64,000 bases of DNA from Macrostomum lignano (taxonomy: Eukaryota), in NCBI GenBank assembly GCA_002269645.1, contig NIVC01003077.1:29949-93948 (forward strand). Reading direction: 5' to 3'. Position numbers and translations under genes: made by a program. The notes beneath the pieces were generated by a model, which was given only the letters and a program-made list of their open reading frames with translations, did not search any database and was not told the origin of the DNA. Below, piece after piece: positions 1-64,000 of this stretch (position 1 is the stretch's first letter; each line of letters begins with the position of its first letter).

Positions 1-452
1 CGCCAGTTTTCGCTAGGCCGCTGCAGAGCCAGACGGCAACAGAGAACCAACGAGTAGTGCTCACCTGCCAGGTTGAATCGCAGCCGCCGCCTGAGGTGTC
101 CTGGTACTTCCAGACCAATCAGATTCGACCTTCGAAGTATTTCGAGATTCTTGAACAGCCAGAGGTCGGGGCTTACAGCCTGGTGGTGACTCGGGCGCAC
201 CCCGACGACTCCGGGACCTACACAGCAGTAGCCCGCACCGAGCTGGGAGAGTCGCGCTCCTCAGCTGTACTGCAGGTGCAGCCGCAGCAGCAACAGCAAC
301 AACCAGCCAGAATTGTCAGGCCAATGTCAGCAGAGGTCACCGTCCGCGAAGGCGACCGCGTCAGCCTGGAGGTTGAAGCGGTTGGCGAGCCCGAGCCGAC
401 AGCCGCCTGGTTTCGTGAGGGCACCGAATTGGACAGTTCGCCCGATTTTCAA
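1..452 (+). CDS. Titin-like exon (partial at window edge): Ig, polyQ linker, start of Ig
   Basis: Frame 3 from base 3: [26 protein letters not shown]...DSSPDFQ; donor GTGAGT at 453 (phase 0). Confidence 0.9.
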
Positions 453-3400
453 GTGAGTCTGGCGACCATTTCTTTGCTACTAATAGTAATATATCTTTTT
501 GCAGCCCATTTAGGCTTACGCGCATTGAATTTAATCAAAAATGCGTTTGCCAATGTAACGAAGCTTTTGTCTATGGTAGCAAGGCTGGCACAGCGGCATT
601 TCATTTGGTCCAACAAGCATCAATTTGGTCCATTTTTTTATTAGAGGCAGGGGGGTTGTGTGCACCCTGACGCACTTCAAGCGACATAGGCACAAAACCG
701 GCGAGAGGCATTACTGCCCATTCCGCCGACTCCCCTGAGCAGGCATACAAGCGCGCGGATACGTATGCAGGCACACACTCACACAGGAGTGTACAGCAGC
801 CCTAACTTTATTTTATCGTTAGGCATGTACACTTCACTGCGCCTTGGGGGTTGGCTCTCAAGGCCGTTAATTGCACGAGCAGAGCCAAGCCGAGATTCCA
901 ATTCAGCCCCAAATTAATGTGACTGCACTTGGAATCGAGCCTGGGTCGCTGGCACACCAGAGCCTGCGCTAGACCGCTGGGCTACGGCCCCCCTTCAATT
1001 TGGTTCATAGCTTCATTTGCAACTGCTGCGGAGGAGCAAGCTCAGCCCCAGAATTGTAGACCATATGCTAGGCTGTCGAACGAATGCCATTGGCTTGTGA
1101 TCGAAGCGCTCGACATAGGTGAACAACCAAAGGACATTGCAGACGGTTGCGAGAAGACAAGAGTTTGTCGAATGGCTTACGAGCATTTGGACCAAAGAGA
1201 TGCTTGTTGGACCAAATTAAATGCGGCTGTGCCAGCCTTGCTACCATAGACAAAAGCTCCGTTACATTGGCAAACGTATAAAAAAGCAGATTTTGGTATT
1301 TTGGTTGCTAAATAGACTGTCCTCGAAGCATACGCTTGTAATTTAAGCTGAGTCATGGAGGGGCAAAAACTCTGAGTTGTGATAAAATACACAGGGTAGG
1401 ACTTGAAACCCAAGAAACCGTTTCAGCATTGTAAAAGCTGGAATAGATGGCCTATACAGTATGCCGGGGTTGTTTCTACTTCGTATTTCATCCTGTCAGT
1501 CACGTATCGCCATAATCTTTCGCAGATTTCAAAGTCTGGCCGGCTGTACGCTCTGATCATTCCGGAGGCGTTTCCTGAGGACAGCGGCAAATTTCTAGTG
1601 CGAGTTGTTAATCCGTTCGGCAAGGACGAGAGCCAGTGCCAGCTAAGGGTGCTCGGTGAGTTTAAATAGCATGCCGGACATGAGCTGATGCTAGAGCAAT
1701 AGAGCATGATTGCCGTGCCGTTTGCAAAGCACAGAGATAATTTAGCGTAATTTTTTAATCCGAGCTGGCTCCTGTACGAGTGTAATGTGATTTGCGATCA
1801 GACTAGACAAATAGGGGTTGCATTGTCCCACGCATTCAAGGCTACTAAAAATACATTCGTGAGACAATGTGCTTGTACAGATGGTTCTGTCATGAACAAT
1901 GGATAAATAATCAACAGTCCAAGTGCGTGAGTGTTGTCAAGTACTGCGACCGCTGATTCTTTGCATTGTTATGCTGCTTGACGATCATTGTTTGTAGTAA
2001 TGGATTGTTCTGCATAAAAATTTGAATAATTATAGTCAAATTGCTAAAAGTTGCTAGTCACTTGTTAAAAATTCAATCATTGTCTGTCTCTAAACCATAG
2101 ACGCAGTTTACAATTGTATGCCTCTAAAACCATAGACACAACCGACCATTGTCTGCCTCTAAAACCACAGACACAACCGACCATTGTATGCCTCTAAAAC
2201 CATAGACACAACCGACCATTGTCTGCCTCTAAACCATAGACGCAGTTTACAATTGTATGCCTTTAAAACCATAGACACAACCGACCATTGTCTGCCTCTA
2301 AAACCACAGACACAACCGACCATTGTATGCCTCTAAAACCACAGACACAACCGACCATTGTCTGCCTCTAAAACCATAGACACAACCGACCATTGTATGC
2401 CTCTAAAACCATAGACACAACCGACCATTGTCTGCCTCTAAACCATAGACGCAGTTTACAATTGTATGCCTTTAAAACCATAGACACAACCGACCATTGT
2501 CTGCCTCTAAAACCACAGACACAACCGACCATTGTATGCCTCTAAAACCATAGACACAACCGACCATTGTCTGCCTCTAAAACCATAGACACAACCGACC
2601 ATTGTCTGTCTCTAAAATCACAGACACAACCGACCATTGTCTGCCTCTAAACCATAGACGCAGTTTACAATTGTATGCCTTTAAAACCATAGACACAACC
2701 GACCATTGTCTGCCTCTAAAACCACAGACACAACCGACCATTGTATGCCTCTAAAACCATAGACACAACCGACCATTGTCTGCCTCTAAAACCATAGACA
2801 CAACGACCATTGTCTGCCTCTAAAATCACAGACACAACCGACCATTGTCTGCCTCTAAAACCATAGACACAACCGACCATTGTATGCCTCTAAAACCATA
2901 GGCACAACCGACCATTGTCTGCCTCTAAAACCACAGACACAACCGACCATTGTCTGCCTCTAAAACCACAGACACAATCTACCATTGTCTGCCTCTAAAA
3001 CCACAGACACAATCTACCATTGTCTGCCTCTAAAACCATGGGCACAATCTACCATTGTCTGCCTCTAAAACCATAGGCACAACCGACCATTGTCTGCCTC
3101 TAAAATCACAGACACAACCGACCATTGTCTGCCTCTAAAACCACAGACACAATCTACCATTGTCTGCCTCTAAAACCATGGGCACAATCTACCATTGTCT
3201 GCCTCTAAAACCACAGACACAATCTACCATTGTCTGCCTCTAAAACCATAGACACAATCTACCATTGTCTGCCTCTAAAACCACAGACACAATCTACCAT
3301 TGTCTGCCTCTAAAACCATGGGCACAATCTACCATTGTCTGCCTCTAAAACAATGGGCACAATCTACCATTGTCTGCCTCTAAAACCATAGACACAACCG

Positions 3401-6400
3401 ACCATTGTCTGCCTCTAAAACCATAGACACAACCGACCATTGTCTGCCTCTAAAACCATAGACACAATCTACCATTGTCTGCCTCTAAAACCATAGACAC
3501 AATCTACCATTGTCTGCCTCTAAAACCACAGACACAATCTACCATTGTCTGCCTCTAAAACCATGGGCACAATCTACCATTGTCTGCCTCTAAAACCACA
3601 GACACAATCTACCATTGTCTGCCTCTAAAACCATAGGCACAACCGACCATTGTCTGCCTCTAAAACCACAGACACAATCTACCATTGTCTGCCTCTAAAA
3701 CCATAGACACAACCGACCATTGTCTGCCTCTAAAACCACAGACACAATCTACCATTGTCTGCCTCTAAAACCATGGGCACAATCTACCATTGTCTGCCTC
3801 TAAAACCATAGACACAACCGACCATTGTCTGCCTCTAAAACCACAGACACAATCTACCATTGTCTGCCTCTAAAACCATGGGCACAATCTACCAGATCAC
3901 ATCGCTAATATCAGTCACATGATTTGGTTCAAACGATTTAAACGAATCTTTGTTATCGAAAAACAAGTTAGCGAGCTTTTCGCCCAAGATTGCCACTCGA
4001 ACGAACGTGAGCTTAAGTGACACTATAGTACGAGTAGTCCGTGAGTTTTGTATGTTCCAAAGATTATTTTCAGTAAACTTGCATGTAGATTGCATGCTTT
4101 TTTAAAGTATGAGTGACTGGCTCCAATCTAGTAGGCAGTTTCTAGTAGAGGCATACCTGCTAGGTAAAGCAGGTAAAGCACGAACTTGTATTTAAATTTA
4201 TCACTCGTTGACGCTTGCACTTTTTCATCATGCAATCCACATATACTATATATGTGCAACACGTACGGTACTAGCCAGGTTCAGCATGCCCCATTGCATG
4301 ATTAGCTGTTTGATTCAGCAAGTTCATCTACTGTCTGTCTAAAGACGCTTTATTGCTGTGCCATCTTCAATTCTGCATGGACTTTTAAATAACATTGGTG
4401 AGTTTTTGCACGCTGTTTTATATCCCTTAAATTTTAATGCAATGCCCATAGCGTTCTATAATACTTCGGAGCATCTGGAGGAAAGGGTCGATCACCGAAA
4501 TTACAGTTCCAACCTTGCTAAGATTCTAATAAAAACTTTATCATTAGCAAGACCACTAGTAGAGTCATTAGCAATATCGTTAGTAGGATCATTAGCAAAA
4601 CCATTAGCAGGATCGTTAGCAAGACCATTAGTAGGATCATTAGCAAAACCATTAGCAGGATCATTAGCACGACCATTAGTAGGATCATTAGCAAGACCAT
4701 TAGTAGGATCGTTAGCACGACCATTAGTAGGATCATTAGCAAGACCATTAGTAGGATCGTTAGCAAGACCATTAGTAGGATCATTAGCAAAACCATTAGT
4801 AGGATCGTTAGCAAGACCATTAGTAGGATCATTAGCACGACCATTAGTAGGATCATTAGCAAGACCATTAGTAGGATCGTTAGCAAAACCATTAGTAGGA
4901 TCGTTAGCAAAACCATTAGCAGGATCATTAGCACGACCATTAGTAGGATCATTAGCAAAACCATTAGCAGGATCATTAGCACGACCATTAGTAGGATCAT
5001 TAGCAAGACCATTAGTAGGATCGTTAGCAAGACCATTAGTAGGATCATTAGCAAAACCATTAGTAGGATCGTTAGCAAGACCATTAGTAGGATCATTAGC
5101 ACGACCATTAGTAGGATCATTAGCAAGACCATTAGTAGGATCGTTAGCAAAACCATTAGTAGGATCGTTAGCAAAACCATTAGCAGGATCATTAGCACGA
5201 CCATTAGTAGGATCATTAGCAAGACCATTAGTAGGATCGTTAGCAAGACCATTAGTAGGATCATTAGCAAGACCATTAGTAGGATCATTAGCAAAACCAT
5301 TAGTAGGATCATTAGCAAGACCATTAGTAGAATCGTTAGCAAGACCATTAGTAGGATCATTAGCAAGACTATTTGTAGAATCATTAGCAAGAACATTAGT
5401 AGGATCATTAGCAAGACCTTTAGTAGGATCATTAGCAAGACCATTAGTAGGATCACTAGCAAGATCATTAGTAGGATCATTAGCAAGACTATTAGTAGGA
5501 TCATTAGCAAGACTATTTGTAGAATCATTAGCAAGACCACTAGTAGGGCAATCGGCCATTGAATAGTGAATAGTATTCAATTCTCGCTTACAGTCGTGAA
5601 GCTCAAACGTAAACTAACGCAAAAACATTTCAGAGGTCATCGCCGAGCCGGTGATCCCCGAGTCGCCGCCGCAGCTGGTGCAGAAGTTTCCGTCTCAGAT
5701 CAAGTGCCCGCCAGGCGCCACAGCCAAGCTGGAGGTGCAAATTGGCGGCCACCCGAAGCCGACTTTCGAATGGTACCTGAACGGCAGGGCCATTAAGACG
5801 TCGAAGAAGCACGAGATTGTTGAGAACCAGGGCAGCGTCACGCTGCTCATTTACAATGTACAAGCCAACGATGCCGGGGCCTACATCCTGAAGGTGCAAA
5901 ACGACCTGGGCGTGACCACCTGCAAGACTCACCTCACTGTCGATATGCACCAGGCGCATATTAACATTCCGTTCAGCGAACTCAAACAAAAACAGCAGTC
6001 AAAGATGACTTTTCACATCGATAAGGTGCCTCTGCAACAGCTTGTAAACCTAATGTCGTCCGTTGAGTTCTCGCTGAAGTTCCTGCAACCGCTTGCTGAA
6101 CAGTATCGCGTACCTGAGAACAAGACCACTTCCCTCTACTGTGAAGTGCAATCCGAGCCCCCGGCTCAGTTCAAATGGTTCGTCAACGGCATCGAAATTA
6201 TGCCGTCCAATCACGACTTCAAGGTGCACACGAAGCGCAACGTGTCGGAGCTGAAGATGCTCCAGCTGCGACAGCAGCCGCACGAAAAGACAGAGCTGGT
6301 GGTCGAGGCCGCCACACCCCGCGGAAAAATCACCAGCGTCGCTCAGGTAATCGTATCGAAGGAGGCCAGCGATCTTGAGACATTCACGTCGTCGGCGACA

Positions 6401-9400
6401 ATCACGCCCACTTTCAAGATGCCGCTAAAGCCTGTGGTGGTGACGCAGCCCAAGAAGGCTACAGTGCTCGAAGTTGAGGTTGAGGCGCACCCGCCAGCGG
6501 ACTTTCGTTGGTTTAAGAACGGCATCGAAATTACGCCGTCGCAGAAGTTCGAGATTCGCCGGCCATCGCAGCACCGGTCAGAACTGCACATCCGGTCGGC
6601 TGACCTGTCGGACATGGGCCAGTACACGGTCGAGGCTACGTCGGCCATCGGCCGGGCCACCTGCAACACCGTGCTGCAGGTTGGCGATGAGCTGGCCGAG
6701 CCGGCGCTGGTTACGGAAGAGGTCCGCCTACAGCAGGTGTCAGCCCTGCACAATGTAATCCGCGCTCTGAAGCGATCCACCGCGTTGCTGTTCTGCAGCG
6801 TCACCGGTACCCAAGAGCCGGTCAGCTTCCGCTGGTTAGTGCAAGGCGAAGAGGTACAGCAATCCGACAAGTTCGCCATCAAATCGGATGGCCATCGATC
6901 CGAACTAGCAATAAGAAAGGTTGACGAATCAGATGTTGGTGATTATATATGCGAGGTGACCTCGTCGATCGGCCAGGTGCAAGCTGTTACCAAGCTCGAG
7001 GTAATTGAAGAGGAGACCACTGGAGAAACCGCATCCGTAGAGCCACAAACGGTTGTTGCTTCGCAAGAGTCGCCAGCCTTCGTGCAACCTCTGACAGATA
7101 TGCAAGTGTACGACGGCGATGAAGTTGTACTGAAGTGCTCCGTCAGTGGGTCTAAACCCATCAAGGTTGCATGGTACCACGACGACAAAGACATCACCAA
7201 CGCCGAGGACTTTGTCATCAGCTTTGACGAGGAGTCTGGAGTCGCGTCGCTGGTTATTGTCGAAGTGTTCCCAGAGGATCGTGGCGTGTACAAATGCGTG
7301 GTTGAAAACGTACACGGAAAGTCAGAGACTCAAGCTTTATTGCAAGTAGTAGCCCAAGAGCCCGCAGCTGAGGAATCAGCAGCGCCGATGGAGACAGCAG
7401 CTACGGAGGTTGAGGCAGCGATTGATCAGGTGGATTCAGCTCAGATGGAGACTGCCGCCACTGAGGAAGCTGTGCAGGTGCATGAGGCGCCTGCAGAAGA
7501 AAAGCCAACTGTCCTGGCCGAATGGGAGACTTGGGAGAAGATTGAAGACAGCGCAGAGGCAACACTGGCGCCGAAAGAAAAGCGATTAGACCAGGCGGAG
7601 CTGCTGGCAGCATTCGACACCCCCTTTGAATTGCCAACTGAGACCGAGACTGAGACCGAGCCAGTTGAAGAGGATCAACTCGTGTCGGTCCAGGTGCCCC
7701 TCAAAGAAGCGGCTATTGACTTCGATCGCATTTTCGGTGCTCCAAAGGAGGATGAAGAAGCGGCTCCCATGGAAACGGCGCCTGTGGTTGAAGAAGCGCC
7801 AAAGACAATGGAAGCCACGGTTGAAGCTGAAGCCGATGTCACAGCTGTGGCGCAAGAGGAGGCGCCCGTTCACATTGACACATCAGACGACATCAAGGAG
7901 GGAAAACTAGAAGAGGTGATCCCAATGGACACTCAAAGTGTAGACCTGTTCTTTGAAGAGCCACTGCCGAAAGAGATGCTTGCCGTCATTGGCGAGGATG
8001 TAACGTAAGTTTTATGTTGGATGAACGTACTCGTAGCTCGTATTTAGTGTAAAAGAAAGAATTCTAAAGTTCTTGACTGTACTCAAAAATAAACATTTTC
8101 TAGGTGCTGAATTTACGACTTTCACAATACCCACATCAATTTAAATATGCTTTGTTAATTCTTTTCAGTCTCCAGTGCCTTGTTCTTGGCACCCAGCCAA
8201 TCGAGGTGTGCTGGCTATTCGAGAATCAGGTTGTTGCCCCCAGCAACAGGGTTCAAATTGAATACTCAGCCGACAGTGGCGTGTGCCTCTTGAAGATTCA
8301 CCGAGTAACGCTGCAGGATAGCGGAGAGTACGTATGCGAAGCCACTAATATTGCCGGCACCGATGAAACGTTCTGCGTTCTGACTGTCACAAGTAATTCT
8401 ATTTCATATTGTTTGCATTAAACGTATTCGCAAGTCCAGGTTTTAGGGGAGCTTGGGAGTTGGGTTACTCTACTAGTTGAATAGAAAATATGCTAAAACT
8501 AATTTCTAAACCCTAAAACTACGCAACCCTTTATTAGATACCGAAACCGGCCAGACTGAAGTTGTCGACTTCGAAGTATCCGAGGACGTTGCTGACGCAG
8601 AGCTGAAGGCGGCCAGCGTCGGTCAGGAGCAGCAGTCGGAAGCCCTAGCCAGCAGCGAGCAACCCGAGTCGCAAGCAGCTCCGCAACAGGCAACCTTGGC
8701 CGAAGAGAAGGCAGAAGACGTTCTGGAGGCCACCCAGGAGATGACCGAGTCGGAACTGGTGCCTCCCGTGTTTGAATGGGCTCTGCAGCCGCTGAAAGTG
8801 ATGGATGGCGAGGAAGTGAAGTTGACATGCATTCTGCGCGCTAATCCGATGCCGCTAATGGTCATCTGGTACAAAGACGATGAAATCATTGAAGAAAGTA
8901 ACGATATTGAAGTGTTTTATAGTCCAGAGACGGGTGAGTGCGAGCTATGGATTAGCGAAGCATTTCCAGAGGATACCGGTACATACAAAGTGGTTGCCAC
9001 AACACCGTACGGTAAGGCGATCACAGAAGCAAACCTCACAGTCGAGCAGTACGAGTACGTCTCTTCTGCAGCACCTTCGTCGCATGGATCGCTAGGTGAG
9101 GAGCTTCAAGAAGGCCCCGTGCCGCTGCAAGAGGCCGTTGTGGAAGAGGCGCCAATGCAGGAGATTTCTCGAGTCGAAGAAGTCCGAATCGAGAGCTCGC
9201 CCGAAGCGGCTACCGCAGCTACCGCAGTTTCAGACACAGTCGAAGTGCTCGCGAGCTCCGCTGTGTCTGCAGCAGCGGAGGCAACCGAGGACGCGAGTGT
9301 CTTTGAAGCCGAAGTGACTGAATCGGCTACTCAGCAAGAAGAAGAGTTTACACTCGACGCGACAGCTGAAACCACTGAAAAAGCAACTATGAAGGCTTCG

Positions 9401-12400
9401 GCGACCCTCAAAGAAGAAACCCAGCCTGAGGAGACAACATTCGAAGCCGATGCAGGTGTGGAAGAGTTTAGTGCAACTTCTACGGCAGAAGTGGAAGCTC
9501 CAAAAGCTGAACAGGAAGCACAGGCTTTTGTGACTCAGGAGTTAGAGGAGCAACAACCACTGGATTCAACAGAAGCCGACATGGCACCAGTAGAGGAGAT
9601 ACAAGCAGAAGCCGAAGAAACCATGGATAGCAAAGCTACCCCAGTTGTTCAGGAGCCGCAGCAGTACGTCAGTCATGAAATTGTTGAGGAGCAACCGGTT
9701 GATGCAACTGCTGATGAAGTTGCACCTGTCGAAGAACTTCAAGCGGAACCTGAAGAGACCCTTGACAGCAAAGCCGCACCAGCTGTTCAGGAGCCGCAGC
9801 AGTACGTCAGTCATGAAATTGTTGAGGAGCAACCGGTTGATGCAACTGCTGCTGAAGTTGCACCTATCGAGGAGCTACAAGCAGAGGCCGAAGAAACCAT
9901 GGATAGCAAGGCTACCCCAGTTGTTCAGGAGCCGCAGCAGTACGTCAGCCACGAAGTTGTTGAGGAGCAACCGGTTGATGCCACCAGCAACCAAATAAAT
10001 AATCCGCCGCCGGCGAACCAACCTGTTAACCTGCACATTATTCAGATCAACCTGCACCACGCCCTTGCAGCATCTAGCAACCTTTCAGGCACCTTTGCCA
10101 ACAAGGAAGTTGACATCTACCTTATTCAGGAACCGTATACCCGCAAGGGGAAGCCGACCTGCCTGCCGCCAGGCTATCAGGTTCTGTACCTCTGCGCGAA
10201 CGACACCCCCAGAGCTATCGCCCTCGTCAAAAACGACCTCCCGGCCACTATTATGCCAATGTTTTGCTCTAAAGACATGTGTACTTTCTCAGTCTTTGAC
10301 TTGACCTTCGTTTCCGCTTACCTGGACATTCAGGAGGACGTCCCTCCCCCCCTCCTGCAGGAGCTGGCGGACTTCTGTAATCTCCAGGATCGGAAGCTTA
10401 TCGTTAGCTGCGATGCTAACGCCCACAACACTGCCTGGTCTAGTAGCGATACTAACAGGCGCGGTGACTTACTAATTGATTTCATTAACTCCTCCTCGTT
10501 ACACATTTGCAACAGAGGCAGCAAACCCACATTTATTGTCTCTAATCGGCGTGAGGTTATCGACCTCACTCTCGTCTCCAACAACGCCCTCAATCAGGTC
10601 CACAGCTGGCTGGTTAGGGATGACCTCCCATCGCTTTCCGACCACTCGTACATTCAGTACAGCATCAGCTCCGTCGGAGCCCGTCATGAGAACCGGGACC
10701 GCCTTAATTTGAAAAAGGCCGACTGGACAGGTTTTCGAAGAGACCTGCTAAAACTCCTGACCGAAGCCAACTTACCGGACTCCAGCGAGGATCTCCCTGG
10801 CATTGAGCATCGGTGCAACTCCCTCGTTGAGATCCTAAACACCGCCATACGCGCTAACGCCCCTAAGCTGTTTTGCAGGAAGAAATACTCTCCTTGGTGG
10901 AGTCAAGAGCTCACTCGCATGAAGAAAAACACCCGCCGACTGCAACGCCTCGCAAACGGCTCGAATACCCCAGAGGATTGGGAGAACTACCACTCTGCTC
11001 TGAGGATGTACAAAAGTGCTATCCGAAGGGCTAAGAAGACCACCTGGAAAGCCTACTGCGCCGGCCTGGAAGGGCAACACCCCACAGCCCGGCTGGTCAG
11101 GACTCTCAGGCACGACACGCTAGCTCAGTGTAACTCCCTTCTGCACCTGGATGGTAACTACACTACCAGTGCCGAAGGTTCGCTAAATCTTCTTTTCTCC
11201 ACCTGCTTTCCGCAGGTTGACGAACCGGAGTACGTGGTCGATGACCACAGGCCTTGTGATCACAAGCTTTTCCAGCAGTGCGCCACCCCCAGCTACTCCA
11301 GCTGGCAGCAAATTCTTTTAAACCGTATAAATCGTCTGGCCCTGACAATATCGCCCCCTGTATCCTGCAGGAGGCGCTAAAGCTGCAAAACTTTGCTGAT
11401 TCTTTCTCTAAATTGCTTGTTGACTGTTATACCACAGGTTACATTCCCACAATCTGGAGAATGTCCAGAGTCGTGTTCATCCCGAAACCTGCTAAGGGTG
11501 ACTACACCAACGTGAAATCCTTCCGGCCCATCAGCCTCACTTCCTTTTGTGTTAAGCTGATGGAGAGGCTCATCCTGTGGAGGCTTCGAGAGTGCGACCT
11601 GCGCTCCGACCCTGTCAGTAAGTACCAGTACGCCTTCCAGCCTGGGAGGACGACTGAGCATGCTCTCCACGCCATTACCTCCAAAATTGAGAGTGCCATC
11701 CTTAGCAAACAACTCGCTTGCGGGTTGTTCGTTGACTTCGAAGGAGCATTTGACAATGTCCTCTTCCGCTCCTTCAGAAATTCTCTTTCCCGCAGGAATG
11801 TAAGACACAGCATTGTTCGCTGGATTTATTTTATGATCCGCAAAAGGTTTGTGACATCCACACTTATGGGCGTTACCCTCACCCGGGCGGTGATGAAAGG
11901 CGGCCCGCAAGGTGGCGTGCTAACTCCACTTCTCTGGAATCTCGTCATGGACGAACTTCTAACCGCTGACATTCCCAGCAGTATCACCAGGGCGGGCTAC
12001 GCCGATGACGTTGCCGCGGTCGTCAGCGGACCCGACCCCGCCACTCTGCGCAACCTGATGCAGCAATTCGCCGACAAGGCGGCCGACTGGGCTACACAGC
12101 ATGGCCTAAAAATCAGCGTCACTAAGACTGTCGCTGTCGTTTTCACCAAGCGCCGTAAATGGGAGATGAAAAACCTCACTGTCTATGGCAGAAACATCCC
12201 CTTCAAGAAGGAGGTCAAATACCTCGGTGTGACGCTAACGCATGACCTGCGCTGGACGAAGCACCTTGATAACGTCATCGGTCGGGCAAAACGCTGCTTT
12301 GCCCAGCTGCGCAGAGCCATCGGGCCGACTTGGGGCCTCTCGCCTAGAACGGTCCGTTGGATTTATACCGGCATCATCCGGCCCAGTATCACATACGCGA

Positions 12401-15400
12401 GTCTCATCTGGACTAGCGTGCTGGAGCAGAAGGCCGCCCGTCAGCGGCTGTACCAGCTTCAGGGCAGCATTTGCCGTGCCATCACAGGTGCGTACCCGTC
12501 CACCCCTTACGAGGGGCTGAACACTATCCTTAACCTACCTCCGCTTCACCTATTTATTAGGGCGGAGGCTATGAAGTCTGCCTCCCGGCTTATCAGAGAT
12601 AAAACGTTAAATAACGCGCCCTCTGGCTTTATGCCAATGAAAACATTAATCCCGCATATGGACTTTGTCCGCCGCGACCTTAACAACATCCACATGGACC
12701 TGGGCAATGTGGATAGTCGACCTCCCGCCCTCAACATCAGGAGGGGCTTCAAGACCGCCATCCCTGGCCGAGACAACATTCCGCTGGATGTCGGTGTGAA
12801 CCGGCGCAGCCAGGGCATTCACTGCTTCACCGACGGCTCGCTGTTCAACGGCCGCGCTGGAGCGGGTATTGCCATTTTCCACGAGGGTAAGATGCTTCTC
12901 CAGGAAAGTCTGCACCTCGGTGAGAACACCTCAGTTTTCCAAGCTGAAATTTGCGCCATTGAGCAGTGTGCCCAGCAACTGTTTCAGGCGAACATTAATA
13001 ATTTTGACATTAATTTCTACACTGATAGCCAAGCTGCTATTAAGGCCTTAACCACTGAGAATATCTCCGCTGCTACAGTATCTCAATGCCACCGCAGTGT
13101 GCAATCTCTCTCAGTCCTTAACAGGATTAGAATTATCTGGACACCTGGTCACAGCAACATCCTGGGCAACGAGCTCGCGGACTCTCTCGCCAAGGAGGGC
13201 AGCAACCCAGACGGCAACCACCGTCTGATGAGGCTACCCACCCCCAGGTCGCAAGTCACCCGCCATATCAACAGGTGGCTCCATCAGCAGCACCAGCTCC
13301 ACTGGAACAGCTGCACCGAGTACAGGCAGAGCCGCTCTGCCATGCCTAACCTGAACAGGAAAGTCTCTGATTATCTGATTTCGCTTAACAGAACCGACCT
13401 CAGGGAGATGTGCATGGTCCTAACCGGCCACGGATTCTTCCAGAGACATATATCGTTGCAAACCGGTTGCCCTCCCACCTGTCCCTTCTGTGGCATAGGA
13501 GAGGAGACCGCGGAGCATCACGTCACCTTCTGCCCTTACTTCAACAAGGCGCGGCACAAATACCTCGGCCACCCCCAGCGGATGGACGAGCTGACCACCG
13601 CGGACAATATCCGAGACCTCCGCGCCTTCGTCCGGGACTCCGGCCGGATGAGGGTCGCCGATGCCTCCACTGCGGACCTGCCGACTACTGGCGGGGACTG
13701 GGCGCACCCCCAAGGCTAATCCTTGTGCTCTTTTACCTTGGGGTTGCGATAGGGGCCTCGCGGCCTATTCGCGGCGCCTGCGCCCCCCGTCAGTAGTAAG
13801 CAGTAGTAAGTAACCGGTTGATGCAACTGCTGCTGAAGTTGCACCTATCGAGGAGCTACAAGCAGAGGCCGAAGAAACCATGGATAGCAAGGCTACCCCA
13901 GTTGTTCAGGAGCCGCAGCAGTACGTCAGCCACGAAGTTGTTGAGGAGCAACCGGTTGATGCAACTTCTGATGAAGTTGCACCTGTCGAAGAACTTCAAG
14001 CGGAACCTGAAGAGACCCTTGACAGCAAAGCCACACCAACTGTTCAGGAGCCGCAGCAGTACGTCAGTCATGAAATTGTTGAGGAGCAACCGATTGATGC
14101 AACTGCTGCTGAAGTTGCACCTGTCGAAGAACTTCAAGCGGAACCTGAAGAGACCCTTGACAGCAAAGCCGCACCAGCTGTTCAGGAGCCGCAGCAGTAC
14201 GTCAGTCATGAAATTGTTGAGGAGCAACCGGTTGATGCAACTGCTGATGAAGTTGCACCTGTCGAAGAACTTCAAGCGGAACCTGAAGAGACCCTTGACA
14301 GCAAAGCCGCACCAGCTGTTCAGGAGCCGCAGCAGTACGTCAGTCATGAAATTGTTGAGGAGCAACCGGTTGATGCAACTGCTGATGAAGTTGCACCTGT
14401 CGAAGAACTTCAAGCGGAACCTGAAGAGACCCTTGACAGCAAAGCCGCACCAGCTGTTCAGGAGCCGCAGCAGTACGTCAGTCATGAAATTGTTGAGGAG
14501 CAACCGGTTGATGCAACTGCTGCTGAAGTTGCACCTATCGAGGAGCTACAAGCAGAGGCCGAAGAAACCATGGATAGCAAGGCTACCCCAGTTGTTCAGG
14601 AGCCGCAGCAGTACGTCAGTCATGAAATTGTTGAGGAGCAACCGGTTGATGCAACTGCTGCTGAAGTTGCACCTGTCGAAGAACTTCAAGCGAAACCTGA
14701 AGAGACCCTTGACAGCAAAGCCGCACCAACTGTTCAGGAGCCGCAGCTCTACATCACGCAGGAAGTTGCCGAAGAGGCTGCAGTTGATGCGACTGCCACT
14801 GAGGTCGCGCCGATCGAAGAACAGACTGTCCAATCCGATGATACACTTGATACCAAAACAAATATCACTGCACAAGAGGCACAGCACTACGTCACTCAGG
14901 AAGTGGCGGAAGAACAGCCTGAAGAGTCCTTTTCAGAAGGCATACAAGAGAAACAGTCGACTACCGCTGCCATTCAAGAAGAGATGCCTGCCGACCAAAG
15001 TGCTGCCGAGGTGCAAGAGGCCCAACAATACGTCACTCAAGAGGTAGCTGATGAAACTCCAGTGGACGTTGCTTCAGTAGAACTTGCACCAGTTGAAGAG
15101 CAAAAGGCTGAAGGTGAAGAAACTCTCGCTGCCCCAGCTAAGCCAGAAGTTCAAGAAGCTCAGCAGTATGTAACTCAAGAGGTAGCTGAGGAGCAATCTG
15201 AAGACACTGTCACGCAGGACCTTCAAGAGAAGACTCCAGCTGTTGCTGCTGTACAAGAGGAACTACCAGCCGATGCTACAACAACTGAAGTTTCTGCCGT
15301 CGAAGAGATTCAATTAGAATCTGAGGAGACTACCGATGCGCAAGCGACTTCTACGATGCAACAAGCTCAGCAGTACCAAACTCAAGAGGTCGCTGAAGAC

Positions 15401-18400
15401 TTCTCACTGGAAGAAGCTTCGACAGAAACCGAACAGAAGCACGAAGAGCCCGTTGCCGCTGAGCCAGTAGAAGTAGAAGAAGTCAAAGGCGATAAGAGCG
15501 TCCAGCTTCAGCCGACCAGTACAACCGAGCAAGAAGAGGCTCTCCCGATAGAGGAAGTCGGAGACATGGAGGCGAAGAAGCCGCTGCTTGTAAAAGAAGA
15601 CAAAGAAGAAGTTCCAGAAGAGTCTCTGGTAGAGCAGCAGCTTCAGGAGATGCAACTCAAACCTGCAGAAGAAACTTCGAAAATGGAAGCTGCATCAGCA
15701 GCAACTGAAAGCGAAAAGGCAGAAGTTCTTACTGCTGAAAGCTCTGAGGAAACTGCGGCTGATGCCAGCATTCAGCTAGAGTCAGAAGCTACAGTTGAAG
15801 AGGAATTTTCTGCTGAAATTACTGCCACAGAAGTTGCTCCAGTAAAAGAGATGCATGTAGAAGCTGAGCAAACTCTCGAAAGTGAAGCGACCTCCACGGT
15901 CCAGGAGGCTGCAAATTTTGAAAGCCAAGAAGCGACTGAAGAACTAAAAATGGATGTTGCATCTGCTGAGATGGCTCCCATTGAGGAGAAGCAAGCTGTT
16001 TCTGAAGAAACTGTAGAAAACAAAGCCGCTTCTACTGTTCAAAAGCCGCAAGAGTATGTTACTCAAGAAGTTACTGAAGAAGCTTCTGTGGATACCCTGG
16101 AAGCCAAAGTTGCACCAATCGAAGAGCTGCAGGCTGAGTCACAAGAAACTGCCCAAGCAGAAGCGGCATCAACCAAAGAGGTTGCGCAACAATACGTGAC
16201 TCATGAGGTTGCAGAGGAAGCCCCAGTAGATGTCACAGCTGATGTTGCGCCAGTTGAAGAAAAACAAGCTGAGACCAAGGAGACGCTTGATGCCAAGGCT
16301 GAGTCAACTGTTCAAAAAGTTCAGGAATACGTCACTCATGAAGTAACCGAAGAAGCACCTGTAGATGTCGCAACTGACGAACTGTCACTGGTTGAGGAGC
16401 AGAAGGCAGAAGCTGAAGAAACACTCGCTACCCCAGCTAAGCCAGAAGTTCAAGAAGCTCAGCAGTATGTAACTCAAGAGGTAGCTGAGGAGCAACCTGA
16501 AGACACTGTCACGCAGGGCCTTCAAGAGAAGACTCCAGCTGTTGCTGCTGTACAAGAGGAACTACCAGCCGATGCTACAACAACTGAAGTTTCTGCCGTC
16601 GAAGAGATTCAATTAGAATCTGAGGAGACTACCGATGCGCAAGCGACTTCTACGATGCAACAAGCTCAGCAGTACCAAACTCAAGAGGTCGCTGAAGACT
16701 TCTCACTAGAAGATGCTTCGACAGAAACCGAACAGAAGCACGAAGAGCCCGTTGCCGCTGAGCCAGTAGAAGTGGAAGAAGTCAAAGGCGATAAGAGCGT
16801 CCAGCTTCAGCCGACCAGTACAACCGAGCAAGAAGAGGCTCTCCCGATAGAGGAAGTCGGAGACATGGAGGCGAAGAAGCCGCTGCTTGTAAAAGAAGAC
16901 AAAGAAGAAGTTCCAGAGGAGTCTCTGGTAGAGCAGCAGCTGCAGGAGATGCAGGTAAAACCCGCTGAAACAGGTGCATCTGCCGACACAGCTCCAAAAG
17001 CAAAAGCTCAAGAGGTCCGAGCGGCTAGCCTCCAAGAGCCGATGGAACAAGAAATGGCTCAGGACATCACTGTGTCTGACGACTCCGACTTTATTGACTC
17101 AGACTTTGAAGAGGTAAAGGTTGAGTCAGACATGGGCCAGGAGTCAGTGACCAAGATGCTTCTGGAGCAGCAGAGCCTGCTGCAAATAGCTTGCGTCGAC
17201 GATTCCGAACGGCTTCAATCTCTGCCAGAAGCATCCAGCGATCAGCCAGAGGTGGCTGCTGTCGATGAGATCGCCATGACTGAGAAGCCGGAAGTCAGTG
17301 CGCAGCAGCCGGATGTCTTGGAGGCGCCAAAACCAAAACTGTTTGTCACACAAGAGCTCAAATCTGTTGAGGTGTTTGAGACAATGGACATCCTACTCGA
17401 GTGCGCGGTGACCGACCTACCGCAGCTGAGCGTGGCCTGGTTTCAGGTAAGCAATATCTAAAGCCGAACTGTTTTCTAACTAGTTTCTTTGACCTAGAAC
17501 GTTTTTAATAAAGCAGCGTCAAACTTGCACTCCAATAATGCAGAATGAAATGCCAGTGAAAGCGGATAGCCGTCACTCCGCTTTTTACACTGCGGGCGTG
17601 TGCTCGCTGCAGATTGTATCAGCCACCGCTGACGACTCTGGTGTGTACAAGGTTAAAGTGTCCGCCGAAACGGGAGAGAGTGTGTCCACCAGTGCCGAAG
17701 TTCAAGTTATGAGTGAGTACTTTGCTGTTTTTACAAACTCCGGTCAAGGTCTTCTAGGCGTATTAGTTTCTACAGCAATAGGGTACTATCTAGAAAATTT
17801 CGTATGCTCGTAAAGAATTAGCTGAATTTCCTTGAAGGTCTACGCGACTGCGAATTGCACGAGGACATTGTCATCACGGAGCGTCGAATTTACTACTATT
17901 GGGACGCCAGGCATCATCGCACAGAGTGTCATAACTAATAGCTATTAACTAGCAATGCTGCTCATTTATTGTATTCTCGTGCACATTGGCAATGCTATTT
18001 GGCAGCTCGGCACTGTTTATTCTGTACTTTTGTCACATCGCACATTAGATGGAAAATTTATCGATTTTCTGTACCGCGAATATTTAGACTTTCGTTTATT
18101 AGTTGCACTTGTTGCTCTCAGCTCAGTGAGAAGCTCAAGCCCCAAAAACTGATGGCTGGCGGCATCGCGCTTTCGCCAATAGTTCTCAGAATCGTTGATC
18201 AACCCTCTGCCAACAAATTCATTGCAGCGAAAGAGAAGCCAAAGGAGGCGCCAGAAAAGGCTCAAGGTAGGACTCCAATAAAAATTCTCGCGCACACGCC
18301 TGCATGCAAACCCGAAAGCCAGTGTATAGCAATAAATCACGGGTCGCTTTGTTTTTTCTTAGACTTCCGCCTCGAGACACAGCCAACCTGCATGCCTGCC

Positions 18401-21400
18401 TGGCCATCAGTTTCTTTGGCTTTTTGTAAATTAACCCCCATACTGACAAACAAACTAAGGTGTTTTAAAACACTAGCTTAGTCGCATGTACGAAACCGAA
18501 ATTATTGTGCGTCCTATTATTGATTAATAAGGTAACTATGCATTGTTTGACGTGCTTTTTAAGTGTTTCGCTATCGTAAATATAGCTCGTAGTAACACTA
18601 TGATAATAAAGTACCCGAATTTTCCTCAGTATCAGAGTCTTGCATGCGGCTCTATTCTTGACTCGCTATGTACGTTTTTCTCCAACCATTGTTTATCGGA
18701 GTTACTCTGGGATATAACCAGATTTTGTTTAAATTGCGCGCTCCGCATGCTCAACAAGTGTTTTAAGTAAAAAGTCGGAAAACTACTGTCAACTGAACGC
18801 CAATCAGTCATTTGGCAATCGCACATCATTTTTACGCGCAACTCAACCGACAGCATCGTTTCTGATTTGTGCGATTATTTCAATAATAACTAGGCTTTTA
18901 GTTGGTCCTCTACTGTCGTCACTGGAGCCAGTCACGGGGTGGTTAATTGCAAAGCATAGTAACAGAAAATTTGCAATCCAACTGACAGTGCTACCAGCCG
19001 AAGCCAAAGCATCCAGGCTCAAACTGCTAATTAGCGACATCGACGAAGATACGGACTCGCTAGTGCCGAGTCCGCTGTCCTGGCGCAGTCCCGTGCCCCT
19101 CAGCTCCCTCAGCGTGACCATCAGCGATGATTTCGATCCGTTGGAGCCCGGCTTCACACAACTGCCGCCAACATATGTCAGCGTATCCTCCGGTAGCCCC
19201 GTGCAGCTGCGCTACGCCTTCCGACCAGCCAATTGTAGCGTTGTCTGGACGTTCGGCGAATCCACGCTGCCAGTAGATGTGCATATTCACACCTATCGGA
19301 GCGAAAGGTTAGATGCAGAGTCTGAGACGGTGCTGCAAGTGCAAGTTGCTCGAGCTGGAATTCACGCTGGTATCTATTGTTGCGAAATCTCGAACGACCA
19401 CGGGTTCGAGTGTGCCCGCGTACAGCTGTCTGTTGCCGATCCCGGCTGGGGTGGCAACGGCAGTCTTGACTGGGAGGGTGAGGAAGTGGCCTCAATGGAT
19501 TGCAGCGCGGTCACTCAAATCAGCTAACTCTTCTCGGTATAGCGTTGCATAACTTATAATTGATAAAAACGTGCTTTAGTTGCCTAGAATTGCTTTTAAT
19601 TAAATCAACCATTACTGATATGCGCATTAACGAGATAAATGATTGTTATTAAAAGTTGCTCGTAACAAGCTGTAGTCAATAACAACTGCGATAACTCACT
19701 TGAGTAGAAGGTATTAACTTTTTAATCTGTTTCAAAATTAGAAGTCTTCCGCGTGCGTACACGTGACGGCTTAAATAAAAAGTCTTTCTAATCCTTAATC
19801 CCCGCAGAAGAGACAATCGACGTCTCCGTTGACACGTCAGCCAAGGAGGTGCCCCAGGAGGCAGCAAAACTGTCCTTCGACGTTGACGCTGACAGCAAAG
19901 AGGCGCCAGATGAACTCGACTTCAGCGTGGACGCAGACATCCAGGCTGAGGAGCCGGAAGTTGAAGAGGAGCCAATGGCGCCGGTCAAGCAACCGGAAGT
20001 TGAAAAACGTAAGTTATTTGGATTTCGTTTCAAAGCTACTTAAAGTTTTTTTCTTGAAAGTTTTTCTTCACTTTTAAGTCTTTCATTCAAAACGGTAATA
20101 GTACTCATTAGTCCTTTTACCCGTACAATTTCTTGCTCACCATTCACAGCCCGCACGGACTTCGACGCCTCCGTGGACACCGAGGCTCGCGCCGCGCCTA
20201 AAGAATCTGCAAAGTTTACAGCCGACGTTGACGCTTCGACCACGGAGGCCACCGAAGCCGATTTCGAAATCAGCGGCAGTGGCGAAGTCGAGGAACAGCC
20301 GCTGGCTCACGAGCAGGTCACTCTGGCCGAGGCTGAACCTGAGGAAGCCGCCGCAGATTTCTCCGCCGAGCTGGAGCCGGAACAGAGCACCGAGTCAGCT
20401 ACAGCTCAGCTCAGCCAAGCGGTCGCCAAGCCCGCCCCGGTCATCCTGCAGGGCCTACAGCCGCAGACGGTTATCGAAGGTCAAACTGTTGAATTCCACG
20501 TCGGATTTGAGGCCCACGAAGAGCAAGCGGTGGTCACATGGCTCAAGGACGGCGTCAAACTCGCTCCTAGCGAGCGAATCAGCATCGAGACCCGGCCGAA
20601 GTCAACCAGCCTGCGCATTCAGGAAGCAACAAAAGAGGACATTGCGGAGTACTCTGTGTCATTGTCGGTGGATGAGGATACGGAACCAGTTGTCTCAGAA
20701 GCACGGCTGACTGTTGAGAAGAAGGGTGAGTCATGATGAAGTTTTTCCCAGTCTGAGTTCGTACTTTAACTTCAATTCAAAAATTTGAGTTGATTATAAG
20801 CACTGATCACAAATTTACAAATTTCCTCATTTTAGACAAGCCAGCAAAGTTCACTGACCAGTTGGTCTCAAAGACAGTCAAACTGAACGAGAAAGTGATT
20901 CTGGAGGTCAACTACGAAGGCTACCCGCAGCCGGACGTTGTCTGGACCTTCGACGGCAAAGTAGACTGTCAGACTGACGAAAGGTATTTTTCGAAATTGA
21001 AATTTCCGATCATATAAGCAATTATTTCCTTGTTTCGAGAGTATTATTCGTTAATTGATATTTAATCGACGCTTTATGCGCAGATTCACAGTCACCGTTG
21101 ACAACAACGAGCAACACGAGGACGCTTACGTGACCTACCTGAGCATAGAAAAAGCCACCGAAGAGGTCACCGGCAACTTCACTGCCACTGCGACCAACAA
21201 GGCCGGCAATGACTCCGTCAGTTGCAGCGTCAACCTCGAGGAGCTAGCGCCCAGCTTCATCAAGCCGCTGAAGAAGCCGTCTGACGGTGCCAAAGTAGAC
21301 GCAGATTTCACTCTGACTTGCGAATTCGACGGTCGTCCAACGCCAAGCATCAACTGGTACGTGAACGGTGAACTAGTAGAGACAACCAGTAAGCGCTACC

Positions 21401-24400
21401 GGGTGACCGTTGAGCACAGTGTCACCACGCTGACCATCTTGGGCGTATCCGAGGCCGACAATAATGTTCCAATCACCTGCGTTGCAAGAAATCGCAAAGG
21501 CGAAGCGCAGACGGATACCACGCTGCAGGTCGAGGGTGAGTTCAAGCTCGATGATTTTTCATCAACATACGAAAGCTTTGCTTTCTATTCGAAGCGCGCG
21601 ATTTATGCATGGCATGCTGCCTCCTTTGACACTCCTACTAAATTATAACTCTTATTAGGTAGTTGACACTTTTCTGATAATAACAGCATGCATCTAAATA
21701 GAGCCAACTCAATTAACTACGTAAATAAAATTAAGTGCTCATCTTTCAGTTCTCTCTGCTTGCTAATTTCTAGACCGCACAAGAATAGTTTGCATGCTGC
21801 TCCTACTGTCCTTCGCATGCCTGCTCGCTCTCCTGCTCGACCTGCTCCTGGCCTGAACGACATACCGCTGATAACGCAACTCAAACTACGATTAAAATAT
21901 TCAAATTAGAATTCAAATGCCTCTGCGATAGGGCACAGAACTCGTCATATGCAATTATTTAAAGAAAAGGTATTAAATTTGTTTGAACTCTTAAATTTAG
22001 TTCAAACTTTTTTAATCAGCTAATATTTATTAAAAAGTTCAAAGTCGTTTGTTTATTAATAATAAAGTTGATGACAAACAAAAAATTCCTAAATGTTTAC
22101 CTAATTTCCTTTTATTTTTTGTTTTCTAGTCCTTTCCTATTGTTTTGAATTTTATCAATAATAATTTCTTTACCTTAATAATCATCATTCAATACTACTA
22201 ATCCACTTGATGAGAATTCCGATATACTTTTTTATATTTTTATTTCGCTAAAATTAGTTTATCAAAATTAGTTAATTTATTACTTGATACCAGTAAAACA
22301 TCTAAAAAATTATTATAATGGTGCTACTGACGAGTAGATCATGCCAATTGAAACAAAACACTCGAACTGTTAACTTTGCGCGCGTCCACAATTTAGAGAT
22401 TAGCTGTTTGTTTGTTCATATCGCATTGCTTGATAGTCCTCACGTTTCAGATCTGTTTAACTGTTTCTAAAAGAATCTGTGATATTCGGCACTGAATTTT
22501 TACTGTATTCTGTCTGCTGCTCTTGTTTGACACTTTTTCAATTACTTTGTTATAATATTCTGTGCATTGTATTGCACAGATCAATTGTATTTTGCTTGAG
22601 TTACGGGATAAAATATATATATCCAAATTAAATACGCATATCCCTATAGTGTGTGCCTACTATACAAAATCGCAGCTAATATTTCCTGTTTAATATTAGT
22701 TACTCGTAGACGCACATGCAGTGACATCGTGTCGTGTGCATTATGAAATTTTTTGCATATTATTGCACGCTATGTTAAATAGTGCTTTAGTAGCCCTTTG
22801 CTCGCAGATCCCAAAAGCCTCTGAATTTAAGCTTTCTGAATGAAATTCATCGACTGTATATCGTTGAGTAGATTTTGTAGCTGGTGTTGCACTTCTAAGA
22901 AAGCGCGCTGTTCTAATTCTGCTTCTGCAGACGCTATGCGATCGTTGTAAATATTATAGCGCTATTCCACCTGTTCTAATAAATTAGGACGACTTTAAAC
23001 TGCCACTATTAATCCGGACATCTAAGCGGCTTTAGAAGTTATGAGACACCCGGCTATTTAGCTAGTCGCAGTCTTTGGGCCCTGCAGCAAATCTGCTGAT
23101 GGGTGACCCGCAGCCAGTGACGAGGCAGTTGTACTTTCCGTTGCTCATTGCCGGTTAGCCCAAGTGAATGGTACGAATACTACTCAATCCCTGGGTAATT
23201 TTCGTTCACGATGAGACTGCACGCGGAATCAAGTTCGGGGAAAGTGCATTTCGCTTGAGAGTCGGTTCCGCTCCGCTACTCAATCCCTTGTTTCAACCGT
23301 GACTACTACATGTACTATTGAGGGCTAGATGGTTTTGCTCCCCGGTACTGTTAGCGCAGTATTTTGATGTCGGAAAGCAAAATAGATTAGAGTGGTGTAG
23401 AATTTTTTTACTTTTCTGTTAAAAATCTATTGTAGTTGCCCTGCAAGATGCAACTGGTGAGCTGCACGAATCAACTGAGCCGCAGCAGCTTGAGATGCCG
23501 CAGGAAGGCTGCACCGAGTTGGAGGACAGTGAGCCGACTCTGAGCACTATTCAACCAACCACAACGGCAGACGATTTGAACAAGGCCGAGACTAAAGTTA
23601 GTAGCTTTGAGGTCATGGGTATTGAAGAGCAGTCCGTGGAAGAAGAGCTGCTATCTTCCGAACAGGCAGTGGGGTACCTCCGTCCGAGCAACTCGAAGTG
23701 GCTTTAACTCCTGCTGTACCTGATGCAGCTATGGCTGAATCTATGGAAGAGGCCACGACTGCGCTACCACGTCAGGACAGCACCGAAGAGGCTGCCCCGA
23801 GCGAAGGTTCCGTTTCCAGTGACGATCAGTTCTACGAGACTTCGGCAGGGTTCACAAAGTTCGAAGACGAAGTTCGCCCTGAAACTTTGTCGCAGCTGGC
23901 TGACAAAGAGTACGACTCGATAGAACAGCAAACAGTCAAGAGCAGCGAGGTAGTTGCCAAGAAAACAGCAGAACAGCTGCATTTGCTAGCGGATGAGCTC
24001 AACATCGAGCCTCACAGTCTGGACGTTATCGAATCATACGAGGAATTCACTGCGAAGAAAGAAAACAGCGAACAAACATGGTGCTATGCGACTTCCGTGA
24101 TTGTCACAAAGCGCTCCAGTGTTTGCACAGAGCAGGTTGAACTTACTGGCACTGAGGAAATTTCTGTTCGGGAAACTGAGGCTGACACTAAAAATATAGC
24201 TTCGGAATTTCTTGACGCCAAAGTGAAACAACAACCGGAAGTCAAAGAGCTGAAGGAGCACTTAGAGGAGAAAAAAATAGCAAATCAGCAGCAAGAACCA
24301 CTGGAAGCAGATGAAGTGAGTGTGCCGCAGTCCTCCACAGAAGACTTCCAGAGCGAGACAACAACTGAATCGGCAGCGCAGTCTACTGAAAAAGCACATC

Positions 24401-27400
24401 TATTCGAAGCAAAGGCTGAGGAGCTTCCGTCGTCGGTAGCTCAAGTGCCTGCTGCGCCGGAGGAACTCGAGGCTGAAGTAACAATCGAACAAGACTTGAA
24501 ACCTTCGGATCAGGCAGAAACTGCTCTTTTAGAGTCTGGTGAACCACAGCGAGGCGAGGTTACTTCTCAAGAGTCTGCCCAGGATCTTTCCGTTCCAAAA
24601 GAAGACGTAGCAAAATCAAACAAGCAAGACGAACTTGAGAGTCAAGTGCAAGATATCAAGAAGCAACAAGCCCATGTCTCGGTCACTGCAACCGATGAAA
24701 AACTGGAGTCATCTGAGCCCCTCGAAGAGATCAAAGTTGATTCAATTGAGAAGGCAAGCTCAGAAATAGATCAAAATCTTTTGGCTGAGAAAAATTATGT
24801 GACACCTTCTAGTCAAGAAATGACATCGAGCACTGCCGAAGAAGTTGCCCACGCTTTTGATCAGGAAGAACAAAATCTTTTGGCACCAAAAGAAGAGCAG
24901 ACAGTACTGGATCAAACACGTGCCTCCCAGCCTGATTATCGTGCCGTATCGCAAGATACTTCAGATGTCGCTGAGAGTCAAGCCCAATTATTGCAAGAAG
25001 TTCAAGAACAATTGGCCACGGCTGATAGCGTTGGCGACAGTTTTATGGCTGCCGAAGTGGCCGAGAAACCATCCACCGTAACCGTAGATGCTTCAGCACT
25101 CGACGAGCACATCACTGACTCTCGGCCAGAGGTAGAGCTGCATTCTGATATCGAACAATCCCAAAAAGATGAGCAGCTTATGGCAGGCAAAGTTGAAACT
25201 GAAACTCAACTAGAAGAGACTGAGACAAGAGAGCTTGAGTTTGACATGGATGCTAGTGTCATTGAAGATAAGAAGGATAAGCTGGAGACCTCCGTGCCAA
25301 CCGACATAGAAGAAACTGAAACAGCTTTACAACCGTCGAGTCCAGTTTTGAAATTCTCAGACCAAGTTGACTCAGAAGCTAATGCCGAGTCGTTGAAAGA
25401 ATTCCTTCGGAAACTGAGCTAACAGAAGAAGCTCAGGCAACCGATGTTGCTGATGTTACTCAGAAACCGAAGCTGGAATCAGCGACTGTGCCTACTTTGA
25501 CCGATTCTAGACCCGCCGCTCATAGCTTATGCGAGGTTACGGAAGAAATTTCTTCTCCAACTTTTGAAACCAGCGCCAGTGAAACTTGTCCAGAGCTCAA
25601 GCAAAAGAATGTAGAAGTATCCTCAGCCAAGTCTGTGGCAGAAGAAGCAGATACAAGTATGCTGCCAATAACGCAAAAAGAACAGCCGATTGGCGAAATT
25701 GCGTCACTAGCAAAAAGCTCCGCACAAACAGAAGTAGTCGCATCTGCTGACCAAACAGTCAAGAGAGGTCAAACCGAGCCAAGGATAGAATCCGTTGCAT
25801 TCGAAAACGCTCCAATTTCTGAGCAGGATGACTTTGAGTTCAACGCTGAAATTGAGGCTCAAACTAACGAGAGACAAACAGTCCAAGACACGGGTAAGAA
25901 GCATGCATACTCGTATAATAACTCGCTATGAGAAAGGATAAGATAGTTTAATCATAGACTTTTATTCTTCTTTTCCTAATTGTAGCTAAAGTTTTCCTAC
26001 TCGAAGATTTGAAAAAGCAAGTAGTAGCGGCCACTAATGAGGCGAAATTTGTCGCTAAAGCGAGTGGATCAGTTCAAAGTCATCACTGGCTCAAGGATGA
26101 GCATACATTGCTACCAGATGGAAGCAAGTACTTAACATCATCAACAGAAGACAACATCTTTTCTCTGACAATATCGGATGTGCAGCCAGACGATGCTGCT
26201 GAATACACCTTAATGATAAATGATTCTGTAAAGGTATCTGCAGCATTAGAAGTACAAGGTAAACAATTTTTTATTCAAAAATTTGAATAAAGTAAAGAAA
26301 ACTTGTACTTTTTATATGTGAAACTATTTATTGTACTTTTAATTATAAATTTTATCGGAATTCTACTTCCCAATCTGCTTTTATACTAACACTAACGATC
26401 TGAACTAAAATCATGCATGCAATTCAAATACAAGTCATAATTGATGAATAAGTATTTAACCAAGCATTTAAATAAAGTATAAGAAACACACTTCATTTCA
26501 GTGCCTCCCGAGTTAACCCTGCCCGAGAACTTCCGACAGGACATCACACTGCGCGCTCACACTTCACACGTTGTCGAAATTCCGTTCAAAGCGATGCCAA
26601 AGCCGACTGTAACTTGGACTTGGAAAAATGGTGAACTTCCTGACAAAAAGCGATTTACTGTCGACTTGATTCATGGAATGACTTCTTTGAGCATGTCGAA
26701 GATTCAAAAGTCTGAAGAGGGTCCCTTCCAAGTAACCATCGAAAACGCTTGTGGGAAGGTGACTTTTACTATAAACGTTCGCGTGCTCGACAAGCCTAGT
26801 CCGCCAGTAAATCCTCGAATTGGTGACAACAATGGTGACCAGATCCTGATAGTGTGGGACAAGCCACTGGACAACGGAGGCTGTGAACCACTCACCTATA
26901 CAGTGGAGAAAAAAGAAACAACAAAGATGGCTTTCATAGAAATAGGAAAGCCTGAAGAGCCTATGGAGAAGTCAGTAACGGGACTAATTATTGGAAAGTC
27001 CTACGTCTTCAGAATCGCAGCAATCAACGAAGTTGGACAGTCAGAATTCGTTCAGTTTGGACCGTTCAAGGCGACACCACCCGCTGGAATCCCATCAATC
27101 ATTGACGCCCCTGTTGCAAGTGCAACGGGACAGACCACTGTCACCGTCAACTGGAAAGAGCCTACGGACCTAAAGCATCCTATAACAAACTATGTCCTTG
27201 AAATGAAGCCTGAAGCGTCTAATGACTGGGTGACTGTCAATGCCGACTTCATCATCGACGAGCCTGCCTACGAAGTCACAAACGTCAAGGAGGATGTAGC
27301 AATTCATTTTAGAGTTGCAGCAGAAAACAAGGCAGGAAAAAGTGAGCCTTCCAGACCCAGTAACACTGTAACATGTGGAACTCCGCTGGAGTTCATCAAG

Positions 27401-30400
27401 CCTCTAGAAAATATGGTCGTTCGAGAGATGCCTGAGAAACTTGAGCTACAGGCTCAAACTAACAAGGACGGTAAAGACATTACCTGGACTAAGGATGGCA
27501 AGCCTTTTATTCCGGGAAAGAAGGATTCGGTTTCCACTACTGGATCTACCTACACGCTGACATTCAACGACGTTCGCGAAGAGATCGAAGGTGTCTACAC
27601 TCTGAAAGTCGACAACAAGACGACAGAGTGCAAAGTAACGTTTGAGATCAAGCCAGAGTTGAGACTGTCTGACAACTTTGTCGAACGACTGACTCTGAAA
27701 GCTGGAGCGTCCTCGGTCGTCGAGATTCCATTTGTCGCCTTGCCGAAGCCGACTGTAACATGGAAATGGAATGGAAAGCCGTTGCCAGATTCGAAGCGAT
27801 TCAAAGTCGATGTGATTCACGGAATGACGTCTCTGACGATGGCAAAAGTTCAGAAGCCAGATGAGGGACCGTTTCAGTTGGAGATCGAGAATCCGTTTGG
27901 CAAGACTTCAGTCACAGTGCACCTTGTAGTGCTCGACAAGCCAGGACCGCCTGAGAACCTCAAGATCACCGACGACATGGGAGACGTCGTAACTTTGAAT
28001 TGGACTGAGCCCAAGGACAAAGGGGATACGAGAAGTCAGCTACATCGTCGAAAAGCGCGAAGCTACGAAGAAGGCGTTCACCGAGGTTGAACTGTTGATG
28101 AGCTGAAGTGTCCGATTCGGGTCTCACTATCGGTAAAAAGTACGTCATGCACGTGTGCACCGTAAATGAGGTCGGAAAGTCCGAGTTCGTCGAAATCGGA
28201 CCTCACGAAGCTACATATAAGTTCAAGCCGCCTACTGCACTGGAAGCGCCAGTTGCCAAGGTCACTGGACCAGCCGATGTGCAGGTTACGTGGAATCCTC
28301 CAAACAGCGATGGAGGCAACCCAGTGACTAACTATTTCTTGGAGATGAAGCCCGAACAGAGCTCTCAATGGGTAGCAGTCAATGCTGACTTTGTTATTCC
28401 CAAAGAGAGCCATACAGTCTCGAACGTACCGGAAGACACTGAAATCGTTTTCCGAGTGAGCGCCGAGAACAAAGCTGGTAGAAGTGAGCCTTCTCCACCT
28501 AGTAATCCAGTTGTGTGTGGAACGGCTCTTGAGTTCATCAAGCCTCTAGAAAATATGGTCGTTCGAGAGATGCCTGAGAAACTTGAGCTACAGGCTCAAA
28601 CCAACAAGGACGGTAAAGACATTACCTGGACTAAGGATGGTAAGCCTTTTATTCCGGGAAAGAAGGATTCGGTTTCCACTACTGGATCTACCTACACGCT
28701 GACATTCAACGAGGTTCGCGAAGAGATCGAAGGCGTCTACACTCTGAAAGTCGATAACAAGACGACAGAGTGCAAAGTAACGTTTGAGATCAAGCCAGAG
28801 TTGAGACTGTCTGACAACTTTGTCGAACGACTGACTCTGAAAGCTGGAGCGTCCTCGTCGTCGAGATTCCATTTGTCGCCTTGCCGAAGCCGACTGTAAC
28901 ATGGAAATGGAATGGAAAGCCGTTGCCAGATTCGAAGCGATTCAAAGTCGATGTGATTCACGGAATGACGTCTCTGACGATGGCATAAGTTCAGAAGCCA
29001 GATGAGGGACCGTTTCAGTTGGAGATCGAGAATCCGTTTGGCAAGACTTCAGTCACAGTGCACCTTGTAGTGCTCGACAAGCCAGGACCGCCTGAGAACC
29101 TCAAGATCACCGACGACATGGGAGACGTCGTAACTTTGAATTGGACTGAGCCCAAGGACAAAGGGGGATACGAGAAAGTCAGCTACATCGTCGAAAAGCG
29201 CGAAGCTACGAAGAAGGCGTTCACCGAGGTTGGAACTGTTGATGAGCTGAAGTGTCCGATTTCGGGTCTCACTATCGGCAAAAAGTACGTCATGCACGTG
29301 TGCACCGTAAATGAGGTCGGAAAGTCCGAGTTCGTCGAAATCGGACCTCACGAAGCTACATATAAGTTCAAGCCGCCTACTGCACTGGAAGCGCCAGTTG
29401 CCAAGGTCACTGGACCAGCCGATGTGCAGGTTACGTGGAATCCTCCAAACAGCGATGGAGGCAACCCAGTGACTAACTATTTCTTGGAGATGAAGCCCGA
29501 ACAGAGCTCTCAATGGGTAGCAGTCAATGCTGACTTTGTTATTCCCAAAGAGAGCCATACAGTCTCGAACGTACCGAAAGACACTGAAATCGTTTTCCGA
29601 GTGAGCGCCGAGAACAAAGCTGGTAGAAGTGAGCCTTCTCCACCTAGTAATCCAGTTGTGTGTGGAACGGCTCTTGAGTTCATCAAGCCTCTAGAAAATA
29701 TGGTCGTTCGAGAGATGCCTGAGAAACTTGAGCTACAGGCTCAAACCAACAAGGACGGTAAAGACATTACCTGGACTAAGGATGGTAAGCCTTTTATTCC
29801 TGGAAAGAAGGATTCAATTTCCACTACTGGATCTACCTACACGCTGACATTCAACGAGGTTCGCGAAGAGATCGAAGGCGTCTACACTCTGAAAGTCGAT
29901 AACAAGACGACAGAGTGCAAAGTAACGTTTGAGATCAAGCCAGAGTTGAGACTGTCTGACAACTTTGTCGAACGACTGACTCTGAAAGCTGGAGCGTCCT
30001 CGGTCGTCGAGATTCCATTTGTCGCCTTGCCGAAGCCGACTGTAACATGGAAATGGAATGGAAAGCCGTTGCCAGATTCGAAGCGATTCAAAGTCGATGT
30101 GATTCACGGAATGATGTCACTGACGATGGCTAAGGTTCAGAAGCCAGACGAGGGACCGTTTCAGTTGGAGATCGAAAATCCGTTTGGCAAGACTTCAGTT
30201 ACAGTGCACCTGGTTGTTCTTGAGAAACCCAGCCCGCCTCAAGCTTTGCAGGTCGCAAACAACGTTGGAGATTCTGTACTTTTGACCTGGGAACCGCCCA
30301 AGTCAAATGGTGGCTGCGATAAGCTTTCATACGTTATCGAACGCAGAGAAACGAGCAAGATGTCATCTGTTCAAGTATGCGAAACTGAGGAACTGAAGGC

Positions 30401-33400
30401 TGAAGTTTCTGGATTGATTCTTGGTAAGAAATATGTCTACCGTGCAGCTGCTGTCAACGTTGTCGGTCAATCTGACTTTGTTGAAACTTCTCCGGTCGAA
30501 GCGGCCTTTTCTTTCTCAAAGCCGACGAAAATAGAACCTCCAGTTGCCGTGGTTACCACTCCAAAAACAGTCTCGGTTTCCTGGAAACAACCAGACTCTG
30601 ACGGCGGTAATCCAGTAAGCAACTACTACTTGGAAATGAAACCGGTCGAAAGTCAACAGTGGGTAGCTGTGAATTCTGACTTTACCATTACTTCTTTGAC
30701 TCACGAGCTCGAGCCGAAGATTCAAGATGAAGAGATTCACTTCCGAGTTAGTGCGGATAACAAGGCTGGACGCTCGGATCCATCCGGTCCTAGCAATGCT
30801 GTCGGCCTCGGCATGCCTTTAGAATTTGTCGTTCCACTGTCTGATCTGACTGTTACCGACTCAGTTGAGTCCGTGTCTTTAAAAGCTGTGACAAATAGGC
30901 CGGGTGACAAATTTGCCTGGCTGAAGGACGGAAAGGCTTTGCCGCAATCTAAGAGCTTTAACCAAACCGTGAACGGCTGCAACTACATTCTCACTCTGAC
31001 TGATTTGACAGACGATTGTGCTGGCGATTACAAGCTGCAAGTGAACAACAAAGAAACAGTATGTAGGGTGGTATTGAAGGTGAAGCCAGTTCTAAATCTG
31101 GCTGCCAATTTTAGTGACACCATTATTCTAAAGAGTGGAGCGTCGACCGCCATCGAAATTCCTTTCATGGCTTTGCCAAAGCCGACAGTTAACTGGACCT
31201 GGAAGGGAGCGTCCTTGCCAGATCCGAAGCGATTTAAAACAGATGTTATTCACGGAATGACGTCGATTACTATGGCCAAAGTAAAACTAGAAGACGCCGG
31301 CCCATTTGAGGTGACAATTAAAAACGAAGTTGGCAGTGTAAGCCTTGTCATCACCCTCAAAGTCATTGATAGGCCTGGCCCACCGCAGGGCGTTTGTGCG
31401 AAAGATATTTCCGAGACCATCACTCTTGAATGGGAGCCTCCAAAGTTCGACGGTGGTAGCCCAGTTACTGGGTACGATATCGAAGTTCGAGAACTTGATA
31501 AGCGGGCCTGGACTGAGAGCGGAAGCACTCCGGAACTAAGTTTTCAAGTGCAGATACCGGAAATTGGCAAGGAATACTACTGCCGCGTTCGCAGTCGAAA
31601 CGAAGTTGGAGCATCAGATTTTGTGGAAATTCTGCCAGTACTGACAAAGTACTCATTCAGTGAGTCTAATTTTGCCTCGAATTCATGTTTGTAAAACTTT
31701 GGTAGTAATTCTTTACTCATTATCACATTACAGACAAATTTTCTCTTTATTTAGAAAGCATCATTTCGCTTTGTATCCTTTCAGATGTTCCCGGCGCGCC
31801 TCAAAGCCCGCAAGTGGTCCAGACGGAAGTGACGGCTCTGGAAGTGAGCTGGAAGCCACCAGCTGAGGATGGCGGTTCGCCAATTCTAGGCTACCACGTT
31901 GAAAGAAAGCTGGTAGCCAGCACCAAGTGGACGAGATTAACTACAAGCCTGGTAAAAGAGCTCCGATTCCAGGCTACTGATGTCGTAGTTGGAAACGAGT
32001 ACCTATTTCGTGTTGCCGCTGAAAACAAAGCGGGCTTGGGACCTTTCAGTCGTGTTTCTGACGTGTTCACACCCTCTGAAAAGGTAGGCCCCGAAGCTCC
32101 TTCTAAGCTGAAGGCGCCTCTGATTAGCGATGTACAAAGAACAAGTGCCAAAGTTTCGTGGAGTCCTCCAGACAATGTAAAGGATGTGACTAATTATTAT
32201 CTGCAAGCGTCGGATGATAAGTGTCAAACATGGAAGGATGTAGCCGCAAATCTAAGCACGGAGCGGCTGGTTGAGGAGCTGCAGATCGGTCCGACTTATC
32301 ATTTCCGAGTCTGTGCCGAGAATCCTGTCGGCAAAGGACCATGGTCTGAGCCAAGTGAGCCCCTGAACCTGGAGAAAGGTAAGAAATATTAGTAGTGAAC
32401 TTTTCTGCCATATTATGCGTGCATTGAAGCATTATGTTAATGTCTCTTTCGATTTCTTTTAGATGCACCGCTGCAAATAACCGTGCCGCTGAAGAACTGC
32501 CACATCGTTGAGCTTCTACCTTCGGTCAGCTTCAGCTGCGAAGTCTCTAGACGTCCTCTGAAGCATGCTTGGCTGAAAGACGGCAAGAAGCTGCCGGAGA
32601 GTGAGCGCATTCGAATAACTGCTTCTGAAAGCGGTTTGCAGCACAAGATTGAAATATCTGATCTTTCATCAGAGGACATTGGGGAATACAAGTTTAGTGC
32701 CGAGGACAAACACACTCAGGCGAACCTTTCTATCGACAGTAAGCAATAACTTGCTTTACGAAAATGACTTACAAAATATAGATATTTCATTGCGATTCAT
32801 TATTGACGAAAGATCAAACCATCCATTCATTTCAGTCCCCCCTCTGGTGCGACTGCCTGAAGGTTTCGAAAGGTCACTTGTTCTAAAGGTGAACAGCTCT
32901 CGCAGGATAGAAATTCCTTTCGTAGCTAGTCCCAAGCCCAAATTGACTTGGAAGGTAAATGGAGAACACGTGCTACGCAGTACAACGAAAGCTTCATCCA
33001 CTGTTTCCGTGGCTATCTTAGAATTGGTGAAGGTACAACTTGAAGACACTGGAGATTACATCTTGACGCTCGAGAACGACAATGGAGCAGCTGATCTAGC
33101 AATTCACGTTCGCGTTATTGATAAGCCTTCGCCGCCTGAGAATTTTCAACATAGCGACGTAGACGATTCCTCTGTTACACTAAGCTGGAGTCCGCCTAGT
33201 CAGGATGGCGGAGAGGCGATCACCAAGTACCACATTGAGCGTAAAGACGCCAACTCCACTGTGTGGTTATCAGTCGACAGCATCCCAGCTGACTCGGAGA
33301 CTCGATACTGCGTTAAAAAGCTAATTAAAGGCAAAGCTTATTCATTCCGCGTGTCCGCTGAAAACTCTGTCGGAGTGAGTGAGCCGACCAACCTCAAAGA

Positions 33401-36400
33401 AGCTGTGACTATCGGATCGCCCTACAAGGTACCCGGGCCTCCAGTTGACCTTTTGGCTAAAACTATTAGCACAACTGCTTTGCTAATGCACTGGGAAAAG
33501 CCGAAAGAGGACGGTGGAAAGCCAATTGTAGGCTACCTGGTTGAGTGGAAGCTTTCCTCCTCTTCCAGCTGGAATAGCCCTCAAAAGGTCATTCAGAAGG
33601 AGCTATCGATCGAGAAGCTGAAAGAAGACACGAGCTACTCCGTGCGCGTCAAGGCTTTCAACGATGTCGGCGAAGGCCCCACGTGCGCGCCAGTAGTTGT
33701 CAGCACTAAGCCGGCTCCGAAGCCACCGGGAGCTCCAGGCAAGCCAGACGTTACTTCCGTATCGAAGGATGGAATAGCCATCAAATGGACTCCTCCGGAG
33801 AAGGATGGCGGATCGCCAATTGTCTCTTACAGCATACAGAGAAGGGCGAACGATCTGGACAACTGGACTGTCATTAAGACAGACGTCAAGTCACCTGACT
33901 ATAGCGATTTTGACGTTAAAGAGGGTCAGCACTTTCAGTACCAAGTGACAGCTGTCAACGTTGTCGGTGAAGGGCCACCTTCTCTACCATCAGACTTGGC
34001 TCACTGCTTGGCCGATCTGACATTAATTCGACCGCTTGCGAATCAAAAGCTGACTTCTATGCCAAAGCAAGTATCTCTTGAATGCGAGCTCAGTCAGCCC
34101 AACTGCAAGGTTAGCTGGCAAAAGGATGGCAAGCCTGTAAGCATTGGTGGACGTTTCGACATGAGTCTCGATGGCAAAGTCTACAAGTTAGTCATCCGGG
34201 ACTTCTGCGTCGAAGATGTGGGCCAATACAGCATGACCTATCAACACATAAGCACTACAGGCAATGTGGAACTTGCTATCTCGCCAAATGTGAAGCTGGA
34301 TGAGAATTTCAACCAAACAGTCAAACTCAAGTCGGGAGAGTCCAAGGTGTTTGAAATACCATTCGAAGCTTACCCAAAACCGGTTGTAAAGTGGACGCAC
34401 AATGATGCTGCACTGCCGGATGCAAAGCGATTCAATGTTGACACAATTTTCGGCTTGACGTCTCTCGCGTTGGCCAAAGCGAAGAAGACTGACGAAGGAA
34501 AGCTCACCGTGAGCATCGAAAATGAGCTGGGAAAGACAACTTTCGATATAAATTTGCTGATAATTGACAAGCCGTCAACACCACAGAAACTACAGCCAGT
34601 AGTCACAACCGAGTCCTCAATCACTGTAAAATGGGAGCTGCCATTGGACGATGGTGGCGCTCCGATCGATGGATATGAAGTTCAGTATCGAAAGATGAAC
34701 CAGCGAGCTTGGCAGGAGGCTGGAACGACCACCGACATGTCCATGAAGGTCGGCAGCCTCGTAAAGCAGGCCGACTATCATTTCCGCGTGGCGGCCTTTA
34801 ACATCGTTGGAAAGAGTGATTACACTGAGACGAAGAATCCGATCCGAGCCAAGGCTGAATTCGCTGCTCCAAGTCTGGACTATAACCAGTCATTGTGCAA
34901 GCAGAGCTTGAAGGCCGGAGTTGAGCTTCAGATTCCTGTCCTAGTTTACGGAGAACCGCAACCCACTGTAAAATGGACACAGAATGGTCAACCATTGAAT
35001 GCGAACGTCAAAGTTCAGCAGAAAGAGTCTGAAACCAAACTTTTCATCGCCAGGCTCGAACCCTCTGACTCGGCATCATTTACTATTCTGGCGGAGAACG
35101 ATCACGGCAAAGCCACTGCCGAATTTCAGCTGACCGTTGCCGCTGTCCCAAGCACACCGAAGAATTTTGCTGTTCAGCCACAGTCAAAGTCGAGCGTAGT
35201 TCTCAACTGGGAGGCGCCCGACTCAGATGGCAACTCTCCCATCATCGGGTACGAAATTGAAAAGTGCGAACAGGGGAGAGACAGCTGGGTGTTGGCAGCT
35301 AATGTTGAACCGCAAAATTTCAAGTCCGTCATCGGAAATCTGCTCAGTGAAAAGGTGATGCTGTTCCGAGTCGCTGCGGTAAACGCTATCGGCCAGAGTC
35401 CTTGGGCCGCTGCCGAGCCCATCGAAGTCAAGTCTCCTTTCAGTCCGCCGAGTGCGCCTCGCAACCTGCAGGTTGACGAACTGACACCAAAGTCTGTCTC
35501 TCTCGTGTGGAAGGAGCCCAAGAGCGACGGTGGCGCTCCCATTGATGGCTATCGAGTGGAAAAGTACAGCACGAAGTCTGATCAGTGGATGCCTGTCAAT
35601 CAAAAGCTTGTCTCTGACACAAAGATTACTATCGATAATTTGAAAGGTATGTCTTGTTTTAGTTAGAAATAACTCATAAACGGGTGTTATCATTGGTTTC
35701 TAGAATAACCTCACAAATCGAACTAAATTTCAGTTGACACTCTGGAGCTTCGGGTTCTTGCTGAAAACGAAGCTGGCATCAGCGAGCCATCTGAGAAGGT
35801 CACTGTGGATCTGACTAAGGCTTCCAAAGAGCCAGGGCCACCAGGCAAGCCAACAGTAAAGGCAACGCAGCCAGGTGAAGCCCAGGTGACTTGGAAGGCT
35901 CCGGAGCACGAAGGCGCTTCGCCAGTTACTGGCTATATGTTGGAGAAGAAAAACTACTTTGAGACCGCTTGGATAAAAGTGAATCTAGACCAAGTTCCGC
36001 AGAGAGAAATGACTGTATCAGAAGCCGCCAATGAAGTGATTCAGTACCGTGCGATCGCAGTTAACAAGCATGGCAAGAGCAAGCCCTCACCTGAGTCGGA
36101 TCCCTACAAATTCGGTGAGAGTGTCAACTAAACTTTGCTTAAGTTGCTAGATCTTTGTCTATTGTTTGATTCAGAATCGTACCACAAAATGAGTACTTTA
36201 ATGTGATTGTTAATGTTGCAAACAGAAACCAGAAAATTATATAGTAGTCTTTTTTTCCTTGATAACTATGAGCTACTCGAAATAACAATGTATCTGTATC
36301 TATCGTATTTTCCTTAAACTTGCAGTTGAAGAAGTGCAAATCACCAAGCCGCTAGTAGACATCAAAGTCACTCAGCTTCCAGCCAGCGCTACACTCGAAT

Positions 36401-39400
36401 GCGAAGTTTCAAAGGAGGGAGTTCTACTGAACTGGTACAAAGAAGCATCCGAAGTGCGCATATCACAGAGAGTGCAATACGAGGTCAAAGGAAAGAAGCA
36501 CGTGCTGAAAATCGACAATCTGGAGCCTGGGGACATTGGAAAGTACACGGCAGCCATCGGAGATTCAAAGACATCAGCTGAGCTGACTATCGAGTCACCA
36601 CCGGAGTTCGTGTTGAACAAAGACTTCCTAAAAGAGATCACTATCAAAGCCGGATCTAGCAAAGTCATTGAAGTTGGTTATCACGGATGCCCTGTACCAA
36701 AAGTGTCCTGGACATTTCAGGATTTGCCTCTGGCTGAAGGCAATATCGTGACTGAGACCGTATACGGTTTGACCTGCATGCGAGTCACCAAGGCCAAAAG
36801 ATTAAATGCTGGACTTTACACTGTTGCTCTAAGTAATGAGTTCGGAAACATTTCTATGTCTGTTAAGCTTATTGTTTTGGATAAGCCATCGCCTCCTCAG
36901 GATCTGGAGGTTCGAGAGAAAGGCGATGAGACCTTCCTCTTTTGGCAGCCGCCGAAAGATGATGGAGGCAAACCTGTTCGTGAGTACTCGATAGAAAAGC
37001 GAGACGCAACGAAGAAGACGTGGCAGAGCATCGGCCGCACAAAGGACCTGCAGCTGCCAGTCAGTGGACTCAACCCCGGCAGCAGTTACTTCTTCCGAGT
37101 ATTCGCCGAAAACGAGTGCGGCTTTAGCGAGCCCGCCGAGACAAGTCAGCCCTTTGTAACAAAGAAAAAGGCAGAGGCTCCATCAGAGCCAGCGGCCCCG
37201 TTGGTGAGGAACGTGGAGGGCACTAGATGCACGGTGTCCTGGATGCCGCCCGTCAGTGACGGGGGCTCTCCGATTGCGGGTTATCACCTGGAGAAGCGCG
37301 TGGACAGAGCGGCGAGGTGGATCCGTGTGAACAAGGACGCGCTGGTTGGTACTGAAGTACAGCTAAACGACTTAGTTGAAAACTCCCAGTACGAGTTCCG
37401 CGTCAGTGCCGAAAATCAGGCGGGCCTTGCGTCGCCGTTCAGCGCACCGTCCAGGTCATTCACTACCAAAGAGCCATACGACAAGCCAGAAGCTCCAAGG
37501 GCGCCTGAAATTAAGCAGGTAACAAAATCTAGTGCAGTGGTTGCTTGGAAGGAGCCACTGAAGGACGGTGGAGCTCCAATTACGGGCTACAATCTGGAGT
37601 ACAAAATGGTGGAAGCATACACCTGGATCCGTGCTAAGGAAGAACTGATTCTGGACACGAATTTCACTCTCACGAATTTGGATGACTCATTTGAGTACGA
37701 ATCCCGCGTCGCCGCGACCAATAAGGCTGGCCAGGGTCCATTTTCTCAAGCCTCGGAGCACATTAAGCTGTCCGAACCGAAGTCTGAATCAGCTCCATCC
37801 GTTGTTAAAGGCCTCGAGTCGAAGCAGACACTGAAGTCGAGCAGCGTCGAGCTTGCCTGCTCATTTAACGTTGGCCACCCAGAAGCTGAGATACTTTGGT
37901 ACAAGGATGGGCGTCAAATTCGCCAAGGATCAAAGTACTCTATCACAATCCACAAAGGTTCGGCACGCCTCGAGGTGCCTAAATGTCGCACTGATGACTC
38001 CGGAAAGTACATGTGCCGAGCAGAAAACAAGATTGGCAAGGCCGAAACAACGGCTCAGCTCCTTGTGATGGAGAAGCCCGCGCTAGAAATCGACGCAAAA
38101 TACAGTCGCGGAGTGACTGTGAAGGCCGGCTCATCTTTGTCACTTATTGTTCCATTCAGTGGTTTTCCAACGCCGAGCATTGCTTGGACTTACAATGACG
38201 GAAGCATGCCTCTGGACTCAAGACTTTCGCAAGATAGTAAGAATTCGATGGCTACACTGTCATGGCGAGAGTTGAAGAGCAACGAATCTGGTCGTCTAAA
38301 AATAACGGCAAAGAATGAAGCTGGTGAGGAATCTTTCACATTCGAAGTCAGAGTCATCAACAAGCCGGATGCGCCAAACTTTGTTGAAGTAAAGAAAATC
38401 GTGGGTGACAAAGTTCTACTTTCCTGGACTCCGCCCACCAATGATGGTGGTGCTCCAATTAGGTCATATTCAATCGAAAAGCGCGAGCTTGACAAATCCA
38501 ACTGGACCCCAGCCGGAACTGCAACTGCTGTGGACACCCAATGCGAGGTGCGACATCTGGCCGAGGAAGTGTCCTACACCTTTAGAGTCATGGCTGAGAA
38601 CGAAGTTGGTATAGGAGACGCCTGCGAAATTGAATCTCCCATTAAGATTGAAGCAACTGATCAGTTGCCTGGACCGCCACTCCATCTAAAAGTGACTGAT
38701 GTGAGCTCCGATTCTGCTACTGTCTCCTGGAAACCTCCTGAAAATGCCGATCAGTCAGCAGTAACTGGCTATATTGTGCAAAAGCGAGAAGGAGAATTCG
38801 GTAAGTGGCTCAATGCCGTCGCATTCCCCACAAAGAAGCTGACAATGAAGGTTGACAGCCTAACCCCAGATGAGACATTCACCTTCCGCGTCATCGCAAA
38901 GAACAAAGTCGGCAATGGCGAGCCTTCGCAAGCATCCTCGGCGGTGAAGACAAAGCCACTGGAGCAGTCTGCTGTGCAGCAGAAGCGCGCAGCTGTTGAA
39001 GAATCGGCCGTCCAAAAAGGTCTCGTTGACGAAACAATCGAGCTCGCCCGCCAGAGACGGGAGCAGATTTATGGAAAAATCCGGAAAGACGAAGAAGAAG
39101 AAGCTCTGGACGTCAAGCTACTCTGTGAAGAGTCCTTAGTGGTAAAGGTTAATAGCACATTGAACGTTCCCGTGAAAGTTACCGGCGCAGCGCTACATGA
39201 AATAGAGCTGATTCGAGCCGGTCGAGTCATTTTCGATCGCATATCGATCGATAAATACGGGAAGGACTTCACCATCACTCTCAGAAATGCGAAATCAGAT
39301 GATGCTGGAACGTACACTGTCAAAGCGTCCAGGAAAGGCGAATCAGCTCAGTGCCAGTTCGAGCTGAATGTTCTTGATGTACCAGGACGACCGAAAGGGC

Positions 39401-42400
39401 CGTTGGATATTAAAGTAGTTGATGAGAAAACGCTGACATTGAGCTGGTCTGCGCCAGACTCTGATGGTGGCTCTCCAATCAAATGGTACACAATGGAAAA
39501 GAAGGATGTTCATCGAACTTACTGGAGCAAGCAAGATCGGACTAATGGAGCTAATCCAACCATCACGATGTCCAATATCGTTCCGGGAGCAGAGTACATG
39601 TTTAAAGTAATCGCGGAGAACCAGATCGGACAGTCTGAGCCCCTGTTTGGTGGCTCTACTTTTGTGATGAAAAGCCCGTATGACAAGCCAAGCCGACCGG
39701 AAGGTCCTCTAGAGTGCGTCAAGGTGGAGAAGAACTTTGTTGACTTGAGATGGCGGCCACCAGCCTCTGATGGAGGAAGGCCAATTCAGTTTTATGCGCT
39801 TGAAGTTAAGGAAGTTGGAAGCGACACATACTGGACTGAAGTGACCACCATTCCAGCTCCAGATGTCACTCAGCGCGTGAAAAACCTGAGAGAAGGCCAT
39901 GCTTATCGATTTAGGGTTCGTGCCTGCAATAGCGAAGGCTTCAGTGATTGGCTGGAAACCGAAAAGTCAATCTCCGTGATGCGCGAGCCGACTCGTCCTG
40001 GACCGCCGACCGGGCCAATGCAGATTGAAAAGGTCGAGGATAACAAGGCAAAGCTGTCCTGGAATGCTCCGTTGGATGACGGTGGTACAGTTCTTATTGG
40101 CTACCGCGTTGAAGTGGCAACAAAGGATGCTTGGCAAACTGTCGAAAATACCGACGTTTACACTACGAAACTGACCACTGGCAAGCTGAAGGAGGACGTA
40201 CCCCATACATTCAGAGTGTTTGCAATCAACAAGGTTGGCGAAAGCACTCCGCTGCTGTCGGGGACATTTATTCCCGGGGCTCCAAATACGGTTCCTGGCC
40301 AGCCGCTGGGTCCGCTGACTGCGAAAAATCTGACATCTGATTCGATTCTTCTCAATTGGGATGCACCGACTCACACCGGAGGGCTGCCAGTCACAGGGTA
40401 CAAGGTGGAAAAGTACGACTTTGTTAAAAACACCTGGTCTGCTTGCCTAAGCACTCGAGCATCTCAGACCAGTGGCACTGTGTTTGGCCTCAAGCCTGGC
40501 GAAAAGTATATTTTCCGTGTGTCGGCCGAGAACGAAATGGGACGTGGCGAGCCGCTGGAAATGCATTCTAGTATCACCTGTTCAGCTCCCTTCTCTGTGC
40601 CCGCCACTCCACTGGGTCCGGTAATATTTTCAAATGTGACAGAGAGCTCGTTGGAGATGTCTTGGCAGCCGCCGGCTGAAGATGGTGGATCCGAAATAAA
40701 GAGCTACACCGTTCAGATGCGCTATCCCGGAAGTTCCGTGTGGCATCGAGTGAGCAAAGTTCCCGGTAGCCAGACATCGTGTAAGGTAACCAATCTGCTG
40801 ATAGGCAAGGAGTATATGTTCCGAGTTGCTGCTACGAACGAAGCCGGTACTGGTTCTTTCCTCGAGTCCGAGGCGGTCCAAATGGCTGAGCACGAAGATG
40901 ATGCTCCGCCGCCATGGTCAGTGAAAGTAATTGGAAAGACACCGACTACAGTAACAATCGAGTGGGCGATTCCTCACGACTGCTCGCACGGTCATGTGCT
41001 GCACATCGATGGCTACATGGTCTTCTTGAAGACTGCCGGATCGTCAGAAGCTGCTCAAGTAGCCTCCGTTGATCACTTCGTGACAAAAATGACAGTGTCT
41101 AACCTATCTAGCGGAAGACTTTACTATTTCGGTGTCGCTGCGTTTAATGCCCGCGGAATTGGCGAGACATGCTGGACTCAAGAGGCCACTGAACCCGAGT
41201 CAGTTTCGTCTGTTCCGAGTCCCCCAGTTGGGCCACTGACCGTATCCGACGTTGACTCTGACAGTTGCATTCTATCGTGGAAGCGATCAGCCGACGATGG
41301 CGGTGCACCAATCACAGGCTACAGAGTGTTCAAGAGGGAAGTGTTTCGTCGCAGTTGGCAAGAGATAGGAAAAGTGAGCCCGACAACTTTGGCATTTGAA
41401 GTGAAATACCTGATGGAGAATGTTACCTATGACTTCAAGATTTGCGCTGAAAACAAGAATGGTCTATCCGAGCCACTTGAGAATAGCCGAAATATTCTCA
41501 TCAAAAAGGGAACTAGTGCGCCTTCGCCACCGCAGGGTCCCTTAAAGCTTCGCGAATTAACAAAGAGTCAAGTGCTTCTGTCATGGAAGGAGCCGATCAA
41601 TCTTGGTGGCCTAAAGCTGAGCAAGTACATCGTGGAAATGAAAGATGACAAGGGCCACTCGTGGAGAACGGTCTGTGAGACCACTGATACCGAAGCTCTC
41701 GTTGATGGCATCAAGCCCGACGTTGGATACAACTTCAAAGTGTTTGCCGAGAACAGTGAAGGAAGAAGCATGCCGCTTATCAGTGATCACATCTACATGC
41801 AGCGCTCACAACGTGAGGCCCCGAAAGCATTCGATTTTAAAATGGACGAGAATAGCTGCTCCTTGGATCTCTTCTGGCAGCCCGTGAGCAGCACTGATGT
41901 TCTAGGTTACAAAATCGAGCGAATTGACTTGGACTCCGCAAGCATGTCATGGAATCAAGTTGACTTTGTTCAACCTGGAGTGCAAAATTTGTCTGTGTAC
42001 TCTAGCTTACCTGGAATACCATACAAGTACCGGATTTTGGCCGTTTATCCTCATGGCACGAGCATGCCAGTTGAGCTAAGTCACACAATCTGCTTTGCTC
42101 AGAAGGAGAAGCCGGCGCCAGTAGAGAAGTTCGCCATAACAGACATTGGAGACCGGCACATTGATCTGGCTTGGAAGGCTCCTCCTGAAGAAAGTGTCAA
42201 GGGATATCGCCTGGAAATCGAGGAGCCAAGTCGGAAGTACTGGCAACCAATTGCTGATTTACCGAAAGATGTCACGAAATTCAGCGTGACCAACATTTCG
42301 ACCAGAGAGCCGCAAACGTTCAGAATTTTCTCAGTCGGCGAGCGCGAAAGAGGAATTCCGCTTGACGTGTCGACACGTCCTCTTTTTGAGGGACCTCAAA

Positions 42401-45400
42401 GATCCTTTAATCTGTCGGAGATGCGCGGCGCAGAACTATCGGTGCTAGGCTATTCCGCAAAGTACTCAGGTCTGGAGAGGCAGCGGGACCTGGGGCTCGA
42501 AAAGCGCGTCCTTCCATACAGTGGAACGGCCTTCTTCAGTGGAAGGCCAAGTGATGAACCAATTTCAGATGTTGATCGAAGCCATATCGAGAAATCCTGG
42601 CTGCCATATAATCAGTCTGAATATATATCCACCAGCTCAGCGTTCGATGCCAGACTTGATGCCGACGTTATGCGTCGCCATACCACGGATGGCGAGCCTT
42701 CGTCTACTTTTGAGAGTGAGGCGGATTATGCAGCCAGAGTTTCAAAACAGGGCCTGTTGAAAGGTGTTCTAAATTACACTGGCCAAGAATACTTCACTGG
42801 AGAATCCACCTTCGATGCTAACAAGACTCTACAGGAGCATCGAATGAACAAACGAATGAAAGATGCGCTGAAAAGACCAAAAGAGAAGCCGATTCCAGAA
42901 GATGTTCCATCGCTGTCGGTCAGAGACTATGTTGGCAAGGACAAGGAGACTTCAATCAAAGAATTTGATGAGCCAATTGAGTTTCCCAGAAACAAGGCAC
43001 CAGACTATGCGCCAACGCCGAGCTCATTCACAAGATCAGAACCTCTTGGAGCATCTGCTTCACCAACTAAATCAAAGGATTACCTTCGAACAGATCAGTC
43101 AATTGAATCAGACGTACCGCTGTATCGAGACTACATCTTGGCACCTAGATCAGGTGCTGAGCAGAAGTCTGAGCTAGAGACACTAATGGAACGTTCTTCA
43201 AGGCCCCAGGATGAGATGGAAGAAAAATGGGGTGCCGGAGATGTTTTCGTACCACCTAAGCGGGTCTTTGAGGACGCTGAATTCGACTATCAGTTCGAAC
43301 GGCGTAGGTTGCCTGAGAGTGTTGACCAAACCTACTACGGTGATCGACAAACGACTCCTTCGAGTGGTCGATGGAGTTACAGGTCAAGCTCAGCATACGC
43401 GATGGGCGAAGTGAGGCCAGACGTTCCTGTATCTCCTATGAAAGTAAGAGATTTCACGCGGCCTCGAGAGAAACCCGAAATGAGGCGTAGCGTTTCCGTG
43501 GAAAGAGCGGAGTCCCCCTATCAGCGAGCTATTGAAGCTACGATCAGTCATTCGAGGAGGTCATTCTCTCCTTCACCAAGGCATCCAGCTTTGAGAGATT
43601 CAATATCGCCTGTATTTCAAAGGTTTGATCGAGACGTTCGAACACCGTTCTTCCAGCAAGATGTAAGACGACGTTACACTGACGCAGATGAGTACAATTT
43701 CCGGGACATTGAATATCCAAGTTATGACTACACATACAGGCCGGTGATTGTTTCTGAGATTGACTCACATCTGTCGGTTAGAAGGAAGAACTACTTGACG
43801 GACTTGGAGCATGACACAAGCCTAGACTTTATCGACCTTCGTCCGAGCCAACGCGATCATGCTCCCCTCTTTGAAGGTGCAGAGCGTGATAGCGAGGATT
43901 ATTTCCTGTCTAGAAAGTCTCCTCGACTGTCGGAGGTCGACATTGATGACCTTTCTGGTCGCAAGAGTGTAAGAATCAGCAATTACGATACAATTATTCC
44001 ATTCAGAAGGAGCTCGAAGGGTGAAGTTCTGACTGACCTGGCTCCTTATCGAAAACTAGTGACGCGAGATTCACACAGCCAACTGATTGACATTGAAATG
44101 CCGACTCGTCTCGTGCCAACCGAGATTGACAAATCCAGTGTGCTATTAACTTGGAGGCGACCAATCGATGTAACCAACTTGTCAAGCTATCGACTGGAAG
44201 AGTGGAACTCGAAAGATAAGACATGGAAAGAGCTAGCTTCATTGACACCAAGAACTACAGAGTATCGTGTGGCAAAGCTGGAGCCTGAGAGAGACTATCT
44301 ATTCAGAATTATTGCCGAAGACATTCACGGAAGATACAGCGCCCCTGTGACCCTCGATCGAGCAGTGAGACCGCTGGTTGAGGCTCAAGTCCCAGCAAAG
44401 CCATGGGGTCTGACAATCAGGCTAAACCAGGACCGCGTGGAATCAGAGTGGTTCAAGCCATTCCACGACGGTGGAGCACCTATACAAGCCTACAGGCTTG
44501 AGCTTGAGGACGTCAAAAAACGTACAAGAGTTCAACTGGATGATATTGACTCTTTCCGCACCCGCTACTTCCTCAGCAACTTGGACGATCAGGGACAGTA
44601 TCGCCTGCACCTCTATGCTGTCAACCGAGTTGGCACCAGTGAGCCGGTAACGTCCGACATTTTTGTGCCCCGTCGCCCCGTTGTTAAGCCGCCACCTCCG
44701 ACTGGACCATTGAAAGTCATCGAGGTCACCGACGACGCAGCGGTTATCGAGTGGAAACCACCAGAAATTCCGGTAACACAGAGGAGCCCCTCAGCACATG
44801 TTAGGGACTACCTAGTGGAAAAGTGGGACTCACGGTCAAAAGAGTGGACACCATTTAGAAAGATTCCGGCCACAGCTACATCAGTGAATGTGCCTTATTT
44901 GCTTGATGGCATTGATTATGCGTTCCGAGTGCGGTCAGAAAATGAAAGTGGAGTTAGTGAGCCGATTTCAACTCTGAGCTTCGTTCGACCACTGAAGGAG
45001 AAGCCACTACCGCCTAGTAGCCCCGCCGGTCCACTTCAAATCCAGGAAGTTGCTGGATCTTCTGTGAATCTATCGTGGAACCGCCCAGCATCAGCCACTG
45101 TGCCGGTGCACAGCTACGAAATTGACATCCGTCATCCTGGCCGCGACTGGAGGACAATTGGTCGTACCGATGCTTATACCCGAATCTACCGCGTTGAGAA
45201 TCTATCTCCGAGTCTGGAGTACAACTTCCGCGTTCGAGCTATCAACGACTTTGGCAGCAGTCCAGCTCTCAGTCTGCCTACGTCATACTTTTTGAAACCT
45301 CAAGTGCCGGAGATACCACGTGGTCCAATCAGATTTAACTTCCTGACTTCCGATGACATAGAACTGAGTTGGCAGCCTCCAGAGCACGACGAGAACGTTT

Positions 45401-48400
45401 CTGGTTATCAAATCTATATGCGTGAGCCGTACCAAAGTGACTGGAGACCAGTGGGATCTGTTGGCAGCGAGCGAACTCGTTACATTTACCGGGACACGCA
45501 GGATCGTGGTGACACTGTCATATTCCGTGTCAACGCCGAGAACGAAGTTGGCTACAGCAAGCCGCTGGTATCGTCGGCTATCACCGTGAGGAGGCCTCAG
45601 TTTAATTTTATTTCGACCGACGCGAGTAAGTTAAGCTTTAAAATATTTTTCATTAATTTTTATTAGAGTTCTACAGTCTAATCATGATTTTTAAATCCAT
45701 AAAAACTTACTTCTAGGTGATTCATACCGATTTGAACGCTACACGGAGCTTGAAAGTTACAAAAGCCGCCGACTATCGTCACTAGAGCGTTCAGTCAGTG
45801 TCACTGAGCGATTTGAGCGCTCGATGCCAAGGCAGTCGCCAGCTCCGTCAATTATCAAAATAACCGACATTGGCCCAACCTGGGTGTCACTTGAATGGAG
45901 AAATCCTCGTCTGACGATGGAGCCAGGCAGGGTGCGCATCGACAGTGTCGCAATCTTTTCAAGGCGACTTCCGGAACGGGAATGGAGAAAAATTGGAACC
46001 TACGATCTTTACCAAAACCGCTTGACAGTCTCCGATCTGGATAGGGAAGCTGAGTATGTGTTCGGAATCGCTGCAGTGTGCGGTCACCAGTACAGCGACA
46101 TCGTAGCTACGGATACAATTGCGTTAACGAGGGAGCGTCAGCTGTTACCACCAGGTCCCATCGGGCCATTGGTTTTGACTCCAGTCAATCGGGATTCTGT
46201 GCTCCTGAAGTGGAAACATCCACCTTACGATGCAAAATCGCCAGTTGATCGTTACGTTGTAGAGTACCGTGAGCCGTGGAGAACCTCTTGGGCTTTCTTA
46301 GCGGAGGTTCCCAAAAGTACAACTGAATATCGGGTACAAAATCTGGTCGAAGGAGAATCTTATGACTTCAAAGTCATCGCTATCAATGAGAAAGGACGTT
46401 CAGACGCGCTTAAAACTGAAACGCCGTACCGATTCATGACACCATACGACGTACCCGAAGCTCCAAGAAGCTTGTCGGCTATCGTTAGCGAGGATGCTAG
46501 CCATATCGCTAGCCTCTTTTGGAAGCCTCCGACAGACGATGGAGGTCTGCCAGTTGAGCGATTCATCATAGAGAGGCGCCTGCGAGGCCATTTCAACTGG
46601 GAGCCTGTGGCGAGCATTCCACCGCGGGCCACCCACTTGGAGATTCCAAACATCCCGGAAGGTGTTGGCGTTGAGTTCCGCGCTTTTGCTGTCAATTCTG
46701 AGGGGCGCAGCCCTCCGTCAATAATCTCAAATTTAATCGAGATTCCAGTCTCGATTAAGCCGCCGAGTGTACCCAGAGGCCCACTAGCGGTAAAATATTT
46801 TGATGATTCTTCATTCGAGCTTCGTTGGAGAGCGCCTGACGATATTGCTGAGAGACCAGTGGATCACTACTTCGTCGAGTACAAGCCTTTGTTTGGCGAC
46901 GTTAAGTTGGAGTGGAGGTATGTTGCGAAGGTACCAGCAAGCAGCCTGCACTATCTCGTGCCCTTCCCCGACACTGATGTGCCTCTGCTGTACCGAGTTT
47001 CTGCAGTGAACTCAGCTGGTCGAAGTGTGTATCTAACGTCTAAGACTTTCCAGCCCAGAGCTTTGGAAGACGAGGAATGGGAGGTGCCTAGAATTAGGAC
47101 CAAATTTCAGACTGAGCCGGGCTTCGGCCGATCGATCAAGTTGACATGGACAGCAGAAGAGGAACGCGAACCCATGGATTACTTGATCCAAGTCAGGCAA
47201 GAAGATCTCGATAAATGGGATACAGTTGGCTGCGTCCCGTCCACTACCGGTCACTTTGCAGTGAACGATTTGACCTGGATCGAAGAGGTTGAATCAGTCA
47301 GATTCAGAATCGCTCCGAAAACTTACAGACGAATCGGCGAATTCACGGAGTTCAACTTCGTTAACCCGTTCAGAGCCTCACTTGGGGCTAAGAGCGTCCC
47401 GATGATCACTGGATTCAGCGTTGCTAGCGTAACAGCAGAATCTGTCACGCTTCGATGGAGACGACCTGCCGTGCTGGATGAGACTATGGAATACATCATT
47501 GAGCAGTGGCATCCAATAACGATGAACTGGAAGATTGTCAAGAAAGTTAAGTACGCTGAAAACGAAGTAACGATTCGCAATTTAATCGAAGACGATCAGT
47601 ACCACTACAGAATCACTCTCGTTAGCAAGGACACTGTGGCTGGGCCGTACTATTTGTCGCAACCCGCCGTGCCGAAGCGCAAGGTTACAGCTCCTGAGCC
47701 ACCCTTCGCTTTCCACGTATCCCTGAGGACCGATCAGCGACTGAAGCTGTCTTGGATCAAATCCGTTTTGGATGGCGGTAGTCCAATTACTGGCTATAGA
47801 ATTGAAGTGCGCATGAACAGCGAAGACTGGTTGTTCCTTACTGAAGCTCACGCCTGGAAGACTGAGTACATTGCGTCTCAGCTTGAGCAGGGACACTATT
47901 ACACATTCAGAATTTACGCCGTAAACTCTGCCGGAAGCAGCGAGAGCGTCATCTCAGAGACAATATATCTTCCGTTCGAATCACCTGAGCCGCCCAAACT
48001 CGACGGACCGCTGCTAGTCGACTGGATCTACGAGTACGATCTGAAGTTCTACTGGGCCCCGCCGCCTCCGGGTTGCGTGTCCTACTATCGGCTTGAGTGG
48101 TACGATGTTGAAAAGAACCGGTGGAGCCTGTTTAAAGAGCTTTCCTCAGATTCGTCTGAGGCCGTGATTCGCCACACCGCTCGCCGATCGTCAACGGACA
48201 TCAGCCAGTACCGACTGGTGCCCTATTCCGGACAGACCCGTGGCGTTCCAACACTGCCGCTGCTGTCTAAGACACAAACTAAAAAGCAGCCGGGTCTGCC
48301 AGCCAGCCCTATTGGCCCACTTGTGTTCGAAAGAGTCAACATGGACACTTTCCGAACCACTTGGGAGCCGCCAACCATTGACGGTGGCTTTCCAATCAAA

Positions 48401-51400
48401 TCCTACGTAATAGAACAGCGCCTTGAAGGTCGCAGAGCTTGGCGTGAAGTGATGGAGGTCCCAAGCGACTGTCACTCAACCACCATTCGGCTTCGTGCTC
48501 CTGACTCGCCTGTGTCCATCCGGGTGTCGGCTCGAAACGATGTCGGTAATAGTGAGCCGCTGACTGCTGGGCAGGCTATTCTATTCGCCTCGCCGCAAGC
48601 ACCTCCAGCAGCACCAGCAGACTTTTCCGCTTTGCACATTGGAACTCACTCGTGCCTGCTGCGATGGAAGCCACCCGCTGTTGGGCCGTCGGTGCAGAAG
48701 TACATCATTGAAAAACAACAAGAAAATTCTGACCAGTGGGCACCAGTATTCACATCGAATGCCACAACTTACATTCATGAGCTGTCCGGTTTGGCCCCAT
48801 CGACTCAGTACAGGTTACGAATTAGGGCTGTCAATGAAGCTGGCGAAAGCCCACCGCAGGAGTTGGTCAATATTGTCGTTACCAAGGCTGTTAAAGAGCA
48901 TACACAGATTCGGCCCGCCCATAGCGTGGAAGTAAGTATTGTGGAGCTATCGTCCGTTCGAGTCACTTGGAAGCATGACACAGCACTGTCTGAAAGCGCC
49001 AAGTACATTGTTGAATACCGGACATTCAACTCGGACGGCTGGATTCGAGCTACCCGAGAGCCCATCGACGACAAGAAGTTTATTATCGACGGACTTCGCA
49101 TCGGACACCGCTACTCGTTCCGAGTTTTGACGGTCGACAAAAATGGCGAAAGCGTCGCATCAGAAGCTAGCTCCGAGCTGCTGATCGAAGAAGCAAAAGG
49201 TATGTTTTTTTTCAATTAAACCATTCGCTTTACACGAGATAATTACATGTTTCTGTTCGTTTACAACTTTTTTGATATCACTTAATTAACTTTAGAAATA
49301 GATAAGCCAGCCACGTTTGTGGACGTTCTGCCCAATCAGCTACAAGTGATGGAGGGCAAGACGCTGGACTTGAAAGTAAAGGTCGAAGGACAGCCTAAGC
49401 CAACTGTTCGTTGGTTCAAAAACTATCGTGAGCTGTACCATAGTCGCAGAGCTCGAATCGAAGAGCAGGGATCAATATACAAGCTTCAGCTGTCGGACAT
49501 TGGAACAGACGACAAAGGTGTGATTGAGTGCCGGATCAGCAACCTGCTTAGATGCGAAACGTCGCAGTGCAAAATTCAAGTAATCAGTAAGTTAAACTTT
49601 AAGTAACTACTGCGATCGCTTAAATTTATGTATAAAAATCTAAGAAGTCGTTCATTTTATTTTTTCTGCTCGTGAATTTCAGGCGAACCAAAAGTCAGCT
49701 CAAAGAATGATCGACCCGCCTATATGAAGCTTATTCGCGGTGATTCGCTCGTGATTAGAGCCACAGTCACAGGAACTCCGCAGCCAAAGATCCAGTGGTT
49801 CAAGGGCGATACTGAACTTGTTGCAGTGTCCCCAGTGTCAATTGAAAACACTGAGAAGGGTTCAGTGCTAACAGTGAGAAACGTGACAAAGTTGGACGCT
49901 GGGTTCTACAAGATCGTTCTGACAAACACGCACGGTCAGGACTCTGCAGTCTACCAAGTGGATGTATTAGACGCGCCAGGAGTTCCAAAGACCCCGATCC
50001 GCGCCTATCAGCACGAAGAAAAGGAGCTGACGCTGGAGTGGTCACCAAGCTCTGGAGAGGTCACACTTTACGTGATCGAGTCCATGAAAAAGGACAGCAC
50101 ACGCTGGCTTCGAGCAGGGACTTCTCCGAGGCCACTGTTTACTGTTCGCGGCCTGCAGGAGGGCGAATCCTACAAGTTCCGAATTGCCTCTGAGAACGCC
50201 TACGGAACAAGTGACTTTACCGAGGCATCCGACTGGTTCACTGTTAAGCATCCGGAATTCCACAACACCAACTACCAGGAGCAGGTCAGTAAAGTCAGAC
50301 TGTACAAGAATCAGCCGAATATCTACCACGGCAGCGTCGAGACCAAGTACATCGTTTGCGAAGAGCTAGGACGCGGTGGCTTCGGCGTTGTCTGCCGATT
50401 GATTGAAAAGACTAGCGGCCGAACTTGGGCCGGAAAATTTATCCCCAAGGCGGCACAGCGGCAGGAGGCTGTTCAACATGAAATCGATACCATGAGCGAG
50501 CTGCAACACGCCAGGCTGCTCTACCTGCACGAAGCCATCTTCTCCCGAACTGACACAGTTCTGGTGCTGGAATTGTAAGTGTTGCACGTTTATCCCATTT
50601 TAAACACTACTTTTCAACTGACATAGCTCTAAGTGAATGTCACCAATCATATTCTAGCATTGCCGGTGGTGATCTATTTGACAAGTACGTGGATTCTAAC
50701 TACTCAGTGACGGAGCGAACGCTTAGCTCTACCGTCAGGCAGGTTTGCGAAGGTCTAGACTTCATGCACCGCAAAAACTACGTGCATATGGATGTTAAGG
50801 TGCGCAAAAACGAACTCTTGCGTTTTAATTGTTATTAATAATAGATCGGAGTATATTTCATTAATGCTCGAATTGTAATTTTAGCCCGAAAACGTGATGT
50901 TCGTTTCAACCAGCGGATCAGACTGCAAACTGATCGACTTTGGCCTTAGCCAACGTCTCGAGCAGGGTCGCAGCTTCACCGCCAACTTTGGCTCCCTGGA
51001 GTATCTGTCGCCAGAGATGGTCAGCAAAGAACCTTGCGGCTGCTCAACCGATCTGTGGGCGCTTGGCGTGCTCTGCCACATCATGCTGACTGGGCTGGCT
51101 CCATTCGGTGGTGAAGCAGTACAGCAACGCTTCCAGGCTATTCGGGACTGCAAATTCAGCTTTGACAGCGAGATGTGGGCCCACGTTTCCGACACAGCTA
51201 AAGATTTCATTGCGCGACTTATCGTGGCGTTGCCAACACAGCGGATGACAGCTGAGCAGTGCCTGAACCATCCCTGGCTCAACATGTCACCACGTGAGGA
51301 GCGCTTCGACGTCCGTCTGCATCCAATTTCGCTTCGCCAGAGAATCGCCGAGAGCCGCCGTTTCCGCGAGACCGTGCTGCCAATCGGGCGGCTGGCGCAT

Positions 51401-54372
51401 TGCGGCACCTGCCAGGATGCTAGCAACAATGACAACAGCCTCAGCGTGAGACTCGATAGACAGCCTGAGGCGCCTCGGATCCTTGATCAGCTTCGCAGCG
51501 TCACCCAAGCTACCGGAAGCTCTCTTAGTTTCAGCGTCCGTTTCAATGGATATCCGGAACCAACACCTGTTTGGACGCTGAACGATGTGCCTATCAACGA
51601 AAGCGACAGTTCCGTGGTCGTGCGCACCAAACTGGGAGAGACTACTGTCAACGTGCCGAGTCTTAATGAAAAACATCAAGGAACCTGGAGCGTCCGAGTG
51701 GTCAACCAGAGCGGTCGAGCAGAGGATTCCGCGCGAGTCAGCGTCAAGAGTAAGCTAAAAATATCTATTTTTCTTTTTTAGTCAATGATCAACACTAAAA
51801 TTTACCACTAAATTAAAACAATTCCACCAGAATCAACATCCTCGGTTGCCGTCTCGGAGAAGCCGGCTGATCTGGCTCCGATTATCCAGCTGCCGCCGCT
51901 GTCGCAGATGGTCGTGCCAGGCACCAACGCTCGGTTCCACGCCGTGGTGACATCTGCAGCGTCCCGGCCGAGCGTACGATGGTGCCGCGATGGACGGCCG
52001 CTGGAACTGTCCGATCGATGCCGCGTATACGCTGAAGGCAGCGAGCACGTGCTCGAGATAGTTCAGGCGACTGCTGCCGACTGCGGCGAATATTCTCTGA
52101 AAGCGAGCTCCATCTACGGAGAGGCAGTGGCTACAGTCACACTAGCACTTTCTGGTAAGTTCAGACGAATTGGTGAGAGCTCTCTCATTTCAATATTGTT
52201 TTTAAATAGTAAAAAACAACGATATTTTCTGCTTATTTTAGCACCTGGTCCGAGTCCGCGCTTCCGAAGCGGCCCGCTGGACGTCACAGCCATTGAGGGC
52301 CAGGCAACTCGCCTGGAATGCTTCCTGGACCGAAGCGCTGGCGCCTGGGACCGAGTGCGCTGGCTAAAGAACCGCTCAGAAGAGCTAATCAGCACGGATC
52401 GAATCGAAGTGCAAGCTGACAAAGAGACTGGCCATTGCATGCTGCGGTTCAAGACCACGCTGCAGCAGGACTGTGCCGTCTACACCTGCCGAGCGGAAGG
52501 GCGTCACGGACTCGACGATGTCGAGTGCGCATTGCGCGTCCGCGCCGTCTCCTCTCAGCAGCAGCCGATGCCGACTCTGCCGCAGTTGGTGCTGAAACGG
52601 GTGCCGCAGTTCAGCGCTAAACTGAGGGACACAGCCGTCGACTTGGAGTCGACATTTAGCCTGGCGTGCTCTGTTAGCGGCCAGCCAAGGCCGATTGTTC
52701 GCTGGTACCACGCCGGCCGGCCAATCAACAGTGGCGGCAAGTTTGTAGTGAAAAATGTTGGCGACTTCCAGGAGCTGCTAGTGCTTAACTGCACCCAAGC
52801 CGAACTGGGAGAGTTCTCTGCTGTTGCATTCAACATGGCTGGAGAGGCTACCACTACCTGCAGGGTCATCGAGGCAGGTCAGTGACAAATTCGAAGATAA
52901 GGACTGTTTTAAAGGAAATACTATGTCTTCTCAGTTTAATCTTAGCTTATCAAATAAAGTGAACTATAATATTGCTCAAGAGTCGCAGCTAGCTCGATGT
53001 AAGAAATTGCTTGAACTCGAGTACTTGTAGATACTCAAGTGTGAGTAGGAGTTCAAGATTTTATGGATGAAGACTTTACTAAAGCAGATTTTAGATTTTA
53101 CTCAATGGCTGCTCAACTGCATGCAAATCTAGTGGAATTTAAAAAATTGAGCAATTACTGGTATTACGGAACAAATTTCAATTTGTACAAGCTACATGCG
53201 ACCTTTCGTATGGCCACAAGTTTATAATCGTACGTTTGTACGCTCGTAGCTATAAATAAACCGATTTTCTTTCCACAGAGCGCCCACCACCAATGGACGT
53301 CCGCATCCCGAAGTTCACACGCACCCTGTCCAGCCAGACAGTGGAGCAGGGCCAGACTGTATTGCTGATCGCCGAAGCCTCCGGCCAGCCATCACCAGCG
53401 TTCAAATGGGAGAAGGATGGCTTGGAGCTTCTCGACGACGATCCGTTCGTACCAGCTAGGGTCCAAGCCGAGTCGCCTGAACCAGGAAAAACCCGGCTGA
53501 CCATTCATGGCGTGACTCGAGCCGACGAGGGCCTCTATAGGGTGCTCGCGTTCAACACGTATGGCCGTACCAAACACTCGGCCTTCCTCTGGGTGGCCAA
53601 CGACTCCTCGTCAACTGCCAAGCGGGCTGTCGCTGCCGGCGCGGCCGAACCATCGGCTGAGTCAGCCAGTGCAACGCAGAACTCAGCTACGGACTACAGC
53701 AGCGAGCCGATGCGCATCGAGCAGCCGCTGCCGCGTATTTTGGAGATCGACGAAGGCGATTCGCTTCTACTAGAGACGAAAATCTTTGTTGCCGAAGGTC
53801 GCGCGATTGCCATGTGGACAAAGGGCAGTCGGGAGATCACGTACGGACCACGGCATAGAGTGACCCGGTCTGGAATGTCCTACTCGCTGGCCATCGACCG
53901 TGTGATGCTCTCAGACAGCGGCTGTTACACCCTCAGCCTCCAGACCGCCGACGACAAGTGTCAGACGCAGTGTAGAGTTGAGGTCAGCCCGAAACGGCGT
54001 GGTTCTCGTGCTTCCGCCTTGTTGTCCGCCACCGCGTCCGCTCGATCGTCGCGCTCGGCCAGCATCGACCAGCAGTCAACCATCAGCGAGGCGACCACTA
54101 CGGCTGGGATTGTGGAGGAGCTGCGACGCGAGTCCTTGGACGTCATGATCCAGAAAGAGATGGCACGCGATCGACGCCGTGAGTCGCAGATTGCCGCGGC
54201 CAGCGGAGGGGAGTTCGCTGGCATCGCCGGCCTCAGCATCATGGACGACACAAAGAGCGTCTCCGCGTTTGTCGACGAGGTGATGGGCCTTGCTATCACC
54301 ATGGCAACACTTGAGATGATGGACGACGGTCACAGCGACCCGAAGCGCTGTAAAATTATTTTTGACCATTGA
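1..54372 (+). CDS. Giant titin/twitchin/projectin-family muscle protein gene (multi-exon, 5' end outside window): Ig, acidic elastic region, Ig/FN3 repeats, Ser/Thr kinase, C-terminal Igs
   Basis: Dozens of I-set Ig motifs (P.F..PL, W.K.G, D.G.Y.C.A.N..G) and FN3 motifs (P.PP..., L.W..P..DGG.PI..Y.VE, Y.FRV.AEN..G) plus a kinase domain. Exons join through GT/AG sites with matching phases along the whole chain. Confidence 0.95.
544..1276. mobile_element. Foldback/MITE-like element: about 89-bp inverted repeats (544-632 and 1188-1276)
   Basis: CGTTTGCCAATGTAACG...TTGGTCCA and its reverse complement, about 5 mismatches in 89 bp. Confidence 0.7.
633..995 (-). mobile_element. tRNA-derived SINE nested in the foldback element
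   Basis: Minus-strand head GGGCCGTAGCCCAGCGGTCTAG (A-box-like) and GGCTCGATTCC (B-box-like); AATAAAAAAA tail; flanks CAATTTGGTCCA (621-632) and CAATTTGGTTCA (996-1007). Confidence 0.6.
1526..1655 (+). CDS. Titin-like exon completing the Ig ([23 protein letters not shown])
   Basis: Acceptor CAG 1523-1525, donor GTGAGT 1656; phase 0 in, phase 1 out. Confidence 0.9.
2081..3893. repeat. Intronic 35-bp minisatellite (ACCATTGTCTGCCTCTAAAACCATAGACACAACCG), about 52 copies
   Basis: Direct 35-bp periodicity (e.g. 3421 and 3456); no unique spacers. Confidence 0.95.
4543..5547. repeat. Intronic 24-bp minisatellite (TTAGTAGGATCATTAGCAAGACCA, two related 12-mers), about 41 copies
   Basis: Direct periodicity; yields repeat ORFs LARPLVGS (+), ANDPTNGL and MILLMVLL (-). 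Confidence 0.95.
5634..8004 (+). CDS. Titin-like exon: about 5 Ig domains, acidic linker, start of next Ig
   Basis: Acceptor TTTCAG 5628-5633, ORF 5651-8008, donor GTAAGT 8005 (phase 2). Confidence 0.9.
8169..8392 (+). CDS. Titin-like exon completing an Ig ([16 protein letters not shown]...[11 protein letters not shown])
   Basis: Acceptor TTTTCAG 8162-8168 joins in phase 2; donor GTAATT 8393. Confidence 0.88.
8538..9981 (+). CDS. 5' part of the large elastic-region exon (one Ig, then E/A/Q-rich repeats), cut by the retrotransposon
   Basis: Acceptor TTATTAG 8531-8537; Ig motif [21 protein letters not shown]...[10 protein letters not shown]; 46-aa repeats begin at about 9520. Confidence 0.88.
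9982..13719 (+). CDS. Retrotransposon pol ORF (EN-RT-RNH), split by one apparent 1-bp deletion in the C5 run 11286-11290
   Basis: ORFs 8696-11380 and 11278-13719 overlap; adding one C gives ...[26 protein letters not shown]..., the usual pre-RT motif. Confidence 0.85.
9982..13811 (+). mobile_element. 5'-truncated non-LTR retrotransposon, LOA/R1 group (APE endonuclease + RT + RNase H + CCHC finger)
   Basis: Endonuclease motifs [33 protein letters not shown] motifs [37 protein letters not shown]. RNase H motifs [31 protein letters not shown]. Finger CPFC-x8-HH-x3-C. Tail (CAGTAGTAAG)2T. Flanked by AACCGGTTGATGC (9969-9981 and 13812-13824). No ORF1. Confidence 0.95.
13825..17446 (+). CDS. 3' part of the elastic-region exon (acidic repeats, start of an Ig)
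   Basis: ORF 13880-17461 continues the same repeat; [15 protein letters not shown]...LSVAWFQ; donor GTAAGC 17447. Confidence 0.88.
15132..16964 (+). repeat. Near-identical internal coding duplication: about 15132-15665 repeated at about 16431-16964 (offset 1299 bp)
   Basis: [19 protein letters not shown]...[17 protein letters not shown] occurs twice with few substitutions. Confidence 0.9.
17544..17712 (+). CDS. Titin-like exon completing an Ig ([11 protein letters not shown]...DSGVYKVKV)
   Basis: CAG 17541-17543, donor GTGAGT 17713; phase 0 in, phase 1 out. Confidence 0.85.
18998..19527 (+). CDS. Candidate alternative terminal exon: linker, divergent Ig, stop
   Basis: CTGAC then CTACCAG acceptor, phase 1 compatible; Ig-like core VVW...[12 protein letters not shown]...VQLSV; TAA 19525-19527; ATTAAA 19599-19604. 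Confidence 0.6.
19808..20008 (+). CDS. Titin-like linker exon ([11 protein letters not shown]...EVEK)
   Basis: CCCGCAG acceptor, GTAAGT donor 20009, phase 1-1. Confidence 0.8.
20150..20725 (+). CDS. Titin-like exon: linker plus Ig
   Basis: TTCACAG acceptor; [21 protein letters not shown]...TWLKDG; GTGAGT donor 20726. Confidence 0.87.
20835..21535 (+). CDS. Two titin-like exons (20835-20983 and 21084-21535) encoding two Igs
   Basis: [10 protein letters not shown]...; phase-2 intron 20984-21083; [10 protein letters not shown]...; donor GTGAGT 21536. Confidence 0.87.
21774..21856 (+). CDS. Candidate alternative terminal exon encoding a hydrophobic tail ([27 protein letters not shown])
   Basis: TTTCTAG acceptor 21767-21773 in phase with donor 21536; GC-rich island in an AT-rich intron; AATAAA 22061-22066. 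Confidence 0.5.
23436..25893 (+). CDS. Second acidic E/S/Q/T-rich elastic exon, with two apparent 1-bp frameshifts (about 23671-23674 and 25400-25401)
   Basis: TGTAG acceptor; ORFs 23495, 23698 and 25488 join if one G and one A are added in homopolymers; donor GTAAGA 25894. Confidence 0.78.
25986..26258 (+). CDS. Titin-like Ig exon
   Basis: [12 protein letters not shown]...HWLKD...DAAEYTL; phase 1-1 splice sites. Confidence 0.85.
26502..31659 (+). CDS. Exon of Ig-Ig-FN3-FN3 super-repeats, with five apparent 1-bp deletions and one TAA (28986-28988)
   Basis: ORFs 26501, 28108 and 29019; comparing repeat copies locates the indels; donor GTGAGT 31660. Confidence 0.88.
27389..30210 (+). repeat. 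Near-identical coding tandem duplication, 1146 bp / 382 aa (Ig-Ig-FN3-FN3), about 2.5 copies
   Basis: GAGTTCATCAAGCCTCTAGAAAAT starts at 27389, 28531 and 29676. Confidence 0.93.
31785..36114 (+). CDS. Four titin-like exons (31785-32378, 32463-32738, 32836-35646, 35734-36114): FN3 and Ig modules
   Basis: All phase-1 GT/AG junctions; canonical FN3 and Ig motifs. Confidence 0.9.
36326..45625 (+). CDS. Single 9.3-kb exon: Ig/FN3 modules, FN3-only run, about 570-aa unique insert, further FN3s
   Basis: Uninterrupted ORF 36334-45666; TGCAG acceptor; GTAAGT donor 45626. Confidence 0.92.
45717..49199 (+). CDS. Exon: short unique linker then about 11 FN3 domains
   Basis: TTCTAG acceptor, ORF 45824-49219, GTATGT donor 49200. 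Confidence 0.9.
49296..51749 (+). CDS. Ig, Ig, FN3, kinase, Ig region over four exons (49296-49586, 49683-50574, 50658-50799, 50885-51749)
   Basis: Kinase motifs [25 protein letters not shown]|[23 protein letters not shown]. The 142-bp exon 50658-50799 is absent from the ORF track but joins phase 2 to phase 0. Confidence 0.92.
51831..54372 (+). CDS. C-terminal Ig exons (51831-52154, 52242-52877, 53279-54372) and unique tail; the true last exon is uncertain
   Basis: Phase-1 junctions and Ig motifs; TGA 54370-54372, but a possible donor GTAAAA at 54351. Confidence 0.82.
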
Positions 54373-56252
54373 AAAACTAACACAATCGTTTTTGTCTTTC
54401 AAAGGTACAACGAGACCCATAATTTGCTAACTAAAAATTTGGTAAAATCACAGAAAAAAATAGCTTTAGCGAAATTTACCAAATTTACTTACTACTAACT
54501 GAACAAAATTTATAAAGAAAAGTATGCAAGGTCTCCGTTGTACAATCGCTAATTAGTGACTACTCAATCCCGACTTAGTCACAAATCAAACCGTGACAAA
54601 CTGTGACTCAACACGCCAATCTCGCCCCCGCTATTGTCTCGTGCTCATCAAGAGGAGAATCGTAATTGACTATAACTACTCAACTGCAGAAGGCACTAGC
54701 AAAAGTATAAATTGAATCTGAAAGAAGAAAATCAATCAAATCTTTCGCGTGTTTTTAAACGATCCATCCTTTTGATGTGCGACGACAACAATGCACAAAA
54801 ACTCGCACAAAACGTTTCTATTTTATTGATAATTTCTTCAATTGCCGTTTTTCGGCCTCCAACCAAGTTAACTTTATTTTTGCTATTTTTGTTTTACTTT
54901 CGAATTTAGTGTCGAACAAGAATTCGAAATTTAGCTAACCGTTATAAGTCAGAAAATCGCTAGGGTGTCAGGTGGTTCGCGTTTTTCTGGCTTTTCTCTT
55001 TAGCCGAACACTTCCTGCGTCAAAAAGTAATTTTTTGTGCGCAAAACTGACTCGTCCTACTTTAGTCTAACTGTCCAAACATCAGCGGGAGCTCTGCGGA
55101 GCTTTCGTCTACTGGCACGTCAAAAACTATTTCACTGACTTTAAACTACTACCGAATTTTTCTACTTGCCATCCAGGAAAGATTTCTGCCGATTATGTCA
55201 ACTAAATTTTAACAAAGTGCGCGTCGCTCTAAAAATGGAAATTTTACTCCCCTCCCTCGCATGCATATTCAAAATCGCTATTATTATCTAGACTAATGCT
55301 ACGAGCTATATGCCTTAGGCTTCCTCTACCTGTAGTTTTCTTACTCAACTAGTGCTCAAATCTGGCACCAATTTAAATTGTATACACTGCTCAGTTCGAT
55401 AAAAGATGCCAATTGGCCAAATTAGTCAAAACAGCTTCAGAAAACTTTTGACGAATCAGAATGCTTTTTAAATCAGAAAGATTAATTCTTTTTAATAACT
55501 TTGGCATTGATCGCATTGAGCAGTCTCGTTGCATGTCGAAGCACCCAATTTTTTACTTGATTCGTCCGTGAGTTCCAGTTCTGGTTAATAAATACTTGTT
55601 TTAACTCTGCGTCAGCTAAAGACTGATGACTGATCCAAAATGATCTAAACTATTATAATAATTAACACCATTTCCGAACTGTATTTGGCACTTGACCGGC
55701 AGTTCCATGGCAACTCTGGCTCCAAACTTAGCTATGAAAATGCCTGTCCAATAAGTGTCCAATGCGTTCGGGTGATAGCTTAGAAGACAAGCTTTTTGCA
55801 AAACTATCAGCTCTCGTTATGAAAGTTGGCAGGTACGTCAGCCGGATTATCTGCTGTGCGGATAATTCTGTTTTAAATTGACCGGAACTGGCCCAACTTC
55901 CGGCCGTCAGGCGCTTCGTATTTCCGGGATCAAATTGATAATCAGTTACTAGTTATTGGTTTAAATTTAAGCTAGCGCCGTTTTATTTACACCGCAGTAG
56001 AATTTCTCTATAATTAATTTAATCTCCTCTAGTTCACTCCAGACTTTTTAACTCAAATGATATACTCAAATATCCTGACAACTTTATTCGATTTTTTTAG
56101 TTTAAGCTGAAGCGCTCTACTATTAATTAAAATATATTATCTTTGACATAACATTAAAGGTCATTGCCCCTATCACTTGCCATCAAAGTCAGCGTTTTAG
56201 TGCGTTTTTTGCTTTTCATCATTTAAGACTGTACGAGCGTAGGTCAACGCTG

Positions 56253-57264
56253 CCTTTAACAGTAGAAAGACCATGGGGTGTATTTCAAATACACACATTT
56301 TCCTTTGTCTGTATCTCCAAAAATATTCAACCAACTGCCATGAAAATCCAGAACACGGGCTAAAATTTTCCGCTCTACGAGCGTATTCGATGGAGCAACT
56401 TCGAGAATCACGAAAAATCATCGGCGTAGTCGAGATATTTAACGATTCTCCTCGGGGTCTGGTGGCAAAAACTATTAACATTGGCAAAAATTTTCTGCTC
56501 ACAAAATCTCATCATGAAACCACGTTGGCTCAACAAACTATGCATATCAGTCGCAGGGACTTTTGCTATCAGCATCCCAGGCACTAGAGTCCCCTTTATC
56601 ACCGTCTGGAGCATCGGCGGTGACCGTCGGGACCTTCAACAAAAGCACCCGATCGGCATCTCAGAGACGGCTGCGTTCCCAAAACTGAAATGGAATAATC
56701 CTCTTCTGCATGCATCCAGTCAGTAGACAAAATCGGTGAATGAAAAGGACGATGGCGACCTTCTAGGCTGACCTGTAGACATACAGGCCACCTTCGGGAC
56801 CTTCAACGGAGTGCCACCACGCGGCCCCGACTAGCTGGCACCCCCAACATCGTGATCTGTTGCTCTCCAATTTAACATGGTGCAAAAGCATGCTCTAGAC
56901 GGTGATAAAGGGGACCCTGGTGCTTGGGATGCTGAGAACAGAGGCCTCTACGACAGATGGACCCAGATTATTGAGCCAATATGGATTCACCATAAAGGTT
57001 TATACAGTGTAGTGTTGGTTGTCCATGCCACCAGTGTCTTCGACAAGAATCGTTGAATATCTCGATGATGCTGATTTCGGATGACTTTGAAAGTTAGTTC
57101 GTCGGAAAGGGCGGAAAAGTTTGATCCATATGGTGGACTTTTACGAAAATCGGTAATTCGGTTTGCGAGCCATCGTGAAATGAGTCGTGTGCATTTGTAC
57201 GAGAATACACCCCCGTGGTCTATCCCCATGGGGAAAAATAGCGTGGTCTTTCTACTGTTAAAGG
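56253..57264. mobile_element. Putative non-autonomous DNA transposon with 21-bp inverted ends
   Basis: CCTTTAACAGTAGAAAGACCA (56253-56273) is the exact reverse complement of 57244-57264; no recognisable transposase inside. Confidence 0.5.
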
Positions 57265-57351
57265 GCCTTTACACCGTGGATGTTTGTAATCACTTGCTTA
57301 GGTATGTAATTTTTAATTTATAAAGTGCCCTAATAATCAACACAGTGCTTC

Positions 57352-57510
57352 ATACCCCACACAGTGCCCCATACCCTCATACCCACACGGTGCCCCATAC
57401 CCCACACGGTGCCCTATGTCCCCATACCCTATACGGTGCCCTATATCTCACACGGTGCCCCACACTGTGCCCCACACGGTGCCCCAAACGGTGCCCCACA
57501 CGGTGTCCTA
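57352..57510. repeat. Degenerate 12-bp tandem repeat (CCCCACACGGTG)
   Basis: Repeated CCCACACGGTGC / CCCCATAC units. Confidence 0.75.
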
Positions 57511-57957
57511 TACCTGACAGCGTCTTAGAATGGACCACTTTATGCACCCCAAGTTACACGCCATCGAAACAGTGATTTATTGCGCCCGAATACTAATTTT
57601 ATAACCCGAATACTGAAAAAGAGTAACAAACCGTGCGATTTGCTCGTAATATATATAAGCTACAGAGTAAAACATTAGCGTAAGATGCGAATAAGCTACG
57701 TTCAATAATATAAATTACATGGGTGAATACTGATAGCTAAAATAGTGGTTAGTAATCGTTCTTGGGTCTCTAAAGTTTATATAAGATTCATTTGCAAACA
57801 GGACGGTACTACGTATGCTATTACTAATATATAGCCAGTTAAATTTATAATAATTCGATTCTACTAAGCTCGTATTCGGAAGTAACGTCCTATTTTGCCT
57901 TCTTTTCGATCAATCTAAATTGAATTGTCAACTCGTATACAATTATAGAATTCAAAT

Positions 57958-59985
57958 TCAACTAATAGTGCAATCCGGATCAGACTGGGGATTTGAATCC
58001 CGATTTTGTCGCCCACCGTACAAAGAACGATACAAATCGGATGAACCGGCACCAAAGACTGCTGCACCAATACGAGCCGTACCACTGCCTGTACTGTCTG
58101 CACCGACTGCACCAAATGTCGGCGGCGTTGTCGGACGTTCCGGCAGTCGTGACTGCCATTCAAACCTAGCGTAATCGGTTCTATCCTCAACTCGTGCATC
58201 GATAGCTTTGGTCAGTTCAATCAACTTGGAGGAATCTTCCGGATCCAGCCGCTTGGACCGAAGCTTGTCTCTAATGAACTGATCCAAGTTGACGTCCTGG
58301 TGCAGGCCTTTCAAGCACCTGTGAGCACTCACGAGTTTGTAGGCCGTTTTCTGCAAAGCCATCTTCGCGTCCATTCCTAGGTGATACTTGAGACGCCTCG
58401 CAGCACCGCGCTGGTTTGTATTTTCTCCATACTTCTTGCTCACTTTGTCAATGGGAACAGATTCGTAGTATTCAAACTCCCTCTGTTCGGTGCTGGTGTT
58501 TCGGTGAAGTCTCCAGTAGCAGCCGCACTCTTTACAGTATCCATCACTGTTCATGGCACAGCACTTTGCTTTATCCTCGTTATTGGAATAGCCACAGTCT
58601 TCATGGCACGTACTTCGACACCTGATGCACCAAGTGATGCAGGACCGATCATCCCGACTTCTTTCTTCGATTCTGGTGCGCTTAATTCTAAAGTTGCTCT
58701 GTCCTGGGGACATTTGCTCTTCAAGCTGCTTGCTTGAGTTGTGTATGCTAAAAAGGTCCTCTATTTCCTTTGCCAATCTTTCTGCTTTCATCTCAAGTTC
58801 TTCAGCGCTTGTAGCGTCAATACCCTGTCGAAGCTTTGCACTTAAATCGCAGAGGTCGGTAGTTTGGCGACCAAACATGTTCAAAGAGGTGTCCATGCTG
58901 GTGTAGGTGAAGACGCTGTCTAAACTGCCGGCGTGATGAGCTTCAGCAAACTCGTCCGAAGTGCGATGATTCACAAAACTTTGTTGCATCCGCTGTGTGT
59001 ACTCGTTTACATGAGTGTCCAGGTCTCTATTGTATCCGTTCAGTGTCTCTCCGATTGAAATGTTCAACTCTGCCTCCCGGCTAATCTTGTCCAAAAGTTG
59101 CTCGGAATGTTCAAAGCCAGCCTTCAACGCTTGAAGGTACTGGCAGGCATCTTCCAGATGTTGCGTTTTTGTCATTGGGACTGAAGCTGGAACCGACGGG
59201 CAAAAGTAGCACAATGGAGTGAGATGGATTTCCATTGCTTGATTCGCATCCCTCGAATCCAAGGATTTAAAATACTCTAAAACATCCGGTGGCTCTCTCA
59301 TTGTCTTCCTTGGCTGCTTGAAGTCTGTGTGACACTCGATCTGATAACTGCCAGAACTTGAAGAGCGGTTCGGCAAGCCAAACTGAGCGAACGATCTGGC
59401 AGACTGCCCAGCATCTCTGATCCACTGTTCCACCTTCCAATCTACCAGTTCATGACAGTCAGATGTTGCTCGCTCGAAGAAGCTGGACGCATTGGACCAG
59501 CCTTTGCAGACAATGAACGCCTTGCCTCCGTACCTGATTCCTGTCACAACGTGCGTTGCACCAATGCTTAGTAACTTCTTCTCATTGTCTACAGGCTCGT
59601 TGCAGTACTGAAGCTCCTCAAACGCACTCTTCACGTCGTACTGCAAAGTGACGCTTCCACTGGTCTCGGTGGAGCTTGCCTCGGTGACGTATTTTGCTGA
59701 TCCTGTCATTGTCTTCTCGTACACTGTCCACCACAACGCTTTGAACTCAATGCAAAATCTCAGCTGGGCGTTCAGCCCCAGCTGCTCCGCTCGGCGTTTC
59801 GAGCTGTACTCGTAGTCCAGAGAAAACCTCACGCTGGGCGCATCATCCAGCCGAGTCGTCATTTTCCGAATTCGATCAGATGGCCAGGCCGACTGTGCAA
59901 TGATCCGGTGCTGTCGGATGTCGTACAGCTGTCCGAGCTGAAACGGCCGGCCCAGAGACAGGATGCACTCCGGTTGAGTTTGCAT
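57958..59985 (-). CDS. Stonustoxin/neoverrucotoxin-like MACPF/CDC protein (675 aa) with a Cys/His-rich C-terminal module
   Basis: LGRPFQLGQLYD, GSAKYV, VTLQY and ATHVVTGIRYGGKAF match the stonustoxin N-terminal signature I recall (LGRPFTLGMLYD, GSAKY, ATHVVTSILYGANAF); intact single-exon ORF. Confidence 0.82.
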   Translation of the reverse strand: MQTQPECILSLGRPFQLGQLYDIRQHRIIAQSAWPSDRIRKMTTRLDDAPSVRFSLDYEYSSKRRAEQLGLNAQLRFCIEFKALWWTVYEKTMTGSAKYVTEASSTETSGSVTLQYDVKSAFEELQYCNEPVDNEKKLLSIGATHVVTGIRYGGKAFIVCKGWSNASSFFERATSDCHELVDWKVEQWIRDAGQSARSFAQFGLPNRSSSSGSYQIECHTDFKQPRKTMREPPDVLEYFKSLDSRDANQAMEIHLTPLCYFCPSVPASVPMTKTQHLEDACQYLQALKAGFEHSEQLLDKISREAELNISIGETLNGYNRDLDTHVNEYTQRMQQSFVNHRTSDEFAEAHHAGSLDSVFTYTSMDTSLNMFGRQTTDLCDLSAKLRQGIDATSAEELEMKAERLAKEIEDLFSIHNSSKQLEEQMSPGQSNFRIKRTRIEERSRDDRSCITWCIRCRSTCHEDCGYSNNEDKAKCCAMNSDGYCKECGCYWRLHRNTSTEQREFEYYESVPIDKVSKKYGENTNQRGAARRLKYHLGMDAKMALQKTAYKLVSAHRCLKGLHQDVNLDQFIRDKLRSKRLDPEDSSKLIELTKAIDARVEDRTDYARFEWQSRLPERPTTPPTFGAVGADSTGSGTARIGAAVFGAGSSDLYRSLYGGRQNRDSNPQSDPDCTIS

Positions 59986-60459
59986 GTTGAAGTCGTTCGT
60001 CAGGATTGTGCTGAAATGTTTGGCCGATGGTTGTTAGAGCGAGTTCCGCCATTTAATAAGCCTACTAGCAACTTCTCCAATAAGGGTCAATGTTTTATCT
60101 CGAGAGTACTAAAATTATACTAAGAAGAAGATACAAGCTATCGACTGCCGCTGATATGATTCCTAGTGCACTAATCCAAAAAAAGAAGAAAAACATTTTT
60201 TGTTTAACAATCCGTATTTTTTTATTAACTTTTATTGAAAAAAAAGAAGCTGGATTACATACTTAAGGTTTAGTGACAGCGAACAAAATATGCCTGTTTC
60301 ATATTCATAAATATTTTAATAGTACTCGTACTATGTAAAGATTTTGTTACTAGAACTGAGAGTATATATTACGAGTACAATGAGAAATCGTATTTATAGT
60401 ACTTTTACCAATCTGATTCCAATTAACATTTAATTAGAGTGTATTTTACGACTATTAGT

Positions 60460-60520
60460 AATAATAATAATATTAATGATAATAGCAATAATAGTAATAA
60501 TAATAATAATTATTATTATT
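60460..60520. repeat. (TAA)n/(ATT)n microsatellite, possibly the SINE tail
   Basis: AATAATAATA...ATAATAATTATTATTATT. Confidence 0.7.
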
Positions 60521-60663
60521 TTAATTGATACCACCTACCTAGATGTGCAACCGACAGCTCAGCCGCAGCTATTGCGCGGCGCATCTGAAGGCTGCGTACG
60601 GCTGTTCAGTTCAAGGGCTGGGGGTCGCCACACACACCCTCAATTACCTCAGCTAATGCAGCA

Positions 60664-60725
60664 CCCATTTTACAGCTGGGAGAACTGAAGCAATGCAGAG
60701 TTAGGTGTCTTGCTCAAGGATACAA
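60664..60725 (-). mobile_element. CORE-SINE (MIR-like) core fragment
   Basis: CCCATTTTACAGCTGGGAGAACTGAAGCAATGCAGAGTTAGGTGTCTTGCTCAAGGATACA closely resembles the MIR core I recall (CCCATTTTACAGATGAGGAAACTGAGGCTCAGAGAGGTTAAGTGACTTGCCCAAGGTCACA). Confidence 0.6.
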
Positions 60726-61229
60726 ATTGTTCTTAGTGGGTTGCTAACCGCCTAACGATAGGCTACAGACCTAGACTCCACTCTCCTACTGAATAAGTAC
60801 ACGTGAGTAGAAAATGTAAAGCAAAGCGGATCTGAATATTTAGTGAAAACAAAAAAGAATCAATTAATGAGGGAAATAAAACAAATTAATCATTTATCGC
60901 GAAGGAGTAAGGCACATATAAACAGATCCATAAGCTATCTCCACTTGGTATAGAAAGGTGAGAAAATGTGTAAGGCAAATATAGTCTACTTTCCGGTCTT
61001 GTCTAAAAGTTTGCGCTTTAGTTTGCAAACTCGGTAGTTCACGTTTTCACAATCAAATATTGTCGTTACTCACGAACGGAGGTGTCACCAATTTAATTTT
61101 AATTTAATGAGAGGTTCTGGAAGATCACCTGCACTCCGGATGCATCAGAATCAGAAACCTCGGATTGCTCAACAGCCGCTAGAGATTGCTCAAATTTCTG
61201 TTTTTGATTTCCTGGCCTGGGGCAGTATT

Positions 61230-62545
61230 TTACAACGCTTTGTAAAACTTCTTCTCCAGTTCTTCATCGCTCCAGAGTTTCAGTCCAGCTTGGAGCTTGA
61301 AGTTTTGCAGTTCAAACAATTTCATTGGGCAAGACAGGCAGTACATCTTTTGCTTTTGTTCTGTCATGCTTCTCATGATGAATTCGGCTCTCTGGGCCTG
61401 GCTTTTAATTATCTGGGCGCCAGACTGCCGGAACTTATTGGAAATCACAACCAGAACGTCACCGGCATCGGCGACTGCGGTGGCCCATTCCTGTAGGTAA
61501 GCGTACTTTTTTCCAGCGTCAAAAGGCCAGTTTTTAACTCAATTTTTTTCGCACGATTAGCAGGCTCAGCCGTGTGATCTAGAACAGCTTCCCTCACAAC
61601 ATCATCAAGGGAAGACTTGAATGATTCGAGCTCCCGAAGTTCCGCTTCCAGCTTCTTCACCACGTGAGTCCACGCTGTCGGTCTCAGCTTGTAAGTAATT
61701 TCCTCCAGAGTAGTCAGAGCTTCTTTCAGCACATCGTAGCAGCGAACAGTTTTAGAGATGCACGTGCGCGGTAGTGGCAGGGGAGCTGGTGGAGCGTCTT
61801 CAACCAGCAGTGACAGAGGAAGCAGAGTGACCGTCAGTGGCGATCTAGCTTCAGCCGCTTGGATTGTTTGAATGCACTTCATGGCTTCAATGAAGTCGGT
61901 CGGTGGGCTGGCCAGGTGGAAGTCTCCTTTGTAGGCAACCCGGATCTTCTGCAGGACTTTTGTTTCCTCCGACGTCATGTCAAGCGAGGCAGCTCCAGAG
62001 ATGCTGACCACCGATGCAAACTTGCCAATATCAGCTTGCAGACGGCCTCCGGTTTTATCGCTCGTTGCGGAGTCTTCTCTGTCCCGCTCAAAGAAGAACA
62101 GTGCGGCTCCGCCGTACTGAATTCCCATTACTACGTGAGTCGCATCTTTGTAGCTCGCTGAGCTCTTCAGCTTCCAATCTGGTGGGAGAACAAGTTCCCA
62201 ATACTTTCCTTGAAATTGCAATCGATATATGGCACTCTCCGTCTCTTTCTTCTCTTTTAATGCAGTCTGATAGTTCCCGGAGCCTTTAGCCGAAACTAGT
62301 CCCGATAAAATTGACAGCGACAGATTTCCAGTCACTTTTGTGCTCAGGTTTTTGCTGTTCGCTGACGTTTCTGTGACGATATCGGTCTCCATGCTAATTT
62401 TCTTAGTTTCGGTCAGCATAGCCTGCATCTGCTCAGTGGTGAATAACTTGACTCCGGGGATGATTTGGCTGTCCTGCTGTTGTACAGCACACCAAGGGTG
62501 AATGGATGACCAACGGCAGGAATGGTGAGAGAGCGCGATGTTCAT
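61230..62545 (-). CDS. Second stonustoxin-like MACPF/CDC gene, with apparent frameshifts near 62541, 62464-62466 and 61507-61512
   Basis: IIPG, SLSILSGLVSAKGSGNY, ATHVVMGIQYGGAALFFF, YKGDFHLASPPTDFIEAMK, LTVTLLPL. The N-terminal IPAVGHPFTLGVLYNSR lies in an alternative frame. Confidence 0.8.
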
Positions 62546-64000
62546 CTTTGTCTTCTTCTTAGCTTCCTTTAAAAATTCATAAAGTTTAAAAGGAATTATT
62601 AAAAAGTGTAGCAAATGCCTCTATACTAAAACTGCACTATTCTATGCATTACGCCAACAAAAGGACTATAAATACCATCTCACAAGGATATTTAAATACG
62701 AGGTAATTGTAAGGGGACAAACACGAACCCATGGAGCCTAGAATCAATTCATTTCATTCCAATACAAGCTTCGAGATAGGACCAGGGATTCTTAGTTCTG
62801 ATTTGATTAATACTTATGATTTAATCTCAAAATATCTCAAAATGAAGAGAACATAAATCAAAACTTCAATTACGATCTATACTATATAGGATGAAATATT
62901 GATATTAAAATTTATACGTTGCGCAACATGGAGAACAAGCTAAGCTAATTTACAACTACATTGTAAATTTACAGGTTACAAAAGGTTGCAATTTCTGGCT
63001 TACCGATTCTTTCCTGAAAAATAGCGCGCAAAACAAGCGCACAGCAAAGCAATTGCTTATAAAGTACGGGGCTTGTCCCATCACGGTGAGCGCGGAGCCC
63101 TAGCTGAAGCTTCTACGAGCCTACTTATGCTTCCACGAGTGCTTTTCAGTCTCTGCCGCAGAGCGTATTACACATGTAATTGCAGCGTAAACGACGCGCA
63201 TAAGTTTCACGCTGGAGATTACATGCATATTTGCGCACGTAGTTTCGTATCAGATTGACGCTCTGGATGCACATACGCGGTAAGAGTATTACGCACGCGT
63301 CTGAAGACATTACACGACGTGCGTTTATTACGTTTTAAAACTAGTTTTACGAGCGTGTATTGGAACCCTACTTTTTTAGGGCATCACAATATTTTAACTG
63401 ATGTGAAGTTCCTTTTTCACAGTACTGAAGTTTCCTTTCTCTTACACGGGCAATTTACGCGCGAGATCAATTTCTACCTGCAGCAGCTATTTATTAAGCA
63501 AATTACGCAGTTGTAGTTTATGTTTATCACCCTGCGAGAAATTGCGTTTACATTGTTGCCATGGAACCCGATTAAACGACATGCATAAAGATTTTGTGAC
63601 GATTAAACCTAAGCGCAAGCCCTTAGAGCTTAGTATTCGGTTTTGGATACTGAACTAATGCTGCTGCGGGCCTTTTTTAGAAAACCATTCAACATGATTT
63701 GAGTATACCAGAAGACTAGAAGTTCACTAACAATGGTCTTACGAAGCACCGTCCACATCGTCCCACAGCACCAGCGCTGGAGCAATTCTGCTATTTTGCT
63801 GACTCCCGAAGCGTGTCAATACTATAAGCAGGCACAGCACCCAAACACGCTCACACAGGGTGTACAGCCGCCCTGACTTTCTAATCTTGACAGGCATGTA
63901 CACTTTCTGTGCCCTGGGGTGTACGAGCGTAGGTGGGAATCGCACGAATTTTTGTACGCAAAACCCAACTGAATGTGGCCACTCACAGAAGCAATTGATT

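Follow-up and report, generated by a model that had tools for sequence, protein, structure and literature searches.

A LINE interrupts a giant coding exon of a muscle-type gene in the flatworm Macrostomum lignano. The insertion is real and essentially ordinary, and it very probably reflects a recent, incidental retrotransposition into one of three homeologs that gave rise to no functional chimera. The window analyzed here is the 64,000-nucleotide stretch NIVC01003077.1:29949-93948 (assembly GCA_002269645.1), and the coordinates of its relevant features are collected in Table 1. The M. lignano genome shows recent polyploidy and ~75% repeat content, with three paralogous subgenome copies that differ mostly by indels (PMC10733133).

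Table 1. Features of the LINE insertion and of the interrupted host exon (window positions)
Feature	Position	Strand	Comment
Giant Ig-rich host exon	8538-17446	+	8,909 nt; includes the acidic 138-bp repeat array and the LINE
Host exon, left part	8538..9981	+	One I-set Ig domain, unique acidic spacer, three 138-bp units plus 11 nt
Host exon, right part	13814..17446	+	Eight further 138-bp units, longer acidic region, half an Ig domain at the end
Direct repeat, left copy	9831..9981	+	Exact backward match, 151 nt, to 13812-13962
Direct repeat, right copy	13812..13962	+	Exact match to left copy
"Intron" of deposited gene model	9974..13918	+	GT...AG, 3,945 nt (3 x 1315); exact mapping of P0282
5'-truncated non-LTR retrotransposon (LINE)	9982..13813	+	3,832 bp; EN-RT-RNase H-CCHC
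Putative ORF1 tail and stop	9982..10002	+	HQQPNK, then stop; different frame from ORF2; by analogy with L001 and L002
Apurinic-type endonuclease (EN) domain	10037..10760	+	In frame with host exon; 3' bound approximate
C5 run	11286..11290	+	One base short relative to other copies; frameshift between EN/linker frame and RT frame
TAA closing host-EN fusion frame, as assembled	11378..11380	+	29 codons past the frameshift
Reverse transcriptase (RT) domain	11479..12237	+	PF00078, residues 68-320 of ORF 11278-13719; YADD at 11998-12009
RNase H domain	12817..13203	+	PF00075, residues 514-642; D/E/D/D motifs located
C-terminal CCHC zinc knuckle	13480..13533	+	Direct reading
3' UTR	13720..13813	+	Ends in GTAGTAAGCAGTAGTAAGTAA; TAA-type tail, without poly(A)

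The host is a giant Ig-rich, titin/sallimus-like muscle-type gene. The original prediction called it titin; the giant, Ig-rich, muscle-type character stands, but the name fits only loosely, given that the gene model opens with spectrin repeats. The interrupted exon, a repetitive one of the elastic region, truly starts at 8538, with an acceptor AG directly before it (8536-8537) and a continuous frame, and it ends at a donor GT at 17447. On its left side lie the Ig domain (Pfam, 9.4e-17) and the first three 138-bp units (9557-9970; TRF, period 138), and the protein of a deposited gene model (P0282) matches 8540-9973 exactly. The longer acidic region on its right side contains an internal duplication of ~640 bp. 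Ig/Fn3 repeats follow downstream on the same strand, as does a protein kinase, which is part of a gene model annotated separately (7,876 amino acids, start near 29.1 kb) and twitchin-like rather than titin-like. This weakens the earlier claim that the kinase is lost with the allele, because such a loss would require a hypothetical single transcript.

The LINE occurs once in the window, in sense orientation relative to the host gene. Its domains are recognized by Pfam (Exo_endo_phos_2, 3.6e-22; RVT_1, 1.1e-30; RNase_H, 7e-13), and catalytic motifs are readable throughout ORF2 (EN N/E/D/SDH, RT YADD, RNase H D-E-D-D, and the C-terminal CCHC), which agrees with the predicted complete pol. Within the endonuclease, PF14529 covers ORF residues 537-653 (10304-10654), and the motifs are IIQINLHH (10037-10060), LIQEPY (10121-10138), SCDANAHN (10406-10429), and SLSDHSY (10631-10651). 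ORF2 corresponds to residues 8 to 1216 of a 1,235-residue relative (P0007) and stops at 13717-13719. Full-length relatives (L001 and L002) have an ORF1 of 288-525 amino acids directly upstream of ORF2, with its stop a few to ~30 codons upstream of the EN motif; three-frame translation against these relatives yielded the putative ORF1 tail. ORF1 is otherwise absent and all EN motifs are present, in line with the predicted 5' truncation that spares the whole endonuclease. M. lignano proteins from other copies of the LINE (P0001 and P0002) are 98-100% identical to it, and a 610-residue stretch is identical in P0002. The family is, judged by the near identity of these several copies, young and multi-copy in M. 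lignano. Its nearest relatives outside Macrostomum, on anonymous metagenome and Logan contigs, share 44-55% identity.

The LINE is flanked by a perfect direct repeat (151/151 identical) that the original prediction had missed. The repeat is either a target-site duplication of 149-151 bp or one of 11-13 bp (9969/9971-9981) between two identical repeat units. The TAA-type tail abuts the target sequence with a 2-nt AA overlap. The same gene is found at ~98% identity on two other contigs of the assembly (L003 and L004), where the site is empty: the alignments cover 5332-9981 and 13809-20000 and break exactly at 9981 and 13809. The gene copies can be told apart by 28 mismatches per 4.2 kb. We infer that a young, multi-copy LINE was inserted by target-primed reverse transcription into the array of acidic 138-bp repeats. 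Reverse transcription would have halted, or the 5' end been joined, just before the ORF1 stop, leaving a copy with all of ORF2 and with ORF1 and the promoter gone. It lies in sense orientation, and its match to the host frame is a matter of a 1-in-3 chance.

As predicted, the host frame is open into the LINE: ORF 8696-11380 runs through 9981/9982 (...VVEEQPVDA, followed by element sequence) with no stop at the junction. This read-through is statistically unremarkable, because the ORF2 frame upstream of the endonuclease is open in relatives of the LINE too and the prior for an in-frame position is 1/3; the position is a coincidence. The predicted titin-EN-RT-RNase H chimera holds only as far as the endonuclease and linker, since the ORF as assembled ends at 11380, before the RT, and lacks RNase H as well. 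Going by the paralogs, which are without the insertion, the fusion is not conserved, and nothing in these comparisons points to a selected titin-pol fusion.

Transcripts of the filled copy would meet one of two fates. The LINE may be spliced out between weak cryptic GT and AG sites that lie in the repeat units on either side, as in the deposited gene model. Alternatively, it may be retained, in which case translation would end prematurely, at 11380 in the sequence as assembled or, should the frameshift in ORF2 be an assembly error, at 13719; nonsense-mediated decay would be expected to act on LINE-retaining transcripts. Bypass by splicing had been predicted in the form of an exon skip from 8392 to 17544. 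That skip would shift the frame and create AAA TGA at the join, because the 8,909-nt exon begins in phase 1 but ends in phase 0. The deposited model, from an annotation built on RNA-seq and de novo transcripts (PMC5730564), does bypass the LINE, in another form: its GT-AG intron takes out 8 nt of the left flank, the entire LINE, and 105 nt of the right flank. The exon-exon junction joins ...GAGGAGCAACCG to CAGTACGTCAGCC..., directly after ...HEVVEEQP in the protein.

The LINE may act as a newly gained spliceosomal intron (donor CCG/GTTGAT at 9974, acceptor CCGCAG/C at 13918) that restores the frame and keeps the copy functional, a reading that we regard as plausible but tentative. Such splicing would change a disordered repeat region by no more than a gain of 12 or a loss of 34 amino acids. 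The junction is found as such in P0282, with canonical GT-AG ends and an intron length divisible by 3, a combination that randomly placed boundaries would show with a chance of ~1 in 768. The pipeline used no ab initio predictor and took its junctions from STAR, StringTie, and BLAT (PMC5730564). Cross-mapping of paralog transcripts is not an obvious source of the junction, because the 3,945-nt gap differs from those that a transcript of the two possible empty-site alleles would need (3,981 or 3,843 nt), and because the 151-bp repeat lacks an AGGT by which an aligner could shift the 3,981-nt gap onto canonical splice sites. However, the donor scores -1.4 bits, compared to 1.1-11.6 bits for the 18 real donors of the gene, and has T at +3, where all real donors have A or G. 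Equal or higher scores are reached by 148 of the 404 GT sites in the exon, and stronger cryptic donors nearby (8934, 9012, and 9096) are unused. The acceptor (1.7 bits) falls in the lowest sixth of real acceptors. The same motifs recur in every repeat unit, yet none of the others is spliced in the model. Mapping is also treacherous with a repeat array and three paralogs (93% of read pairs multi-map [PMC10733133]). With a donor weaker than all 18 real ones, the annotated intron could be a mapping artifact.

A second alternative makes both splicing and fusion irrelevant: the filled copy would be a dying homeolog, knocked out by the LINE after whole-genome duplication and heading to pseudogene status. 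We consider this rather unlikely. The redundancy, with empty sites in the paralogs, and the weakness of the cryptic splice sites agree with it, as does the published divergence between paralogs, which is indel-dominated and amounts to up to 5.5% of CDS length (PMC10733133). Nevertheless, host reading frames are still open over ~34 kb of the window (one ORF has 3,110 codons), the flanking repeats are still identical, which leaves little time for decay, and no second lesion is visible; the transcript-based deposited model also implies a transcribed locus. Rescue by a paralog or homeolog, as originally suggested, is directly supported by the two paralog contigs without the LINE. Since only one of three homeologs carries it, the organism would be buffered against loss of the filled copy.

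The C-run frameshift is the sole frame break in ORF2 by comparison with P0001 and P0002. It had been described as one missing C in a C5 run. A single one-base lesion is indeed present at that run, but the protein comparison fits two versions of it, loss of a C (C6 to C5) or loss of the Pro codon's third base. An error of the PacBio assembly may account for the frameshift, because one-base losses in C runs also break host coding exons of the paralog contigs (L003 at 9548 [EVFPED motif], L003 and L004 at the equivalent of window position 8237, and L004 at 26995). In P0130, an independent record for a protein of the same haplotype type, the frame stays open across the 8237 site. The assembly was made with Canu from PacBio reads and polished with Pilon (PMC5730564), and most short reads multi-map (PMC10733133). 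C/G runs of at least 5 number eight in the 3.8 kb of the LINE and eight in ~34 kb of host coding sequence, and ORF2 is otherwise intact, including the stretch identical to P0002. If the frameshift is such an error, the true allele would have an uninterrupted ORF2, and unspliced mRNA from it would code for a complete EN-RT-RNase H behind Igs and acidic repeats, the chimera of the original prediction, which we find improbable. The stop of such an mRNA at 13719, far upstream of many exon junctions, is a classic context for nonsense-mediated decay. The deposited model has the LINE removed and not retained, although transcripts overlapping repeats were filtered out before deposition (PMC5730564). 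The one-base frameshift common to L003 and L004 could also be genuine and inherited. Should the coding-exon frameshifts of the paralog contigs be genuine, the copies that would provide the buffering are themselves damaged. Finally, tandem repeats combined with three near-identical paralogs make assembly difficult, and the array has 10, 13, and 11 units on different contigs, but a junction made by misjoining a LINE-bearing read or contig in a collapsed array is extremely improbable. The 3' tail exactly at the junction, the 5' truncation, and the perfect target direct repeats on both sides are hallmarks of target-primed reverse transcription, and a misjoin would produce neither these nor flanks colinear with the paralogs.

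LINEs of the I superfamily (Drosophila I factor, Nimb/I-like) have an ORF2 with AP-endonuclease, RT, RNase H, and a C-terminal CCHC, TAA-type 3' repeats instead of poly(A), short target-site duplications, and often a truncated 5' end. The M. lignano LINE shares the ORF2 domain order, TAA-type 3' end, and 5' truncation, and its architecture is of the I superfamily type as judged by domain order and tail; in contrast, a duplication of 149-151 bp, if genuine, would be of exceptional length. Human genes are broken by exonic L1 insertions that are de novo disease alleles (e.g., in factor VIII exon 14). In these too, a coding exon has received a 5'-truncated LINE, the target site is duplicated, and the frame is disrupted, whereas the M. 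lignano LINE is fixed in the assembly of an inbred polyploid line and homeolog buffered. Introners are transposon-generated introns in which insertion plus target duplication supplies the splice sites; they are short and mostly resemble DNA transposons, number in the hundreds, and either bring strong splice sites with them or create them. If the deposited model holds, the M. lignano donor and acceptor similarly lie in the left and right copies of the duplicated target, but this is a single 3.8-kb LINE with weak, preexisting cryptic sites and predicted splicing. Domesticated host-transposon fusions (SETMAR and other transposase-capture genes) arise via splicing to a captured exon and are conserved under purifying selection. 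A host N-terminal part in frame with a transposon enzyme domain is common to both, while the M. lignano fusion does not occur in the paralogs, is broken in the assembled sequence, and shortens the host protein. The mdm allele of mouse Ttn has a LINE in the N2A-PEVK region and thus resembles the present case in location (the elastic region of a giant titin-type gene) and in aberrant splicing as the transcript response (PMC9482285, PMC7312179). In the diploid mouse the result is exon skipping, an 83-residue deletion, and severe recessive disease. In M. lignano, by contrast, the LINE lies inside one huge exon whose skipping would shift the frame, cryptic sites in flanking units serve the proposed bypass, and two more gene copies are unaffected.

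The insert in the very large host exon is 3,832 bp long (9982-13813) and lies inside an array of 138-bp units. Its ORF2 carries an AP-type endonuclease at the N terminus (PF14529, 3.6e-22), in which the catalytic N, E, D/N/H, and SDH motifs are readable, as well as a reverse transcriptase (RT) (PF00078, 1.1e-30; YADD box at 11998-12009), an RNase H 3' of the RT (PF00075, 7.1e-13), and a C-terminal CCHC knuckle, CPFC...H....C, at 13480-13533. The element has no terminal repeats, its 3' tail (...GTAGTAAGCAGTAGTAAGTAA) adjoins host sequence directly, and the hallmarks of insertion (its own 3' tail at the junction and a target-site duplication) are present. Judged by domain order and tail, this is a young 5'-truncated LINE with the architecture of the I superfamily. 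P0001 and P0002, two M. lignano proteins encoded by other members of the LINE family, are 98 to 100% identical to it. Several M. lignano database proteins (P0015, P0016, and others) join 95 to 100% identical LINE RNase H pieces to unrelated host domains, including PF07699 and RGS (PF00615); chimeric gene models therefore seem common in M. lignano annotations.

Alignment to a 1,235-residue relative covers ORF2 from residue 8 to residue 1216. Of two loci with related full-length elements, L001 has a 525-aa ORF1 that ends 24 nt upstream of ORF2, and L002 has a 288-aa ORF1; in the closer of these relatives, ORF2 lacks an ATG of its own. Positions 9982-10002 read HQQPNK-stop in a frame other than that of ORF2, which fits the last codons of ORF1, so that at most 21 nt of ORF1 are left. 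By analogy with these relatives, the truncation probably fell almost exactly where ORF1 gives way to ORF2. Neither the window nor the paralogous loci contained further LINE copies that could supply a full-length 5' end or duplication lengths, and the truncation point therefore depends on relatives that are only 44 to 55% identical. Exact look-up returned no contigs matching the RT ORF or P0130, a host-gene protein. A canonical AATAAA lies on the sense strand 12 nt into the insert (9993-9998), in the ORF1-tail region, and could trigger premature polyadenylation in host transcripts from which the element has not been removed.

The host gene is a giant muscle-type gene on the + strand, already in its Ig exons at the start of the window. 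Long tandem I-set Ig arrays (best Pfam match, 9.4e-89 in exons 57-8392, with many more in the annotated protein P0282) are followed by Ig/Fn3 super-repeats and then by a Ser/Thr kinase with C-terminal Ig domains, the arrangement of the titin/twitchin family. The kinase matches twitchin best (1koa, 3.7e-35), with titin kinases at 1.7e-27 and weaker. Each 138-bp unit of the tandem array encodes 46 residues rich in E, Q, V, A, and P; together with ~1,500 aa of acidic sequence without a Pfam match, these repeats form a candidate PEVK-like region, which is lysine-poor. "Titin-like" is a fair description of this architecture, not of demonstrated orthology.

Features of the titin-like gene and of its coding tandem array (window positions unless a contig is named)
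Feature	Position	Strand	Content
Very large exon	8538-17446	+	One I-set domain, acidic spacer, then 138-bp tandem array
138-bp coding array	9557-14917; L003:31933-33312; L004:25667-27460		
Additional Ig exons	to about 21.9 kb	+	
Long acidic open frames	23.7-25.9 kb	+	
Ig/Fn3 super-repeats	26.5-49 kb	+	Fn3/I-set ORFs
Protein kinase (Pkinase)	about 50.3-51.3 kb	+	
C-terminal Ig domains	to 54.4 kb	+	3' of kinase

The annotation divides this locus, with P0282 finishing at 21856 and a 7,876-aa Fn3/Ig model beginning near 29118. The division may be an artefact, since long open frames sit between the two models: unannotated + strand ORFs at 23698-25422, 25488-25931, 26501-28090, and 28108-28899 encode acidic disordered sequence followed by Ig/Fn3 domains. 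A single giant gene may have been split here, or the gene may have alternative 3' ends. At the other end, ~900 residues of spectrin-type repeats (PF00435 and DUF7799) open P0130 and P0282 upstream of the window (L005:7381 onward); such an N terminus is atypical for a titin-like protein and may belong to a fused upstream gene. The 3,978-nt intron 1656-5633 holds two minisatellites (2078-3894, 52 copies of 35 bp, and 4540-5547, 42 copies of 24 bp) whose copy number differs in the paralogs, and GC skew is strong there (-0.45 over 2-4 kb). A segment of ~640 bp in the acidic exon occurs twice, about 1.3 kb apart (15027-15670 and 16326-16969). Downstream of the giant gene, two long minus-strand ORFs (57958-59985, 675 aa, and 61445-62614, 389 aa) had no Pfam match, even at an E value of 0.01.

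Word-indexed protein searches with an empty-site construct of the host exon and with the Ig exon 5651-8008 returned distant Ig proteins only. An exhaustive search of representative proteins, using the host-derived portion of the exon, led to P0130 (5,074 residues), whose 90% cluster contains three proteins of GCA_002269645.1 (Macrostomum lignano Mlig_3_7). One of these, the 6,790-aa P0282, has an exact mapping to the window, which is NIVC01003077.1:29949-93948; the other two lie on NIVC01000648.1 (L003) and NIVC01004506.1 (L004). Each contig matches window positions 5332-9981 and 13809-20000 (about 98% identity), and no sequence intervenes between the two matching segments. On these alignments, L003 and L004 carry paralogs of the host gene in which the insertion site is empty, in agreement with the published picture of the DV1 assembly, which has three paralogous subgenome copies at about 1 to 2% substitution divergence, with indels predominating and about 75% repeats (PMC10733133). 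Roughly 0.7% of sites distinguish the copies. The insertion is specific to one of three homeologs and is not conserved, and the two others probably buffer the LINE-bearing copy. The rescue by a paralog or homeolog that the original prediction proposed thus has its counterpart in the aligned contigs, where both paralogous loci retain the empty site.

At the left junction (GGTTGATGC/CACCAGCAACC), the host frame ...VVEEQPVDA runs on into the element without a stop, as originally described; at the right junction, LINE sequence is followed by the host (AGTAAGTAA/CCGGTTGATGCAACTGCTG). The LINE is in sense orientation, and its in-frame position is a 1-in-3 event attributable to chance. The 151 nt upstream of the element (9831-9981) are identical to 13812-13962, a stretch that begins with the last two bases of the element. 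This flanking repeat may be a target-site duplication of 149 to 151 bp, or it may reflect an ordinary 11- to 13-bp duplication, (AA)CCGGTTGATGC, between two repeat units that were identical already; we hold the two readings to be about evenly balanced. Identical adjacent units also occur naturally elsewhere in the array (at 14228 and 14366). The paralog arrays fail to separate the two, as unit number and order vary: there are 11 units in the window (10 if the repeat is a duplication), 10 in L003, and 13 in L004. The three copies also differ in unit order, and L004 has a three-unit higher-order duplication; these differences indicate ongoing unequal exchange in the elastic region. With either length, the element's own 3' tail, 5' truncation, and direct target repeats are the signature of target-primed reverse transcription. 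These hallmarks argue strongly against a chimeric assembly of the insertion, which we reject.

How far the host frame extends into the LINE depends on one lesion. Relative to P0001 and P0002 (98 to 100% identical), a single base is missing in or beside the C5 run at 11286-11290, with the endonuclease frame upstream and the RT frame downstream, and the fused frame of host and endonuclease ends at a stop at 11378-11380. We found no other frame break across the aligned residues 8-1216 of the relative, which bears out the earlier claim of a single lesion in ORF2. The predicted titin-endonuclease-RT-RNase H chimera did not hold up for the locus as assembled: the endonuclease alone is fused to the host, as the frameshift and the stop at 11380 precede the RT. 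Nor does the locus look like a domesticated fusion, having an interrupted ORF as assembled and empty sites at both paralogous loci.

We give about an even chance to the frameshift being an assembly artefact, in view of C-run lesions in the paralogs, the assembly method, multi-mapping reads, and the distribution of C/G runs. At the equivalent of window position 8237, L003 and L004 alike have a C run with one base fewer, and P0130, an independent record of the paralog haplotype type, reads through the equivalent site. Within one L004 repeat unit, C5 has become C4; in the EVFPED motif of L003, C4 has become C3, and the L003 gene model is cut upstream of that site. The assembly was made with Canu from PacBio reads and polished with Pilon (PMC5730564), and 93% of read pairs multi-map in the M. 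lignano genome (PMC10733133). Runs of at least five C or G number 8 in the LINE (3.8 kb) and 8 in about 34 kb of host coding sequence. The one-base contractions in the paralogs (L003:9548 and 30614; L004:24348 and 26995; the equivalent of window 8237 is among them) break coding exons and shorten the deposited models, and the host-gene proteins P0280 and P0281 share the same C-terminal end. Such a pattern suggests either that homopolymer errors are systematic in Mlig_3_7 or that the homeologs have begun to decay. Since C-run frameshifts also occur in host exons, "single-lesion" transposons and truncated Mlig_3_7 models should not be trusted as they stand. Even with an intact ORF2, a retained LINE would bring in a stop at 13719 with dozens of exon junctions still far downstream, and nonsense-mediated decay is expected of such transcripts.

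The deposited model of P0282 avoids the LINE altogether. Its exons ...8540-9973 and 13919-17446... leave out 9974-13918 as an intron with GT at 9974-9975 and AG at 13917-13918; its length of 3,945 nt (3 x 1315) restores the frame, the product reads ...HEVVEEQP up to the join, and the spliced junction is GAGGAGCAACCG/CAGTACGTCAGCC. Bypass by splicing, as originally envisaged, has this model in its favor, while the exon skip proposed for it (8392 to 17544) fails. We regard true splicing of the LINE as an intron as plausible while short of probable. The model came from an RNA-evidence pipeline without an ab initio predictor, in which BLAT-mapped de novo transcripts were combined with STAR, StringTie, and TACO and then passed to TransDecoder (PMC5730564). 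Transcripts overlapping repeats were removed before deposition (PMC5730564), a step that would have eliminated any isoform in which the LINE was kept. The annotated intron could instead be a mapping artefact of an empty-allele transcript. Mapping such a transcript needs a gap of 3,981 or 3,843 nt, not 3,945 nt, and as the 151-bp repeat has no AGGT, the 3,981-nt gap cannot slide to canonical ends; we reconstructed no path from such mapping to the annotated junction. Against true splicing stand the splice sites themselves, scored with a position-weight model trained on 18 of the host gene's genuine introns (leave-one-out). The donor scores -1.4 bits versus 1.1 to 11.6 in the real donors, which all carry A or G at +3; the acceptor, at 1.7 bits, is close to the bottom of the real range; and of the 404 GT sites in the exon, 148 equal or exceed the score of the annotated donor. 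In strength, the annotated sites are not comparable to those of the gene's genuine introns.

Skipping of the whole exon as a rescue is rejected. The exon (8,909 nt, also holding half an Ig domain) begins in phase 1 and ends in phase 0, and the join A/AAT GAA... reads AAA TGA; simple skipping therefore gives no frame rescue.

A less ordinary reading of the insertion is that an intron was gained in one step, with cryptic sites in the duplicated units as its borders. The repeat units flanking the LINE would supply a preexisting cryptic donor on the left and a cryptic acceptor on the right, and in-frame splicing would remove the 3.9-kb insertion, leaving a gene copy altered by only 12 residues in a disordered region. 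We consider it unlikely that a single retrotransposition made a new in-frame spliceosomal intron in this way and that the gene copy survives. If the frameshift is an assembly error, the new intron would also carry an intact ORF2 transcribed from the promoter of a muscle gene.

The locus illustrates that a polyploid, transposon-rich genome tolerates a LINE with a full pol even where it interrupts the coding sequence of a giant muscle gene, two homeologs probably serving as the buffer. Two questions arise from it: can a host promoter drive expression of a promoterless ORF2, and can "spring" exons rich in repeats accommodate a LINE via cryptic splicing? The closest precedent for a LINE in the M. 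lignano titin-like gene is the mdm mouse, whose titin is spliced aberrantly because of a LINE in its N2A-PEVK region (PMC9482285). Cryptic splicing of the M. lignano LINE, if true, would amount to the gain of an intron through retrotransposition and would be an invertebrate counterpart of the mdm allele of titin.
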